Positions 1-64,000 of a DNA stretch of 64,000 nucleotides are shown in pieces. The notes under the pieces were generated by a model. That model did no database searches. It had not been told where the DNA came from and saw nothing but the letters and a program-made list of their open reading frames with translations. Location: positions 68,758,001 to 68,822,000 of the forward strand of contig OZ024744.1 in the NCBI GenBank assembly GCA_964016885.1, read 5' to 3'. The stretch is from Eledone cirrhosa (taxonomy: Eukaryota). The translations under genes and the position numbers were made by a program. Position 1 is the stretch's first letter. Every line of letters starts with the position of its first letter.

Positions 1-2
1 TG

Positions 3-1150
3 ACCCACGTTCCACCGGCCATCGAAATTCCCTGGCTAATAGCGGCTGTCCTCGCCGGCATCGAAGCCAACACGAAAATAATAGCAGTAGCAAAAGAAAA
101 GCAGGAAAACTGGTCCGGATCTGGGATGGAGCTCCTGATCCAAGCGGAACAAAAAAGCATTGAGGAGATCCCAGAGGTAATAGACCTCACTGACGGCAGC
201 CACCTCACGGTAATTGTCGAGGGCAGAAGACCTAGGTGTGTCGTTTGTGGTGAAGGAACCCACCTAAGGGCTTTCTGCCCTCAGGCTAAAAGGTTGAGAC
301 CACCTCTCCTACCCACCCCAGTGACACAACCATCAACACCACCAGTAGCAGATATGGCAGCAAAAACTGTAGCAGCAACAACAGAAGCAACTATAACAGC
401 AACAACCCCAGCAACAGTAGCAAAACCAACACCACCACCACCCAACGCTTCAGAACTAGCACCAGCGCCTACAGCATCCACCACGCCACAACCAAAACTA
501 ACGGCTGTGGAGGATTTTCCACTCCCCGGCCTATCATAACTGGAGACAGATTGTGACGACGAGGAGTGGGAAACGATATCCGGAAAAAAAAAAGAAACCA
601 AAAAAGAAAAAATTCTCTTCCTTCCCCCTCCAAAAACAAAATACAGAGGGAAACAAATAAATTAAGAAACAAAAAAGTTAGGACAGATATGCCACCATCC
701 ACACCAGCATCACCAACCCCATCAACCCAAACACCAACACCATCACCATCATTAACCCCAACACCACCATCACCAACACCACAAAAGTCACCAAAATGCG
801 AAACAGAAACAAACCCACAACAAACGCAAACAAAACAAACCAACCAAAACGATACACACTACACAGCATTAAATTTGAACAACAAGCAATTATTACACTA
901 CATCCAACACAACACCAGCATCACAGAAAAAGACTACACAACAACCCCAAAATTCACACCACCTCCACACATACAAATCACTCGCATCACACAGAAAACG
1001 TACATGACACTAAAACAAAAATTCCCCAAAGACATCGGAGACTTCCGACAAGCACTCTCCAGGAGGATTTATAAGGACGTCCTTCCTCAGGAGGCCACAA
1101 GCAGTGAAAAGGATGGAAAAACCGTCCTTCCCCTACGAGAAGTAAGGTAA
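3..1150 (+). pseudogene. Disrupted ORF1 (gag-like, CCHC zinc knuckle) of copy A
   Basis: CVVCGEGTHLRAFC (CX2CX4HX4C). TAA at 537-539 where copy B has CAA. 1-nt shortening in the A-run at ~584-593. Ends LPLREVR* as in copy B. Confidence 0.88.
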
Positions 1151-1184
1151 GTGGTCTTTCCCATCTTTTCCACTCCTTTTCAAC

Positions 1185-3026
1185 ATGACCTCACTCAGAA
1201 TAGGCAGCATAAATGCGCGTGGCTTGGGGTCGTCATGGAAGCAGGGCCACCTGCTCAACGACCTCAGGTCACTAAACATAGATGTAGTGGCCATCAGCGA
1301 GACCAGAATCTCCGAAGCACAGGCTTTCGCACCGATCTTCGGCGGCTACGATGTGTACGCATCTCCCAGCCGTCCAGGATCGGGGGGAGGAGTTGCTGTG
1401 CTTTTTCGGAGAGGTTTGGATCTTGCCATACGGGCCATCTTCCTGGACCCAGAAGGTAAGTTGGTGGTGCTGGACGTGACCAGCGGAGACGGGCAAGCTT
1501 TCAGGTTAGTGGCCGTCTATGCCCCGACAGGAGCAGGGCGGCCTGATTTCTTCCGGCGTCTGGAGACCTTTCTTGGAACGTCCCGCTCTTTAGTGTTAGT
1601 GGGCGACTGGAACGGGATCTTAGATGCACGCTGGGATTGTGTGGGATTAGTGGATAGGGAAGGAGGGTGCAAGAGTCTCACCAACCTGCTCAGACGTTTT
1701 GAACTGTCTGACAGGTACCGAATGGATTTCCCGAATGTACCAATGTGGACTTGGACAAATCGCATAGGGTCATCCAGATCATATCTAGATAGAGTATTTT
1801 GTAGGGAAATAGATAGGTCTAGCATAGGCTGTCCACAATTCAAGATAGTCAGCTACACGGACGACAAATTCGTGATCTGTGTGCTTGACTTAGATAGGCT
1901 TCATAGACGAGGACCCGGCTACTGGAAGCTAAACGCGTCCTTACCAGCGCGCAAGGCCTACAGAGACCGGATTAGCGAACTAGTTAAGCGGGCGTTGACG
2001 GGGGCCATCGTCAACAACAAGTGGTGGTTTGCTCTGAAAAGAGCAATTAGAATAGAGTCCATTAGGTTTAGTAAGACTTTAGCAATAGAGAAAAATAGAG
2101 CAGAGGGAGAATTAGTTAGAAAATTAGATGAGGCGCTTAGCAAAGGCATCGCGACTGACGTACTTGCGGCGAAATTGGCCCTTGACCAATTCTTCAATGC
2201 AAAGCACGAAGGCTGCGTTGTCAGAGCTAGGGTGCGTGCTCTCAGACACGAGGGGACGAAAGCCGTTCAATGGGCCCGAGTGGCGGAGGCGCGTCGTGGC
2301 AACAAAGCCACGATCCGGTCTTTGGTGGACCACGACGGGCGCATGCTACTCGATCCCGGGCAAATGTGTGAAGCTTTTCAGCGACACTTCGCTCAACTGT
2401 TCGGGGGCAGTGGCGGGCCAGATCGAGGGATAGACTTTAGTGTCTACCTCGACGGACTGCCGCGGCTTTCGGCCACTGAAGCGGAGTGTTGCGAAAAGCC
2501 GATAACAACCGCTGAAGTACGGGATGCAATGACTAGTTGCACAAGGGGTAAATCGCCTGGTTTGGATGGTCTGCCCTATGAACTTTACGTACAAATGCCA
2601 AACTTGTTCGGAGGCCTCTTGGCGGACGTCTACTGCAACTGGCAACAGAACGGGAGAATTCCCAGCTCTGTGAGCCGAGGAGCGGTGGCGCTGCTGAGAA
2701 AGGATCCGAACAAGGGGGATAACATAGATAATTTTAGGCCCATAACTCTGCTAAACACAGAGTTCAAGATTTTGGCCAAGGTGCTAGCAAAGAGGTTGGC
2801 GCTTGTCGTTGGTGGTCTGGTGGGAGAGGCACAGACATGCACCATTCCCGACAGATCCATCCACGACAACCTCCACCTCATGCGATACATCGTAGAGAGG
2901 GTAGCTAGGGAACCTGGCACGGGTGGGTCTTTGATCAATTTAGATCAGTCGAAAGCCTTCGATAGGGTCGACCATCGTTACCTAGCGGCATTTGTACCGT
3001 CCTGTATTGTCCTGTACTGTCCTTAA
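1185..3026 (+). pseudogene. Truncated ORF2 (APE endonuclease + N-terminal RT) of copy A
   Basis: APE motifs SINARG, SETRI, VYAP, VGDWN, SYLDR. RT motifs KSPGLDG, FRPITLLN, DQSKAFDRV. Lacks QG/YxDD because of the deletion. APE terminal motif reads TDD rather than TDH. Confidence 0.92.
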
Positions 3027-3065
3027 TGTCTACTTTATGTAAACCCTTGTGGTTAATAAAGAAAA

Positions 3066-3066
<1 letters not shown>

Positions 3067-3111
<45 letters not shown>
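3067..3111. repeat. (ATT)15 microsatellite: tail/target between copies A and B
   Basis: Direct reading. Confidence 0.97.
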
Positions 3112-3320
3112 GGCGACCTACGTAGGAAATCGTATTATCGTGAGCTCCTCAAAGGTTTGTTATTTCCGTTTGTTTAAAAATTGCCATTTATGGAAAATTT
3201 TATTGTAAACTGTTTATAAGCACACATACATTGTTTTCCGAAAAGGACACCCAAAAAGATTGGGGCCTTGTGCCCAAAATTTTAACTTTTATTATTATCC
3301 AAAAATTTCTTTGAAAAAAA

Positions 3321-5307
3321 ATGGCTAATTCCCCTCTGCACGAAGCAGCTGAAAGCCTTCCTCACAAAATAACACCTCACACCGACACCACCATTGTAAA
3401 TGTTACTACGTTTGCCAACACAAAAAAAAATATAAGCAGTAGCAATATTTTAAATTTGTCTCAGGCAGACATTCATTTCCCGCCATTACAAATGACTGCA
3501 GGTGTTAAACCCTCCACCACCACCACCACCGCGACAACCACGACCACCACCACCACCGCGACAACAGAAACAAAAGAAGAAAAAAATAAATTAACTCGTG
3601 ACGTCGAAATGAAATCAAGCAAAATGGACTCTTCCCCACCAAAGACGACTGACGTCACCACCACCACAACTGAAAATAAAATTAATATTAACGATAGCAA
3701 CAACAACAACAATGACATTATAAAACCGACCCTCAGTTTCGCCATCGTAGCAAAACAATTCGAAGCGTTCACGGTAACTCAAGAAGATTTAGAAAATGCC
3801 AAACAAATGGTAAAGAAAGATGGGTACAGGGTCAGCCTCACCCCCCCCACCTAATAAAATGGAGCATCGGCGCCTGTGCACCGTGTCATATAGAACAATA
3901 AATGTAAAATCGCGCCGAGTGGAACGGGCATCCGAGTCCCAAATCCAAAAAGCTTTGGGACATGTGTGGGCAAGAAAAACCCACATCAGACGTGGGCAAA
4001 AGTATGGAACCGTGGATGTGTTCTTTGAAACACCAGAAGAGGCTAGAGAACACTCCATGGCCCCATTAAAAAGTGACGACCTCACACTCGTCCCAAGCTA
4101 TTGTGGCCAGAGACTCGTAAAGATCAGGGTGACCCACGTTCCACCGGCCATCGAAATTCCCTGGCTAATAGCGGCTGTCCTCGCCGGCATCGAAGCCAAC
4201 ACGAAAATAATAGCAGTAGCAAAAGAAAAGCAGGAAAACTGGTCCGGATCTGGGATGGAGCTCCTGATCCAAGCGGACCAAAAAAGCATTGAGGAGATCC
4301 CAGAGGTAATAGACCTCACTGACGGCAGCCACCTCACGGTAATTGTCGAGGGCAGAAGACCTAGGTGTGTCGTTTGTGGTGAAGGAACCCACCTAAGGGC
4401 TTTCTGCCCTCAGGCTAAAAGGTTGAGGCCACCTCTCCTACCCACCCCAGTGACACAACCATCAACACCACCAGTAGCAGAGATGGCAGCAAAAACTGTA
4501 GCAGCAACAACAGAAGCAACTATAACAGCAACAACCCCAGCAACAGTAGCAAAACCAACACCACTACCACCACCAGAAAAACCAACACCACCACCACCCA
4601 ACGCTTCAGAACTAGCACCAGCGCCTACACCATCCACCACACCACAACCAAAACTAACGGCTGTGGAGGATTTTCCACTCCCCGGCCTATCACAACTGGA
4701 GACAGATTGTGACGACGAGGAGTGGGAAACGATATCCGGAAAAAATAAAAGAAACCAAAAAAGAAAAAATTCTCTTCCTTCCCCCTCCAAAAACAAAATA
4801 CAGAGGGAAACAAATAAACTAAGAAACAAAAAAGTTAGGACAGATATGCCACCATCCACACCAGCATCAACAACCCCATCAACCCAAACACCAACACCAT
4901 CACCATCATTAACTCCAACACCACCATCACCTACACCACAAAAGTCACCAAAATGCGAAACAGAAACAAACCCACAACAAACGCAAACAAAACAAAACAA
5001 CCAAAACGATACACACTACACAGCATTAAATTTGAACAACAAGCAATTATTGCACTACATCCAACACAACACCAGCATCACAGAAAAAGACTACACAACA
5101 ACCCCAACATTCACACCACCTCCACACATACAAATCACTCGCATCACACAGAAAACGTACATGACACTAAAACAAAAATTCCCCAAAGACATCGGAGACT
5201 TCCGACAAGCACTCTCCAGGAGGATTTATAAGGACATCCTTCCTGAGGAGGCCACAAGCAGTGAAAAGGATGGAAAAACCGTCCTTCCCCTACGAGAAGT
5301 AAGGTAA
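3321..5307 (+). CDS. ORF1 gag-like nucleic-acid-binding protein, split by one extra C in the C8 run at 3841-3848
   Basis: Joining ORFs 3321-3854 and 3820-5307 gives RVSLTPPPNKMEHRRLCTVSY, colinear with copy C (RAICKAAKNFFETQEHCTVTY) and copy D. CCHC knuckle and Pro/Thr-rich linker present. Confidence 0.85.
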
Positions 5308-5341
5308 GTGGTCTTTCCCATCTTTTCCACTCCTTTTCAAC

Positions 5342-8300
5342 ATGACCTCACTCAGAATAGGCAGCATAAATGCGCGTGGCTTGGGGTCGTCATGGAAGCA
5401 GGGCCACCTGCTCAACGACCTCAGGTCACTAAACATAGATGTAGTGGCCATCAGCGAGACCAGAATCTCCGAAGCACAGGCTTTCGCACCGATCTTCGGC
5501 GGCTACGATGTGTACGCATCTCCCAGCCGTCCGGGATCGGGGGGAGGAGTTGCTGTGCTTTTTCGGAGAGGTTTGGATCTTGCCATACGGGCCATCTTCT
5601 TGGACCCAGAAGGTAAGTTGGTGGTGCTGGACGTGACCAGCGGAGACGGGCAAGCTTTCAGGTTAGTGGCCGTCTATGCCCCGACAGGAGCAGGGCGGCC
5701 TGATTTCTTCCGGCGTCTGGAGACCTTTCTTGGAACGTCCCGCTCTTTAGTGTTAGTGGGCGACTGGAACGGGATCTTAGATGCACGCTGGGATTGTGTG
5801 GGATTAGTGGATAGGGAAGGAGGGTGCAAGAGTCTCACCAACCTGCTCAGACGTTTTGAACTGTCTGACAGGTACCGAATGGATTTCCCGAATGTACCAA
5901 TGTGGACTTGGACAAATCGCATAGGGTCATCCAGATCATATCTAGATAGAGTATTTTGTAGGGAAATAGATAGGTCTAGCATAGGCTGTCCACAATTCAA
6001 GATAGTCAGCTACACGGACCACAAATTCGTGACCTGTGTGCTTGACTTAGATAGGCTTCATAGACAAGGACCCGGCTACTGGAAGCTAAACGCGTCCTTA
6101 CCAGCGCGCAAGGCCTACAGAGACCGGATTAGCGAACTAGTTAAGCGGGCGTTGACGGGGGCCATCGTCAACAACAAATGGTGGTTTGCTCTGAAAAGAG
6201 CAATTAGAATAGAGTCCATTAGGTTTAGTAAGACTTTAGCAATAGAGAAAAATAGAGCAGAGGGAGAATTAGTTAGAAAATTAGATGAGGCGCTTAGCAA
6301 AGGCATCGCGACCGACGTACTTGCGGCGAAATTGGCCCTTGACCAATTCTTCAATGCAAAGCACGAAGGCTGCGTTGTCAGAGCTAGGGTGCGTTTTCTC
6401 AGACACGAGAGGACGAAAGCCGTTCAATGGGCCCGAGTGGCGGAGGCGCGTCGTGGCAACAAAGCCACGATCCGGTCTTTGGTGGACCACGACGGGCGCA
6501 TGCTACTCGATCCCGGGCAAATGTGTGAAGCTTTTCAGCGACACTTCGCTCAACTGTTCGGGGGCAGTGGCGGGCCAGATCGAGGGATAGACTTTAGTGT
6601 CTACCTCGACGGACTGCCGCGGCTTTCGGCCACTGAAGCGGAGTGTTGCGAAAAGCCGATAACAACCGCTGAAGTACGGGATGCAATGACTAGTTGCACA
6701 AGGGGTAAATCGCCTGGTTTGGATGGTCTGCCCTATGAACTTTACGTACAAATGCCAAACTTGTTCGGAGGCCTCTTGGCGGACGTCTACTGCAACTGGC
6801 AACAGAACGGGAGAATTCCCAGCTCTGTGAGCCGAGGAGCGGTGGCGCTGCTGAGAAAGGATCCGAACAAGGGGGATAACATAGATAATTTTAGGCCCAT
6901 AACTCTGCTAAACACAGAGTTCAAGATTTTGGCCAAGGTGCTAGCAAAGAGGTTGGCGCTTGTCGTTGGTGGTCTGGTGGGAGAGGCACAGACATGCACC
7001 ATTCCCGACAGATCCATCCACGACAACCTCCACCTCATGCGATACATCGTAGAGAGGGTAGCTAGGGAACCTGGCACGGGTGGGTCTTTGATCAATTTAG
7101 ATCAGTCGAAAGCCTTCGATAGGGTCGACCATCGTTACCTAACGGCAGTCCTGAGGGCGGCTGGCTTTGGGCCCGTCTTCAGAGGCTGGATCGCTGCCAT
7201 GCACAGCGACATCTGCTCTGTAGTGAGAGTGAACGGTCACCTTTCGGAACCGTTCAACATCATGCGCTCGGTCCGCCAAGGATGTCCCCTCTCGTCCCTA
7301 TTGTACGTATTGACTCTCGAGCCATTACTGCACAAACTGGAGACGTTGAGGGGGGTCCCGCGCGAACTAGGATGCGGAAGATCCGTGTCAGCATATACCG
7401 ACGATGTCACCGTAGTGGTGTCGAACGCCAAACACATCGAGGCGATCTGTACTACACTAAGAGATTACGAAGCGGTGACTGGAGCAATGATCAACCAGGA
7501 AAAGTCAGTGGGCCTGCAGCTCGGCACCTGGAGAGGCAGGTCCATGCCGTCCAACAGCGTCGTCGGGCGCTGGACGGACGGACCGGTTAAATTGCTAGGG
7601 GTCTGGTTCGGTCCAGACCTCCAGACGGACAAAAACTGGGACGAGGTGACGAGCAGGGTGGCTTCTCTCACCCAGAAATGGGCCGAGAGGAAGCTATCCC
7701 TGAAAGGTCGAGCGGAGGTGGCGAATGCGTACATCGCATCCGTCATCTACTACCGCCTGACCGTCGTACCTTGTCCTAAGCCCCGCCTGACTGCGCTGGA
7801 GCGTTTGCTCTTTCGCTTCTTGTGGAAGGGACGCGCTCCGATGGTCAGGCGGTCCATCTGCTGTCAACACCCGCTACGTGGAGGGCTGGGCATGCCGTGG
7901 CTGATGATGCGCAGACATGCGCTCAGGCTACGACATCTCCACCTCTTCCTCGACGGTGATCAGGTGTGGTCGCCGTTTGCAAGACACGATTTTCCCCAGC
8001 TCTTCTCCTTGACGGAGCTGCAGTCCTGGGTCAAGCGAAGACCGAGAGGGAGCGCCTGGAGACTGGAATGTCTTCAGGCGCTCACAGCCCTCGACCAATC
8101 GGGCAATGTGATCGGTGGAAACTCCGCCTTGGCGTTCTATAGGGGATTAGTGGAGGGGAAGAGCGACGACGTACTTGGAGAAACTCTAGGCGTCGACGAA
8201 AATCAACTAGCCAATCTCTTCGGAAGGACTTTCGGGCCGGGGCCTATGGACAACTTCCAGAAATCCCTGGCCTGGCAGTGCTACCGAGGAGCTTTGCCAG

Positions 8301-8761
8301 TTCGGGATAAACTCTACAGGCATGGAGGTGCCGTCAGCCGGGCATGTCCGAGATGCGCGCAGGGCGACGAAACCGTCCTGTACGTACTCGTCCAGTGTCC
8401 GAGCATTGCTGACTTGTGGGTTTATGTCGAACACCTGCTGTCACGTGTAGGACGGATCCAGCTATCAGCTGAGTCCATCGTGAGGATTGCCCCGCCCCCT
8501 TCCTTTAGCCTGGAAGGGCAGGCAGTTTTTATCTGTCTGGTGGCCATGGCGAAAGAGATAGTATCGTGGACACGTTTGAAAGGGCTGAAGACGAGCCCTT
8601 ACCTCTTCGGTGATGCCCTGATTAACTTTTTCAAATTTCATTTGAAAAGGAAAATCAGGGTAGAGAGGGAAGTGCTCTCTTCCCAGCATTTTGTTGAAAG
8701 ATGGGTGAGAGAAGCAAGTATGGCCCGAATGAATGGGCCTTCTCTGAGTATGTGTCTGTAA
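5342..8761 (+). CDS. ORF2 polyprotein: APE endonuclease, reverse transcriptase, C-terminal zinc-finger region (1139 aa)
   Basis: APE motifs including YTDHKF. RT motifs RQGCPLS, AYTDDV, KLLGVWF. C-terminal CPRC...C with the His position read as Tyr. Confidence 0.96.
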   Translation: MTSLRIGSINARGLGSSWKQGHLLNDLRSLNIDVVAISETRISEAQAFAPIFGGYDVYASPSRPGSGGGVAVLFRRGLDLAIRAIFLDPEGKLVVLDVTSGDGQAFRLVAVYAPTGAGRPDFFRRLETFLGTSRSLVLVGDWNGILDARWDCVGLVDREGGCKSLTNLLRRFELSDRYRMDFPNVPMWTWTNRIGSSRSYLDRVFCREIDRSSIGCPQFKIVSYTDHKFVTCVLDLDRLHRQGPGYWKLNASLPARKAYRDRISELVKRALTGAIVNNKWWFALKRAIRIESIRFSKTLAIEKNRAEGELVRKLDEALSKGIATDVLAAKLALDQFFNAKHEGCVVRARVRFLRHERTKAVQWARVAEARRGNKATIRSLVDHDGRMLLDPGQMCEAFQRHFAQLFGGSGGPDRGIDFSVYLDGLPRLSATEAECCEKPITTAEVRDAMTSCTRGKSPGLDGLPYELYVQMPNLFGGLLADVYCNWQQNGRIPSSVSRGAVALLRKDPNKGDNIDNFRPITLLNTEFKILAKVLAKRLALVVGGLVGEAQTCTIPDRSIHDNLHLMRYIVERVAREPGTGGSLINLDQSKAFDRVDHRYLTAVLRAAGFGPVFRGWIAAMHSDICSVVRVNGHLSEPFNIMRSVRQGCPLSSLLYVLTLEPLLHKLETLRGVPRELGCGRSVSAYTDDVTVVVSNAKHIEAICTTLRDYEAVTGAMINQEKSVGLQLGTWRGRSMPSNSVVGRWTDGPVKLLGVWFGPDLQTDKNWDEVTSRVASLTQKWAERKLSLKGRAEVANAYIASVIYYRLTVVPCPKPRLTALERLLFRFLWKGRAPMVRRSICCQHPLRGGLGMPWLMMRRHALRLRHLHLFLDGDQVWSPFARHDFPQLFSLTELQSWVKRRPRGSAWRLECLQALTALDQSGNVIGGNSALAFYRGLVEGKSDDVLGETLGVDENQLANLFGRTFGPGPMDNFQKSLAWQCYRGALPVRDKLYRHGGAVSRACPRCAQGDETVLYVLVQCPSIADLWVYVEHLLSRVGRIQLSAESIVRIAPPPSFSLEGQAVFICLVAMAKEIVSWTRLKGLKTSPYLFGDALINFFKFHLKRKIRVEREVLSSQHFVERWVREASMARMNGPSLSMCL

Positions 8762-9003
8762 ATTAAAGGTGGAAAACTGGGAGAGGGCACTTGCCCTGGT
8801 GGTCAGGGCCACTGTGTTCTTTTAATGGGCTTTCTCCACAAATGTCCCTTGGAAGTCTCCCCCCTATTGGGGAATTTTTCTTTGTTATTTTATTTCAACC
8901 TCTGTTTTTTTACACGCAGAAATGCCCATTTGTACCGTCCTGTATTGTCCTGTACTGTCCTTAATGTCTACTTTATGTGAACCCTTGTGGTCAATAAAGA
9001 AAA

Positions 9004-9004
<1 letters not shown>

Positions 9005-9034
<30 letters not shown>
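9005..9034. repeat. (ATT)10 microsatellite between copies B and C
   Basis: Direct reading. Confidence 0.97.
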
Positions 9035-9249
9035 GAATGCCATGGTTGACGGAGGCTCGGCTCTGTAAGGTATAGTAATTTTTAACCGTTAAAACAATTG
9101 TAAATTGTTTAAAACTTGAACCAAATTGTTGATAAAGACACCCTCCTCCTCGTGAGAGGGGTCTTTCTGTCCGTTATTTGGCCCTTCGGGGTTAAATAAT
9201 CAGTTATTGGGGTTTTGTACCCAAAATTTCATTTTAAACAAAAAACAAC

Positions 9250-11347
9250 ATGGCTACGAAAAAGAAATTTCATACGTCACTCCCACTCATTCCGTCTTCT
9301 TCTTCCTCAATCATCACTACAGCAGAGAGAAGATTGTCTCTCTCCCTCCCTTCTTTAAATGTGTCTCTCTCCCTCCCTTCTCTTTCGCAAGTGACGAAAG
9401 AAAAGAAAAGTCTCGTGCAAAGCGTGCAAGGTTTCTCCACGACGACGACGACAGCGACGAAACAGGTGTGCGGGAAATACGAAAACCCAGTTCATTCGTC
9501 TGACGTCAGGAATAATAGCAGTAGCAGCCGTAATAACAACAGCAACAGTGACAATGAAAACAACAGTAGCAGCCGCAACAGCATCACCAGCAGCATAAAC
9601 AACAACAGCATTAGCAGCAGCAACACCAACAACAACCACAGCAACAGCGGCGGAGGCAGTAGTCGTAGTACCTGCAGCAACAACAAAAGTACCAGCAGCT
9701 CTGACGACAACAACAACAGCAGAGAAAAACCAATCTCATTTGCAGGTATTGCGAAAAACTTGGAAACAATCCTCATAACAAATGAGGAATTAGAGGAAGC
9801 GAAGAAGATGGTGACAAAGAACGGACACCGAGCAATCTGCAAGGCAGCGAAAAATTTTTTCGAAACCCAAGAGCACTGTACGGTCACGTACCGTACAGTA
9901 AGTACAAAATCCCGTAGGGTGGAAAGAGCCACAGAGGCCCAAATACAAAAAGCCTTGGGGTCTGTGTGGCAGAGGAAAACGCACATCACCCGAGGCAAAA
10001 AATACGCCACCGTAGACGTACTTTTTGCCACACCCCAGGAGGCAAAGGCCCAATCAGTAGTGACCCTAAGGAGCGAGGAAATGGTGTTGGTGCCCTCCTA
10101 CTGCGGGCAAAAAATTGTGAGGGTCAAACTGACCCACGTCCCCCCCCGGAATGACCCCTTCTTGGCTGGCCGCGTCTGTCCTCGTCGGAATCGAGGACAA
10201 AACAACTGTACTGCAAGTACAGAAAAAAGTAAGAGAAGATTGGGTCGGCTCCTCCATTGAGATGCTAATCCAAACCAACCAGGAGTGCATCGAAGCTATC
10301 CCGGATGTGATAGACTTCGATAACGGCACTCAACTGCCCATAAGTGTTGAGGGCAAACGCCCGAAATGCTTTCGCTGTGGATCGAAGACTCACCTCAGGG
10401 CCTTCTGCAACGAGAAGACCCTGAGAAAGGAGAAAACCCCCCTCCTTCCGAATCCGGCTCCACGGCTACCAGCAACAGGACAAGCGGCAACCAGGAACGA
10501 TAGGTCCGTGGCACCCATACCCACTCCACGGAAATCAAAGACAGCAGCAGCAGTGGAAATATTAACAACAACAACAGCAATACCAAATGCAGCTGCAACA
10601 GAGACTCCAGTGCAAACATCACCAACAACAACAAGTGAAAGAGTGGAGCTGGTACCCCTCCCCGACCTTACAGAATCAGACATGGAGTGTGAGGTGGGAG
10701 AGGGATGGCAAAAGGTCGCAAGAAGGCACAAACGCAGAAGCAGCGCATCGTCGCCTTTGAAAAGGGAGGAAAGAAATGAGAAAAGGGTAAAGTCTACTGC
10801 AAAGAGACCCACAGCAGCAACACCACCAACACCATCACCACCCACACCAGCACCACCATCACCACCGGCGACAACCCCACCGCCAACAACACCTTCAACA
10901 CCACCACCACAAGCACCAACATCGCAAACACAACAACAAAACACACACACCCAGCAACAACGACAAGAAAATAGTAGAACCACACCCCACCCCCAGAAAA
11001 ACAAATGCACGGCAATAAATACACACAACAAGAAACTAATGACTTACATAATTGAACACACAGACATTTCACAACAGGACTACATAATACCAGCACCAAT
11101 CAAAACGCCAACTAACATAAGACTGCTAAAAATAGCACAGAAACAATACACAAACATTAAAACGAAATTCCCCAACGCAGTTGGTGATTTCAGGGACCTA
11201 GGAGGAACCATCAATCGAAGAGTATACTCAGACATTCTCTTAGAAGAGCCGACGACCAGCCGAAGGGACGATTCAACGGTCCCTTCACCAGACGATCAAG
11301 TGAAAAGGGATGTAAAAACCATCCCTCCTCTACCAAAAGTACGGTAA
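9250..11347 (+). CDS. ORF1 gag-like protein of copy C, split by one extra C in the C8 run at 10140-10147
   Basis: ORFs 9250-10260 and 10151-11347 join as THVPPGMTPSWL, versus copy B THVPPAIEIPWL. CCHC knuckle CFRCGSKTHLRAFC. Confidence 0.85.
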
Positions 11348-11382
11348 GTGGTCTTTCCCATCTTTTCCACTCTATTTTAAAC

Positions 11383-14300
11383 ATGACCTCACTCAGAATA
11401 GGCAGCATAAATGCGCGTGGCTTGGGGTCGTCATGGAAGCAGGGTCACCTGCTCAACGACCTCAGGTCACTAAACATAGATGTAGTGGCCATCAGCGAGA
11501 CCAGAATCTCCGAAGCACGGGCCTTCGCACCGATCTTCGGCGGCTACGATGTGTACGCATCTCCCAGCCGTCCTGGATCGGGTGGAGGAGTTGCTGTGCT
11601 TTTTCGGAGAGGTTTGGATCTCGCCATACGGGCCATCTTCCTGGACCCAGAGGGTAAGCTGGTGGTGCTGGACGTGACCAGCGGAGACGGGCAAGCTTTC
11701 AGGCTAGTGGCCGTCTATGCCCCGACAGGAGCAGGGCGGCCTGATTTCTTCCGGCGTCTGGAGACCTTTCTTGGAACGTCCCGCTCTTTAGTGTTAGTGG
11801 GCGACTGGAACGGGATCTTAGATGCACGCTGGGACTGTGTGGGATTAGCGGATAGGGGTGGAGGGTGCAAGAGCCTCACCAACCTGCTCAGGCGTTTTGA
11901 ACTGTCTGACAGGTACCGATTGGATTTCCCGAATGTGCCAATGTGGACTTGGACAAACCGCATAGGGTCATCCAGATCATATCTAGATAGAGTATTTTGT
12001 AGGGAAATAGATAGGTATAGCATAGGCTGTCCACAATTCAAGATAGTCAGTTACACGGAACACAAATTCGTGACCTGTGTGCTTGACTTAGATAGGCTTC
12101 ATAGACGAGGACCCGGCTACTGGAAGCTAAACGCGTCCTTACCAGCGCGCAAGGCCTACAGAGACCGGATTAGCGAACTAGTTAAGCGGGCGTTGACGGG
12201 GGCCATCGTCAACAACAAGTGGTGGTTTGCTCTGAAAAGAGCGATTAGAATAGAATCGATTAGGTTTAGTAAGGCTTTAGCAATAGAGAAAAATAGAGCA
12301 GAGGGAGAACTAGTTAAAAAATTAGACGAGGCGCTTAGCAAAGGCATTGCGACCGACGTGCTTGCGGCGAAATTGGCCCTTGACCAATTCTTCAATGCAA
12401 AGCACGAAGGCTGCGTTGTCAGAGCTAGGGTGCGTGCTCTCAGACACGAGGGGACGAAAGCCGTTCAATGGGCCCGAGTGGCGGAGGCGCGTCGTGGCAA
12501 CGAAGCCACGATCCGGTCTTTGGTGGACCACGACGGGCGCATGCTACTCGATCCCGGGCAAATGTGTGAAGCTTTTCAGCGACACTTCGCTCAGCTGTTC
12601 GGGGGCAGCGGTGGGCCGGGTAGAGGGATGGACTTTAGTGTCTACCTCGACGGACTGCCGCGGCTCTCGGCCACTGAGGCGAAGTGTTGCGAAAAGCCGA
12701 TAACAGCCGCTGAAGTAAGGGAGGCAATGACTGGCTGCACAAGGGGTAAATCGCCTGGTTTGGATGGTCTGCCCTATGAACTTTACGTACAGATGCCAGA
12801 CTTGTTCGGAGGCCTCTTGGCGGACGTCTACTGCAACTGGCAACAGAACGGGAGAATTCCCAGTTCTGTGAGCCGAGGAGCGGTGGCACTGCTGAGAAAG
12901 GATCCGAACAAGGGGGATAACATAGAAAATTTCCGGCCCATAACTCTGCTAAACACAGAGTTTAAGATTTTGGCCAAGGTGCTAGCAAAGAGGTTGGCGC
13001 TTGTCGTTGGTGGTCTGGTGGGAGAGGCGCAGACATGCGCCATTCCCGACAGATCCATCCACGACAACCTCCACCTCATGCGATACATCGTAGAGAGGGT
13101 AGCTAGGGAACCTGGCACGGGTGGGTCCTTGATCAATTTAGATCAGTCGAAAGCTTTCGATAGGGTCGACCATCGTTACCTAGCGGCAGTCCTGAGGGCG
13201 GCTGGCTTTGGGCCCGTCTTCAGAGGCTGGATCGCTGCCATGCACAGCGACATCTGCTCTGTGGTGAGAGTGAACGGTCACCTGTCGGAACCGTTCAACA
13301 TCATGCGCTCGGTCCGCCAAGGATGTCCCCTCTCGTCCCTCTTGTACGTATTGACTCTCGAGCCATTACTGCACGAACTGGAGACGTTGAGGGGAGTCCC
13401 GCGCGAACTAGGATGCGGAAGATCCGTGTCAGCATATGCGGACGATGTCACCGTAGTGGTGTCGAACGCCAAACACATCGAGGCGATCGGCACTACACTA
13501 AGAGAATACGAAGCGGTGACAGGAGCAATGATCAACCAGGAAAAGTCAGTGGGCCTGCAGCTCGGCACCTGGAGAGGCAGGTCCATGCCGTCCAACAGCG
13601 TCGTCGGGCGCTGGACGGACGGACCGGTTAAATTGCTAGGGGTCTGGTTCGGTCCGGACCTCCAGACGGACAAAAACTGGGACGAGGTGACGAGCAGGGT
13701 GGCTTCTCTCACCCAGAAATGGGCGGAGAGGAAGCTATCCCTGAAAGGTCGAGCGGAGGTGGCTAACGCGTACATCGCGTCTGTCATCTGCTACCGCCTA
13801 ACCGTCGTACCTTGTCCTAAGCCTCGCCTGACTGCGCTGGAGCGTTTGCTCTTTCGCTTTTTGTGGAAGGGACGTGCTCCGATGGTCAGGCGGTCCATCT
13901 GTTGTCAACACCCGCTACGTGGAGGGCTGGGCATGCCGTGGCTGATGATGCGCAGGCACGCGCTCAGGCTACGACATCTCCACCTCTTCCTCGACGGTGA
14001 TCAGGTGTGGTCGCCGTTTGCTAGACGCGTTTTTCCCCAGCTCGTTTCCTTGACGGAGCTGCAGTCCTGGGTCAAGCGAAGACCGAGAGGGAGCGCCTGG
14101 AGACTGGAATGTCTTCAGGCGCTCACAGCCCTCGACCAATCGGGCAATGTGATCGGTGGAAACTCCACCTCGGCGTTCTATAGAGGATTAGTGGAGGGGA
14201 AGAGCGACGACGTACTTGGGGAAACTCTAGGCGTCGACGAAAATCAACTAGCCAATCTCTTCGGAAGAACTTTCGGGCCAGGGCCTATGGACAACTTCCA

Positions 14301-14802
14301 GAAATCTCTGGCCTGGCAGTGCTACCGAGGAGCCTTGCCAGTTCGGGATAAACTCTACAGGCATGGAGGTGCCGTCAGCCGGGCATGTCCGAGATGCGCG
14401 CAGGGCGACGAAACCGTCCTGCACGCACTCGTCCAGTGTCCGAAAATTGCTGACTTGTGGGTTTATGTCGAACACCTGCTGTCGCGTTTAGGACGGATCC
14501 AGCTATCATCTGAGTCTATCGTGAGGATTTCCCCGCCCTCCTCCTTTAGCCGGGAAGGGCAGGCAGTTTTTATCTGTCTGGTGGCCATGGCGAAAGAGAT
14601 AGTATGGTGGACACGTTTGAAAGGGCTGAAGACGAGCACTTACCTCTTCGGTGATGCTCTGATTGACTTTTTCAAATTTCATTTGAAAAGGAAAATCAGA
14701 GTAGAGAAGGAAGTGCTCTCTTCCCAGCATTTTGTTGAAAGATGGGTGAGAGAAGAAAGAATGGCCCGAGTGAATGGGCCGACTCTGAGTATATATCTGT
14801 AA
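11383..14802 (+). CDS. ORF2 polyprotein APE-RT-zinc finger (1139 aa) of copy C
   Basis: AYADDV RT site. CPRCAQGDETVLHALVQC zinc finger. APE terminal motif reads YTEH. Confidence 0.96.
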   Translation: MTSLRIGSINARGLGSSWKQGHLLNDLRSLNIDVVAISETRISEARAFAPIFGGYDVYASPSRPGSGGGVAVLFRRGLDLAIRAIFLDPEGKLVVLDVTSGDGQAFRLVAVYAPTGAGRPDFFRRLETFLGTSRSLVLVGDWNGILDARWDCVGLADRGGGCKSLTNLLRRFELSDRYRLDFPNVPMWTWTNRIGSSRSYLDRVFCREIDRYSIGCPQFKIVSYTEHKFVTCVLDLDRLHRRGPGYWKLNASLPARKAYRDRISELVKRALTGAIVNNKWWFALKRAIRIESIRFSKALAIEKNRAEGELVKKLDEALSKGIATDVLAAKLALDQFFNAKHEGCVVRARVRALRHEGTKAVQWARVAEARRGNEATIRSLVDHDGRMLLDPGQMCEAFQRHFAQLFGGSGGPGRGMDFSVYLDGLPRLSATEAKCCEKPITAAEVREAMTGCTRGKSPGLDGLPYELYVQMPDLFGGLLADVYCNWQQNGRIPSSVSRGAVALLRKDPNKGDNIENFRPITLLNTEFKILAKVLAKRLALVVGGLVGEAQTCAIPDRSIHDNLHLMRYIVERVAREPGTGGSLINLDQSKAFDRVDHRYLAAVLRAAGFGPVFRGWIAAMHSDICSVVRVNGHLSEPFNIMRSVRQGCPLSSLLYVLTLEPLLHELETLRGVPRELGCGRSVSAYADDVTVVVSNAKHIEAIGTTLREYEAVTGAMINQEKSVGLQLGTWRGRSMPSNSVVGRWTDGPVKLLGVWFGPDLQTDKNWDEVTSRVASLTQKWAERKLSLKGRAEVANAYIASVICYRLTVVPCPKPRLTALERLLFRFLWKGRAPMVRRSICCQHPLRGGLGMPWLMMRRHALRLRHLHLFLDGDQVWSPFARRVFPQLVSLTELQSWVKRRPRGSAWRLECLQALTALDQSGNVIGGNSTSAFYRGLVEGKSDDVLGETLGVDENQLANLFGRTFGPGPMDNFQKSLAWQCYRGALPVRDKLYRHGGAVSRACPRCAQGDETVLHALVQCPKIADLWVYVEHLLSRLGRIQLSSESIVRISPPSSFSREGQAVFICLVAMAKEIVWWTRLKGLKTSTYLFGDALIDFFKFHLKRKIRVEKEVLSSQHFVERWVREERMARVNGPTLSIYL

Positions 14803-15064
14803 ACTAAAGGTGGAAAACTGGGAGAGGGCACTTGCCTTGGTGGTCAGGGTCATTGTGGCTTTTTACTGGGCTTTCTCCACAAATGTCCCTCCGAAGTCTC
14901 CCCCCTATTGGGGAATTTTTCATTGTTATTTTCATTGTTATTTTTGTTACATCCTCTGTTTTTGTTTTTTTACACGCAGAAATGCCCATTTGTACCGTCC
15001 TGCATTGTCCTGCACTGTCCTTAATGTCTACTTTATGTAAACCCTTGTGGTTAATAAAGAAATC

Positions 15065-15198
15065 ATTATTATTATTAGTTCTTATTATTATTATTCGTTC
15101 TTATTATTAGTTCTTATTATTTTTATTAGTTCTTCTTCTTATTATTATTATTATTAGTTCTTCTTCTTCTTATTATTATTATTATTGTTATTGTTATT
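15065..15198. repeat. Compound (TTA)n/TTAGTTC tract between Tx1 copy C and the R4/Dong element (tail to tail)
   Basis: Direct reading. Confidence 0.9.
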
Positions 15199-18100
15199 CC
15201 TTGAATCTCAATCATTGATGTTGGTTAACTGGAAAGTCCGTTGGATTGAATATCAAGCCACTACCTGCAGCCTCAGATATTCAGGACGTATCGGAGGGTT
15301 CTTGCTGTTCCAAGCAAGCATGCCTTTTGAAGCGTTCCAAAAAGCGTGAAGGGGCCGATTTTCTTTAACCATCCCTGGAAACTTTTGGAGATAGTCCCCA
15401 GTGCGCCTATGACAATCGGGATCACTTTGACTTCATGGCAGTTCCAAATCCTTTTCACCTCCTACTTTAGGTCCTGGTATCGCTTAATTTTCTCCCTCTC
15501 CTTCTCTTGCACTCTCGTGTCGAACGGGCAGGCCACATCCACAATCAGGCACGATCTTTTTTCTTTGTCCACAACCACCAGGTCAGGTCTATTGTGTTCC
15601 AGTTTTTTGTCCGTCTGTATCCTAAAATCCCACAGCACCTTCACCTGATTGTTCTCCATCACCGCCTCTGGCCTATGCTCATACCATTTCTCAGAATGTG
15701 GTAGATTGTTTACTTTGCACAGGTGCCAGTGGATCACCCTGCCCTTCACATCATGTCTCCAGCCCTTATAGTGGGTCTGGGCTAGGTGTTTACACTCGGA
15801 CACAATGTGAGCCACAGTCTCCTCTCTCTCTCCACAGATCCTGCACAGTGGGCTAGCCTCCTCCTTGTAGATATGGTGCTTCAACCACTTCGTTTTGAGG
15901 GCCTGCTCCTGCGCAGCCATTAGCATTCCTTCTGTAGCCTTTTTGAGGTCTCCTCTTCTCAACCAGTTCCATGTCTGTGGATCTCTAAATTCAGTTTTCT
16001 CAAAGAAGGTACTATGAAGGGATTTTCCCTTAAGGCTGCTCTTCCTCCTTGATGTTATTTCCTCCCTGGACATCCCCTGGCCTACTGTCCCCTCCTTCAG
16101 TACAGTTCTGAGCATTGGCTCCTTACTATAGGTCACGTATTTGTATAGGTTGTTTTTCTCCATCTGAACACAGTCCTCTATGCTGATAAGACCTCTTCCA
16201 CCCTCAGATCTCCTTAGGTAGAGTCTATCGACATCACTCCTCTTGTGGAACATGTTGTAGATAGTCAATAGCTTCCTAGTCTTCCTATCCATTTCTTTTT
16301 GTTCAGCAACATTCCATCTCAGAATTCCCGCACTGTACCTAATAATAGACACAGCTCGGGAATTTACTGCGCTTATGGCATTTCTGCTGTTCAGATGTGA
16401 CTTCAATACGCTCCTTACTCTCCGAATGTATTCAGTTCTTAACAATTCCTTCATTTTTTGGTTCTTTATGCCATCAGCCTCCAGAACGCCCAAATACTTG
16501 TATCCTTCCTCAGAGTCAATTTCCTTTATCATCTCACCTGTTGGTATCTGGATCCCGTTACTTCTGCTCAACCTACCCCCCTTCATCACAATGACTCCAC
16601 ATTTACCAATACCAAACTGCATACATATATCACTGCTGAAAATACGGACAGTGTCAACAAGCACATCCAACTCCTTCTCACTTTTCCCGAAGAGCTTAAG
16701 ATCGTCCATGAAGAGGAGGTGATTGATGGTAAGCTCTCCCCTTCCCAACTTGTATCCTGCTCTCACTTTTCGCAGCATAATGGTCAAGGGCATCAGGGCA
16801 AGGACAAACAACAGAGGGGACAGGCTATCTCCCTGGAAGATACCTCTCTTGATCTTCACGCTTCCCAAGGATACTCCAGTTGATGTCAACTCTGTCTCCC
16901 AGGACCCCATACTCCTGCCCAGCAACTGTCTGATGTTATCTGCCACCCTGAAGATCTCCAGGCTTTTGGTGATCCAGAAATGAGGCACCATGTCAAATGC
17001 CTTTCTGTAGTCTATCCATCCCATGGCAAGATCAGTGTGTCTCCTCCTGCAATTCCCCATTACCATCTTATCAATAAGCAACTGGTCCTTTGTACCACGT
17101 GACTTCTTTCGGCATCCTTTCTGTTCGTCCGGTAACAAGTTGTTTGTGTGGAGGTGATGGCAGATTTCCTCAGACACAATGCTCGTCAACAGTTTCCACA
17201 TTACGGGCAGACATGTGATAGGTCTATAGTTGGTAGCATCATTACCCTTGATTCGGTCTTTCATTATCAGAACTGTGGTACCTTTTGTCAACCACTCTGG
17301 CACCTCACCCGACACCAAGCAGTCATTGAACATGGCCGTCAGCTTCGGGTGGAGGGATGTTAAATGTTTAATCCAATACCCCTGCACACCATCTGGGCCT
17401 GGTGATTTCCAGTTGGTTAGTTTTTTGGCTTGCCCCTTAAGAGTTTCAACTGTGATACTCAAATCAGTCTGTTGCTGTGCCTGCTCACCGATCTCCCTCT
17501 GTACTGTCTCAATCCACCCTGCCTGGGCATTGTGTCTAACATCCCGCTCCCATATTCCTCTCCAGAATGTTTTAGTTTGTTCCGCCCCAGGGATCAAGTC
17601 GTTGCCTCCTTCTTTGGCCTCAAGCTGTCCAAACAGCATCTTCTGGTTGTTGTCGAACATGCGGTTCTGTTTATACTGACTGACTCTGTTCTCGTATCGC
17701 CTGATTTTGGCACTCTTTGCTACAATGCGTTGCTTCAATTCCTCTATGATAATATTTAGCTTTTTACTCCTAGTTTTGTATTTTATTTCCAGTCTATTTT
17801 TAGTGCCTATGTTTTTTAGTGTCCCATTCAGTAGTGACTCAAGCTTTCCTATGTCATTTCTCATTTCCCCGATTTGCCCACTCAGTCGCTTCTTCCACCA
17901 CGGCTCTGCTCTTTCTTGTCTGTTGTTTCCTCTCGCTTTTATACCAAGTAGTTTCCTCACCGTATTTGCTGTTGCTCTGAGGATATTGTTGCACTGGTGA
18001 AGGCTCCTCGCCTCAAGGTATGGGATGACTTTGTTTACCTTAGCTGTTGTTTCTTTTAACTTTTTCCTGTCTACAAATCTTAGGTTCATAGGTCTCCCAC

Positions 18101-18642
18101 TATCATTGTTCAATTCATCTACCACTAAATTTAGGATGTCAACCGAATCTTGTCCTAGCCCGTCAGCATTCATCTCCTCAGTGGCCGTATCTCTGTTCCA
18201 GGTATTATTTATCTCAGTACTCAGATCATTGTCTGCTTCGGGTGGTTCCTCCGTTCTCAGGACCTCCTCACCTTCATTTCCCACCGGCTCGCTTGTCTGG
18301 CATACTACACCCGCCATCTCCAAGCCATTCTCTCTGCTCAGTTCCTCCAGTTCCAGCTCGCTTATCCACCCATTAGTTCTTATTACCCGAGCCTGCCCGG
18401 CCAATTTTTGTTCATCTAATTTAAATAAACCAATCTCGTTCCAGATGTTATGCATCCGTCTCCTGTAGCCCCTCTCCTTGGGGTTACTTTTCAGGTAGCA
18501 TTGCATAACAGTTCTATTCAATTCTTTCGTCCAGTTGGTTCTGGCCCCTTTCCTTCTTCTCCTTCCTCCAACATCAGCAGTATTTGGTTGACAGTCAGGT
18601 TCCTGCTGCTGAGCCAGTCTGTCACATGAGTCTGTCACATGA

Positions 18643-18643
<1 letters not shown>
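15199..18643 (-). mobile_element. R4/Dong-clade non-LTR retrotransposon (RT + restriction-like endonuclease), probably 5'-truncated
   Basis: Single ORF with RT (QGDSLSPLLF, LLFMDDLKL), CCHC (CRICGEREETVAHIVSEC), RHD and PD..D-type RLE (RPDLVVVD...IVDVACPFD...EKIKRY). (TAA)n at both ends, the known Dong target. Confidence 0.92.
15273..18638 (-). pseudogene. R4/Dong ORF with one in-frame stop (TAG at 15462-15464)
   Basis: Reads YQDLK*EVKRIWNC in one frame. The related fragment at ~24550 has TGG (WELKRIW) at this codon. Confidence 0.88.
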
Positions 18644-18688
<45 letters not shown>

Positions 18689-18698
18689 GTTATTATTA
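18644..18698. repeat. (ATT)n microsatellite at the Dong 5' junction
   Basis: Direct reading. Confidence 0.95.
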
Positions 18699-18700
18699 TG

Positions 18701-18752
18701 GGGGTTTTTTCTCGTGCAATGGCCATACTCGATAACGAGGGGGCAGCCATCA
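18701..18752 (+). mobile_element. Very short 3'-end stub of an RTE-like LINE followed by an ATGT-type tail
   Basis: GGCCATACTCGATAACGAGGGGGCAGCCATCATGTATG resembles the 3' end at 19717-19755 (GGCCGTACTCGAAAACGAGTTGGCAGCCACCATGTATG) and the stub at 24604-24656. Confidence 0.6.
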
Positions 18753-19055
18753 TGTATGTATATATCTTCTTCTGGTTTTATAATTTAACAAATGTTTACC
18801 AATAGAGAGACAGAGAGGTTTCTAACATAGACACACGACTCTCCTCTCATTGGAATTTACACAACATCAACTAGGTAGATATGTCTGCATGCATGCATGT
18901 GTAGATATGGATGTTATTGTATGTGTGGATGTGGATGTTTTGAGTTGTATGTGTGCATGTGTATATGCTTTGCATCTGTTCATGTGTATATGCAGTTATT
19001 AGATGCAAAATCTTTGGAATTATGTATGTATGTATGTATGAATTGTGTATGTTAT

Positions 19056-19140
19056 GTATGTATGTATGTATGTATGTATGTATGTATGTATGTATGTATG
19101 TATGTATGTATGTATGTATGTATGTATGTATGTATGTATG
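19056..19140. repeat. (TATG)n microsatellite
   Basis: Direct reading. Confidence 0.95.
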
Positions 19141-19748
19141 TCAGGTCACCAGTTGGTGCTACTGGTAACATGTATCCCAGTACAACCTGTCTCATGGTCG
19201 GGTCGTTGGCGACTAAACTGGCAACCCCGCCAAGGTTTCTTGGTGAGGAGGGTGACTTTGGACATCCTGCAGGACTAAAAACAAAACCTGTCAAAGGGCA
19301 AAGGAGCTCTTAAGAGTCAATGGCCATCCAAAATCACCGGGAGAGATGACCCCTCAGCCTTTGTCAAGGCAGAATTCTAGGAGAAAGAAAACTCTGATAT
19401 AACACCTGCAACCCTGATGGTATCCAATGATGTTGATTTGTTCTTCTTTTTGGTAAATATCATCTTGGTTAAGAGAGTGGGACTGGCTTTGTGCAGTGCC
19501 TTTGCTCACTATAAAAGCTTCACGGCACAGGCATTGCTTTATATCTGGAGATCTCTCTGCACTTGTCGTCACATGGTACCATGGGCCCAGCACTATGTGT
19601 CAATAATTGTCACAAGTGTAGTGTTTGTACCAGAGTTTTCAAGTCGCTGGCTGGACTAAAAAGTCACACTCGTTCAGCGCATCGGTAGGGGTTCTCCTAC
19701 ATGGATATAAAGTAGTGGCCGTACTCGAAAACGAGTTGGCAGCCACCA
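19141..19748 (+). mobile_element. Internally deleted RTE-like element: UTR-like 5' part plus C-terminal C2H2 finger and 3' end
   Basis: 19611-19688 encodes HKCSVCTRVFKSLAGLKSHTRSAHR*, a CX2CX12HX4H finger of the type ending many RTE ORFs. Flanked by (TATG)n and CATGTATG. Confidence 0.6.
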
Positions 19749-20194
19749 TGTATGCATGTATGCACGATATATGTAGGGAGCCTATAGATCGGACAACACA
19801 CGCTGTCTTTTTCGTTGGGTAAGTTTGAATTAATTTTTGTATTCTGAAAATCAAAATACAACAAAATCTTTGTTCACTGGACTCTGGAAATAACCTGTCA
19901 GAAGTTGGGAAAGTTACACAAATATGATCATATATTTTTCTAGTGCAATCGTTATTTACATTTTACATTTTACATTGAATTACATCTCAATATAACATGG
20001 CTAAATTTCAAATTTTGAAAAAAGAAGGAAACGGACAAATAAAGTAGATACTCTCACTGCCCCTCGCCACCACAATAACATCTACACTACATTTACACCA
20101 CATTTACACCACATTTACACTCACACAAGTCAATATCCTATCTAGACTAAAGTCACTGACCTGCTACCGGGCCCCCTACTCTGTGTTGAATGTG

Positions 20195-20263
<69 letters not shown>

Positions 20264-21005
20264 GTGTATAATGGTAGGTATGGTGCTTCCATAGGCGGTA
20301 TGCCAAAATTAGCACTCAATATTCATACAGAGTAGAGTGTGAATAGTATTAAAAAAAACGCAAAATCAGTTTATTGCGTGTTACAATTGTTTCGCCGACA
20401 GGTAGCTCGAGGCATGATCACTGTATGAATCTGGCTGATTCTACGGCTGCAGGTTCCTTCGGACACGGGTAGTTCGTTCGGAGCAAATTTTCTCACTGGG
20501 GTGTTATCGTCAAAAAACACCTTCAAAAAACATCTTCCACTCTTGTCATACCATTGGCTGTTTGTTATTCTACGTCATCTTAAGTTCTGGTCACTATTTA
20601 CTGCTACACGGGTCATCAGCCATTTTTCCGTCTGACACACTTCAATGGAGTCATGCTGCGTTCGGTATCTCACACGTCTGTTCACACTCCAGAGTATGTA
20701 CCCACAAATGGGTGTGTGTGTGGGCGCATACGTACACCCACATAGGACAGGGTTTGTCTATGTGTTTATATACGGGTGTATATAAATTTGTGTATATATA
20801 GACGTGGGTGTCTGCGCGTGTATATATATGTTGTTATTTTTATTTTTATCCTTTATACTCTTCCCTTCATTCTACACATCTCACACATCTTATACACACC
20901 ACGCATCTCAACGTACACCCACTTACATCTCTCTCTCCACCACCGGACCTTGTTACCCGGAGATTTACCCATTTGCATTGTCGAGGCTTCCAAACGACTT
21001 AAAGA

Positions 21006-21045
<40 letters not shown>

Positions 21046-21046
<1 letters not shown>

Positions 21047-21519
21047 TAGCCGAATTACCCGCGCCTTGCTGCGTTTCGCACATTTTTTCATTTTTTTGTA
21101 AGAAAATGATGATTGATTTAAAATCAGTGATATAATTTATGGAGAAAAACTCTGCATTTCAATATTACTCAACGTAAGATGTAATGTATGAAAAATTGGA
21201 ACACATTTTTTGTAATATATCAAATCCAAATTACATTATTAAATCTTATTCTTATTTTGTTTTTTGTAAATAATTTTTTTCAAAATGTCAATCCAAAACT
21301 TTTGTGAAGAGGCATCATTTCTTGTCATTTACCTATGGTTTAAATTTCAGATAAATCGAAGGGAAAAAAAATTTCAACGGGGGTTTGTGCCTCCGGGGAA
21401 CGGTTTGATTAAAATGAAATATACTTATACAAGTACCCTGGGCAATGTAGTTTCAGAATATATTTGGTTATGGGGTCTATCTCCGAAAACCATACAAACA
21501 GACAGGAACTATAACTTTC

Positions 21520-21525
<6 letters not shown>
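21046..21525 (-). mobile_element. Non-autonomous Helitron-like element
   Basis: Minus-strand 3' end GC-rich segment ...GCGCGGGTAATTCGGCTAG|T. The 5' end merges into a microsatellite, so that boundary is approximate. Confidence 0.55.
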
Positions 21526-21553
<28 letters not shown>

Positions 21554-21575
21554 TGTATGTATGTATGTATGTATG

Positions 21576-21655
<80 letters not shown>

Positions 21656-21899
21656 TGTGTGTGTATATATTTCCCTGGATTTCAAAAAATCTGTGGATAA
21701 AATCTCTGTTTAACACTTGTAACACACAATAAATTGAGTTCAGATGCATCACTGATTTTTCGTTTTATATTATATCATACTCTGCTCTGTAAGAGCATAG
21801 AGTGCTCAACCGGCATAAGCCTATGGAAGCGCCTTAGCTACCATCAGACACACACACACACACACACATACACACACTCACACACACACACATACACAC

Positions 21900-21988
<89 letters not shown>

Positions 21989-21989
<1 letters not shown>

Positions 21990-22200
21990 CGAAGGAAAGG
22001 TGGTAAGGAACCAGGTGGACCATAACGCACCAAAGTACTCAATACTTAGGGTAGTAGAGTGGGTAATGGGATAATGGGAACAAATAAGACCCCGACGGCT
22101 GAGCTCAAGCCGTTTCGACGGCTAATTCTGTACTCATGTACAGAATTAGCCGTCGAAACGGCTTGAGCTCAGCCGTCGAGGTCTTATTTGTTCCCATTAT
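21989..22200. repeat. Fold-back element with 63-bp inverted arms (22071-22133 / 22138-22200) in (TA)n
   Basis: One mismatch between arms and a 4-nt loop. The leader (GGTAAGGAACCAGGTGGACC...) is shared with 34170-34355. Confidence 0.85.
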
Positions 22201-22224
22201 ATATATATATATATATATATATAA

Positions 22225-24272
22225 CACTCAGTCAAAATGACAAAATTTCAACCCCAACATCTGCAACATCTACAACAACAACAACAACTGCGGCATCAAA
22301 CAGTAAACAACGACAACATCAGCAACACCGTTTGTAGCAGTGTGGCAAAAACAACAGCACTAACAACAAGACCAGTAGCAGCAGTAGCGGCAGCAATAAT
22401 GTGGTCCCAAATATAGAGACAGTGCTAGTCACGGAGGAGGAGATGGCAGTCGCATGTGCCGAGGTGACAATAAATGACAATAGAGTTTCTCAGAAATCTC
22501 CGCCCGATTTCTTCAAAGACCAGCAGCTGCGTACTGTGACTTACCACACCGTAAGCATTATGCGCTCGATCCGCCAGCGTTTCACCCTTTCGTCCCTCTT
22601 GTACGTACTGGCACTCGAGCTGTTACTGCACAAATTGAAGACGATGAGGTGGGGTCCCACGCGAACTGGGATGCGGGAGGTCCTTGTCAGCTTACTTAGA
22701 CGACGTCACCGTGGTGGTGTCGAGCACCAAACACGTCCAGATGTTCGGCACCGCTCTCAAGGAATACGAAGCGGTAACAGGAGCAAAGATAAACCAGGAA
22801 AAGTCGGTGGGCTTGCAACTCGGCACCTGGAGAGGCAAATTCATGCCGTCCGACAGCGTCGTGGGGAGCTGGACGGAATTACCGGTTAAATTGCTCGGGT
22901 CTGGTTCGGTCCGGACATCCAGATGGAGAAAAACTGGAGCGAGGTGACGAGCAGGGTGGCCTCTCTCACCCAGAATTGGGCCGAGAGGAGGCTGTCTCTG
23001 AAAGGTGGGGTGGAGTTGGCGAATGCGCACATCGCGTCCGTCATCTGCTACCGCCTGACCGTCGTACCTTGCCGCCGTCCAACTCTGACCAAAATGGAGC
23101 GCCTTCTCTTCCGCTTTTTGTGGCAGGGATGTGCTCCCATGCTCAGACGATCCATTTGCTGACAACACCCCCCGTTTCGTGGAGGACTAGGCATGCCGTG
23201 GCTGATGATGCGCAAACATACGCTGAGGCTGCGACATCTCTGGTGCTTCCTTGACGGTGAACAGGTGTGGTCGCCGTGTGCCAGACGCGCTTTTCCCCAG
23301 CTCGTTTCCTTAACGGAGCTGCAGTCCTGGATCAGGAAAAGACTGAGGGATAGCGCTTGGAAGCTTCCAAGCGCTCATCGCCCTCTACCAGCTGGGCACT
23401 AGTATCGGTGGAACATCCACCTCGGCGTTCTATAGAGGGCTAGTGGGGGCAAAGAGCGAAGACATGTTCGGGGAGACCCTGGGCGTCGAAGACGATCAGC
23501 TGTTCGCTCTCTTCAAGAGAACTTTCAGACCGGGGCCTATGGATAACTTCCAAAAATCCCTGGCCTGGCAGTGCTACCGGGGAGCGTTGCCGGTTCGGGA
23601 TAAGCTCTACAGGCACGGAGGTGCTGTCAGCTGAGCCTATCCGAGATGCGCGCAGGGCGACGAAACCATCCTGCACGCACTCGTTCAGTGCCCGAGGATT
23701 GCTGACTTGTGGAGCTATGTCAAACAGCTGCTGTCGCGTTTAGGACGGATCCGGTTATCGACTGAGTCCATTGTGCAGATAGCCCCGCCATCTTCCTTTA
23801 AAGAGGAGGAAGGGCAGGCAGTTTTCATCTGCCTGGTGGCCATGGCGAAAGAGATTGTGTGATGGACAAGGTTGAAAGGGTTGAAGACGGACACTTTCCT
23901 CTTCGGCCAATCCCTGATTAACTTTTTCAAGTTTCACTTGAAGAGGAAAATCAGGATGGAGGGGCAAGTGCTGTCTTCTAGTAAGCTTGTTGAAAGGTGG
24001 GTGAAAGTGGCGAGTTTGGTCCGAGTGAACGGGCCCGCTCTGATTATGCGCCTGTAGACTGAGGAGTGGGAAAACTGAGAGAGGGCGCTTGCCCTGGTGG
24101 TCAGGGTGGCCATCGCCTTTTTGCGTGGTTTTCGCCACGAGTGACCCTCGGAGGTTTCCCCCTTTTTTTTATTTCTAGCCCAATTTTGTTATAACCTGCT
24201 TACACGACCAAGACCCACTTTGTGTCGTCCTGTACTGTTCTGTGCCGTCTCTATGTAGCCAATAAAGAAACC
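22225..24272 (+). mobile_element. Degenerate Tx1 copy D: ORF1 N-terminal fragment fused to RT C-terminal half
   Basis: NIETVLVTEEE...LRTVTYHTVS joins IMRSIRQ at ~22557. Then AYLDDV, QEKSVGLQLGTW, MDNFQKSLAWQC with frameshifts and stops. AATAAA and (ATT) tail. Confidence 0.88.
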
Positions 24273-24287
24273 ATTATTATTATTATT

Positions 24288-24556
24288 GTTCTTTGTGTCT
24301 CAGACATTGATGTTATTAAGTGGAAAGTTTGTTGAAATGAATATCAAGCCACTATCTGCAACCTCAGACATTCAGGACGTATCGGAGGGTTCCTGCTGTT
24401 TCCAGCAAGCATGCCTTTTGAAGTGTTCCGAAAAACGGGGCTGGACTAATCTTCTTTAACCATTGTTGAAAACTCTTTGAGATAGTACCTAGTGCTCCTA
24501 TGATAATCGGGACGACCTTAATCTCATGGCAGTTCCAAATCCTTTTTAACTCCCAC
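24288..24556 (-). mobile_element. 5'-truncated R4/Dong 3' fragment
   Basis: Homologous to 15200-15465. Encodes WELKRIWNCHEIKVVPIIIGALGTIS...LQKACL. Flanked by (TTA)n. Confidence 0.85.
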
Positions 24557-24603
24557 CATTATTATTATTATTATTATTATTATTGCCGTTATTGTTATTA
24601 TTA

Positions 24604-24656
24604 GTTTTTTTTCGTGCAATGGCCATACTCGATAACGAGGGGGGCAGCCATCATCA
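24604..24656 (+). mobile_element. RTE-like 3' stub, second copy
   Basis: Nearly identical to 18701-18752 and followed by CATGTATGCA. Confidence 0.6.
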
Positions 24657-26339
24657 TGTATGCACGCATGCATGCATGTAGTGACAGACTGTAATAGCAC
24701 GAATCAATGAATAAAATGTTGTCACATTTGTTCGTTCTGTCTCTTTGATGTGCAGAACTTCGGGGTGATGTTGTCTTACGGTCCCAGCGGTCTCACCGGA
24801 CCAACTTACAAAGGTGTTACCCCGGAGGATAGCGAGAAAAATGTAATGATAAACTTCTCGAAAAGCATCCGGTGTTTCAATGACTTGCGATCTTCAGCTT
24901 GTCGGGCAACAAAACCTGGGTCTGTTCCGGAACTCAACAGATTGCTGCCGACAAAACTGTAACTGCATATCACATCACTGAGGAGGCTACCACCGCGGAA
25001 CAGGAAGATTGTAGTGCCATCTGGCATTTTGCTGACCCGCGGTCCAATCCGACCGGTTAAATCTATGATGTGGAAGAAGGCAACTGTGTTCAAGCAAGTT
25101 TTAACATTGTTCTTGAATGTAGCATATCATGGAAAGTGATTCGTGGTGGTGTGGTATGACAGCATGTGAAGACCGAAAGCGTTTACTGTGGACCTGCAGA
25201 GGTATTCGTGCTACTTGCTGATAGGGAAGCTGACCCTGAGATAATCACAAACACTGTCACAGTCGCTGTCCACCTGAGTATAAGTTGACCACCAGGGTAC
25301 GATGTTCATCCAAACGCCGCTATATGAAGAGTGAAAACATGCCAGAAGCTGTCTAAAATAGCACTGGATAGCACCTCATTTGTTTTGGGGAGATTGGACA
25401 TTTACAGAATGGAAATCATGTCTGCTCCAGTCATGTAACCTGCTTCGAATGTTCCCTGATCGTATGAGTTTCTAATGTGCTGCAGGAGAACGTTGTTGAT
25501 GAGTTGAAGTTTTCTTTAAATTTATTCAGTTACACTTGTAAGGGAATTGTTTACTCTATATGTACGTGTATATACATGCAACCCACCGATGCATTATACG
25601 TATTTAAGACAGATTACTAATACACTTCACGGGCAGTTTGAAATTAATTTTGAATTTACGTCCGGTTTGGGTTTATGTTAGCTTTAGAGGCTTACATTTT
25701 AAACCAGTACACGTCCTACTACCAGATTTGTACGGATCTGTTTGTAATTTTCCTACATTCGAGTAAAATTGAATGGCGGCTAAATGTATTTTTCAAACTC
25801 AAGGTTAAACACAGAGGAAACATTTTTTCAGATATATAGATTCAAGTATATAATTTTTTTAATTATTATTAAAGTTATATGTGCAACATAAACACATGGC
25901 GCCATGAAAAGATTCTTTGCCAGTTAATCTTAGTAAGTTATGAGACTTTTAGTGTCAATAAACTATTAATTAAAATAACGTGCATTACAAAATGCCTGTT
26001 TTAATATTAATATTAATATATATATATATATATTATTAATATTAATATATATATATATATATATATATATAATCAGAAGTAAGAGAAGCCTCACACACAT
26101 ACATATAGATATGTAATTAGATGTAAGAGAAACCATATATATATATATATATCAGGTTTCTTTTACTTAAATCTACCGACATTAGCTGAGTATGTGTAAT
26201 TGTTGATATGTATGGTGTATATATCAAATGAACAATATAGCTGCCATCATAGAGTTATTAGTTGTTGTTGTAGTTTTTTTGTGTGTATTTTTTTTTTTTG
26301 GGGGGGGGGGGGGTATTTTTTTCACTATGAGTGTTTATT

Positions 26340-26750
26340 AGCAGCAGTAGTGTTAATGGGCGTGGTGGTTGTAGTGTAGTTAGTGGTGATGGTGTTAGTG
26401 AAGGTGCTATTATTAGTGGCGGTGGTGTTGTTATTGACGGCGGTGTTAGTGGTGCTTGTGGTGTTAGTGGTTGTGGTGTTAGTGGTTGTGGTGTTAGTGG
26501 TTGTGGTGTTAGTGGTTGTGGTGTTAGTGGTTGTGGTGTTAGCGGGCGTGTTGTTACTGGGTGTGTTGCTAGATGTGTTTTTGTTGTTGTTGTTGTTGGT
26601 GGTGGTGGTGATGGTGGTGGTAGTGATAATGTTTGTGGTAGTGTTGTTGGGTCTGTAGTTATTAGTGTTGATCTTTGAGGTGGTAATGTTAGTAGCAGTA
26701 GAGTTAATGGTGGTAATGGTGAGAGTGACATTGGTTGTGATAATGTAGAG
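26340..26750. repeat. GT-rich low-complexity tract containing about six 15-bp GGTGTTAGTGGTTGT units (~26445-26540)
   Basis: Direct reading. Confidence 0.85.
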
Positions 26751-27169
26751 GGGGGGGGGGGGGGTCACGCTGATAGTCGTGTTGTTCTTGTTATTAAATT
26801 CAGTTCTGTAATGATTGAACAGACGTTTGATCAACGAGGATCCACTCATGATAATTACCTGCCTTTCATTCTCATGAATATCAACAACACATCACACCGA
26901 AATAGACGTATAAATAAAATAAATAAATAAATATATACACAAACACACACAATCAAACCTGGGTATTATGCATGCGCAGCCCAAGTACACATCATACAGC
27001 TCACAAAAACAACTGGTGTAACAAAGAACAAGGGAGGGAGAGACAAAATAACAAAGGAGGTCACAGAATGTGTGACGAAGGAGCTTCAACGATCAACAAA
27101 TAAAAAAAACCATCCGGTTATGAAACTAACCGACTGTCAGTTTGAGGTCGGTGTTGAAGTCGACCTTCG

Positions 27170-27595
27170 TGGAGACTTGAAGATCCGTCTCTTCGTGGCT
27201 ACAGTGGAGTCTGTGCTGCTGTATGGGTCTGAGACTTGGACACTGACCAAAAAAAATCACTCAGATAGTGGATGGGTGCTACACGAGAATGCTGAAGACG
27301 GCTCTGAACATTAATCAGTATACACTGAGTATGAAGGACACAGAGCTGTACGGCAGCGTCCCAAAAGTTACTCGAAAGTAACACAGATGAGACTGAGGTT
27401 AGCTGGACAGGCTCACCGACATTCAGAATTCTGTGGGAGCCCCTACACGGACGCACTAGAAGACCTAGGTTAACATATATTGATGCCCTTAGGACAAACA
27501 CTGGTCTCTTGGAGACGCAGGACGTGGCGGCGATGATGAAGGACAGAGACCGCTGGAAAGAACTCATACATGGATCTCGAAAATTTTACCCGCCC
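27170..27595 (+). mobile_element. RTE-clade LINE 3' fragment ending in (TA)n
   Basis: LKIRLFVATVESVLLYGSETWTLTK...GCYTRML...MRLRLAG. Frameshifted. Confidence 0.82.
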
Positions 27596-27669
27596 TATAT
27601 ATATATATATATATATTTGTAATTTCTGTTTACCTTTTACATATCTGTTCTTCCCTTATCCGAACTTAA

Positions 27670-27697
27670 CTGATGAAGGACTTCTGTCCGAAACGTT
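27670..27697 (+). ncRNA. Hammerhead-ribozyme-like core (Penelope-type), stem I not evident
   Basis: CTGATGA-a-GGAC-TTCT-GTCC-GAAACGTT within a ~160-bp insert flanked by (TA)n. Confidence 0.45.
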
Positions 27698-27773
27698 GAC
27701 ACCTCTTCCACTTCCATTAAGCGTGAACCTAATATAACTGTGTATAATTGTCTCCTGTGTTTTGTTCGTTCAT

Positions 27774-27812
<39 letters not shown>

Positions 27813-27853
27813 CGAAACATAAGTCAATTGCATGAACTCATAATCCTTTATTT

Positions 27854-27909
27854 ACTGCTATATATATTTCGATGATAGCCATTGAATGGCTATGATCTTA
27901 TCAGGCAGT
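27854..27909 (-). ncRNA. Minimal type I hammerhead-ribozyme-like motif with a G8A core change
   Basis: Minus strand: ACTGC CTGATAA [GATCATAGCCA TTCAA TGGCTATCATC] GAAA TATATA TA GCAGT. Stem I ACTGC/GCAGT, long stem II, palindromic stem III. Confidence 0.55.
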
Positions 27910-28124
27910 TAGTCAGTTCTTAGAGATGCCAGCTCTGTGTTTATAGTGTTGATGGTATCAGAGCCTTGGGACATATGAGCTTGTTAGGAATAATTTAATG
28001 TTGTCAGCAGGAATAGTCTTAATTCTCATTGGTCAGTTTGTAGATGCTAGTAGGGTTGATATTTGACCTCAAAGAGGCAGGTGGTGTTGTAAAGTTCAAA
28101 CCGTCAGGCAAGATGACAATAGTT

Positions 28125-28179
<55 letters not shown>

Positions 28180-28601
28180 CACTTTCTCTCGACTGACCTC
28201 TTCCTCGCACTTCCACTCACTCACTCTCTGTTTCTCCCCTTCTCACTTCCTCCCGTTCGTTAGTAGTGGGATTCTTTCTTTCTCACATCTCATTCACGTC
28301 GGACGGTCTGTTTTCTGACGGCTCATAAAATTCACCCAGCTTATGCTGACCGGATAACTATCATGTTGCTTGCTTTTTTCCTACCTTCGGTTAGCTTTTC
28401 CTTCTATGTTGTTTACTTGTCTCACTCGCTTTACGCGATTCACTTGTCCCAATAGCTTATTTTAGTTATTGCTCGCACCAACCTGAGGTATATGATTTTT
28501 AATGCGATGAAATACCAATGATGGTTGGCAAATCACTGATGAGGGACTAATTTTATAATATGTAACCCATGTGCAACCACGCAGTATTCCTCTTTCTTCA
28601 C

Positions 28602-28688
<87 letters not shown>

Positions 28689-28772
28689 GTATATTAGTAA
28701 AAAGGAAAAAAAAATGCTGACAAATTTTTCCCAGTGAAAAATAGTTTAATTAGGAATAAGTATAAGTTAGTA

Positions 28773-28885
28773 ATTGTTTCTACTTTTGGCACAAGGCCAG
28801 CAATTGCCCAGTGTATTACTGGTACTTTATTTTATCGACCCCGTAAGGATGAAAGGCAAAGTTAACTTCTGCGGGATTTGAACTC
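28773..28885 (-). mobile_element. tRNA-derived SINE fragment
   Basis: Minus-strand B box GAGTTCAAATCCC and core CTTTGCCTTTCATCCTTACGGGGTCGATAAAAT. Same family at 31640 and 37915. Confidence 0.75.
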
Positions 28886-30482
28886 AATAAGTATTAGTTA
28901 GTATTCAGTTTTAGTTTTAAGTTTTTACCGGTTGCGCATTTCTAATGCTTTTCAAAAATAATTTTGAGATAGAGCGCTCGTGATTTTTGCTCTAATCTGA
29001 TATTTTTTGGAAATTCTTCCTGTTTTATGTGAAAAAAGTTTGCTCCAGAGGTATTAAGATTTGGTTGGTTGTTGAATGTCACGTGAATAAGCACTATAAA
29101 TTTCGCGTCAATTCGTGTTGCAAAAATTCGTGTTGCAAAAATTCTTGTAGTCAAAACAATTTTGATTGGTCGGTAGAAGTCACGTGAATGTTAAAATTGA
29201 TTTCAGGTCTTGATGTTACACCTGTTCTTTCCAAGAAAAGGAAGTAATCAGGCATCATTAAAAATTTAGGTCAACTCTGCCTTTCATGAAAGATCTCATT
29301 TGTAGGTGATCTCTCTATTTATGTTTATTGAAGTGGAACTATACTTATTTTATTGATTTCTTACACAAAAATGGTAGGATAATAATGTTCTCTCTCTCTC
29401 TCTCACTCTCTCTCTCTCTCTCGCCCTCTCTTTCTCTCTGCGTGGCCTTTATACAGCACTCACTTTTCAAGGATCAGTCCACCTCGTTATCCAGGCCGAC
29501 AACAAAATAGAGAAGAGAGATTGTGAAGGTAGAGACGCGCTCTGGAACAATCAACCAGTCCACTTCTCACTTATGGGTAGAAAACCCCGCCGCCGCTAAA
29601 TATTTACCAATCAATTATCTAGGAGGTTGATTTAATCCTTCACTACACACCTAAACTGAAACGTTTCAATATACATGTTTCTATGTTAAGAATATAAAAG
29701 GGAAGCAATTAATTATTTCATGAAATAAGAGGGGTGGGTTTTTTTAATAGAAACGCGTGAGTGGTTAAACAAACAAATAAAAAAAGGAGAGAATGAAAAA
29801 AAAGAAGGGGGGGGGGGGAGAAGAAAGAAAAAAGCAGAGCAGAAAGAAAGAAAACAAAAAAAAAGATAAAGGAGGAGAAAGGTTAAGAAAAGGGAAAGAA
29901 AGAAAAGAAGGAAAAAGCTGATATAATAAATATTGTCTTTTATAGAGTTTCTGGTCAACAGTTTGTGTGTTCGTCTCAAATCATTCAAAATTTGCTGACT
30001 TTGTCCTTTTTGTCTATTAACTTACAGAAATGAAAAAAAGTCATCTGTACTTTTATCTGTATACTAGTTTTATGATATTCAAACTACAAGAAATAGTTCA
30101 ACGGCGGTAAAATATTGACTTAAATATCGTGTCCTCCGCCGCTTAGCGTGTGTGGTTGACTTTTATCCATTAAAAAGAGTCGACAATATATGTGAGTGGG
30201 TGTACGTATGTCTGTTTGTGTAAGCGCACATGCGTGTGTGAGTGAGTGCGTGCGTGTTGATTTTGTGAATGTTTGTGTTTAGAAAGAGTTAAAAAAAAAA
30301 AAAATACTCAATGCATAAAGTAGAGTTTATTAGAAGCTGGAGTTTCTTGAATCACTATTCTGAATAACATACTGCGAATTACTAGAACGACACACAAGGA
30401 CACCACATACACACACACGCATATATATATACATGTGTGAATTTTGAATATTAATATATATATATATATGTATCTCTGAATA

Positions 30483-30537
<55 letters not shown>

Positions 30538-30540
30538 CTC

Positions 30541-30982
30541 TAGGGCGGGTAAAATTCCCGAGATCCATGCACGAGTTCTCTCCAGCGGTCTCTGTCCCTC
30601 ATTATCGCTGCGATGTTTTGCGACTCCAACAGACCAGTGTCTGTCCTTAGGGCAACAACATACGTTAACCTTAGTCTTCTTCTTCCAGTATGTCCATGTA
30701 GGGGCTCCCACAGGAGCACTAAGTGCAATATCAACTCTGGATGTCGGTAAGCATGTCCGGCTAACCTCAGTCTCATCTGTGTCACTTTTGACCTGACTTT
30801 TGGGAGGCTCCCATACAGCTCTGAGTTTTCATCCTCAGTGTATACTGATTAATGTTCAGAGCCATCCTCAGCATTCTCGTGTAGCACCCATCCACCATCT
30901 GAGTGATTTTTTTGGTCAGTGTCCAAGTCTCAGACCCGTACAGCAGCACAGACTCCACTACAGCAATGAAGAGGCGGATTCC
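30541..30982 (-). mobile_element. RTE-clade 3' fragment, inverted relative to 27170-27595
   Basis: MTQMRLRLAGHAYRHPELILHLVLLWEPLHG...RDRWRELVHG. Same terminal ...TTTTACCCGCCCTA next to a TA tract. Confidence 0.82.
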
Positions 30983-31639
30983 CCAAGTAAGCTCAACTAC
31001 GCCCTTAAGGGAGCAGGAAGACTAAAAAAAACAAGGGCTGGTGAAGAGAAAAGGGACTAAATAAACGAATTAGTATTGCTCATAAAACCACCATCTGTGT
31101 ACATGAATAATGTAGTCCATGAAACCGTCAAGATTATAAGTATGCTTGAAAAAAATCCATGTTGCTAAGTGAATTAAAAATTTATATTTTAAATTTCTTG
31201 GCTTTGTTAAGAAAAATTTCATCTGCATTCAGGCAAGAAAATTATGGATTATGCAGCTCTTACATAATGTTGTTACTGGTTACCAAATCCACAAAGACAC
31301 GTACTGTTGACTGAAGAATTGATTCTACCTGTTATTTTTTAAGTTATGCAAATTTTGTTAAACCAATATTAGTGAGGCTAATAAAATTCCGTTGATCAAT
31401 ATTATAACGACAAATGGATGAAATGGGCAGTTTTCATTACATGTGTTTGGACTAGCCTTATCAGAGAATGCAGTTTTGTTGTTAGTTTATGTTCATTTCA
31501 TAAAAGAAGTGGAGATAGTTGAAGAGTTATTATTTGCAAGACATTTAGTAGCAGATGTTAAAGGAGAATCAATATTTCTTCTTGAAGAAGAGTTTTTTTT
31601 TAAGAAAAGATTTTTTTTTTTTTTACAAATGATGATTTC

Positions 31640-31848
31640 TACTATAGGCACAAAAACCAGCAATTTGAAAAGAAGGGGAAATCGATTAAATCGACCCCAG
31701 AGCATCACTGGTGCTTTATTTATTGACCCCGTAAGGATGAAAGGGAAATCTAACCTCGGCGGATTTAAACTCAGAACGCAAAGGGCCGTAACGTTATGCC
31801 ACAAAGCAGATTGTCCGACGCTCTACCGATACTGCCAATCCATCACCT
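31640..31848 (-). mobile_element. tRNA-derived SINE (same family as 28773 and 38030)
   Basis: Minus-strand A box TGGCAGTATCGG, B-box-like GAGTTTAAATCC and the shared core. Confidence 0.72.
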
Positions 31849-32578
31849 TTGTTTTTACAAATAATGAGACAGGTCCGCCTGATTGAGTTCTGGTAACAAT
31901 GGATTGTCAACCTGGAATCATTGCATGCTGTAAAACAAACAACTGCAATATGTATTGATAACATTTAGTTGCAAAACGTCTTAGTGATCGCTTACATCAT
32001 ACATTGTTGGAAGATACTTCTCTGAGTTTCTTTTATAGTCTTAAAGTCTTTTCATACGGGCGGAACACCTTCAAGTAGATTAAAAGTAACATAGCTAACG
32101 AGAGAGAGTCGGTTTCTAACATAGACACAAAATACTTTCATTCACAATATATATATACAATGGATATTTACATGGAAGGGTCGATAGTGTAAAACTACAC
32201 ACACACATGTACACCAGGTTTGAACACCGAAGAGCCGAACTGCTACCTGTCATCGCTCGCGTCTCTCCGGCGAACAGAAGAGAGAGGGCGTTTCCCTGTA
32301 GGATGGTGAGGAAGACGCCCTAGAAGAGCCGTTCCATCTCGCGAGACTCACAACTGCGGCTAGCGAGCTCAGCGCCTATGGTGGCGAGTAGGGAAGTGGC
32401 CATAGGGCCAAGTACACCAGAAGTCTCCACTGCTAGGGGCTCGACTGCAAACCTGTCGGAGAGCAACCGATATTTGATAGCTTATACGTTAGATTTATAT
32501 TTCGCATTACTGAAATTGATTTGCAGCCACAAAACAAAGTAAATTTGATTAAAACAAAAGTTGTTATACCGCATTTAG

Positions 32579-32899
32579 TGAAGGTGCGTGGCTTTGGGGT
32601 TAGAGTAATTCGGCTCACAATCGTAAGGTCGTGAGTGTGATTCCCGGCGGCGCGTTGTGTTCTTGAGACAATTTATTTCACGTTGCTCCAGTCCATTCAG
32701 CTGGCAAAAATGAGTTGAACCTGTAGTTCGAAGTACCAGCCTTGTCACATTCTGCGTCATGCTGAATCTCCCCGAGAGCTACGTTAAGCGTATGCCTGTC
32801 TGTGGAATGCTCAATCACTTTCACGTTAAGTTCACGAGTAGTTTGTTCCGTTGATTGGATCAACTGGAATACTCGTCGTCGTAACCGACGGAGTGCCAG
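32579..32899 (+). mobile_element. Second tRNA-derived SINE family
   Basis: A-box-like TGGCTTTGGGGTTAG and B-box-like GTGAGTGTGATTCCC, followed by a SINE-like body (TTGTGTTCTTGAG...CCAGTCCATTCAGCTG). Boundaries approximate. Confidence 0.55.
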
Positions 32900-33008
32900 T
32901 TGGTTATTTTGTCGCATTTGTTTCAAAGCTTATTGTGTTCAAACATAATTCAGGCTCAAATAGTTTCCAAGGTTTTTTATACTCAAGGAAAAGAGAGAAT
33001 TACTGTTA

Positions 33009-33251
33009 TCTATATATAATATAAAAAGAGATGTTTATTGGTTGATTGGTTGGTTGGGTGGTTGGCTGGTTGGTTGGTTGAATAACACGAAAACTACACA
33101 CACACACACACACTTACACACATACACACACACACACACATTACAGTTTCACCTCATACTCTAAACCAGACGACACAGCCAATACAATCGTTTTTCTTTT
33201 ATCCGCCTTCTCTTAACTGTTCTCCAGGGCGAAGCCGGGTACGCCAGCTAG
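33009..33251 (+). mobile_element. Non-autonomous Helitron
   Basis: A|TC 5' end, internal (TTGG)n and (CA)n, subterminal hairpin CCAGGGCGAAGCCGGG, 3' CTAG|T. Confidence 0.78.
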
Positions 33252-34027
33252 TCTTTTATATAAGAACTTATTTAACGATGTTATTGCTATGAAAATTGTG
33301 TTTTAAGCCTATTTTCTGGAGTTCATGACAAAGAAAGATAATTGCAGGAATTTCTTCCAAAATATCTATCTAAATCACCTCATTCTACATATATATTCAT
33401 TATCATTTCTGCCTTTTTCTTTTAGAATTCATACATACGTGAATTAAAAGAACACAATCTTTACAAGTTTGAGTCAATATAGGTAGAGGATTCTGAGTAC
33501 GTTTCAGGAGAAATCTGAGACCGGCTAAGAATCAGTGGTATCTAAAAGGTCCCAAATTCTGTTGTGGTATTGGACAGGTGTTAGTATCAGCCATTCTCCA
33601 GTCACGTTCTCAGGCATATCTGGCACTAAATAAATAATTCATGTTCCATGAGAGTACTATGCTGAGACACAGTGTCCCACGGGAATTAGAAACCTGTCAC
33701 CTTATCCATATATATATAAATATATGTGTGCGTGTGTGTGTGTATCACAGAAAAAAGGAAAATCTGCTTCGTAGAATCAAGACGTATCTGAGGACCTTGC
33801 GATTTTCAGAGTCAGGTTCGTTCATCACATCGATCGTGCCTCGAGCTGGTCGCCAGAGAAACGATTGTAATATGTCCAATAAATTCCATTCGTCGCAACA
33901 CTGATTCTCTTTTTTTGTATGATATCATGGTCTGCTCTATAAGAGCATCGAGTGCTCATACGGCCTACCGCATACGGACGCTTTAAGCATCCAACACCAA
34001 TTATATATATATATATGTATATATATG

Positions 34028-34059
<32 letters not shown>

Positions 34060-34105
34060 TATATAAATGAAAGGTATAGAAATTGTTTTAGTGAGTAGCT
34101 AACAG

Positions 34106-34167
<62 letters not shown>

Positions 34168-34169
34168 CA

Positions 34170-34352
34170 GAAGAAATGTGGTAAGGAACCAGGTGGACCA
34201 TAACGCACCAAAGTACTCAATACTTAGGGTAGTAGAGTGGGTAATAGGAACGAGTAAGACCCCGACGGCTGAGCTCAAGCCGTTTCGACGGCTAATTCCA
34301 GAATTAGCCGTCGAAACGGCTTGAGCTCAGCCGTCGGGGTCTTACTCGTTCC

Positions 34353-34355
<3 letters not shown>
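34170..34355. repeat. Fold-back element with perfect 55-bp arms (34244-34298 / 34301-34355) in (TA)n
   Basis: Direct reading. 2-nt loop. Same family as 21989-22200. Confidence 0.87.
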
Positions 34356-34389
<34 letters not shown>

Positions 34390-34401
34390 TTTATATATAT
34401 A

Positions 34402-35550
34402 CAGGGTGTGGACGATATTTGTTCGCAATTTTCAACTGCTAATTTTATGCAATTTTTTTTTACTTCCGTTGTCACTCTTGTCTTCATAAAAACAGTGACT
34501 ATATTTCCATTATTTATTTTCAGAATAATTGATTATGAATAATATTGAACCTCCAAATTTGTGGAAGAGACACGGTGTTCTTCTTGGAATCCGCGCCGGG
34601 AGGACAAATAAGGACATTTCAGACTTTCTCAGCGTCAGCAGGAGAATGGTGGAAAAGGTAAGAAAAGAATTGGAAGATTCAGGATTCGACTACGAAGCAG
34701 CATCAGAGAGGAAAACACGTGATCGACGATCTGACGCCTTCAGGATATCATCAGGATATCATCAACAATGAACCTAGCAAGTCGATTCATGCCATTGCAA
34801 GGGAGAAAGGCGTGGATGAAAAGTTCATTAGGCTGGTGGTACATGAAGACATTCGCTACGTTTCATACAAGATGAGGAAAGGACAATTTTTGTCAAAGGC
34901 GATGCAAGAAAAGCGACTGAAGCACGCGAAGAAGCTGATCAACAAGTTGAAACACCCACTGGAGCCAGACATGCTGTGGTTTTTCTCCGACGAGAAAAAC
35001 TTCTGCCAAGACCAGAAGATCAACTCCCAGAACAACAGGTGGCTCGCTGTCTCATCCAAAGACGTACCCAGAGTCATGCAGACAAAGTTTCCAGCGACAA
35101 CATTGGTCTTAGGTGTCGTCAGCAGTCAAGGTGACGTCATGCCACCTCACTACTTCCTTGAGGGCCTCAAGCTGAACACCGATGGCTACATCCGCGTTCT
35201 GAGCGAGGTAGTAAAGCCCTGGATCGACTAGGTAGCTGCAGGTAAGCCGTACGTGTGGCAGCAAGACTCAGCGCCCTGCCATACCAGCCGAAAGCCCCAA
35301 GCCTGGCTGTCAACGAACTTCGTCGACCACACTTCACCTGAAATCTGGCCTCCCAGCTCGCCTGACTGCAACCCCCTCGACTTGTGTGGCGCGCAGTGGG
35401 ACGAGACACCAACAGATCTAGCTGCAATACGAAAGACAATCTGAAGGCCAGGACCACAAGGGCCTTCAGGGGACAGTGACGAAGGCATGAAGCCGGTTCC
35501 GAGGCCGCCCCGAAGCCGTCATCAAAGCCAATGGCGGGTTTATCGAGTGA
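34402..35550 (+). mobile_element. Tc1/mariner-superfamily DD37D (maT-type) transposon; transposase pseudogene 34535-35550; right TIR missing
   Basis: TA|CAGGGTGT left end. WFFSDEKNF, QQDSAPCH and WPPSSPDCNPLD with 37 residues between the 2nd and 3rd Asp. GGFIE* end. Frameshift near 34750 and stop at 35229-35231. Confidence 0.88.
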
Positions 35551-35554
35551 GATC

Positions 35555-36347
35555 GTATGTTAGGAGTAGTAACCACAACATCACAATTACTGTATGGTAG
35601 GAGTGGTAACAACAACATCACAACTACTGTATGGTATGGTAGGAGTGGTAACAACAACATCACAACTACTGTATGGTAGGAGTGGTAACAACAACATCAC
35701 AACTACTGTATGTTAGGAGTGGTAACAACAACATCACAACTACTGTATGTTAGGAGTGGTAACAACAACATCACAACTACTGTATGGTAGGAGTGGTAAC
35801 AACAACATCACAACTACTGTATGTTAGGAGTGGTAACAACAACATCACAACTACTGTATGGTAGGAGTGGTAACAACAACATCACAATTACTGTATGGTA
35901 GGAGTGGTAACAACAACATCACAACTACTGTATGGTAGGAGTTGTAACAACATCACAATTACTGTATGGTAGGAGTGGTAACAACAACATCACAACTACT
36001 GTATGGTAGGAGTGGTAACAACATCACAACTACTGTATGTTAGGAGTGGTAACCACAACATCACAACTATTGTATGGTAGGAGTGGTAACAACAACATCG
36101 CAACTATTGTATGGTAGGAGTAGTAACAACAACATCACAACTACTGTATGGTAGGAGTGGTAACAACGACATCACAACTATTGTATGGTAGGAGTGGTAA
36201 CAACAACATCACAACTACTGTATGGTAGGAGTGGTAACAACATCACAACTACTGTATGGTAGGAGTGGTAACAACAACATCACAACTACTGTATGTTAGG
36301 AGTGGTAACAACAACATCATAGTTACTGTTTGCTGGAAGTGGTAACA
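35555..36347 (+). repeat. 37-bp minisatellite, about 21 units (TGTATGGTAGGAGTGGTAACAACAACATCACAACTAC; 34-bp variants)
   Basis: Period 37 measured between 35671 and 35708. Confidence 0.95.
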
Positions 36348-37462
36348 TCGAATTCCAGAGGCCCCTCGCCGTCAGCTTCATCGATTTCTCCAAAGCATTC
36401 GATAGTATTCATCGACCGTCACTCTGGAGCATCATGCATGAGTATGGTCTGCCCTAGAAAGTCATTTCGGCAATCAAACAGATTTACGCAAACTCCAAGT
36501 GCTGCATACGGACAGAGGATGGTTACAGTGACTGGTTTGAGGTGGTTACTGGTTGCGTCAGGGTTGCTCGCTCTCTCCAATTCTCTTTGCCATAGCCATT
36601 GACTGGGTACTAAGAAGAGCGTCTAAAGACCAGGGTATATCTTGGGTGGGAGAGCAAAAGTTGTCTGACCTGGACTTTGCGGATGATATTGTTGCACTTG
36701 CAGAGAACACAGCTGACCTGCAAATCATTATGAACAATAACAATGTCGAAGCAGGAAGCTGAGGTCTCAATATCACTGCTAAGAAGACCAAAAGCATGTT
36801 ATCTGGGACACACCCATCACCAACTAGTGTTTTCATTGAACAGGGGGAGGTGGAGATAGTGGACAACTTCACCTACCTAGGAAGCTCCATTGACAATGGG
36901 GGCGCCATGGACAACGAATTGCAATGTAGAATGGGAAAGGCTTCAGCAGCATTTAACCAGCTTGGCAAGATCTGGAAGAACAGGAAGTTCACCCTCAAAA
37001 CAAAGATGAGATTCTACAAAAGCAACGTGCTGTCCACACTCTTGTACGGAAGTGAAACATGGCACCTTAAAACCAACCAAGAGAAGAAGTTGGACGCATT
37101 CGATTCCAGGTGTTTGCAAAAAATCCTGGGGATTAAATGGAGTGACCATGTAACAAACTAGGAAGTCAGGAACCGCACCAACCAGCAGCTAGTCTCTTCT
37201 GCCATCTGCAAGCGACGCCTGGGCTGGTTTGGACACGCCTTGAGACTTCCCCCGGAGAGACTGGCAAACCAAGTACTTAAATGGAACCCACAGGGAAGCA
37301 GACGGAGAAGGCGACCCAAAATGAACTGGCGCCAGACAGTTGAGAGGGACCTGCGAGCGACAAACAGACAATGGCGGGACACTGTGCCACTGGCTGCTGA
37401 CCGAACGCGGTAGAACACTATGATTGCCTCATGCGTCGCAAGACGCGGGAGCTTCTGAGTCT
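36348..37462 (+). mobile_element. 5'-truncated RTE-clade LINE with a 12-bp target-site duplication
   Basis: RQGCSLSPILF, LDFADDIV, FTYLGS, LLYGSETW. CTGAGTCTGA tail. TSD GAAGTGGTAACA at 36336-36347 and 37463-37474. Confidence 0.9.
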
Positions 37463-37752
37463 GAAGTGGTAACAACAGCATAACAATTCTGATGATGGTG
37501 TCATGGACAACAAAGGTGAAATAGTACAACTGAGTAGACTATAAAACACCGGTAATTTTTGGTATCATCAATGCTAATTGGTACCGCCGGGTGAGGCTGG
37601 TGTCGCAATTAATGAGATTCCCTGACATCAGCTGATGTTAGGAGTATCTCATCCTACCCTGCAAACTGGAATATATAATGCACATACACAGACGCACACA
37701 CAAACTCACACTGACACACACACACACGCACGCACACACACACGCGCGCGCA

Positions 37753-37790
<38 letters not shown>

Positions 37791-37914
37791 TATAGACACA
37801 TACCTTAATGTAATAGATATCTATCGAAACGAGTCAATACCTCGGGAATGGCTTGAATGTCGCTCTACATGGCGGAATACAATAAATGTAATTTGACTTT
37901 TTCGAATATTAATA

Positions 37915-38215
37915 ATTGTTTCTACTTTAGGCACAAGGCCAGCAATTACCCAGTGCATTACTGGTACTTTATTTTATCGACCCCGTAAGGATGAAAGGCA
38001 AAGTCAACCTCGGCGGGATTTGATTAATAATTGTTTCTACTTTTGACACAAGGCCAGCAATTACCCAGTGCATTACTGGTACTTTATTTTATCGACCCCG
38101 TAAGGATGAAAGGCAAAGTCAACCTCGGCGGGATTTGAACTCAGATCGTAAAGGGACGTAACTATGCTGGAAAGCATGGCGTCCGACCCTCTACCGATAC
38201 TGCCAATCCACCCTC
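37915..38215 (-). mobile_element. tRNA-derived SINE (38030-38215) with a tandem partial duplicate (37915-38022)
   Basis: A box TGGCAGTATCGG and B box GAGTTCAAATCCC. The core resembles the MetaSINE 'Meta' domain (from memory, unverified). Confidence 0.78.
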
Positions 38216-38224
38216 ACTGGTCTG

Positions 38225-38542
<318 letters not shown>

Positions 38543-38787
38543 AATCGAAAAACTCAGATTACAATTATTATATATATACTGTATATATTTACATATATAT
38601 ATATAATATTAAAGATACTATCTATAGTTATGTACATACTATAAATAACTATAAACAGTGAAGGACAGTAATTTATTACTACCTTATTACCAGTAAGATA
38701 AATAACTCAAGGTAAGAACATCAGTTGTTTTACAGAGCAGTAATATAAAATACACAAGTATCAAAGTTATGTTTAAATAATTTAAAC

Positions 38788-41700
38788 ATAACAACACATG
38801 ACCTTCACGTTAGTATTCCCAAGGTGCATTGCTATAACAACAAATGACCCTGATGCTAATATTTCTAACGTACATTGCTATAACAACACATGAACCTCAC
38901 GCTAATATTCCCACCGTACATTACTATAACAACACATGACCCAGACGCTAGTATTCTCATGGTACATTGCTATAACAACATATGATCCTGACGCTAATAT
39001 TCCCAGCGTACATTACTATAACAACACATGACCCAGACGCTAGTATTCCAAACGTACATTGCTATAACAACACATGACCCAGACGCTAGTATTCCCAACG
39101 TACATTGCTATAACAACACATGAACCTCACGCTAGTATTCCCAAGGTACATTGCTATAACAACACATGACCGTCACACTAGTATTTCCAACGTACATTGC
39201 TATAACATCACATGACCCTCACGCTAGTATTCCCAGGGGTACATTGCTATAACAACACATGACGCTGACGCTAATATTCCCAAGGTACATTGCTATAAAA
39301 ACAAATGAGCCTGACGGTAATATTCCCAATGTACATTGCTATAACGACACATGACCCTGACGCTAATATTCCCAAGGTTCATTGCTATAACAACACATGA
39401 CGCTGACACTAATATTGCCACGGTACTTTGCTATAACAACACATGACCCTACGCTGGTATTCCCAACGCACATTGCTATAAGAACACATGACCCTCACGC
39501 TAATATTCTCAACGTACATTGCTATAACAACACATAACGCTGAGGCTAATATTCCCAACGTACATTGCTATAACAACACATGACACTCACGCTGGTATTC
39601 CCAACGTACATTGCTATAACAATACATGACCCTCCCGCTAGTATTCCCAACGTACATTCCTATAACAACACATGACCCTCACGCTAGTATATCCAAGCTA
39701 CATTGTTATAACAACACCGGACCATCACGCTAGTATTCCCAATGTACATTGCTATAACAACACATGACCCTCACGCTGGTATTCCCATCGTACATTGCTA
39801 TAACAATACATGACCCTAACAATAACATTCCCAACGTACATTCCAATAACAACACAGGACCCTCACGCTAGTATTCCCAGGAGTACATTGCTATAACAAC
39901 ACATGGCCCTAATGCTGATATTTCGAACATACATTGCTATAAAAACACATGACCCTGATGCTAATATTCCCAAGGATCATTGCTATAACAACACATAACC
40001 CAGACACTAATATTCCCAAGGTAAATTGCTATGATAACACATGACCCTCACGCTGGTATTCCCAACGTACATTCCTATAACAACACATGACCCTCATGAT
40101 AATATTCCCCACGTACATTACTATAACAGCACATGACCCTCACGCTAATATTCCCAATGAACATACGTATAACAACACATGACCCTGACGCCAATATTCC
40201 CAAGGTCCATTGCTATAACAACACATGACCCTCATGCTAGTATTCCCAACGTATATTCCTATAACAACACATGACGCTGACGCTAATATTCCCAACGTAC
40301 ATTGCTATAACAACACATGACCCTCACGCTAGAATTCCCAATGTACATTGCTATAACAAAACATAACCCTGACGCTAATATTGTCAAGGTACATTGCTAT
40401 AAAAACACATGACCCTCATGATAATATTTCTAACGTACATAGCTATAACAACACATAACTTTCACGCTAGTATTTCCAAGGTTCATTGCTATAACAAAAC
40501 ATGACGCTGACGCTAATATTCCCAACGTGCATTGCTATAACAAAACATGACGCTGACGCTAATAGTCCCAACGTGCATTGCTATAACAACACATGACCCT
40601 CAGGCTAATATTCCCAACGTACATTGCTATAAACACACATGACGTTGACGCTAATATTCCCAACGTACATTGCTATAACAATACATGACGCTGCTAGCGC
40701 TAATATTCGCGAGGTATATTGCTATAGCAACAAATGACCCTCACGCTAGTATTCCCAACGTATATTCCTATAACAACACATGACGCTGACGCTAATATTC
40801 CCAACGTACATTGTTATAACAACACATGACCCTCACGCTAGTATTTCCAAGCTACATTGTTATAACAACACATGACCCTCACGCTAGAATTCCCAATTTA
40901 CATTGCTATAACAAAACATAATCCTCACGCTAATATTGTCAAGGTACATTGCTATAACAATACATGACCCTCACACTAATATTCCCAACGTACATTCCAA
41001 TAACAACACATGACGCTCACGCAAGTGTTCCCAGGGGTACATTGCTATAACAACACATGGCCCTGACGCTGATATTTCCAACATACATTGCTATAAAAAC
41101 ACATGACCCTGACGTTAATATTCCCAAGGATCATTGCTATAACAACACATAACTCTGACACTAATATTCCGAAGGTACATTGCTATAATAACACATGACC
41201 CTCACGCTAACATTCCCAACGTACATTGCTATAACAACACATGACCCTCATGCTAATATTTCTAACGTACATAGCTATAACAACACATAACTTTCACGCT
41301 AGTATTTCCAAGGTACATTGCTATAACAAAACATGACGCTGACGCTAATATTCCCAACGTGCATTGCTATAACAACACATGACGCTGACGCTAATAGTCC
41401 CAACGTGCATTGCTATAACAACACATGACCCTCAGGCTAATATTCCCAACGTACATTGCTATAAACACACATGACCCTCAGGCTAATATTCCCAACGTAC
41501 ATTGCTATAACAACACATGACCCTGACGCTAGTATTCACAACGTTCATTGCTATAACAACACATGACGCTGACGCTAATATTCCCAAGGTAAAATACTAA
41601 AACAACATATGACGCTTACCCTGATATTCCCAAGATACATTGCTATAAAATCACATGACCCTCACGCTAGTATTCCCAAGCTACATTGCTATAACTACAC

Positions 41701-44700
41701 ATGACCCTCACCCCAGTATTCCCAACGTTCATTGCTATAACAACACATGACGCTGACGCTAACATTCCCAATGTACATTGATATAACAACACATGACCCT
41801 CACGCTATTAATTCCCAACGTACATTCCTATAACAACACTTGACGCTGACGCTAGTATTCACAACGTTCATTGCCATAACAACACATGACGCTGACGCTA
41901 ATATTCCCAAGGTACAATACTAAAACAACATATGACCATGACACTGATATTCCCAGGGTTCATTGCTATAACAACACATGACCCTCACACTAACATTCGC
42001 AACGTATATTGCGATAACAACACATGACCCTCATACTAATATTCCCAACGTACATTACTATAAAAACACATGACCCTCATACTAATATTCCCAACGTACA
42101 TTGCTATGACAACACATGACCCTAACGCTAATATTCCCAACGTATATCGCGATGACGACACATGACACTGACGCGAATATTCCCAACCTACATTGCTATA
42201 ACAACACATGACCCTACTGCTAATAATTTCCAACGTACATTCCTATAACAACATATGACCCTGACGCTAGTATTCTCAAAGTACAATGCCATAACCACAC
42301 ATGATGCTGACGCTAATATTCCCAAGGTACAATACTAAAAAAATATAATACCCTGACGCTAATATTCCCAAGGTACATTGCTATAACAACACATGACCCT
42401 CACGCTAGTATTCCCAAGCTACATAGCTATAACAACACATGACCCTCACACTAATATTTCCAACGTATATTGCGATAACATCAGATGACCGTCATGATAA
42501 TATTTCCAATGTTCATTGCTATGACAAAACATGACTCTCACGCTAATATTCCCAACGTACATTCCTATAACCACCCATGACACTTACACTAATATTCCCA
42601 AGGTTCATTGCTATAAAAACACATGACCCTGACACTAATATTCGCAAGGTACATTGCTATAACTACACATGACACTCACACTAGTATTCCCAAGGTACAT
42701 TGCTATAACAACACATGACCCCAAAGCTAGTATTCCCAACGTACATTGATAAAACAACATATGACCCTGACGTTAATCTTCCCAACGTACATGGCTATAA
42801 CAACACCTGACCCTCACCCTAGTATTCCCAACGTTCATTGCTATAACAACACATGACCCTCACGCTAGAATTCCCAATGTACATTGCTATAACAAAACAT
42901 AATCCTCACGCTAATATTGTCAAGGTACATTGCTATAACAACACATGACCCTCACGCTGGTATTCCCATCGTGCATTGCTATGACAACACATGACCCCAT
43001 CGCTAACATTCCCAACGTACATTGCTATAACAGCACATGACCCTCACACTAATATTCCCAACGTACATTCCAATAACAACACATGACCGTCACGCTAGTA
43101 TTACCAGGGGTACATTGCTATAACAACACATGGCCCTGACGCTGATATTTCCAACATACATTGCTATAAAAACTCGTGACCCTGACGCTAATATTCCCAA
43201 GGTACATTGCTATAATAACACATGACCCTCAAGCTGATATTCCCAACGTACATTGCTATAACAACACATAACTCTGACACTAATATTCCCGACGTAGATT
43301 GCTATAACAACACATGACCCTCACACTAATATTCCCAACGTACATTGCTATAACAACACATGACCCTCACGATAGTATTACCAGGGGTACATTGCTATAA
43401 TAACACATGGCCCTGACGGAGATGTTTCCAAAGTATATTGCCATAAAAACCCATGACCCTACGCTAATATTGCCAAGGATCATTGCTATAACAACAAATA
43501 ACCCTGACACTAATATTCCCAAGGTACATTGCTTTAATAACACATGACCCTCAAGCAGATATTCCCAACGTACATTGCTATAACAACACATGAACCTGAC
43601 GTTAACATTCCCGACGTACATTGCTATAATAACACATGACCCTCACACTAATATTACCAACGTACATTGCTATAACAACACATGACCCTCATGCTAGTAT
43701 TCCCAACGTACATTGCCATAACAACACATGATGCTGACGGTAATATTGTCAAGTTACATTGCTATGAAAAAAAATGACCCTCACACTAATATTCCCAACG
43801 TACATTCCAGTAACAATTTATGACCCTCACGATAGTATTACCAGCGGTACATTGCTATAATAACACATGGCCCTGGCGGTGATATTTCCAAAGTACATTG
43901 CTATAAAAACGCATGAACCTACGCTTATATTCCCAAGGATCATTGCTATAACAACACATAACCCTGACACTAATATTCCCAAGGTACACTACTATAATAA
44001 CACATGACCCTCAGGCTCGCATTCCCAACGTATATTGCTATAACAACACATGACCCTCATGCTAATATCCCTAACGTACATTGTTATAACAACACATGAC
44101 TTTCACGCTAGTATTCCCAACGTACATTGCTATAACAACACATGACCCTACTGCTAATAATTCCCAACGTACATACTATAACAACACATGACACTGACAC
44201 TAGTATTCCCAACGTACGTTGCCATAACAACACATGATGCTGACGTTAATATTCCCAAGGTAAAATACTAAAAAATCATATGACCCCTGACACTAATATT
44301 CCCAAGGTACATTGCTATAACAACACCTAACCCTCACGCTAGTATTCCGAAGATACATTGCTATAATAACACATGACCCTCACACTAATGTTCCCAACGT
44401 ACATTGCTATAACAACACATGACCCTAACGCTAATATTCCCAAGATACATTGCTATAATAACACATGACCCTCACGCTAGTATTCCCAACGTACATTGCT
44501 ATATCAACAGATGACGCTGACGCTAGTATTCCCAACGTGCATTGCTATAAAAACACATGACACTGACACTAATATTCCCAACGTATATTGCGATAACAAC
44601 ACATGACACTGACGCCAATATTCCCAACGTACATTGCTATAACAACACATGACCCTACTGCTAATAATTCCCAACGTACATTCCTATAACAACACATGAC

Positions 44701-47700
44701 CCTGACGCTAGTATTCCCAACGTACATTGCCATAACAACACATGATGCTGACGCTAATATTCCCAAGGTACAATACTAAAAAAACATGACCCTGACACTA
44801 ATATTCCCGGAGGTACATTGCTATAACAACACATGACCCTCAAGCTAGTATTCCCAAGCTACATAGCTATAACAACACCTGACCCTAACGCTAATATTCC
44901 CAAGATACATTGGTATAACAACACATGACCCTCACACTAATATTTCCAACGTATATTGCGATAACATCAGATGACCGTCATGATAATATTTCCAATGTTC
45001 ATTGCTATGACAAAACATGACCCTCACGCTAATATTCCCAACGTACATTCCTATAACAACACATGACCCTCACGCTATTAATTCCCAACGTACATTCCTA
45101 TAACAACCCATGACCCTTACACTAATATTCCCAAGGTTCATTGCTATAAAAACACATGACCCTGACACTAATATTTCCAACGTATATTGCGATAACATCA
45201 GATGACCGTCATGATAATATTTCCAATGTTCATTGCTATGACAAAACATGACCCTCACGCTAATATTCCCAACGTACATTCCTATAACAACACATGACCC
45301 TCACGCTATTAATTCCCAACGTACATTCCTATAACAACCCATGACCCTTACACTAATATTCCCAAGGTTCATTGCTATAAAAACACATGACCCTGACACT
45401 AATATTCGCAAGATACATTGCTATAACTACACATGACACTCACACTAGTATTCCCAAGGTACATTGCTATAACAACACATGACCCCAAAGCTAGTGTTCC
45501 CAACGTACATTGATAAAACAACATATGACCCTGACGTTAATCTTCCCAACATACATGGCTATAACAACACCTGACCCTCACCCTAGTATTCCCAACGTTC
45601 ATTGCTATAAAAACACATGACCCTCACGCTAGTATTTCCAAGCTACATTGTTATAACAACACCGGACCATCACGCTAGAATTCCCAAGGTACGTTGCTAT
45701 AACAAAACATAATCCTCACGCTAATATTGTCAAGGTACATTGCTATAATAACACATGACCCTCACGCTGGTATTCCCATCGTGCATTGCTATAACAACAC
45801 ATGACCCCAACGCTAACATTCCCAACGTAGATTGCTATAACAACACATGACCCTCACACTAATATTCCCAACGTACATTCCAATAACAACACAGGACCCT
45901 CACGCTAGTATTCCCAGGGGTACATTGCTATAACAACACATAGCCCTGACGCTGATATTTCCAACATACATGGCTATAAAAACTCGTGACCCTGACGCTA
46001 ATATTCCCAAGGTACATTGCTATAATAACACATGACCCTCAAGCTGATATTCCCAACGTACATTGCTATAACAACACATAACTCTGACACTAATATTCCC
46101 GACGTTGATTGCTATAACAACACATGACCCTCACGATAGTATTACCAGGGGTACATTGCTATAATAACACATGGCCCTGACGGTGATGTTTCCAAAGTAT
46201 ATTGCTATAAAAACCCATGACCCTACGCAAATATTGCCAAGGATCATTGCCATAACAACACATGATGCTGACGCTAATATTCCCAAGGTACAATACTAAA
46301 AAAACATATGACCCTGACACTAATATTCCCAAGGTACATTGCTATAACAACACATCACCCTCACGCTAGTATTCCCAAGCTACATAGCTATAACAACACA
46401 TGACCCTAACGCTAATATTCCCAAGATACATTGGTATAACAACACATGACCCTCACACTAATATTCCCAAGGTATATTGCGATAACATCAGATGACCCTC
46501 ATGCTAATATTTCCAATGTTCATTGCTATACCAAAACATGACCCTCACGCTAATATTCCCAACGTACATTCCTATAACAACCCATGACCCTTACACTAAT
46601 ATTCCCAAGGTAAAATACTAAAACAACATATGACCCTGACCCTAATATTCCCAAGATACATTGCTATAAAAACACATGACCCTCACGCTAGAATTCCCAA
46701 GCTACATTGCTATAACAACACATGACCCTCGCCCCAGTATTCCCAACTTTCATTACTGTAACAACACATGACCCTGACGCTAATATTCGCGAGGTATATT
46801 GCTATAACAACGCATAACTCTCACGCTAGTATTTCCAAGCTACATTGTTATAACAACACCGGATCATTACGCTAGAATTCCCAATGTACATTGCTATAAC
46901 AAAACATAATCCTCACGCAAATATTGTCAAGGTACATTGCTATAATAATACATGACCCTCACGCTGGTATTCCCATCGTACATTGCTATAACAACACATG
47001 ACCCTAACGCTAACATTCCCAACGTACATTGCTATAACAACACATGACCCTCACACTCATATTCCGAACGTACATTCGAATAACAACACATGACCGTCAC
47101 GCTAGTATTCCCAGGGGTATATTGCTATAACAACACATGGCCCTGACACTGATATTTCCAACATACATTGCTATAAAAACACATGATCCTGACGCTAATA
47201 TTTCCAAGGTGCATTGCTATAATAACACATGACCCTCAAGCTGATATTCCCAACGTACATTGCTATAACAACACCTGAACCTGACGTTAACATTCCCGAC
47301 GTACATTGCTATAACAACACATGGCGCTGACGCTAATATTCCCAAGGTACAATACTAAAACAACATATGACCATGACACTGATATTCCCAAGGTTCATTG
47401 CTATAACAACACATGACCCTCATGCTATTAATTTCCAACGTACATTCCTATAACAACACTTGACCCTGACGCTAGTGTTCCCAACGAACATTGCCATAAC
47501 AACACATGGCGCTGACGCTAATATTCCCAAGGTACAATACTAAAACAACATATGACCATGACACTGATATTCCCAAGGTTCATTGCTATAACAACAAATG
47601 ACCCTCATGCTATTAATTTCCAACGTACATTCCTATAACAACACTTGACCCTGACGCTAGTGTTCCCAACGAACATTGCCATAACAACACATGGCGCTGA

Positions 47701-50700
47701 TGTTAATATTCCCAAGGTACAATACTAAAACAACATATGACCATGACACTGATATTCCCAAGGTTCATTGCTATAACAACACATGACCCTCACAGTAGTA
47801 TTCCCAAGCTAGATTGCTATATCAACACATGGCTCTGATACTAGTATTCCCAACGTGCATTGCTATAACAACACATGACCCTGATACTAATATTCCCAAC
47901 GTACATTGCTATAACAACACATGACACTAACGCTAATATTCCAACCGTATATTGCGATAACATCAGATGACCCTCATACTAATATTCCCAACGAACATTG
48001 CTATCACAACACATGGCCCTGACGCTAATATTCGAACCTTCATTACTATAACAACACATGACCCTCATACTAATATTCCCAACGAACATTGCTATAACAA
48101 CACATGACCCTGACGCTAATATTCCCAAGCTACATTGCTATAACAACACCTGACCCTCACACTAATATTCCCAACGTGCATTGCTATAACAACACATGAC
48201 CCTCAAGCTAGTATTCCCAAGCTACATATCTATAACAACACATGACCCTACCGCTAATACTCCCAAGATACATTGGTATAACAACACATGACCCTCACAC
48301 TAATATTCCCAACGTATATTGCGATAACATCAGATGACCCTCATGCTAATATTTCCAATGTTCATTGCTATATCAAAACATGATCTTCACGCTAATATTC
48401 CCAACATATATTCCTATAACAACCTATGACCCTTACACTAATATTCCCAAGGTACAATACTAAAACAACATATGACCCTGACCCTAATATTCCCAAGATA
48501 CATTATTATAAAAACACATGACCCTCACGCTAGTATTCCCAAGCTACATTGCTATAACAACACCTGACCCCACCCCAGTATTCCCAACGTTAATTTCTAT
48601 AACAACACATGACGCTGTCGCTAATATTCGCGAGGTATATTGCTATAACAACACATGACCCTGACGCTAATATTCCCAACGTACATTGCTATAACAACAC
48701 ATGACCCTCACGCTAGTATTTCTAAGCTACATTGTTATAACAACACCGGACCATCACGCTAGAATTCCCAATGTACATTGCTATAACAAAACATAATCCT
48801 CACGCTAATATTGTCAAGGTGCATTGCTATAATAACACATGACCCTCACGCTGGTATTCCCATCGTACATTGCTATAACAACACATGACCCTAACGCTAA
48901 CATTCCCAACGTACATTGCTATAACAACACATGACCGTCACGCTGGTATTCCCAGGGGTACATTGCTATAACAACACATGGCCCTGACGCTCATATTTCC
49001 AAGGTACGTTGCTATAATAACACATGACCCTCAAGCTGATATTCCCAACGTGCATTGCTATAACAACACATGACCCTAACGCTAACGTTCCCAACGAACA
49101 TTGCTATAACAACACATGACCCTCACAATTAATAATCCCAACGTACATTCCAATAACAACACATGACCCTGACGCTCATATTTCCAAGGTACGTTGCTAT
49201 AATAACACATGACCCTCAAGCTGATATTCCCAACGTGCATTGCTATAACAACACCTGAACCTGACGTTAACATTCCCGACGTACATTGCTATAGCAACAC
49301 ATGACCCTCACACAAATATTCCCAACGTACATTGCTATAACAACACATGACCCTCACGATAGTATTACCAGGGGTACATTGCTATAAAAACACATAGCGC
49401 TGACGGTGATATTTCCAAAGTACATTGCTATAAAAACACATGACCCTATACTAATATTCCCAAGGATCATTGCTATAACAACACATAACCATGACACTAA
49501 TATTCCCAAGGTACATTGCTTTAATAACACATGACCCTGACGCTCGTATTCCCAACGTACATTGCTATAACAACACATGACTTTCACGCTAGTATTCCCA
49601 ACGTACATTGCTATAACAACACATGACCCTACTGCTAATAATTCCCAACGTACATTGCCATAACAACACATGATGCTGACGCTAATATTCCCAAGGTACA
49701 ATACTAAAAAAACATATGACCCTGACACTAATATTCCCAAGGTACATTGCTATAATAACACATGACCCTTACACTAATATTCCCAACGTATATTGCGATA
49801 ACAACACATGACCCTCACACTAATATTCCCAACGTGCATTGCTATAAAAACACATGACCATCATGCTAATATTCCCAACGTTCATTGTTATAACAACACA
49901 TGACGCCGACGCTAATATTCCCAATGTACATTGCTATAACAACACATGACCCTCACGTTAGTATTCCCAGGGGTACATTGACAAGGATCATTTCTATAAC
50001 AATACATGACCCTCACGCTGGTATTCCCAACGTACATTGCTATAATAACACATGGCCCTAACGCCAATAGTCCCAACGTGCATTGCTATAACAGCACATG
50101 ACCCTCACGCTATTAATTCCCAACGTACATTCCTATAATAAAACACTTGACCCTGACGCTAGTATTCCCAATGTACATTGCCATAACAACACAAGACGCT
50201 GACGCTAATATTCCCAAGGTACAATACTAAAACAACATTTGACCATGAAAATGATATTCCCAAGGTTCATTGCTATAACAACACATGACCCTCACACTAA
50301 TATTCCCAAAGAACATTGCTATAACAACACATGACCCTAACGCTAATATTCCCAAAATACATTGCTATAACAACACATGACCCTCACGCTAGTATTCCCA
50401 ACGTACATTGCTATATCAACACATGGCTCTGACGCTAATATTCCCAACGTGCATTGCTATAACAACACATGACCCTGACACTAATATTCCCAACATATAT
50501 TGCGATAACAACACATGACACTGACGCCAATATTCCCAACGTACATTGCTATAACAACACATGACCGTCACGCTAGTATTCCCAGGGGTACATTGCTATA
50601 ACAACACATGGCCCTGACGCTCATATTTCCAACATACATTGCTATAAAAACACATGATCCTGACGCTAATATTCCCAAGGTACATTGCTATAATAACACA

Positions 50701-53700
50701 TGACCCTCAAGCTGATATTCCCAACGTACATTGCTACAAGAACACATGACCCTCACGATAGTATTACCAGGGGTAGATTGCTTTAATAACACATGACCCT
50801 CACGCTCGTATTCCCAACGTATATTGCTATAACAACAGATGACTTTCACGCTAGTATTCCCAACGTACATTGCTATAACAACACATGACCCTACTGCTAA
50901 TAATTCCCAACGTACATTGCCATAACAACACATGATGCTGACGCTAATATTCCCAAGATACATTGCTATAAAAACACATGATCCTCACGCTAGTATTCTC
51001 AACGTACATTGCTATATCAACACATGGCTCTGACGCCAATATTCCCAACGAAGATTGCTATAACAACACATGACCCTAACGCAAATATTCCCAAGATACA
51101 TTGCTATAACAACACATGACCCTCACGCTAGTATTCCCAACGTACATTGCTATATCAACACATGGCTCTGACGCTAATATTCCCAACGTATTTTGCGATA
51201 ACAACACATGACACTGACGCCAATATTCCCAACGTACATTGCTATAACAACACATGACCCTACTGCTAATAATTCCCAACGTACATTCCTATAACAACAC
51301 ATGACCCTGACGCTAGTATTCCCAACGTACATTGCCATAACAACACATGATGCTGACGCTAATGTTCCCAAGGTACAATACTAAAAAAACATATGACCCT
51401 GACACTAATATTCCCAAGGTACATTGCTATAACAACACATGACCCTCACGCTAGTATTCCCAGGGGTACATTGCTATAACAACACATGACCCTAAGGCTA
51501 ATATTCACAAGATACATTGGTATAACAACACATGACCCTCACATTAATATTCAACATGTTATCGCAACGTATATTGCGATAACATCAGATGACCCTCACG
51601 CTGGTATTCCCAACGTTAATTGCTATAACAACACATGGCCCTAACGCTAATAGTCCCAACGTGCATTGCTATAACAACACATGACCCTCACGCTATTAAT
51701 TCCCAACGTACATTCCTATAACAACACTTGACCCTGACGCTAGTATTCCCAACGTACATTGCCATAACAACACATGGCGCTGACGCTAATATTCCCAAGG
51801 TACAATACTAAAACAACATATGACCATGACACTGATAATCCCAAGGTTCATTGCTATAACAACACATGACCCTCACAGTAGTATTCCCAAGCTACAGTGC
51901 TATAACAACACATAACCCTCATACTAATATTCCCAACGAACATTGCTATAAAAACACATGACCCTCACGCTAGTATTCCCAACGTGCATTGCTATAACAA
52001 CACATGACTCTGACACTAATATTCCCAAGGTACATTGCTATAACAACACATGACCCTACTGCTAATAATTCCCAACGTACATTCCAATAACAATACATGA
52101 CCGTCACGCTAGTATTCCCAGGGGTACATTGCTATAACAACACATGGCCCTGACGCTGATATTTCCAACGTGCATTGCTATAAAAACACATGACACTGAC
52201 GCTAATATTCCCAAGGTACATTGCTATAACAACACATGACACGCACGCTAGTATTCCTAGGGGTACATTACTATAAATACACATGGCCCTGGCGCTGATA
52301 TTTCCAAAGTACATTACTGTAACAACACATGACCCTCACGCTAATATTTCAAACGTACATTCCTATAACAATACATGACCCTCACGATAGTATTACGAGG
52401 GGTACATTGCTATAATAGCACATGGCCCTGACGGTGATATTTCCAAAGTACGTTGCAATAAAAACACACGACCCTACGCTAATATTGCCAAGGATCATTG
52501 CTATAACAACACATAACCCTGACACTAATATTCTCAAGGTACATTGCTTTAATAACACATGACCCTCACGCTCGTATTCCCAAGGATCATTTCTATAACA
52601 ACACATAACCCTGACACTAATATTCCCAAGATACATTGCATTAATAACAGTTGACTCTCATGCTTATATTCCTAACGTACATTGCTATAAACACACATGA
52701 CCCTCACGCTAGTATTCCCAAGGTACATTGCTATAACAACACATCATGCTGACGCTAATATTCCCAAGGTATAATACTAAAAAAACATATGACCCTGACA
52801 CTAATATTCCCAACGTATATTGCGATAACAACACATCACCCTAACGCTAGTATTCCCAAGATACATTGGTATAACAACAGATGACCCTCACACTAATATT
52901 CACAACGTATATTGCTATAACAACACATGACCCTCACGCTAGTATTCTCAGGCGTATATTGCTATAACAACACATGGACCTGACGCTGATATTTCAACGT
53001 ACATTGCTGTAAAAATACATGACTCTGACGCTAATATTACCAAGGTACATAGCTATAACAATCCATAACCCTGACGCTAATATTCCCAACGTACATTGCT
53101 ATAACAACACATGACACGCACGCTAGTATTCCTAGGGGTACATTACTATAAATACACATGGCCCTGGCGCTGATATTTCCAAAGTACATTACTGTAACAA
53201 CACATGACCCTCACGCTAATATTTCAAACGTACATTGCAATAACAACACATGACTCTGACGCTAATATTCCCAAGGTCCATTGCTATAACAACACATGAC
53301 CCTGACACTAATAATCCAAAGGTGATTTGCTATAACAAGACATGACCCTCACGCTAATATTCCCACCGTACATTGCTATGACAACACATGACCGTCTAGC
53401 TAGTATTCCCAACGTACATTGCAATAACAACACATGACCCTCACGCTAGTATTCCCAGGGGTACATTGCGATAAGAACACATGGCTCTGACGGTGATATT
53501 TCCGACATACATTGCTGTAAAAACACATGACCCTGACGCTAATATTCCCATGGATCTTTGCTATAAGAATACATAACCCTGACACTAATATTCCCAAGGT
53601 ACATTGCTATAATAACACATGACCCTCAGGCTGGTATTCCAAACGTACATTGTTATAACAACCCGTGACCCTGACGCTAACATTCCCGACGTACATTGCT

Positions 53701-56700
53701 ATAACAACACATGACCCACACACTAATATTCCCAACGTACATTGCTATAAAAACACATGACCCTCATGCTAATATTCCCAACGTACATTGCTAAAACTAC
53801 ACATGACCCACACGCTAGTATTCCCAACGTACATTGCTATAACAACACATGACGCTGACGCTAATATTCCCAAGGTAAAATACTAAAACAACATATGACC
53901 CTGACCCTAATATTCCCAAGATACATTGCTATAAAAACACATGCCGCCCACGCTTGTATTCCCAAGCTACATTGGTTTAACAACAGATGACCCTCACGCT
54001 AATATTCCCAACGTACATTGCTATAACAACACATGACGCCGACGCTAATATTCCCAAGGATCATTGCTATAACAACACATAACTCTGGCACTAATATTCC
54101 CAAGGTACATTGCTATAATAACACACGACCCTCAGGCTGGTATTCCCAACGTACATTGTTTTAACAACACATAACCCTGACGCTAACGTTCCCGACGTAC
54201 ATTGCTATAACAACACATGACCCTCACACTATTATTCCCAACGTACATTGCTATAAAAACACATGACCCTCATGCTAATATTCCCAACGTACATTGCTAT
54301 AACAACACATGACCCTCACACTATTATTCCCAACGTACATTGTTATAAAAACACATGACCCTCATGCTAATATTCCCAACGTACATTGCTATAACAACAC
54401 ATGACCCTGACGCTAACGTTCCCAACGTACATTGCTATAAAAACACATGGCGCTCACGCTTGTATTCCCAACGTACATTGCTATAACAACACCTGACCCT
54501 GATGCTAATATTCCCAATGTACATTGCTAAAACAACACATGACCCTCACGCTAGTATTACCAGGGGTACATTGACAAGGATCATTGCTATAACAATACAT
54601 GACCATCACGCTGGTATTCCCATCATACATTGCTATAACAACACATGCCCCTAACGCTAATAGTCCCAACGTGCATTGCTATAACAACACATGACCCTCA
54701 CGCTATTAATTCCCAACGTACATTCCTATAACAACACATGACCCTCACATTAGTATTCCCAAGCTACATTGCTATAACAACACATGACCCTCACACTAAC
54801 ATTCCCAACGTATATTGCGATAACAACACATGACCCTCATACTAATATTCCCAACGAACATTGCTATAACAACACATGACCCTAACGCTAATATTCCCAA
54901 GATACATTGCTATAACTACACATGACCCTCACACTAATATTCCCAACGTATATTGCGATAACAACACATGACACTGAGGCTAATATTCCCAACGTACATT
55001 GCTATAACAACACACGACCCTCACGCTAATATTCCCAACGTACATTGCTATAACCACACCTGACCCTCACGCTAACATTCCCGACTTACATTGCTATAAC
55101 AACACATGACCCTCACACTATTATTCCCAACGTACATTGCTATAACAACACATGACCCTAACGCAAATATTCCCAAGATACATTGCTATAACAACACATG
55201 AACCTCACGCTAGTATTCCCAACGTACATTGCTATAACAACACATTACCCTCACGCTATTAATTCCCAACGTACATTCCTATAAAATCACTTGACCCTGA
55301 CGCTAGTATTCCCAACGTACATTGCCATAACAACACATGAAGATGACGCTAGTATTCCCAAGGTACAATTCTAAAACAACATATGACCCTAACGCTACTA
55401 TTCCAAAGATACATTTCTATAACAACACATGACCCTCACACTAATATTCCCGACGTATATTGCGATAACAACACATGACCCTCATGCTAATATTCCCAAC
55501 GTACATTGCTATAACAACAAATGACCCTCACGCTAGTATTCCTAAGGTACATAGCTATAACAACACATGACCATGACGCTGATATTTCCAAGGTACATTG
55601 CTATAACAACACATGACCCTCACGCTAATATTCCCAACGTACATTGCTATAACAACACATGACACTCCCACTAATATTCCCAACGTACATTGCAATAACA
55701 ACACATGACCCTCATACTAATCTTCCCATTGTTATAGCAATGTACGTTGGGAATATTAGCGTGAGGGTCATGTGTTGTTATAGCAATGAACCTTGGGAAT
55801 ACTAGCGTGACGGTGATGCGTTGTTATAGCAATGTACGTTGGAATATTAGCGTCAGCGTCATGTATGTTATAGCAATGTACCTTGGGAGTACTAGCGTGA
55901 GGCTCATGTGTTGTGATAGCAATGTACCTTGGTAAATTAGTGTGAGGATCATGTGTTGTGATAGCAATGTACGTTGGGAATACCAGCGTGAGGGTCATGT
56001 TTTTATAGCAATGTAAGTCGGGAATGTTAGCGTGAGGGTTATGTGTGCTTATAACAATGACGCTAATATTCCCAACGTACATTACTATAACTGCACATGG
56101 CCCTCACGCTAATATTCCCAACGTATATTGCTATAACAACACATGACCCTCACGCTAATATTCCCAACGTACATTGCTATAACAACACATGACCCTCACG
56201 CTAGTATTCCCAACATACATTGCTATAACAACACATGACCCTGATGCTAATACTCCAAATGTACATCGGTATAACAACACATGACCCTCACGCTAATATT
56301 CCCAGGGGTACAATGCTATAACAACACATGACCTTCACGCTAATATTCTCATGGTACTTTGCTCTAACAGCACATGACCCTCACGCTGGTATTCCCAACC
56401 TTCATTGCTATAACAACACATGACCTTCACGCTATTATTCCCATCGTACATTGTTATACCAACACATGACCCTCACGCTAATATTCTCATGGTAATTTGC
56501 TATAACAACACATGACCCTCACGCTAATATTCCCAACATACATTGCTATAACAACACATGACCCTCAGGCTAATATCCCCAACATACATTGCTATAACAA
56601 CTCATGACCCTCACACTAATATTCCCAACATACATTGCAATAACAACACATGACCCTGACGCTAATATTCCCAACGTACATTGCTATAACAACACATGAC

Positions 56701-58060
56701 ACTCCCACTAATATTCCCAACGTACATTGCAATAACAACACATGACCCTCATACTAATCTTCCCATTGTTATAGCAATGTACGTTGGGAATATTAGCGTG
56801 AGGGTCATGTGTTGTTATAGCAATGAACCTTGGGAATACTAGCGTGACGGTGATGCGTTGTTATAGCAATGTACGTTGGAATATTAGCGTCAGCGTCATG
56901 TATGTTATAGCAATGTACCTTGGGAGTACTAGCGTGAGGCTCATGTGTTGTGATAGCAATGTACCTTGGGAAATTAGTGTGAGGATCATGTGTTGTGATA
57001 GCAATGTACGTTGGGAATACCAGCGTGAGGGTCATGTTTTTATAGCAATGTAAGTCGGGAATGTTAGCGTGAGGGTTATGTGTGCTTATATCAATGACGC
57101 TAATATTCCCAACGTACATTACTATAACTGCACATGGCCCTCACGCTAATATTCCCAACGTATATTGCTATAACAACACATGACCCTCACGCTAATATTC
57201 CCAACGTACATTGCTATAACAACACATGACCCTCACGCTAGTATTCCCAACATACATTGCTATAACAACACATGACCCTGATGCTAATACTCCAAATGTA
57301 CATCGGTATAACAACACATGACCCTCACGCTAATATTCCCAGGGGTACAATGCTATAACAACACATGACCTTCACGCTAATATTCTCATGGTACTTTGCT
57401 CTAACAGCACATGACCCTCACGCTGGTATTCCCAACCTTCATTGCTATAACAACACATGACCTTCACGCTATTATTCCCATCGTACATTGCTATACCAAC
57501 ACATGACCCTCACGCTAATATTCTCATGGTAATTTGCTATAACAACACATGACCCTGACGCTAATATTCCCAACATACATTGCTATAACAACACATGACC
57601 CTCAGGCTAATATTCCCAACATACATTGCAATAACAACACATGACCCTGACGCTAATATTCCCAACGTACATTGCTATAACAACACATGACCCTCACGCT
57701 AATATTCTCATGGTACTTTGCTCTAACAGCACATGACCCTCACGCTGGTATTCCCAACCTTCATTGCTATAACAACACATGACCCTTCCGCTAATATTCC
57801 CAACGTACATTGCTATAACAACACATGACTCTCACGCTAATATTCCCAACATACATTGCTATAACAACACATGACCATCACGCTAAAATTCCCAACATAC
57901 AATGCTATAACAACACATGACCCTCACGCTAATATTCCCAACATACATTGCTATAACAACTCATGACCCTCACACTAATATTCCCAACGTTCATTGCAAT
58001 AACAACACATGACCCTGACGCTAATATTCCCAACGTACATTGCTATAACAACACATGACA
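38788..58060 (+). repeat. 46-bp satellite array, about 420 units (CATTGCTATAACAACACATGACCCTCACGCTAATATTCCCAACGTA)
   Basis: Period 46 (38827 to 38873). Recurrent variant units. Two inverted islands at 55727-56059 and 56764-57096. Confidence 0.97.
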
Positions 58061-58313
58061 TTCACTAAGTACACCAGAAGACAACATAGAGAGGGATCAT
58101 TGAAGATGATACATAAAATATATGAAACGTGTGAAGTTGGAGGATGGATGGCAGTGTATATTGGTAACATTAGAGGTGAATGGCTGGATTTGTACTTGAA
58201 ATGCAAAGGAGGAGTAGCATGGTGATTCAAGAAGCGGAGAGAGAGAGAAAGTGAGAGAGAGGGAGAGAGAAGGAAACTGGGAGAGGGTTTTATATATATA
58301 TATATATATATAT
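58060..58313 (+). repeat. Left unique arm of a large inverted repeat (partner 59671-59925)
   Basis: Reverse complement of 59671-59925 with few substitutions. The ORF track shows mirror ORFs 58021-58353(-) and 59559-59963(+). Confidence 0.92.
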
Positions 58314-58447
58314 GTTTGCTTTTTTTTCTATGTTGTTTACTTGTCTCACTCACTTTACGCGACTCACGTGTCCCAATAGCTTATTTAAGTTATTGCTCTC
58401 ACCAACCTGAGGTATATGATTTTTAATGCGATGAAATACCAATGATA

Positions 58448-59498
58448 ATACAGTAGTTGTGATGTTGTTACCACTCCTACCATACAGTAGTTGTGATGTT
58501 GTTGTTACCACTCCTACCATAAAGAAGTTGTGATGTTGTTGTTACCACTCCTACCATACAGTAGTTGTGATGTTGTTACCACTCCTACCATACAGTAATT
58601 GTGATGTGGTCGTTACCCCTCCTACCATACAGTAGTTGTGATGTTGTTGTTACCACTCCTACCATACAGTAGTTGTGATGTTGTTACCACTCCTACCATA
58701 CAGTAATTGTGATGTGGTTGTTACCACTCCTACCATACAGTAGTTGTGATGTTGTTGTTACCACTCCTACCATACAGTAGTTGTGATGTTGTTACCACTC
58801 CTACCATACAGTAATTGTGATGTGGTTGTTACCACTCCTACCATACAGTAGTTGTGATGTTGTTGTTACCACTCCTACCATACAGTAATTGTGATGTGGT
58901 TGTTACCACTCCTACCATACAGTAGTTGTGATGTTGTTGTTACCACTCCTACCATACAGTAGTTGTGATGTTGTTGTTACCACTCCTACCATACAGTAGT
59001 TTGATGTTGTTGTTACCACTCCTACCATACAATAGTTGTGATGTCGTTGTTACCACTCCTACCATACAATAGTTGTGATGTTGTGGTTACCACTCCTAAC
59101 ATACAGTAACTGTGATGTTGTTGTTACCACTCCTACCATACAGTAGTTGTCATGTTGTTGTTACCAATCCTACCATACAGTAATTGTGATGTTGTTGTTA
59201 CCACTCCTACCATACAGTAGTTGTGATGTTGACCACTCCTACCATACAGTAATTGTGATGCTGTTGTTACTACTCCGACCATACAGTAGTTGTGTTGTTG
59301 TTGTTACTACTCCTACCATACAGTAATTGTAATGTTGTTGTTACCACTCCTACCATATAGTAGTTGTGATGTTGTGGTTACCACTCCTACCATATAGTAA
59401 TTGTGATGTTGTTGTTACCACTCCTACCATACAGTAATTGTAATGTTGTTGTTACCACTCCTACCATATAGTAGTTGTGATGTTGTGGTTACTACTCC
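58448..59498 (-). repeat. Second 37-bp minisatellite array, inverted, about 29 units
   Basis: GTAGTTGTGATGTTGTTGTTACCACTCCTACCATACA is the reverse complement of the 35555 unit. Confidence 0.95.
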
Positions 59499-59632
59499 CA
59501 TCAGACAACCATTGTGATGTCTTATCCTTACTGAGATTTTGCTTTCTGCTCTTATTGTTTGTCTTTCACTAAAATGTTTTTTGCCATGTCCACAAAGAGG
59601 CTGCTTTCTATCTGCCCCCGTCTATCTCTCTC

Positions 59633-59694
<62 letters not shown>

Positions 59695-59924
59695 GAACTC
59701 TCTCTCAGTTTCCTTCTCTCTCCCTCTCTCTCACTTTCTCTCTCTCTCCGCTTCTTGAATCACCATGCTACTCCTCCTTTCCATTTCAAGTCCAAATCCA
59801 GCCATTCACCTCTAATGTTACCAAATACACTGCCATCCATCCTCCAACTTCACACGTTTCTCATATTTTATGTATCATCTTCAATGATCCCTCTCTATGT
59901 TGTCTTCTGGTGTACTTAGTGAAT

Positions 59925-61523
59925 GTCATGTGTTGTTATAGCAATGTACGTTGGGAATATTAGTGTGAGGGTCATGTGTTATTAGAGCAATGTACGTTGG
60001 GAATATTAGCGTCAGGGTCATGTGTTGTTATAGCAATGTATGTTGGGAATATTAGCGTGAGGGTCATGTGTTAATATAGCAATGTACGTTGGGAATATTA
60101 GTGTCAGGGTCATGTGTTGTTATAGCAATGTACGTTGGGAATATTAACGTGAGGGTCATGTGTTGTTATAGCAAGTACGTTGGGAATATTGGCGTCAGGG
60201 TCATGTGTTATAGCAATGTACGTTGGGAATATTAGTGTCAGGGTCATGTGTTGTTATAGCAATGTACGTTGGGAATATTAACGTGAGGGTCATGTGTTGT
60301 TATAGCATTGTACGTTGGGAATATTAGCGTCAGGGTCATGTGTTGTTATAGCAATGTACGTTGGGAATATTAGCGTGAGGGTCATGTGTTGTTATAGCAA
60401 TGTATGTTCGGAATATTAGCGTGAGGGTCATGTGTGGTTATAGCAATGTACGATGGGAATATTAGCGTGAGGGTCATGTGTTGTTATAGCAATGAACCTT
60501 GGGAATACTAGCGTGACGGTGATGCGTTGTTATAGCAATGTACGTTGGAATATTAGCGTCAGCGTCATGTATGTTATAGCAATGTACCTTGGGAGTACTA
60601 GCGTGAGGCTCATGTGTTGTGATAGCAATGTACCATGGGAATATCAGTGCCAGGTTCATGTGTTGTGATAGCAATGTACCTTGGGAAAATTAGCGTGAGG
60701 ATCATGTGTTGTTATAGCATTGTACGTTGGGAATACCAGCGTGAGGGTCATGTGTTGTTATAGCAATGTACCTTGGGAATATTAGTGCCAGGGTCATGTG
60801 TTTTTATAGCAATGTACCTTGGGAATACTAGCGTCAGCGTCATGTGTTGTTATAGCAATGTACGTTGGGAATACCAGCATGAGGGTCATGTGTTATTATA
60901 GCAATATACCTTGAGAATATTAGCGTGAGGGTCATGTGTTGTTATTGCAATGTACGTCGGGAATATTAGCGTGAAGGTCATGTGTGATTATGGCAATGTA
61001 CCTTCGGAATACTTGCGTCAGGGTCATGTGTTGTTATAGCAATATACCTTGGGAATATTAGCGTGACGGTCATGTGTTGTTATAGCAATGTAACTTGGGA
61101 ATATTAGCGTCAGGGTCATGTTTTGTTATAGCAATGTTCGTTTGGAATATTAGTGTGAGGGTCATGTGTTGTTATAGCAATGCACGTTGGGAATATTAGT
61201 GTGAGGGTCATGTGTTGTTATAGGAATGTACGTTGGCAATATTAGCATGATGGTCATGTGTTTTTATAGCAATGTACGTTGGGAATATTAGCGTTAGGGT
61301 CATGTGTTGTTATAGCGATGTACGTTGGGAATATCAGCGTCAGGGTCAAGTGTTCTTATAGCTATGTACATTGGGAATATTAGCGTCAGGGTCATGTGTT
61401 ATTGTAGCAATGTACCTTGGGAATATTAGCGTGAGGGTCAAGTGTTCTTATAGCTATGTACATTGGGAATATTAGCGTCAGGGTCATGTGTTATTGTAGC
61501 AATATACCTTGGGAATATTAGCG
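59925..61523 (-). repeat. 46-bp satellite, inverted block, about 35 units
   Basis: TACGTTGGGAATATTAGCGTGAGGGTCATGTGTTGTTATAGCAATG repeats. Confidence 0.96.
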
Positions 61524-61635
61524 CTTTTTTATCTTTCAGGTCAGCCTGTACTTTCCAATCATATATACTTTTGTGTATATGTGTGTGACAGAGGGAGAGA
61601 GAGAGTGGGGGTGAGAGAGGGAGGGAGACGGACAG

Positions 61636-61707
<72 letters not shown>

Positions 61708-61897
61708 GCATTAAAACTATTTTCCTACTATATCAATCGTTGAACAAATATATATCATCATTCAACATTGTAATCTATCGATCTCCTTTGTTTCTTTCTT
61801 TCTCGTTGATTTCTTGCGTGCGCATACATACACACACATACGCACACACATACATATACATATTCATATATATACACACATAGTATAGGAAACTCAC

Positions 61898-61973
61898 CGC
61901 TTTTATTCCAGCGATTTCCGGCCATGACCCACTCACCCAATGAGATAATAAGCTTCCTGTCGTGACACAATAT
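61898..61973 (-). other. Candidate 76-nt internal exon of an unidentified host gene
   Basis: Acceptor CTCTGTATTTTAAG|ATA and donor GCG|GTGAGT. Open frame YCVTTGSLLSHWVSGSWPEIAGIKA. GC-richer island between microsatellites. Confidence 0.4.
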
Positions 61974-62038
61974 CTTAAAATACAGAGTACACACATTGTT
62001 AGTGTGTATCATAGCAGTGTTTTAGTAAATAAAACTCC

Positions 62039-62070
<32 letters not shown>

Positions 62071-62221
62071 ACTGTGTGTGTGAAATTCAGACAGTCTACA
62101 CGCACATCTCACACACACATCCCCATAAATATGTATGTATGTATGTATATGTATATATTTACATGTATGTATGTGTATATGTCGAAACGGCTTGAACTCT
62201 GCCCTGGGGGTTAAACATTTT

Positions 62222-62308
<87 letters not shown>

Positions 62309-62999
62309 ATATATATATGTATATATATATAAATGTATATATATATGTATATATTTAACGAAGAGTATAAATAACTAATTAGATGGTTATATGTAGTTAT
62401 TAGAAATGATTATAACAGAGTTATTAGATGAAATAACTATAATAATAAGTATAAATGTAATAACGAGAATATAAAGAATAACTGATTTGGTTTATATACT
62501 TCACGTGAATAAATTAAAAAGTACCTATAAAACAGTTTCCAAGACTTGTTATTGTTGTTATTGTTGCTGATGTGAAAACAGCGAGCGAACAGATTATATT
62601 GTTGTTGTTGGAGTCCGTGGTAATAGTTGAGACCATAGTGAATGAGAGAGAGAGTAATGGTTTGTATACCTCTGAATGGTCTGTAATTGGTTGTAGACCT
62701 ATGTGGCTTGTACATGGACTGTAATGGTAGGGCTCCAATCTCTCTGTGTGTATCTGTAGACCTCATGGGGTCTGTTGATAGTGGTTTTAGTGTTCTGTCA
62801 GACCCAGGATTATTTACTTGAGTAAATATCACCAGAATCTAACTACTAATCTTTATACAGAAAAGGATAAGATATATTTACAAAACACCATATCGAATAC
62901 AATGTTCATTTTATTTAAACTCCCTCATAATCGTGGTACTCAAAATATCCTCACCCATATTTAGGTTTAGTCCAAGCTCGTTGTTAACATCTCCAGTGT

Positions 63000-63145
63000 T
63001 GTAGGTTCGAAGGAAAGGCACCAAAGAGAGAAAGAGGGGGCTTGGTTGCCTCTATTTATAACCTCTTTCCGGAAGCTGCAAAAGAGGGTTCTAGACTTTC
63101 GGCGGGAAGTAACTCTAACTACTTCCCTGTCTAGAGAGCGCTACA
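63000..63145 (-). mobile_element. Putative 3' LTR of a Gypsy element
   Basis: Minus strand: PPT GAGAGGGGAG (63149-63158), then TGTAG...CTACA terminal inverted repeats and an internal TATAAATA. Distal boundary uncertain. Confidence 0.55.
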
Positions 63146-63481
63146 TGACTCCCCTCTCAGACGAGAAGTCGAATGACCAAATGAAATCATTGTAGCGAGA
63201 ACATGAGGAGCAAGGCAAAAGGTACAAGAACATGAATGAATAAAACATGCGTAAGCAAATAGCAAAATGAGCATAAAACAAGTAATGCATTTTTACAAAG
63301 AATGTTTGAATGTAACAAATGATAAATCATAGTCATACAAAGGAGCAGAGGATATTGATGCTCAATAGTAAAATCAATGTTTTCCAAAGTCAAATAGTTC
63401 ATACAACACTAGTGTACAGACTTTTCTGACACTAGTTCTATCTGAAAACTGAAAAAGAAAAGGTATGTTAATGCATGGGGT

Positions 63482-64000
63482 TTAAATGTATATTGTTTTT
63501 GAGAGTTTTCGTGGCCATTTTACCGTCCTGCCACCTCGTGTGATGTAAGGTTGTGTGGTATGTGGTGTTTGCGGTGGAGGTGAAAGTGTTGGTGTAGGAG
63601 TGTATGTACGAGGTGTATCAGGCAGTATGATGAGACTTTCGGAGAAAGCCTTTTTTGCTCTGTCAATGGATATTGTCTCTTTTCGGCCATTGACAGCCAC
63701 TGTGAAATGTTTGAGTGTATGCGAAAGCACACGAAAAGGTCCATTATAAGGTGACGTAAGAGATCCCTTGGCGGAATCATTCCGTATGAAAATGTGTGTC
63801 CACGTAGAGATGTCCGATGCGACAGCAGACGAAATAGATTGGTCATGAGGGTTCATCGGTGGAAGATCCGGAAATACGAACGAATCCTGGTGACATATGA
63901 TGCTGGGTCAAGATGTGATGAATCCACTGGTGCTAGCATTTGTCCAGGAAGAGACAAGGTGGTACCATAAAGAAGTTCAGCAGAAGAAAAACCTAAATCT
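63482..64000 (-). pseudogene. Ty3/Gypsy pol C-terminus (integrase end and GPY/F region), frameshifted, runs off the window
   Basis: DLGFSSAELLYGTTLSLPG, THIFIRND, SPYNGPFRV, TISIDRAK, TRGGRTVKWP. Confidence 0.85.

What the first reader, a model, noticed from the sequence alone, without database searches (positions are those of the whole stretch)
3112..14802. Exchangeable 5'UTR/ORF1 modules on a near-identical ORF2
Seen: ORF2 of copies B and C is colinear (1139 aa each) and well above 90% identical by eye. Their 5'UTRs are largely unalignable. Their ORF1s share only about half the residues in the core (e.g. RRVERASESQIQKALG vs RRVERATEAQIQKALG) and have unrelated N-termini. Identity switches on abruptly at the ORF1 stop (GGTAAGTGGTCTTTCCCATC), which is also the putative splice donor. 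Copy D carries a third ORF1 type. Known: mammalian L1 recruits new 5'UTRs and LINE ORF1s can be swapped. Inference: recent modular recombination, possibly favoured by co-transcription of tandem copies.
Basis: partly seen in the sequence, partly recalled or inferred. Interest (0 to 1): 0.7.

Follow-up and report, generated by a model that had tools for sequence, protein, structure and literature searches.

The report
Hybrid LINE with captured first gene
One of two neighbouring jumping genes (LINEs) belongs to a hybrid family of over two thousand copies whose front half comes from an older, now scarce family and whose enzyme half comes from its neighbour's family; the join sits exactly on a splice-start motif, so RNA splicing likely made it once, though a copying slip is nearly as likely.

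Summary
B and C ORF2 are 95.6% identical in protein (dS 0.10), while their ORF1 cores are near synonymous saturation (pS 0.77). It is no assembly artefact: about 2,055 B-type and 2,271 C-type ORF1 ends exist genome-wide. I found the donor: family E carries C's 5'UTR and ORF1 on its own ORF2 (78-87% to B/C). Trees put C inside E for ORF1 and inside B for ORF2; congruence is rejected (AU p=1.5e-6 and 8e-60). Other recombinants are sporadic, with scattered breakpoints. The join falls exactly on E's 5' splice-donor motif and after a CAG in B, and E-then-B tandems exist, so splicing of a read-through RNA is my best mechanism (0.45). A microhomology join during reverse transcription is almost as likely (0.42): no other canonical splice join was found (0 of 72) and no RNA data exist. 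Recombinant LINE families are known. The scan reported this junction before on other DNA (e1-9503403).

The parts
1..3066 (+). Copy A: B-family LINE (starts about 1,010 nt before the window); ORF2 cut at 2990 by an internal deletion and joined to the end of the 3'UTR
   Evidence: 98.2% to B over 3,018 columns; upstream part in L400 and deletion joint
3067..3111 (+). (ATT)n tract between A and B: the insertion target of these families
   Evidence: Sequence; full-length B, C and E copies elsewhere start directly after (ATT)n
3112..3320 (+). B 5'UTR
3321..5307 (+). B ORF1 (low-complexity N-terminus, RNA-binding core with CCHC knuckle, C-terminal domain); +1 slip in a C-run near 3841-3849
   Evidence: ORFs 3321-3854 and 3820-5307; run lengths; Atlas look-alikes are CCHC/ZCCHC3-like proteins, score 0.91-0.93
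5259..5307 (+). B ORF1 tail: the CAG (5259-5261) and the last codons that family C took from B
5304..5341 (+). B inter-ORF spacer starting with a consensus 5' splice-donor motif; 5' arm of a predicted long-range helix
   Evidence: 4,209 exact copies of a 29-nt spacer pattern; duplex -41.5 kcal/mol
5342..8761 (+). B ORF2: APE endonuclease, RT, zf-RVT; intact
   Evidence: Pfam; best PDB matches are human L1 ORF2p, E 6e-52
8768..8795 (+). 3' arm of the predicted helix just after the B ORF2 stop
   Evidence: Best partner of the spacer among all 59-nt windows of B; mean -17.0, SD 6.2; predicted only
9006..9034 (+). (ATT)n tract between B and C
9035..11300 (+). E-derived module of C: 5'UTR (9035-9249) and nearly all of ORF1; private +1 C at 10141-10148
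   Evidence: 85-96% to E copy L297 per 200 nt; 5'UTR 199 of 218 to two E copies; ORF1 tree
11300..11301 (+). Founding chimeric junction: end of the E part at E's donor site, start of the B part after CAG
   Evidence: 2,271 genomic matches; bridged by contigs of runs X5 and X7
11301..11382 (+). B-derived ORF1 tail (with one extra G that keeps B's frame), ORF1 stop at 11345-11347, and B-type spacer
11383..14802 (+). C ORF2, B lineage; intact
14803..15110 (+). C 3'UTR (helix arm 14809-14836) and degenerate (ATT)n tail
22230..24290 (+). Copy D: older sister family, ORF1 5' fragment joined by a large deletion to the 3' half of its own ORF2; not a module on the B/C ORF2

Best explanation
Copy C belongs to a hybrid LINE family whose 5'UTR and ORF1 come from an older family (E) and whose ORF1 tail, spacer, ORF2 and 3'UTR come from the B lineage; it was likely founded once, and likely by splicing of a read-through RNA from an E copy into a B copy lying in tandem behind it. 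Shown: both parents, the nucleotide of the join, its coincidence with E's donor motif and a CAG in B, E-then-B tandems, thousands of descendants. Inferred: E's donor was spliced to the last CAG before B's spacer, removing about 6 kb; B's intact ORF2 then retrotransposed the RNA; a one-base gain restored B's frame in the tail; keeping B's spacer likely mattered because it is predicted to pair with B's 3'UTR. The hybrid origin itself I hold at about 0.92; the confidence given is for origin plus splicing.
For: Donor family: 66 of 69 pattern hits carry C-type ORF1 followed by a different spacer and an ORF2 only 78-87% like B/C. Trees of 37 rows: C nests in E for ORF1, in old B for ORF2; AU rejects B+C on ORF1 (p 1.5e-6) and C+E on ORF2 (p 8e-60). 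Timing overlaps: E copies lie 3.1% and the oldest C copies 3.3% from their group majority. The join is out of register and duplicates the homologous ORF1 end, unlike homologous crossing-over. E's site is the only AG|GT-R-AG motif in the first 2.7 kb of 4 of 4 E copies, and B's CAG is the last YAG before the spacer. 3 of 15 E copies are followed directly by a B 5' end. Cognate spacer/3'UTR duplexes beat B-E cross pairs by 6-8 kcal/mol.
Against: No other canonical splice join from these donors: 0 of 48 B/C variants, 0 of 24 E/D/C variants, 0 copies of the spacer-less ORF1-ORF2 join; these patterns miss joins with T at the first or second new base. B's acceptor is purine-rich with a poor pyrimidine tract. 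A clean splice would shift the tail's frame; 2,271 copies have the extra base and only 5 lack it, of which 4 carry derived alleles and 1 (L327) is basal but ambiguous. Three deletions start within 0-3 nt (up to 6 with microhomology) of the B/C donor without being splice products (L267, L404, L332). The donor is predicted to be buried in a helix. The AG at the join is also a 2-nt microhomology. One D-family 3' arm pairs strongly with every spacer, so helix specificity is incomplete.
Confidence: 0.45

Rival explanations
1. Same single capture, but made during retrotransposition: a B cDNA that stopped 43 nt inside ORF1 jumped to an E RNA, or annealed by a 2-nt microhomology into the neighbouring genomic E copy and replaced its 3' part. 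The donor site is hit because it is also the base of the predicted helix, or by chance under selection for a complete ORF1 and a B spacer.
For: Such joins are common here: 76 junctions in 1.23 Mb of element sequence, 7 at true 3' ends; of 68 internal ones tallied, 38 have 2 nt or more of overlap. Several join an interrupted upstream element to a 5'-truncated downstream one (L186, L279, L300, L339). Three non-canonical deletions land at the B/C donor. The route is the one proposed for ORF1 shuffling in PMC4120745 (section 13 read).
Against: Landing exactly on the donor is roughly a 1-2% event if breakpoints are uniform over the last 150-300 nt of ORF1 (my estimate). The excess of deletions at the donor (2 seen against about 0.5 expected's rate) is weak and post hoc. 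No founder locus or intermediate among the 69 E-end hits.
Confidence: 0.42
2. One reading: 5'UTR/ORF1 modules are swapped repeatedly onto a shared ORF2 at a hotspot in the spacer.
For: One D 5' module plus D spacer on a B-type ORF2 (L185); later-C ORF1 back on E ORF2 (L290); B ORF1 on C-lineage ORF2 (L208/L134, L280).
Against: None of these is seen amplified (only the L185 type was counted: 1 copy); breakpoints are scattered (ORF2 nt 63-270, 141-201, 576-1212, 978-1212, the ATG, inside ORF1); 0 reciprocal spacer joins; all inspected C copies share one junction.
Confidence: 0.06
3. No recombination: ORF1 simply evolves much faster than ORF2, or the chimera is an assembly error.
For: ORF1 N-termini are low-complexity and variable.
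Against: Synonymous sites differ about eightfold between the ORFs (pS 0.77 vs 0.092); the donor family exists; AU tests; 2,271 dispersed junction copies; contigs from two other studies bridge the junction.
Confidence: 0.02

Closest known systems
Recombinant L1 families and 5'UTR recruitment in mammals (PMC5872511, passages read)
   Same: A new LINE family arises by joining parts of two simultaneously active families, and a new 5' end is followed by strong amplification.
   Different: There the captured part is a non-homologous 5'UTR or the break lies in mid-ORF2; here the 5'UTR and nearly the whole ORF1 moved, the join is out of register, and both parents survive in the genome.
ORF1 transfer between CR1 and L2 lineages (PMC4120745, abstract and section 13 read)
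   Same: Tree-like ORF2, reticulate ORF1; proposed route is insertion of a 5'-truncated element into another between ORF1 and ORF2.
   Different: Those events are ancient and inferred from domain types; this one is recent and resolved to the base.
Splice-born SVA subfamilies, SVA_F1 (MAST2) and the chimpanzee STK40 subfamily (PMC6139936, abstract read)
   Same: A retrotransposon subfamily founded by one splicing event that supplies a new 5' part.
   Different: SVA is non-autonomous and captured a host exon; here the captured part would be another LINE's protein-coding module, and splicing is not shown.
mRNA/L1 chimeras ending at splice donors, RAP1GDS1/L1PA2 (bioRxiv 10.1101/2025.02.02.635956, passages read; supplements closed)
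   Same: 5' partner ends precisely at a donor and joins a LINE that keeps ORF2.
   Different: One or two copies each, host exons rather than a LINE ORF1; none founded a family of thousands.
Microsatellite-targeting Tx1 elements Kibi (TC)n, Koshi (TTC)n and crocodilian Tx1 (PMC4494074, passages read)
   Same: L1-group ORF2, insertion into a microsatellite, tandem stacks from sequential insertion.
   Different: Target here is (ATT)n; no ORF1 capture is mentioned in the passages seen.

Membership tests
L1-group LINE | ORF2 with N-terminal APE endonuclease, RT and C-terminal zinc finger, preceded by ORF1 | tested here: met
   Pfam Exo_endo_phos, RVT_1, zf-RVT; best PDB hits human L1 ORF2p; Atlas
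Tx1 clade | RT groups with named Tx1 elements in a tree | not tested
   No named Tx1 reference was fetched; the label is recalled and rests on anatomy
Tx1 clade | Target preference for a repeat | tested here: met
   Full-length B, C and E copies whose 5' end was located start directly after (ATT)n; most 3' ends run into it
Tx1 clade | ORF1 with CCHC knuckle (recalled feature) | tested here: met
   CX2CX4HX4C motif in B and C; Atlas look-alikes CCHC/ZCCHC3-like; Pfam gave no zf-CCHC hit
Recombinant LINE family | Incongruent trees on either side of a breakpoint | tested here: met
Recombinant LINE family | Both parents active at the same time | tested here: met
   E 3.1% and oldest C 3.3% from group majority; old B end branches 0.02-0.03
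Recombinant LINE family | Chimera amplified with one shared junction | tested here: met
   2,271 matches; 58 of the oldest type
Splice-born retrotransposon subfamily (SVA_F1 type) | 5' part ends at a splice donor of its source | tested here: met
Splice-born retrotransposon subfamily (SVA_F1 type) | 3' part begins after a usable acceptor | tested here: inconclusive
   CAG present, pyrimidine tract poor, one extra base 6-8 nt downstream
Splice-born retrotransposon subfamily (SVA_F1 type) | Donor is used in RNA; source locus identified | not testable with these tools
   No run on record as RNA holds the stretch; founder locus not found

The most novel reading that the evidence does not exclude
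An autonomous LINE family of over two thousand copies was born when the spliceosome joined one LINE's promoter and ORF1 to the ORF2 of the next LINE in a tandem stack. Microsatellite targeting builds the stacks, a conserved donor at the ORF1 end makes the 5' half an exon, and a spacer-3'UTR helix decides which hybrids survive: exon shuffling between transposons.
Probability: 0.4. Interest if true: 0.68.

Novelty: new variant of a known kind. Interest (0 to 1): 0.45.

Why it matters
How LINEs acquire new 5'UTRs and ORF1s is usually inferred from old events with the donor lost. Here the donor family, the recipient, the exact junction and a graded series of descendants are in one genome, so the route can be tested. 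It also shows that an ORF1 protein only 45-65% identical works with a foreign ORF2 well enough for the hybrid (2,271 junction matches) to equal its B parent (2,055) and far outnumber the donor's matching ends (69, older and so undercounted). If splicing made it, it extends splice-born subfamilies from SVA to autonomous LINEs.

Tried and rejected
Spacer as a 52/53-nt intron fusing ORF1 to ORF2: 0 intron-less copies against 4,209 spacer copies, and the phase differs in D/E; not supported. Founder form without the extra base: 5 copies, 4 derived, 1 ambiguous; inconclusive. An intermediate with E's stop codon followed by B's tail: 0 of 69. RNA: no RNA holder listed; run X1 (guessed RNA, 0.07 share) gave only short ORF2 pieces and no joint at the donor among the rows shown; no evidence either way. 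Rfam and ARAGORN: nothing in the window, so no RNA-gene target. Atlas search of the C ORF1 core fragment gave no usable hit. Homotypic versus mixed tandems (12 vs 4 of 16 pairs, typed from position lists) do not separate mechanisms. Total copy number of D and E was not obtained. Literature searches (listings; two returned nothing) showed no description of this family or of a LINE-to-LINE splice-born family; Repbase and subscription journals were not searchable.

Full report
What the window holds. The first 24 kb are a stack of LINEs separated by (ATT)n: A (B-type, internally deleted), B (3112-9005), C (9035-about 15064), an unrelated single-ORF element on the minus strand, and the deleted copy D. 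ORF2 has APE endonuclease, RT and zf-RVT domains and its best solved relatives are human L1 ORF2p. The genome is 3.0 Gb; the window is G000:C28:68758001-68822000. The Tx1 label is recalled from anatomy and target preference, not from a tree.

The observation. B and C ORF2 share 1089 of 1139 residues, dS 0.098, evenly along the gene (0.07-0.13 in six blocks). The ORF1 core shares 102 of 173 residues with pS 0.77, and the C-terminal domain 43 of 97. Faster protein evolution cannot explain an eightfold gap at synonymous sites. The 5'UTRs share one short patch at the level of the best shuffle. Both window ORF1s carry +1 slips in C-runs; C's is private, B's run is highly variable among copies.

Families, not an artefact. 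A 29-nt spacer pattern has 4,209 exact matches; the B ORF1 end 2,055 and the C junction 2,271. Contigs from two further studies bridge the junction (X5: 10720-13089, 16 differences; X7: 11082-11348, 27 differences); both are low-depth, and the best holder may be the assembly's own sample.

The donor. Searching with D's ORF1 gave an older family with its own ORF2, about 80% to B/C. One locus (L186) also held a C-type ORF1 on a foreign ORF2. A pattern for that end found 69 places: 66 with C-type ORF1, 2 D-type, 1 untyped, all followed by a D/E-type spacer and an ORF2 78-87% like B/C. Full-length copies of this family E start with C's 5'UTR. Along C, identity to an E copy is 0.85-0.96 up to 11300 and 0.73-0.90 after it, the mirror image of the comparison with B.

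Trees. I used 37 rows: the two window copies and 35 of the 59 long loci fetched, leaving out most with large deletions. ORF2 groups B and C (support 100, branch 0.14) apart from E and D; ORF1 nests C inside E, with D next and B far. AU tests reject B+C on ORF1 (p 1.5e-6) and C+E on ORF2 (p 8e-60); the groups were named from the other gene's pattern. A 57-row tree of the first 1.5 kb of ORF2 places the oldest C copies among old B copies, so B's ORF1 is the original partner. E copies are 3.1% and the oldest C copies 3.3% from their majority state: E was active when C arose. Young B and C copies reach 99% or more; no equally young E copy was among those sampled.

The junction. C equals E up to 11300 and old B from B's position 5262, with one extra base 6-8 nt later. 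The join duplicates the homologous ORF1 end, so it is not an in-register crossover. On the E side it is the cut point of a consensus 5' splice-donor motif, the only such motif in the first 2.7 kb of 4 of 4 copies; on the B side it follows the last YAG before the spacer. The shared AG is equally a 2-nt microhomology. E copies directly followed by B exist (3 of 15), and 29 of the first 100 spacer copies on C1 stand in same-strand tandems under 7.2 kb.

Results against splicing. Among 48 B/C ORF1 ends with an altered donor, none is a canonical splice join; 46 are point changes or tiny deletions and 2 (L267, L404) are microhomology deletions starting at the donor. A third (L332) keeps the first donor bases and joins just after a CAG in ORF2. 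0 of 24 E/D/C variants are splice joins. These patterns miss joins with T in the first or second new position, and RNAs that lose ORF2 would rarely be copied, so the zeros are not decisive. Microhomology joins are common, including joins between an interrupted element and a 5'-truncated neighbour. Only 5 copies lack the extra base; 4 carry derived alleles, and basal copies mostly have it. Weighing these, splicing 0.45 and a reverse-transcription join 0.42.

How exchangeable? In 173 typed loci, 10 were flagged as mixing ORF1 type and ORF2 alleles; 4 show clear switches (L056, L134, L280, L314), all inside ORF2 at different places. L185 has a D 5' module and spacer on B ORF2 and is the only match of its pattern; the reverse has none. 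L290 has a later-C ORF1 on E ORF2. Recombination is thus ongoing but sporadic, and one amplified chimera was found.

Why the spacer stays with ORF2. Following a lead from earlier scan notes, I found that the spacer's best partner in B is the stretch just after the ORF2 stop (-41.5 kcal/mol; mean -17.0, SD 6.2), and B-B and E-E pairs beat B-E cross pairs by 6-8 kcal/mol, though one D arm pairs well with all. This is a prediction. It would explain why C kept B's spacer, and it also offers the rival a reason for breaks at this site.

Known context. Recombinant L1 families and 5'UTR recruitment are known (PMC5872511, passages); ORF1 transfer and the truncated-insertion route are proposed in PMC4120745 (abstract, section 13); splicing founded SVA subfamilies (PMC6139936, abstract) and made single mRNA/L1 chimeras (bioRxiv 10.1101/2025.02.02.635956, passages; its supplements were closed and may list further cases). 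Tx1 microsatellite targeting: PMC4494074 (passages). PMC13282606 (passages) lists recently active L1-Tx1 and Dong-R4 families in an octopus without describing ORF1; PMC9115989 and PMC11203168 (passages) do not describe this. I reached the chimera and donor reading before consulting earlier notes (stated); note e1-9503403 reports the same junction on other DNA, which is not independent support.

Verdict. Real, recent, single-origin capture of a 5'UTR plus ORF1 by a LINE ORF2 lineage, with both parents preserved. The kind of event is known; the donor-site junction is the unusual part and its mechanism is open. Interest 0.45.

Noticed in passing
window 15462-18506 (-): Intact 1014-aa single-ORF element with RT, a CCHC finger and a restriction-like endonuclease motif, flanked by (ATT)n on both sides; looks like R4/Dong (recalled), so two unrelated LINE clades share the same microsatellite target.
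   Followed up: partly
window 24273-24560: About 290-nt fragment 82% like the 3' end of the R4/Dong-like element (15181-15465), again between (ATT)n tracts after copy D; similar fragments follow several fetched copies.
   Followed up: no
window 5304-5335 with 8768-8795; 11344-11375 with 14809-14836: Predicted long-range helix that closes ORF2 into a loop and buries the donor motif; also present in D and E with changed letters.
   Followed up: partly
window 3841-3849: C-run in B ORF1 is hypervariable among copies (segment lengths 11-25 nt; the in-frame length is the commonest at 9 of 40 readings), so many B copies have a broken ORF1.
   Followed up: partly
L267, L404, L332: Three internal deletions begin at or just after the B/C donor without being canonical splice products; possibly a break hotspot at the helix base.
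   Followed up: partly
window 8901-8920 and 14970-14980: The 3'UTR holds a strong acceptor-like site (T-rich tract then CAG); no copy joining the donor to it was seen among the 48 checked.
   Followed up: partly
L181, L288, L300: D or E copies whose ORF2 3' end or 3'UTR switches to B/C type: further single recombinants.
   Followed up: no
window about 39000-58300 and 59700-61500: Large satellite with offsets in multiples of 46 nt, strongly C-skewed, with internal inversions near 55700-57100 and an inverted block at 59900-61500.
   Followed up: no
window 35552-36350 and 58448-59520: Arrays of an about 37-nt unit in opposite orientation on either side of the large satellite.
   Followed up: no
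window 36796-37161 (+) and 63482-63856 (-): Short ORFs resembling an RTE-type LINE fragment and the C-terminus of an LTR-retrotransposon integrase (recalled likeness, not searched).
   Followed up: no

What the first reader, a model, noticed from the sequence alone, without database searches (positions are those of the whole stretch)
5302..5356. ORF1-ORF2 spacer reads as a phase-matched GT-AG mini-intron that would fuse ORF1 to ORF2
Seen: the ORF1 stop lies inside a consensus donor (AG|GTAAGT at 5303/5304). A pyrimidine tract with no AG follows. The first AG is CTCAG ending at 5355, in codon 5 of ORF2. Removing 5304-5355 (52 nt) joins AG+A = Arg and reads in frame into IGSINARG, deleting both the stop and the ORF2 ATG. 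The same holds in copy A (1147-1198) and copy C (CG|GTAAGT, 11344-11396, 53 nt; CG+A = Arg), although copy C's ORF1 is otherwise very different. Known: L1-clade ORF2 is generally made by termination-reinitiation on an unspliced bicistronic RNA. Inference: this family may use splicing to make an ORF1-ORF2 fusion protein or to regulate ORF2. The length is near the lower limit for metazoan introns.
Basis: partly seen in the sequence, partly recalled or inferred. Interest (0 to 1): 0.75.

Follow-up and report, generated by a model that had tools for sequence, protein, structure and literature searches.

The report
LINE splice donor caged by helix
These jumping genes (LINE retrotransposons, likely of an octopus) keep a splice-start signal where their first gene ends, and the spacer behind it is complementary to the sequence just after the second gene 3.4 kb away, so the RNA is predicted to hide that signal in a helix; none of about 5,000 copies of this family shows the proposed tiny intron removed, so fusing the two proteins is likely not its job.

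Summary
The element is an L1/Tx1-type LINE in (ATT)n. Its ORF2 start is intact in 4,963 genomic copies, and no spliced B/C junction exists.

A donor (G|GTAAGT; GTAATT in F) sits 35-55 nt before the ORF2 ATG in six lineages (ORF2 start 53-98% identical in amino acids). Its phase is 0, 1 or 2, and first-AG splicing is in frame in 3 of 8 configurations, as chance predicts.

The donor looks functional. One sister-family copy lacks exactly the 52-nt interval (L169; product ORF1-only). Family C's ORF1 ends in an exact donor-to-AG join.

The pyrimidine tract is one arm of a 24-35 bp predicted helix with the start of the 3'UTR (14 of 14 copies, with compensatory changes). It covers the donor in B, C, E and G and loops out ORF2.

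Best reading: a U1 site, open on nascent RNA and masked once ORF2 is transcribed; splicing is rare. No RNA data were available. The scan noted the donor and helix before on other copies in this genome; I retested both.

The parts
3112..9004 (+). Copy B, full-length L1/Tx1-type LINE between (ATT)n tracts (3067-3111, 9005-9034)
3321..5307 (+). ORF1 of B (CX2CX4HX4C knuckle; this copy changes frame at the C-run near 3840-3850); stop TAA 5305-5307
5302..5309 (+). 5' splice-site consensus AG|GTAAGT over the ORF1 stop, phase 2
5304..5355 (+). Proposed 52-nt mini-intron (donor to the AG of ORF2 codon 5); never found removed in families B or C
5303..5330 (+). 5' arm of the predicted long-range helix (donor plus pyrimidine tract)
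5337..5344 (+). ORF2 start with (T/C)CAAC-type context kept in all six lineages
5342..8761 (+). ORF2 (AP endonuclease, reverse transcriptase, zf-RVT), 1139 aa; the loop of the predicted helix
8769..8795 (+). 3' arm of the helix, first part of the 3'UTR; CACTTGCC pairs over the donor
8890..8919 (+). U-rich stretch ending CAG, a 3' splice-site look-alike in the 3'UTR; present in B, C and one F tail, absent from D and E tails
8993..8998 (+). AATAAA before the (ATT)n tail
5259..5261 (+). CAG in the B ORF1 end; the B-type part of family C begins right after it
5611..5618 (+). Second AG|GTAAGT inside ORF2 (Gly-Lys-Leu codons); control, lost in G and about half of C
1147..1198 (+). Same spacer in copy A; A's ORF2 is cut near 2989 and joined to the last ~70 nt of the tail, so A lacks the 3' helix arm
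11291..11343 (+). Copy C ORF1 end: E-like exon end (join after 11300) fused to a 43-nt B-type piece; likely an old splice join
11344..11396 (+). Spacer of copy C (CG|GTAAGT, 53 nt to AG); helix 5' arm 11343-11370
14810..14836 (+). 3' helix arm of copy C

Best explanation
The spacer holds a conserved splice donor that likely binds U1 on the nascent RNA and is then predicted to be masked by a helix with the start of the 3'UTR, so that the RNA which transposes stays unspliced and ORF2 is likely translated from its own ATG rather than as a fusion. Shown: donor conservation regardless of frame, arm-to-arm complementarity with compensatory changes, no intronless B/C copies, and two splice-like DNA joins at the donor. 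Inferred steps: (1) while ORF2 is being transcribed the donor is free, recruits U1 (protection from early 3'-end formation, as for the copia element EVD) and is now and then spliced, which removes the ORF2 AUG and gives an RNA that cannot transpose in cis; (2) once the 3'UTR is made it pairs over donor and spacer, marking the RNA as complete and hiding a motif that otherwise keeps RNA in the nucleus; (3) in the cytoplasm the helix starts at the ORF1 stop and ends near the ORF2 AUG, so ribosomes finishing ORF1 would open it and reinitiate at low rate.
For: Donor: exact GTAAGT in B 77 of 81, C 27 of 27, D 26 of 30, E 16 of 18, G 18 of 21; F has GTAATT by majority, 0 of 3 exact. 8 of 8 donor columns are invariant across B, E, D and G, against 2 of 28 upstream, 4 of 24 downstream and 21 of 64 four-fold sites. 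It survives three reading phases. Helix: cognate duplex -30 to -48 kcal/mol, z -2.3 to -7.5 against 500 dinucleotide shuffles in 14 of 14 copies; best partner window of the whole element in 12 of 14. It survives a 3.85-kb global fold in B, C and G. Pairs changed on both sides: 5 of 30 in B/C/E and 3 of 22 in D. The donor stays invariant while its partner strand varies, which points to a sequence-specific reader. Donor use: L169 lacks exactly GT...AG, with 0.03-0.08 such joins expected by random deletion over all families (copy numbers assumed). Family C joins an E-like exon end to B sequence after CAG in 26 of 27 C copies. Unspliced route: 4,963 intact ORF2 starts and 0 B/C junctions. Analogies: PMC5580714 (abstract, section 8) and PMC4380460 (abstract).
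Against: No RNA evidence of any kind. Steps 1-3 are inferred from other systems. The helix did not form in the global fold of the D1 copy. In D the donor is mostly outside the long helix and sits in a local hairpin. Pyrimidine-rich and purine-rich stretches pair easily: cross-family duplexes still reach -19 to -54, and E2 3' arms pair as well with B as B's own. Both splice-like joins have 2-3 nt of microhomology and could be deletions or template switches; 1 of 59 background deletions is GT-AG-compatible by chance. An ORF2-internal GGTAAGT is held by coding alone across B, D, E and F. A free 5' splice site hinders export in human cells (PMC4380460, abstract), so why the element keeps one is not shown.
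Confidence: 0.5

Rival explanations
1. The donor's main job is to splice out all of ORF2, to the AG of the ORF2 stop or to a 3'UTR acceptor. This makes an ORF1-only mRNA, like the copia gag message, with the helix as a bridge or switch.
For: The ORF2 stop is TAG in 12 of 14 copies (all D, E, F, G). Joining there gives a stop within 1-2 codons in all 6 E and D copies despite different phases. B, C and one F tail carry a U-rich CAG at 8919. It explains why the frame is not conserved. ORF2-less RNA would rarely transpose under cis-preference.
Against: B and C, the most numerous families, have TAA. In B, C, F and G the join gives no early stop (19 to more than 34 codons). The 3'UTR CAG is missing from D and E tails. 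No such join appears among 100 listed of 123 atypical B donors, nor in the held loci (small numbers). The one intronless copy used the near AG.
Confidence: 0.22
2. The helix is a purely translational gate on ORF2 reinitiation; the donor look-alike is a by-product of stop context and pairing, with accidental splicing.
For: The helix runs from the ORF1 stop to near the ORF2 AUG. The AUG context is conserved. RNA structure affects ORF2 initiation in SART1 (PMC3894237, passages).
Against: The donor is invariant where it is not the stop (E, D) and where its +3..+6 bases are largely unpaired (D), while the rest of the helix changes freely.
Confidence: 0.15
3. The ~50-nt mini-intron is spliced at a regulated, substantial rate to delete the ORF2 AUG and raise the ORF1:ORF2 ratio.
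For: Donor to first usable AG is 47-54 nt in most copies of all six lineages although donor to ATG is 35-55 nt. L169 is this product.
Against: The acceptors are weak (AAG in D, GAG in G2) and the tract is far from the AG. In F the AG lies before the ATG, so the AUG would stay. Only one retrocopy was found. The octopus minimum intron size was not found in the search listing.
Confidence: 0.08
4. One reading: splicing makes an ORF1-ORF2 fusion protein that is the working form of ORF2.
For: In frame in B/C, G1 and D1b. The fusion would keep the first endonuclease strand, since residue 5 aligns to L1 ORF2 residue 9. A second AG 5 nt further on would put the phase-1 families in frame. It would survive only if the fusion protein copied unspliced RNA in trans.
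Against: 0 intronless copies against 4,963, whereas spliced human L1 copies are 131 of 6,609 (PMC5860796, passages). In frame in only 3 of 8 configurations. L169 used the out-of-frame AG. The ORF2 AUG and its context are conserved. No longer ORF1 homologue was found (weak evidence).
Confidence: 0.05

Closest known systems
Tx1-clade microsatellite-targeting LINEs (Kibi (TC)n, Koshi (TTC)n; PMC4494074, passages); L1-Tx1 families active in Octopus vulgaris (PMC13282606, first third read)
   Same: Two ORFs; APE-RT-zinc finger ORF2; insertion into a microsatellite, here (ATT)n.
   Different: No conserved donor or spacer-3'UTR helix turned up for LINEs in my searches. Clade placement was not tested against named references.
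Arabidopsis Ty1/copia EVD donor and shGAG RNA (PMC5580714; abstract and section 8)
   Same: A conserved U1 site at the border between structural and catalytic parts, with splicing and splicing-independent roles.
   Different: LTR element; splicing there is shown and coupled to early termination. Here splicing is untested and a 3.4-kb-range helix covers the donor.
Human L1 SpIREs (PMC5860796, passages)
   Same: Spliced LINE RNA leaves precise intronless copies; splicing is a dead end.
   Different: Those donors are in the 5'UTR and give about 2% of full-length copies; here the donor is at the ORF1 end and gave one copy found.
Termination-reinitiation of ORF2 in SART1 (PMC3894237, passages) and human L1 (recalled)
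   Same: Unspliced bicistronic RNA, own ORF2 AUG, structure near the junction.
   Different: The structure here is long-range and encloses ORF2. The MS2 phage long-distance coupling helix is a recalled analogy, not from a call.

Membership tests
L1/Tx1-group non-LTR retrotransposon | ORF2 with N-terminal AP endonuclease, RT and C-terminal zinc finger | tested here: met
   PF03372, PF00078 and PF13966 above cut-off; best PDB matches are L1 endonuclease
L1/Tx1-group non-LTR retrotransposon | Separate ORF1 with RRM and CCHC knuckle | tested here: inconclusive
   CX2CX4HX4C read in B and C; no RRM family hit
Tx1 clade | Target preference for a repeat | tested here: met
   All three window copies end at (ATT)n; 3' tails of other families too
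Tx1 clade | RT phylogeny groups with Tx1/Kibi/Koshi | not tested
   No named references returned; the label rests on anatomy
Spliceosomal intron (52 nt) | 5' splice-site consensus, conserved | tested here: met
Spliceosomal intron (52 nt) | Conserved acceptor with adjacent pyrimidine tract and branch point | tested here: not met
   AG position and trinucleotide vary (CAG, TAG, AAG, GAG; -9 to +16 of the ATG); the last 14 nt are ORF2 codons
Spliceosomal intron (52 nt) | Removed in RNA | not testable with these tools
   No RNA run listed; indirect: 1 precise copy in D, 0 in B, C and E
ORF1-ORF2 fusion by splicing | Phase match conserved across families | tested here: not met
   Phases 0, 1 and 2; in frame in 3 of 8 configurations
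ORF1-ORF2 fusion by splicing | Intronless single-ORF progeny in the genome | tested here: not met
Long-range RNA helix | Complementarity above shuffles with compensatory change | tested here: met
   formation in cells untested

The most novel reading that the evidence does not exclude
This LINE clade runs a completeness switch: a live splice donor at the ORF1 stop is available only until ORF2 has been transcribed, when the 3'UTR zips onto it and loops out ORF2. The race decides between spliced ORF1-only RNA and full-length RNA and gates ORF2 translation. Splicing between nested elements at this donor has founded new families such as C.
Probability: 0.35. Interest if true: 0.8.

Novelty: new variant of a known kind. 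Interest (0 to 1): 0.6.

Why it matters
How LINEs make much ORF1 protein and little ORF2 protein from one RNA, and keep cis-preference, is an open question (PMC3894237, passages). A helix that joins the ORF1 stop and ORF2 start to the ORF2 stop, over a conserved U1 site, offers a concrete structure that can be tested with a few paired mutations. It also suggests that splicing, not only template switching, reshuffles ORF1 between LINE families.

Tried and rejected
RNA: no RNA holder listed. Six runs of unknown kind were laid as contigs. No 5303>5356 joint appeared among the 15 of 69 joints shown, nor in the narrow lay, whose only joint was 5254>5290. Contigs cannot show absence, so this is not counted as evidence.

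Apparent hit L061 is an unspliced point variant. Long deletions L123 and L159 at the B donor, and L166 at the acceptor, are not GT-AG joins. One search's 7 hits: four 11-nt deletions after the ATG, one ORF1-internal deletion, one truncation and one point variant. Of one search's 4 hits (2 in the control), L168 and L170 are unrelated DNA and L171 was judged from its matched letters only.

The 3'UTR CAG at 8919 as the general partner was rejected: it is absent in D and E. The TGA/TAA difference behind it rests on one copy and was dropped. A, B and C as independent support was rejected.

The metagenome scan found no relatives. The P0001 search returned only B, C and E copies. The ungapped inverted-repeat finder did not list the helix among its 25 longest pairs (G-U pairs and bulges). 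Single decayed copies L207 and L212 have degenerate donors and were left unclassified. ORF2-less copies of D, E, F and G were not searched genome-wide.
Full report
Setting. The window starts with three head-to-tail LINE copies separated by (ATT)n. ORF2 has AP-endonuclease, RT and zf-RVT domains. ORF1 has a CCHC knuckle. The genome is 3.0 Gb. The nearest named proteins are from Argonauta hians (72%) and Octopus sinensis, so the host is likely an octopus (inference).

Observation. The three copies are not independent: B and C are 93-99% identical from the spacer through ORF2.

Are there intronless copies? A LINE copies the RNA that made its ORF2 protein (cis-preference; PMC5860796, passages), so a working fusion should leave intronless progeny. 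The intact ORF2 start occurs 4,963 times. The B junction occurs 0 times. The B/C junction with one mismatch gave one hit, an unspliced variant. An acceptor-side pattern covering B, C and E gave 7 hits, none joined to the donor. A donor-side pattern for B gave 123 hits; of the 100 listed, two are long deletions, neither GT-AG. For comparison, spliced human L1 copies are 131 of 6,609.

Distant families. brought in families I call D, E, F and G. Their first 230 ORF2 residues are 53-94% identical to one another and to B/C. Of 187 distinct records, 4 were unclassified and 3 lacked a scorable donor. GTAAGT is exact in B 77/81, C 27/27, D 26/30, E 16/18, G 18/21; F has GTAATT by majority, 0/3 exact. 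Across B, E, D and G, 8 of 8 donor columns are invariant, against 6 of 52 flanking columns and 21 of 64 four-fold sites. Counting only four columns free of coding in phase-2 lineages gives about 0.01. A control tempers this: a coding GGTAAGT inside ORF2 is held in B, D, E and F, though not in G.

Phase. B 59/59, C 21/21, F 2/2 and G 10/11 are phase 2; E 11/11 is phase 1; D2 11/11 is phase 0. D1 is phase 1 by homology in L109 and L225, but the automatic call on 4 decayed D1 copies was mixed. Taking the first AG at least 40 nt on, the join is in frame for B/C, G1 and D1b, and out of frame for E, F, D1a, D2 and G2: 3 of 8, the chance share. A second AG 5 nt further on would be in frame for phase-1 donors, so frame alone does not exclude fusion.

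Is the donor ever used? Two DNA joins suggest so. First, L169, a D1 copy with an intact 5' end, lacks exactly the 52 nt from GT to the codon-5 AG. It is the only one, even with two mismatches. Its product would be ORF1 plus one codon, without the ORF2 AUG. The ends share 3 nt. From 59 background deletions in 302,271 aligned bases, I estimate 0.03-0.08 such joins by chance over all families, with assumed copy numbers. Second, family C itself: its ORF1 is closer to E (59-82%) than to B (35-60%) up to exactly the E exon end. It then continues with B-type sequence that starts right after a CAG (window 5261), duplicating 43 nt (26 of 27 C copies). That is what splicing from one element into the next in a tandem array would leave. 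A template switch at a 2-nt match is the alternative.

The helix. In 14 of 14 copies (13 with continuous ORF2; the F copy is internally deleted) the cognate duplex has 24-35 pairs and -30 to -48 kcal/mol, z -2.3 to -7.5 against 500 shuffles. It is the best window among about 1,150 in 12 of 14. Copies whose 3' end seemed to belong to another element were left out. Own-family pairing is mostly best (G, D1, D2, F), though E2 arms pair well with B too. The helix stands in the global fold of 3.85 kb for B (30 pairs), C (26) and G (39), but not D1. Pairs changed on both sides: 5 of 30 in B/C/E, 3 of 19 with G, 3 of 22 in D (related copies are not independent events). The donor is inside the helix in B, C, E and G. 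In D it is mostly outside and its 5' half sits in a local hairpin. The donor never changes while its partner does.

Mechanism. Shown: conserved donor, variable frame and acceptor, complementary arms, unspliced progeny, two splice-like joins. Inferred: U1 binds the nascent RNA, as at the conserved copia donor that both splices and blocks early termination (PMC5580714, abstract and section 8). The finished 3'UTR then masks a motif that otherwise retains RNA in the nucleus (PMC4380460, abstract). The same helix, running from the ORF1 stop to near the ORF2 AUG, would gate reinitiation. I give this 0.5, whole-ORF2 splicing 0.22, a translation-only helix 0.15, a regulated mini-intron 0.08 and fusion 0.05. 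The helix itself (about 0.85) and a functional donor (about 0.7) are firmer than the purpose.

Literature. Searches for LINE ORF1-ORF2 splicing, U1 sites and long-range pairing listed nothing that describes this; two returned no paper. The library lacks most subscription papers and Repbase reports. Other listed papers were seen as titles and abstract starts only; no supplements were read.

Verdict. A real and unusual feature, but not the fusion intron proposed: a new variant of LINE RNA control, untested at RNA level. Interest 0.6.

Noticed in passing
window 15200-18644 (-): A single-ORF RT element with a C-terminal zinc knuckle and a restriction-like endonuclease motif (Dong/R4-like; label recalled), also abutting (ATT)n, head to head with copy C.
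   Followed up: partly
window 38788-58059 and 59925-61523: 46-bp satellite, about 19 kb, with short inverted blocks (55729-56059, 56766-57096); a 37-bp array flanks it in both orientations (35555-36347, 58448-59498).
   Followed up: no
window 3840-3850 and 10141-10147: ORF1 of both B and C changes frame at a C-run; copy decay or assembly error not told apart.
   Followed up: no
L169 about 2180: The intronless copy ends in (ATT)n about 640 nt into ORF2 with no 3' tail, as if primed internally or deleted later.
   Followed up: partly
L161, L162, L163, L165: Four copies in two families share an 11-nt deletion from just after the ORF2 ATG to the codon-5 AG, which shifts the frame.
   Followed up: no
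L105, L113: Two D copies on one contig are 5'-truncated at the same ATG about 35 nt before the donor, directly after (ATT)n.
   Followed up: no
window 5170-5203 and 8851-8883: A second inverted match between the ORF1 end (KFP codons) and the GGGGAATTTT motif of the 3'UTR, which may extend the long-range pairing.
   Followed up: no
L240, L245, L248, L252: Several copies carry a 5' part of one family and a 3' end of another, a sign of nesting or chimera formation in the arrays.
   Followed up: no
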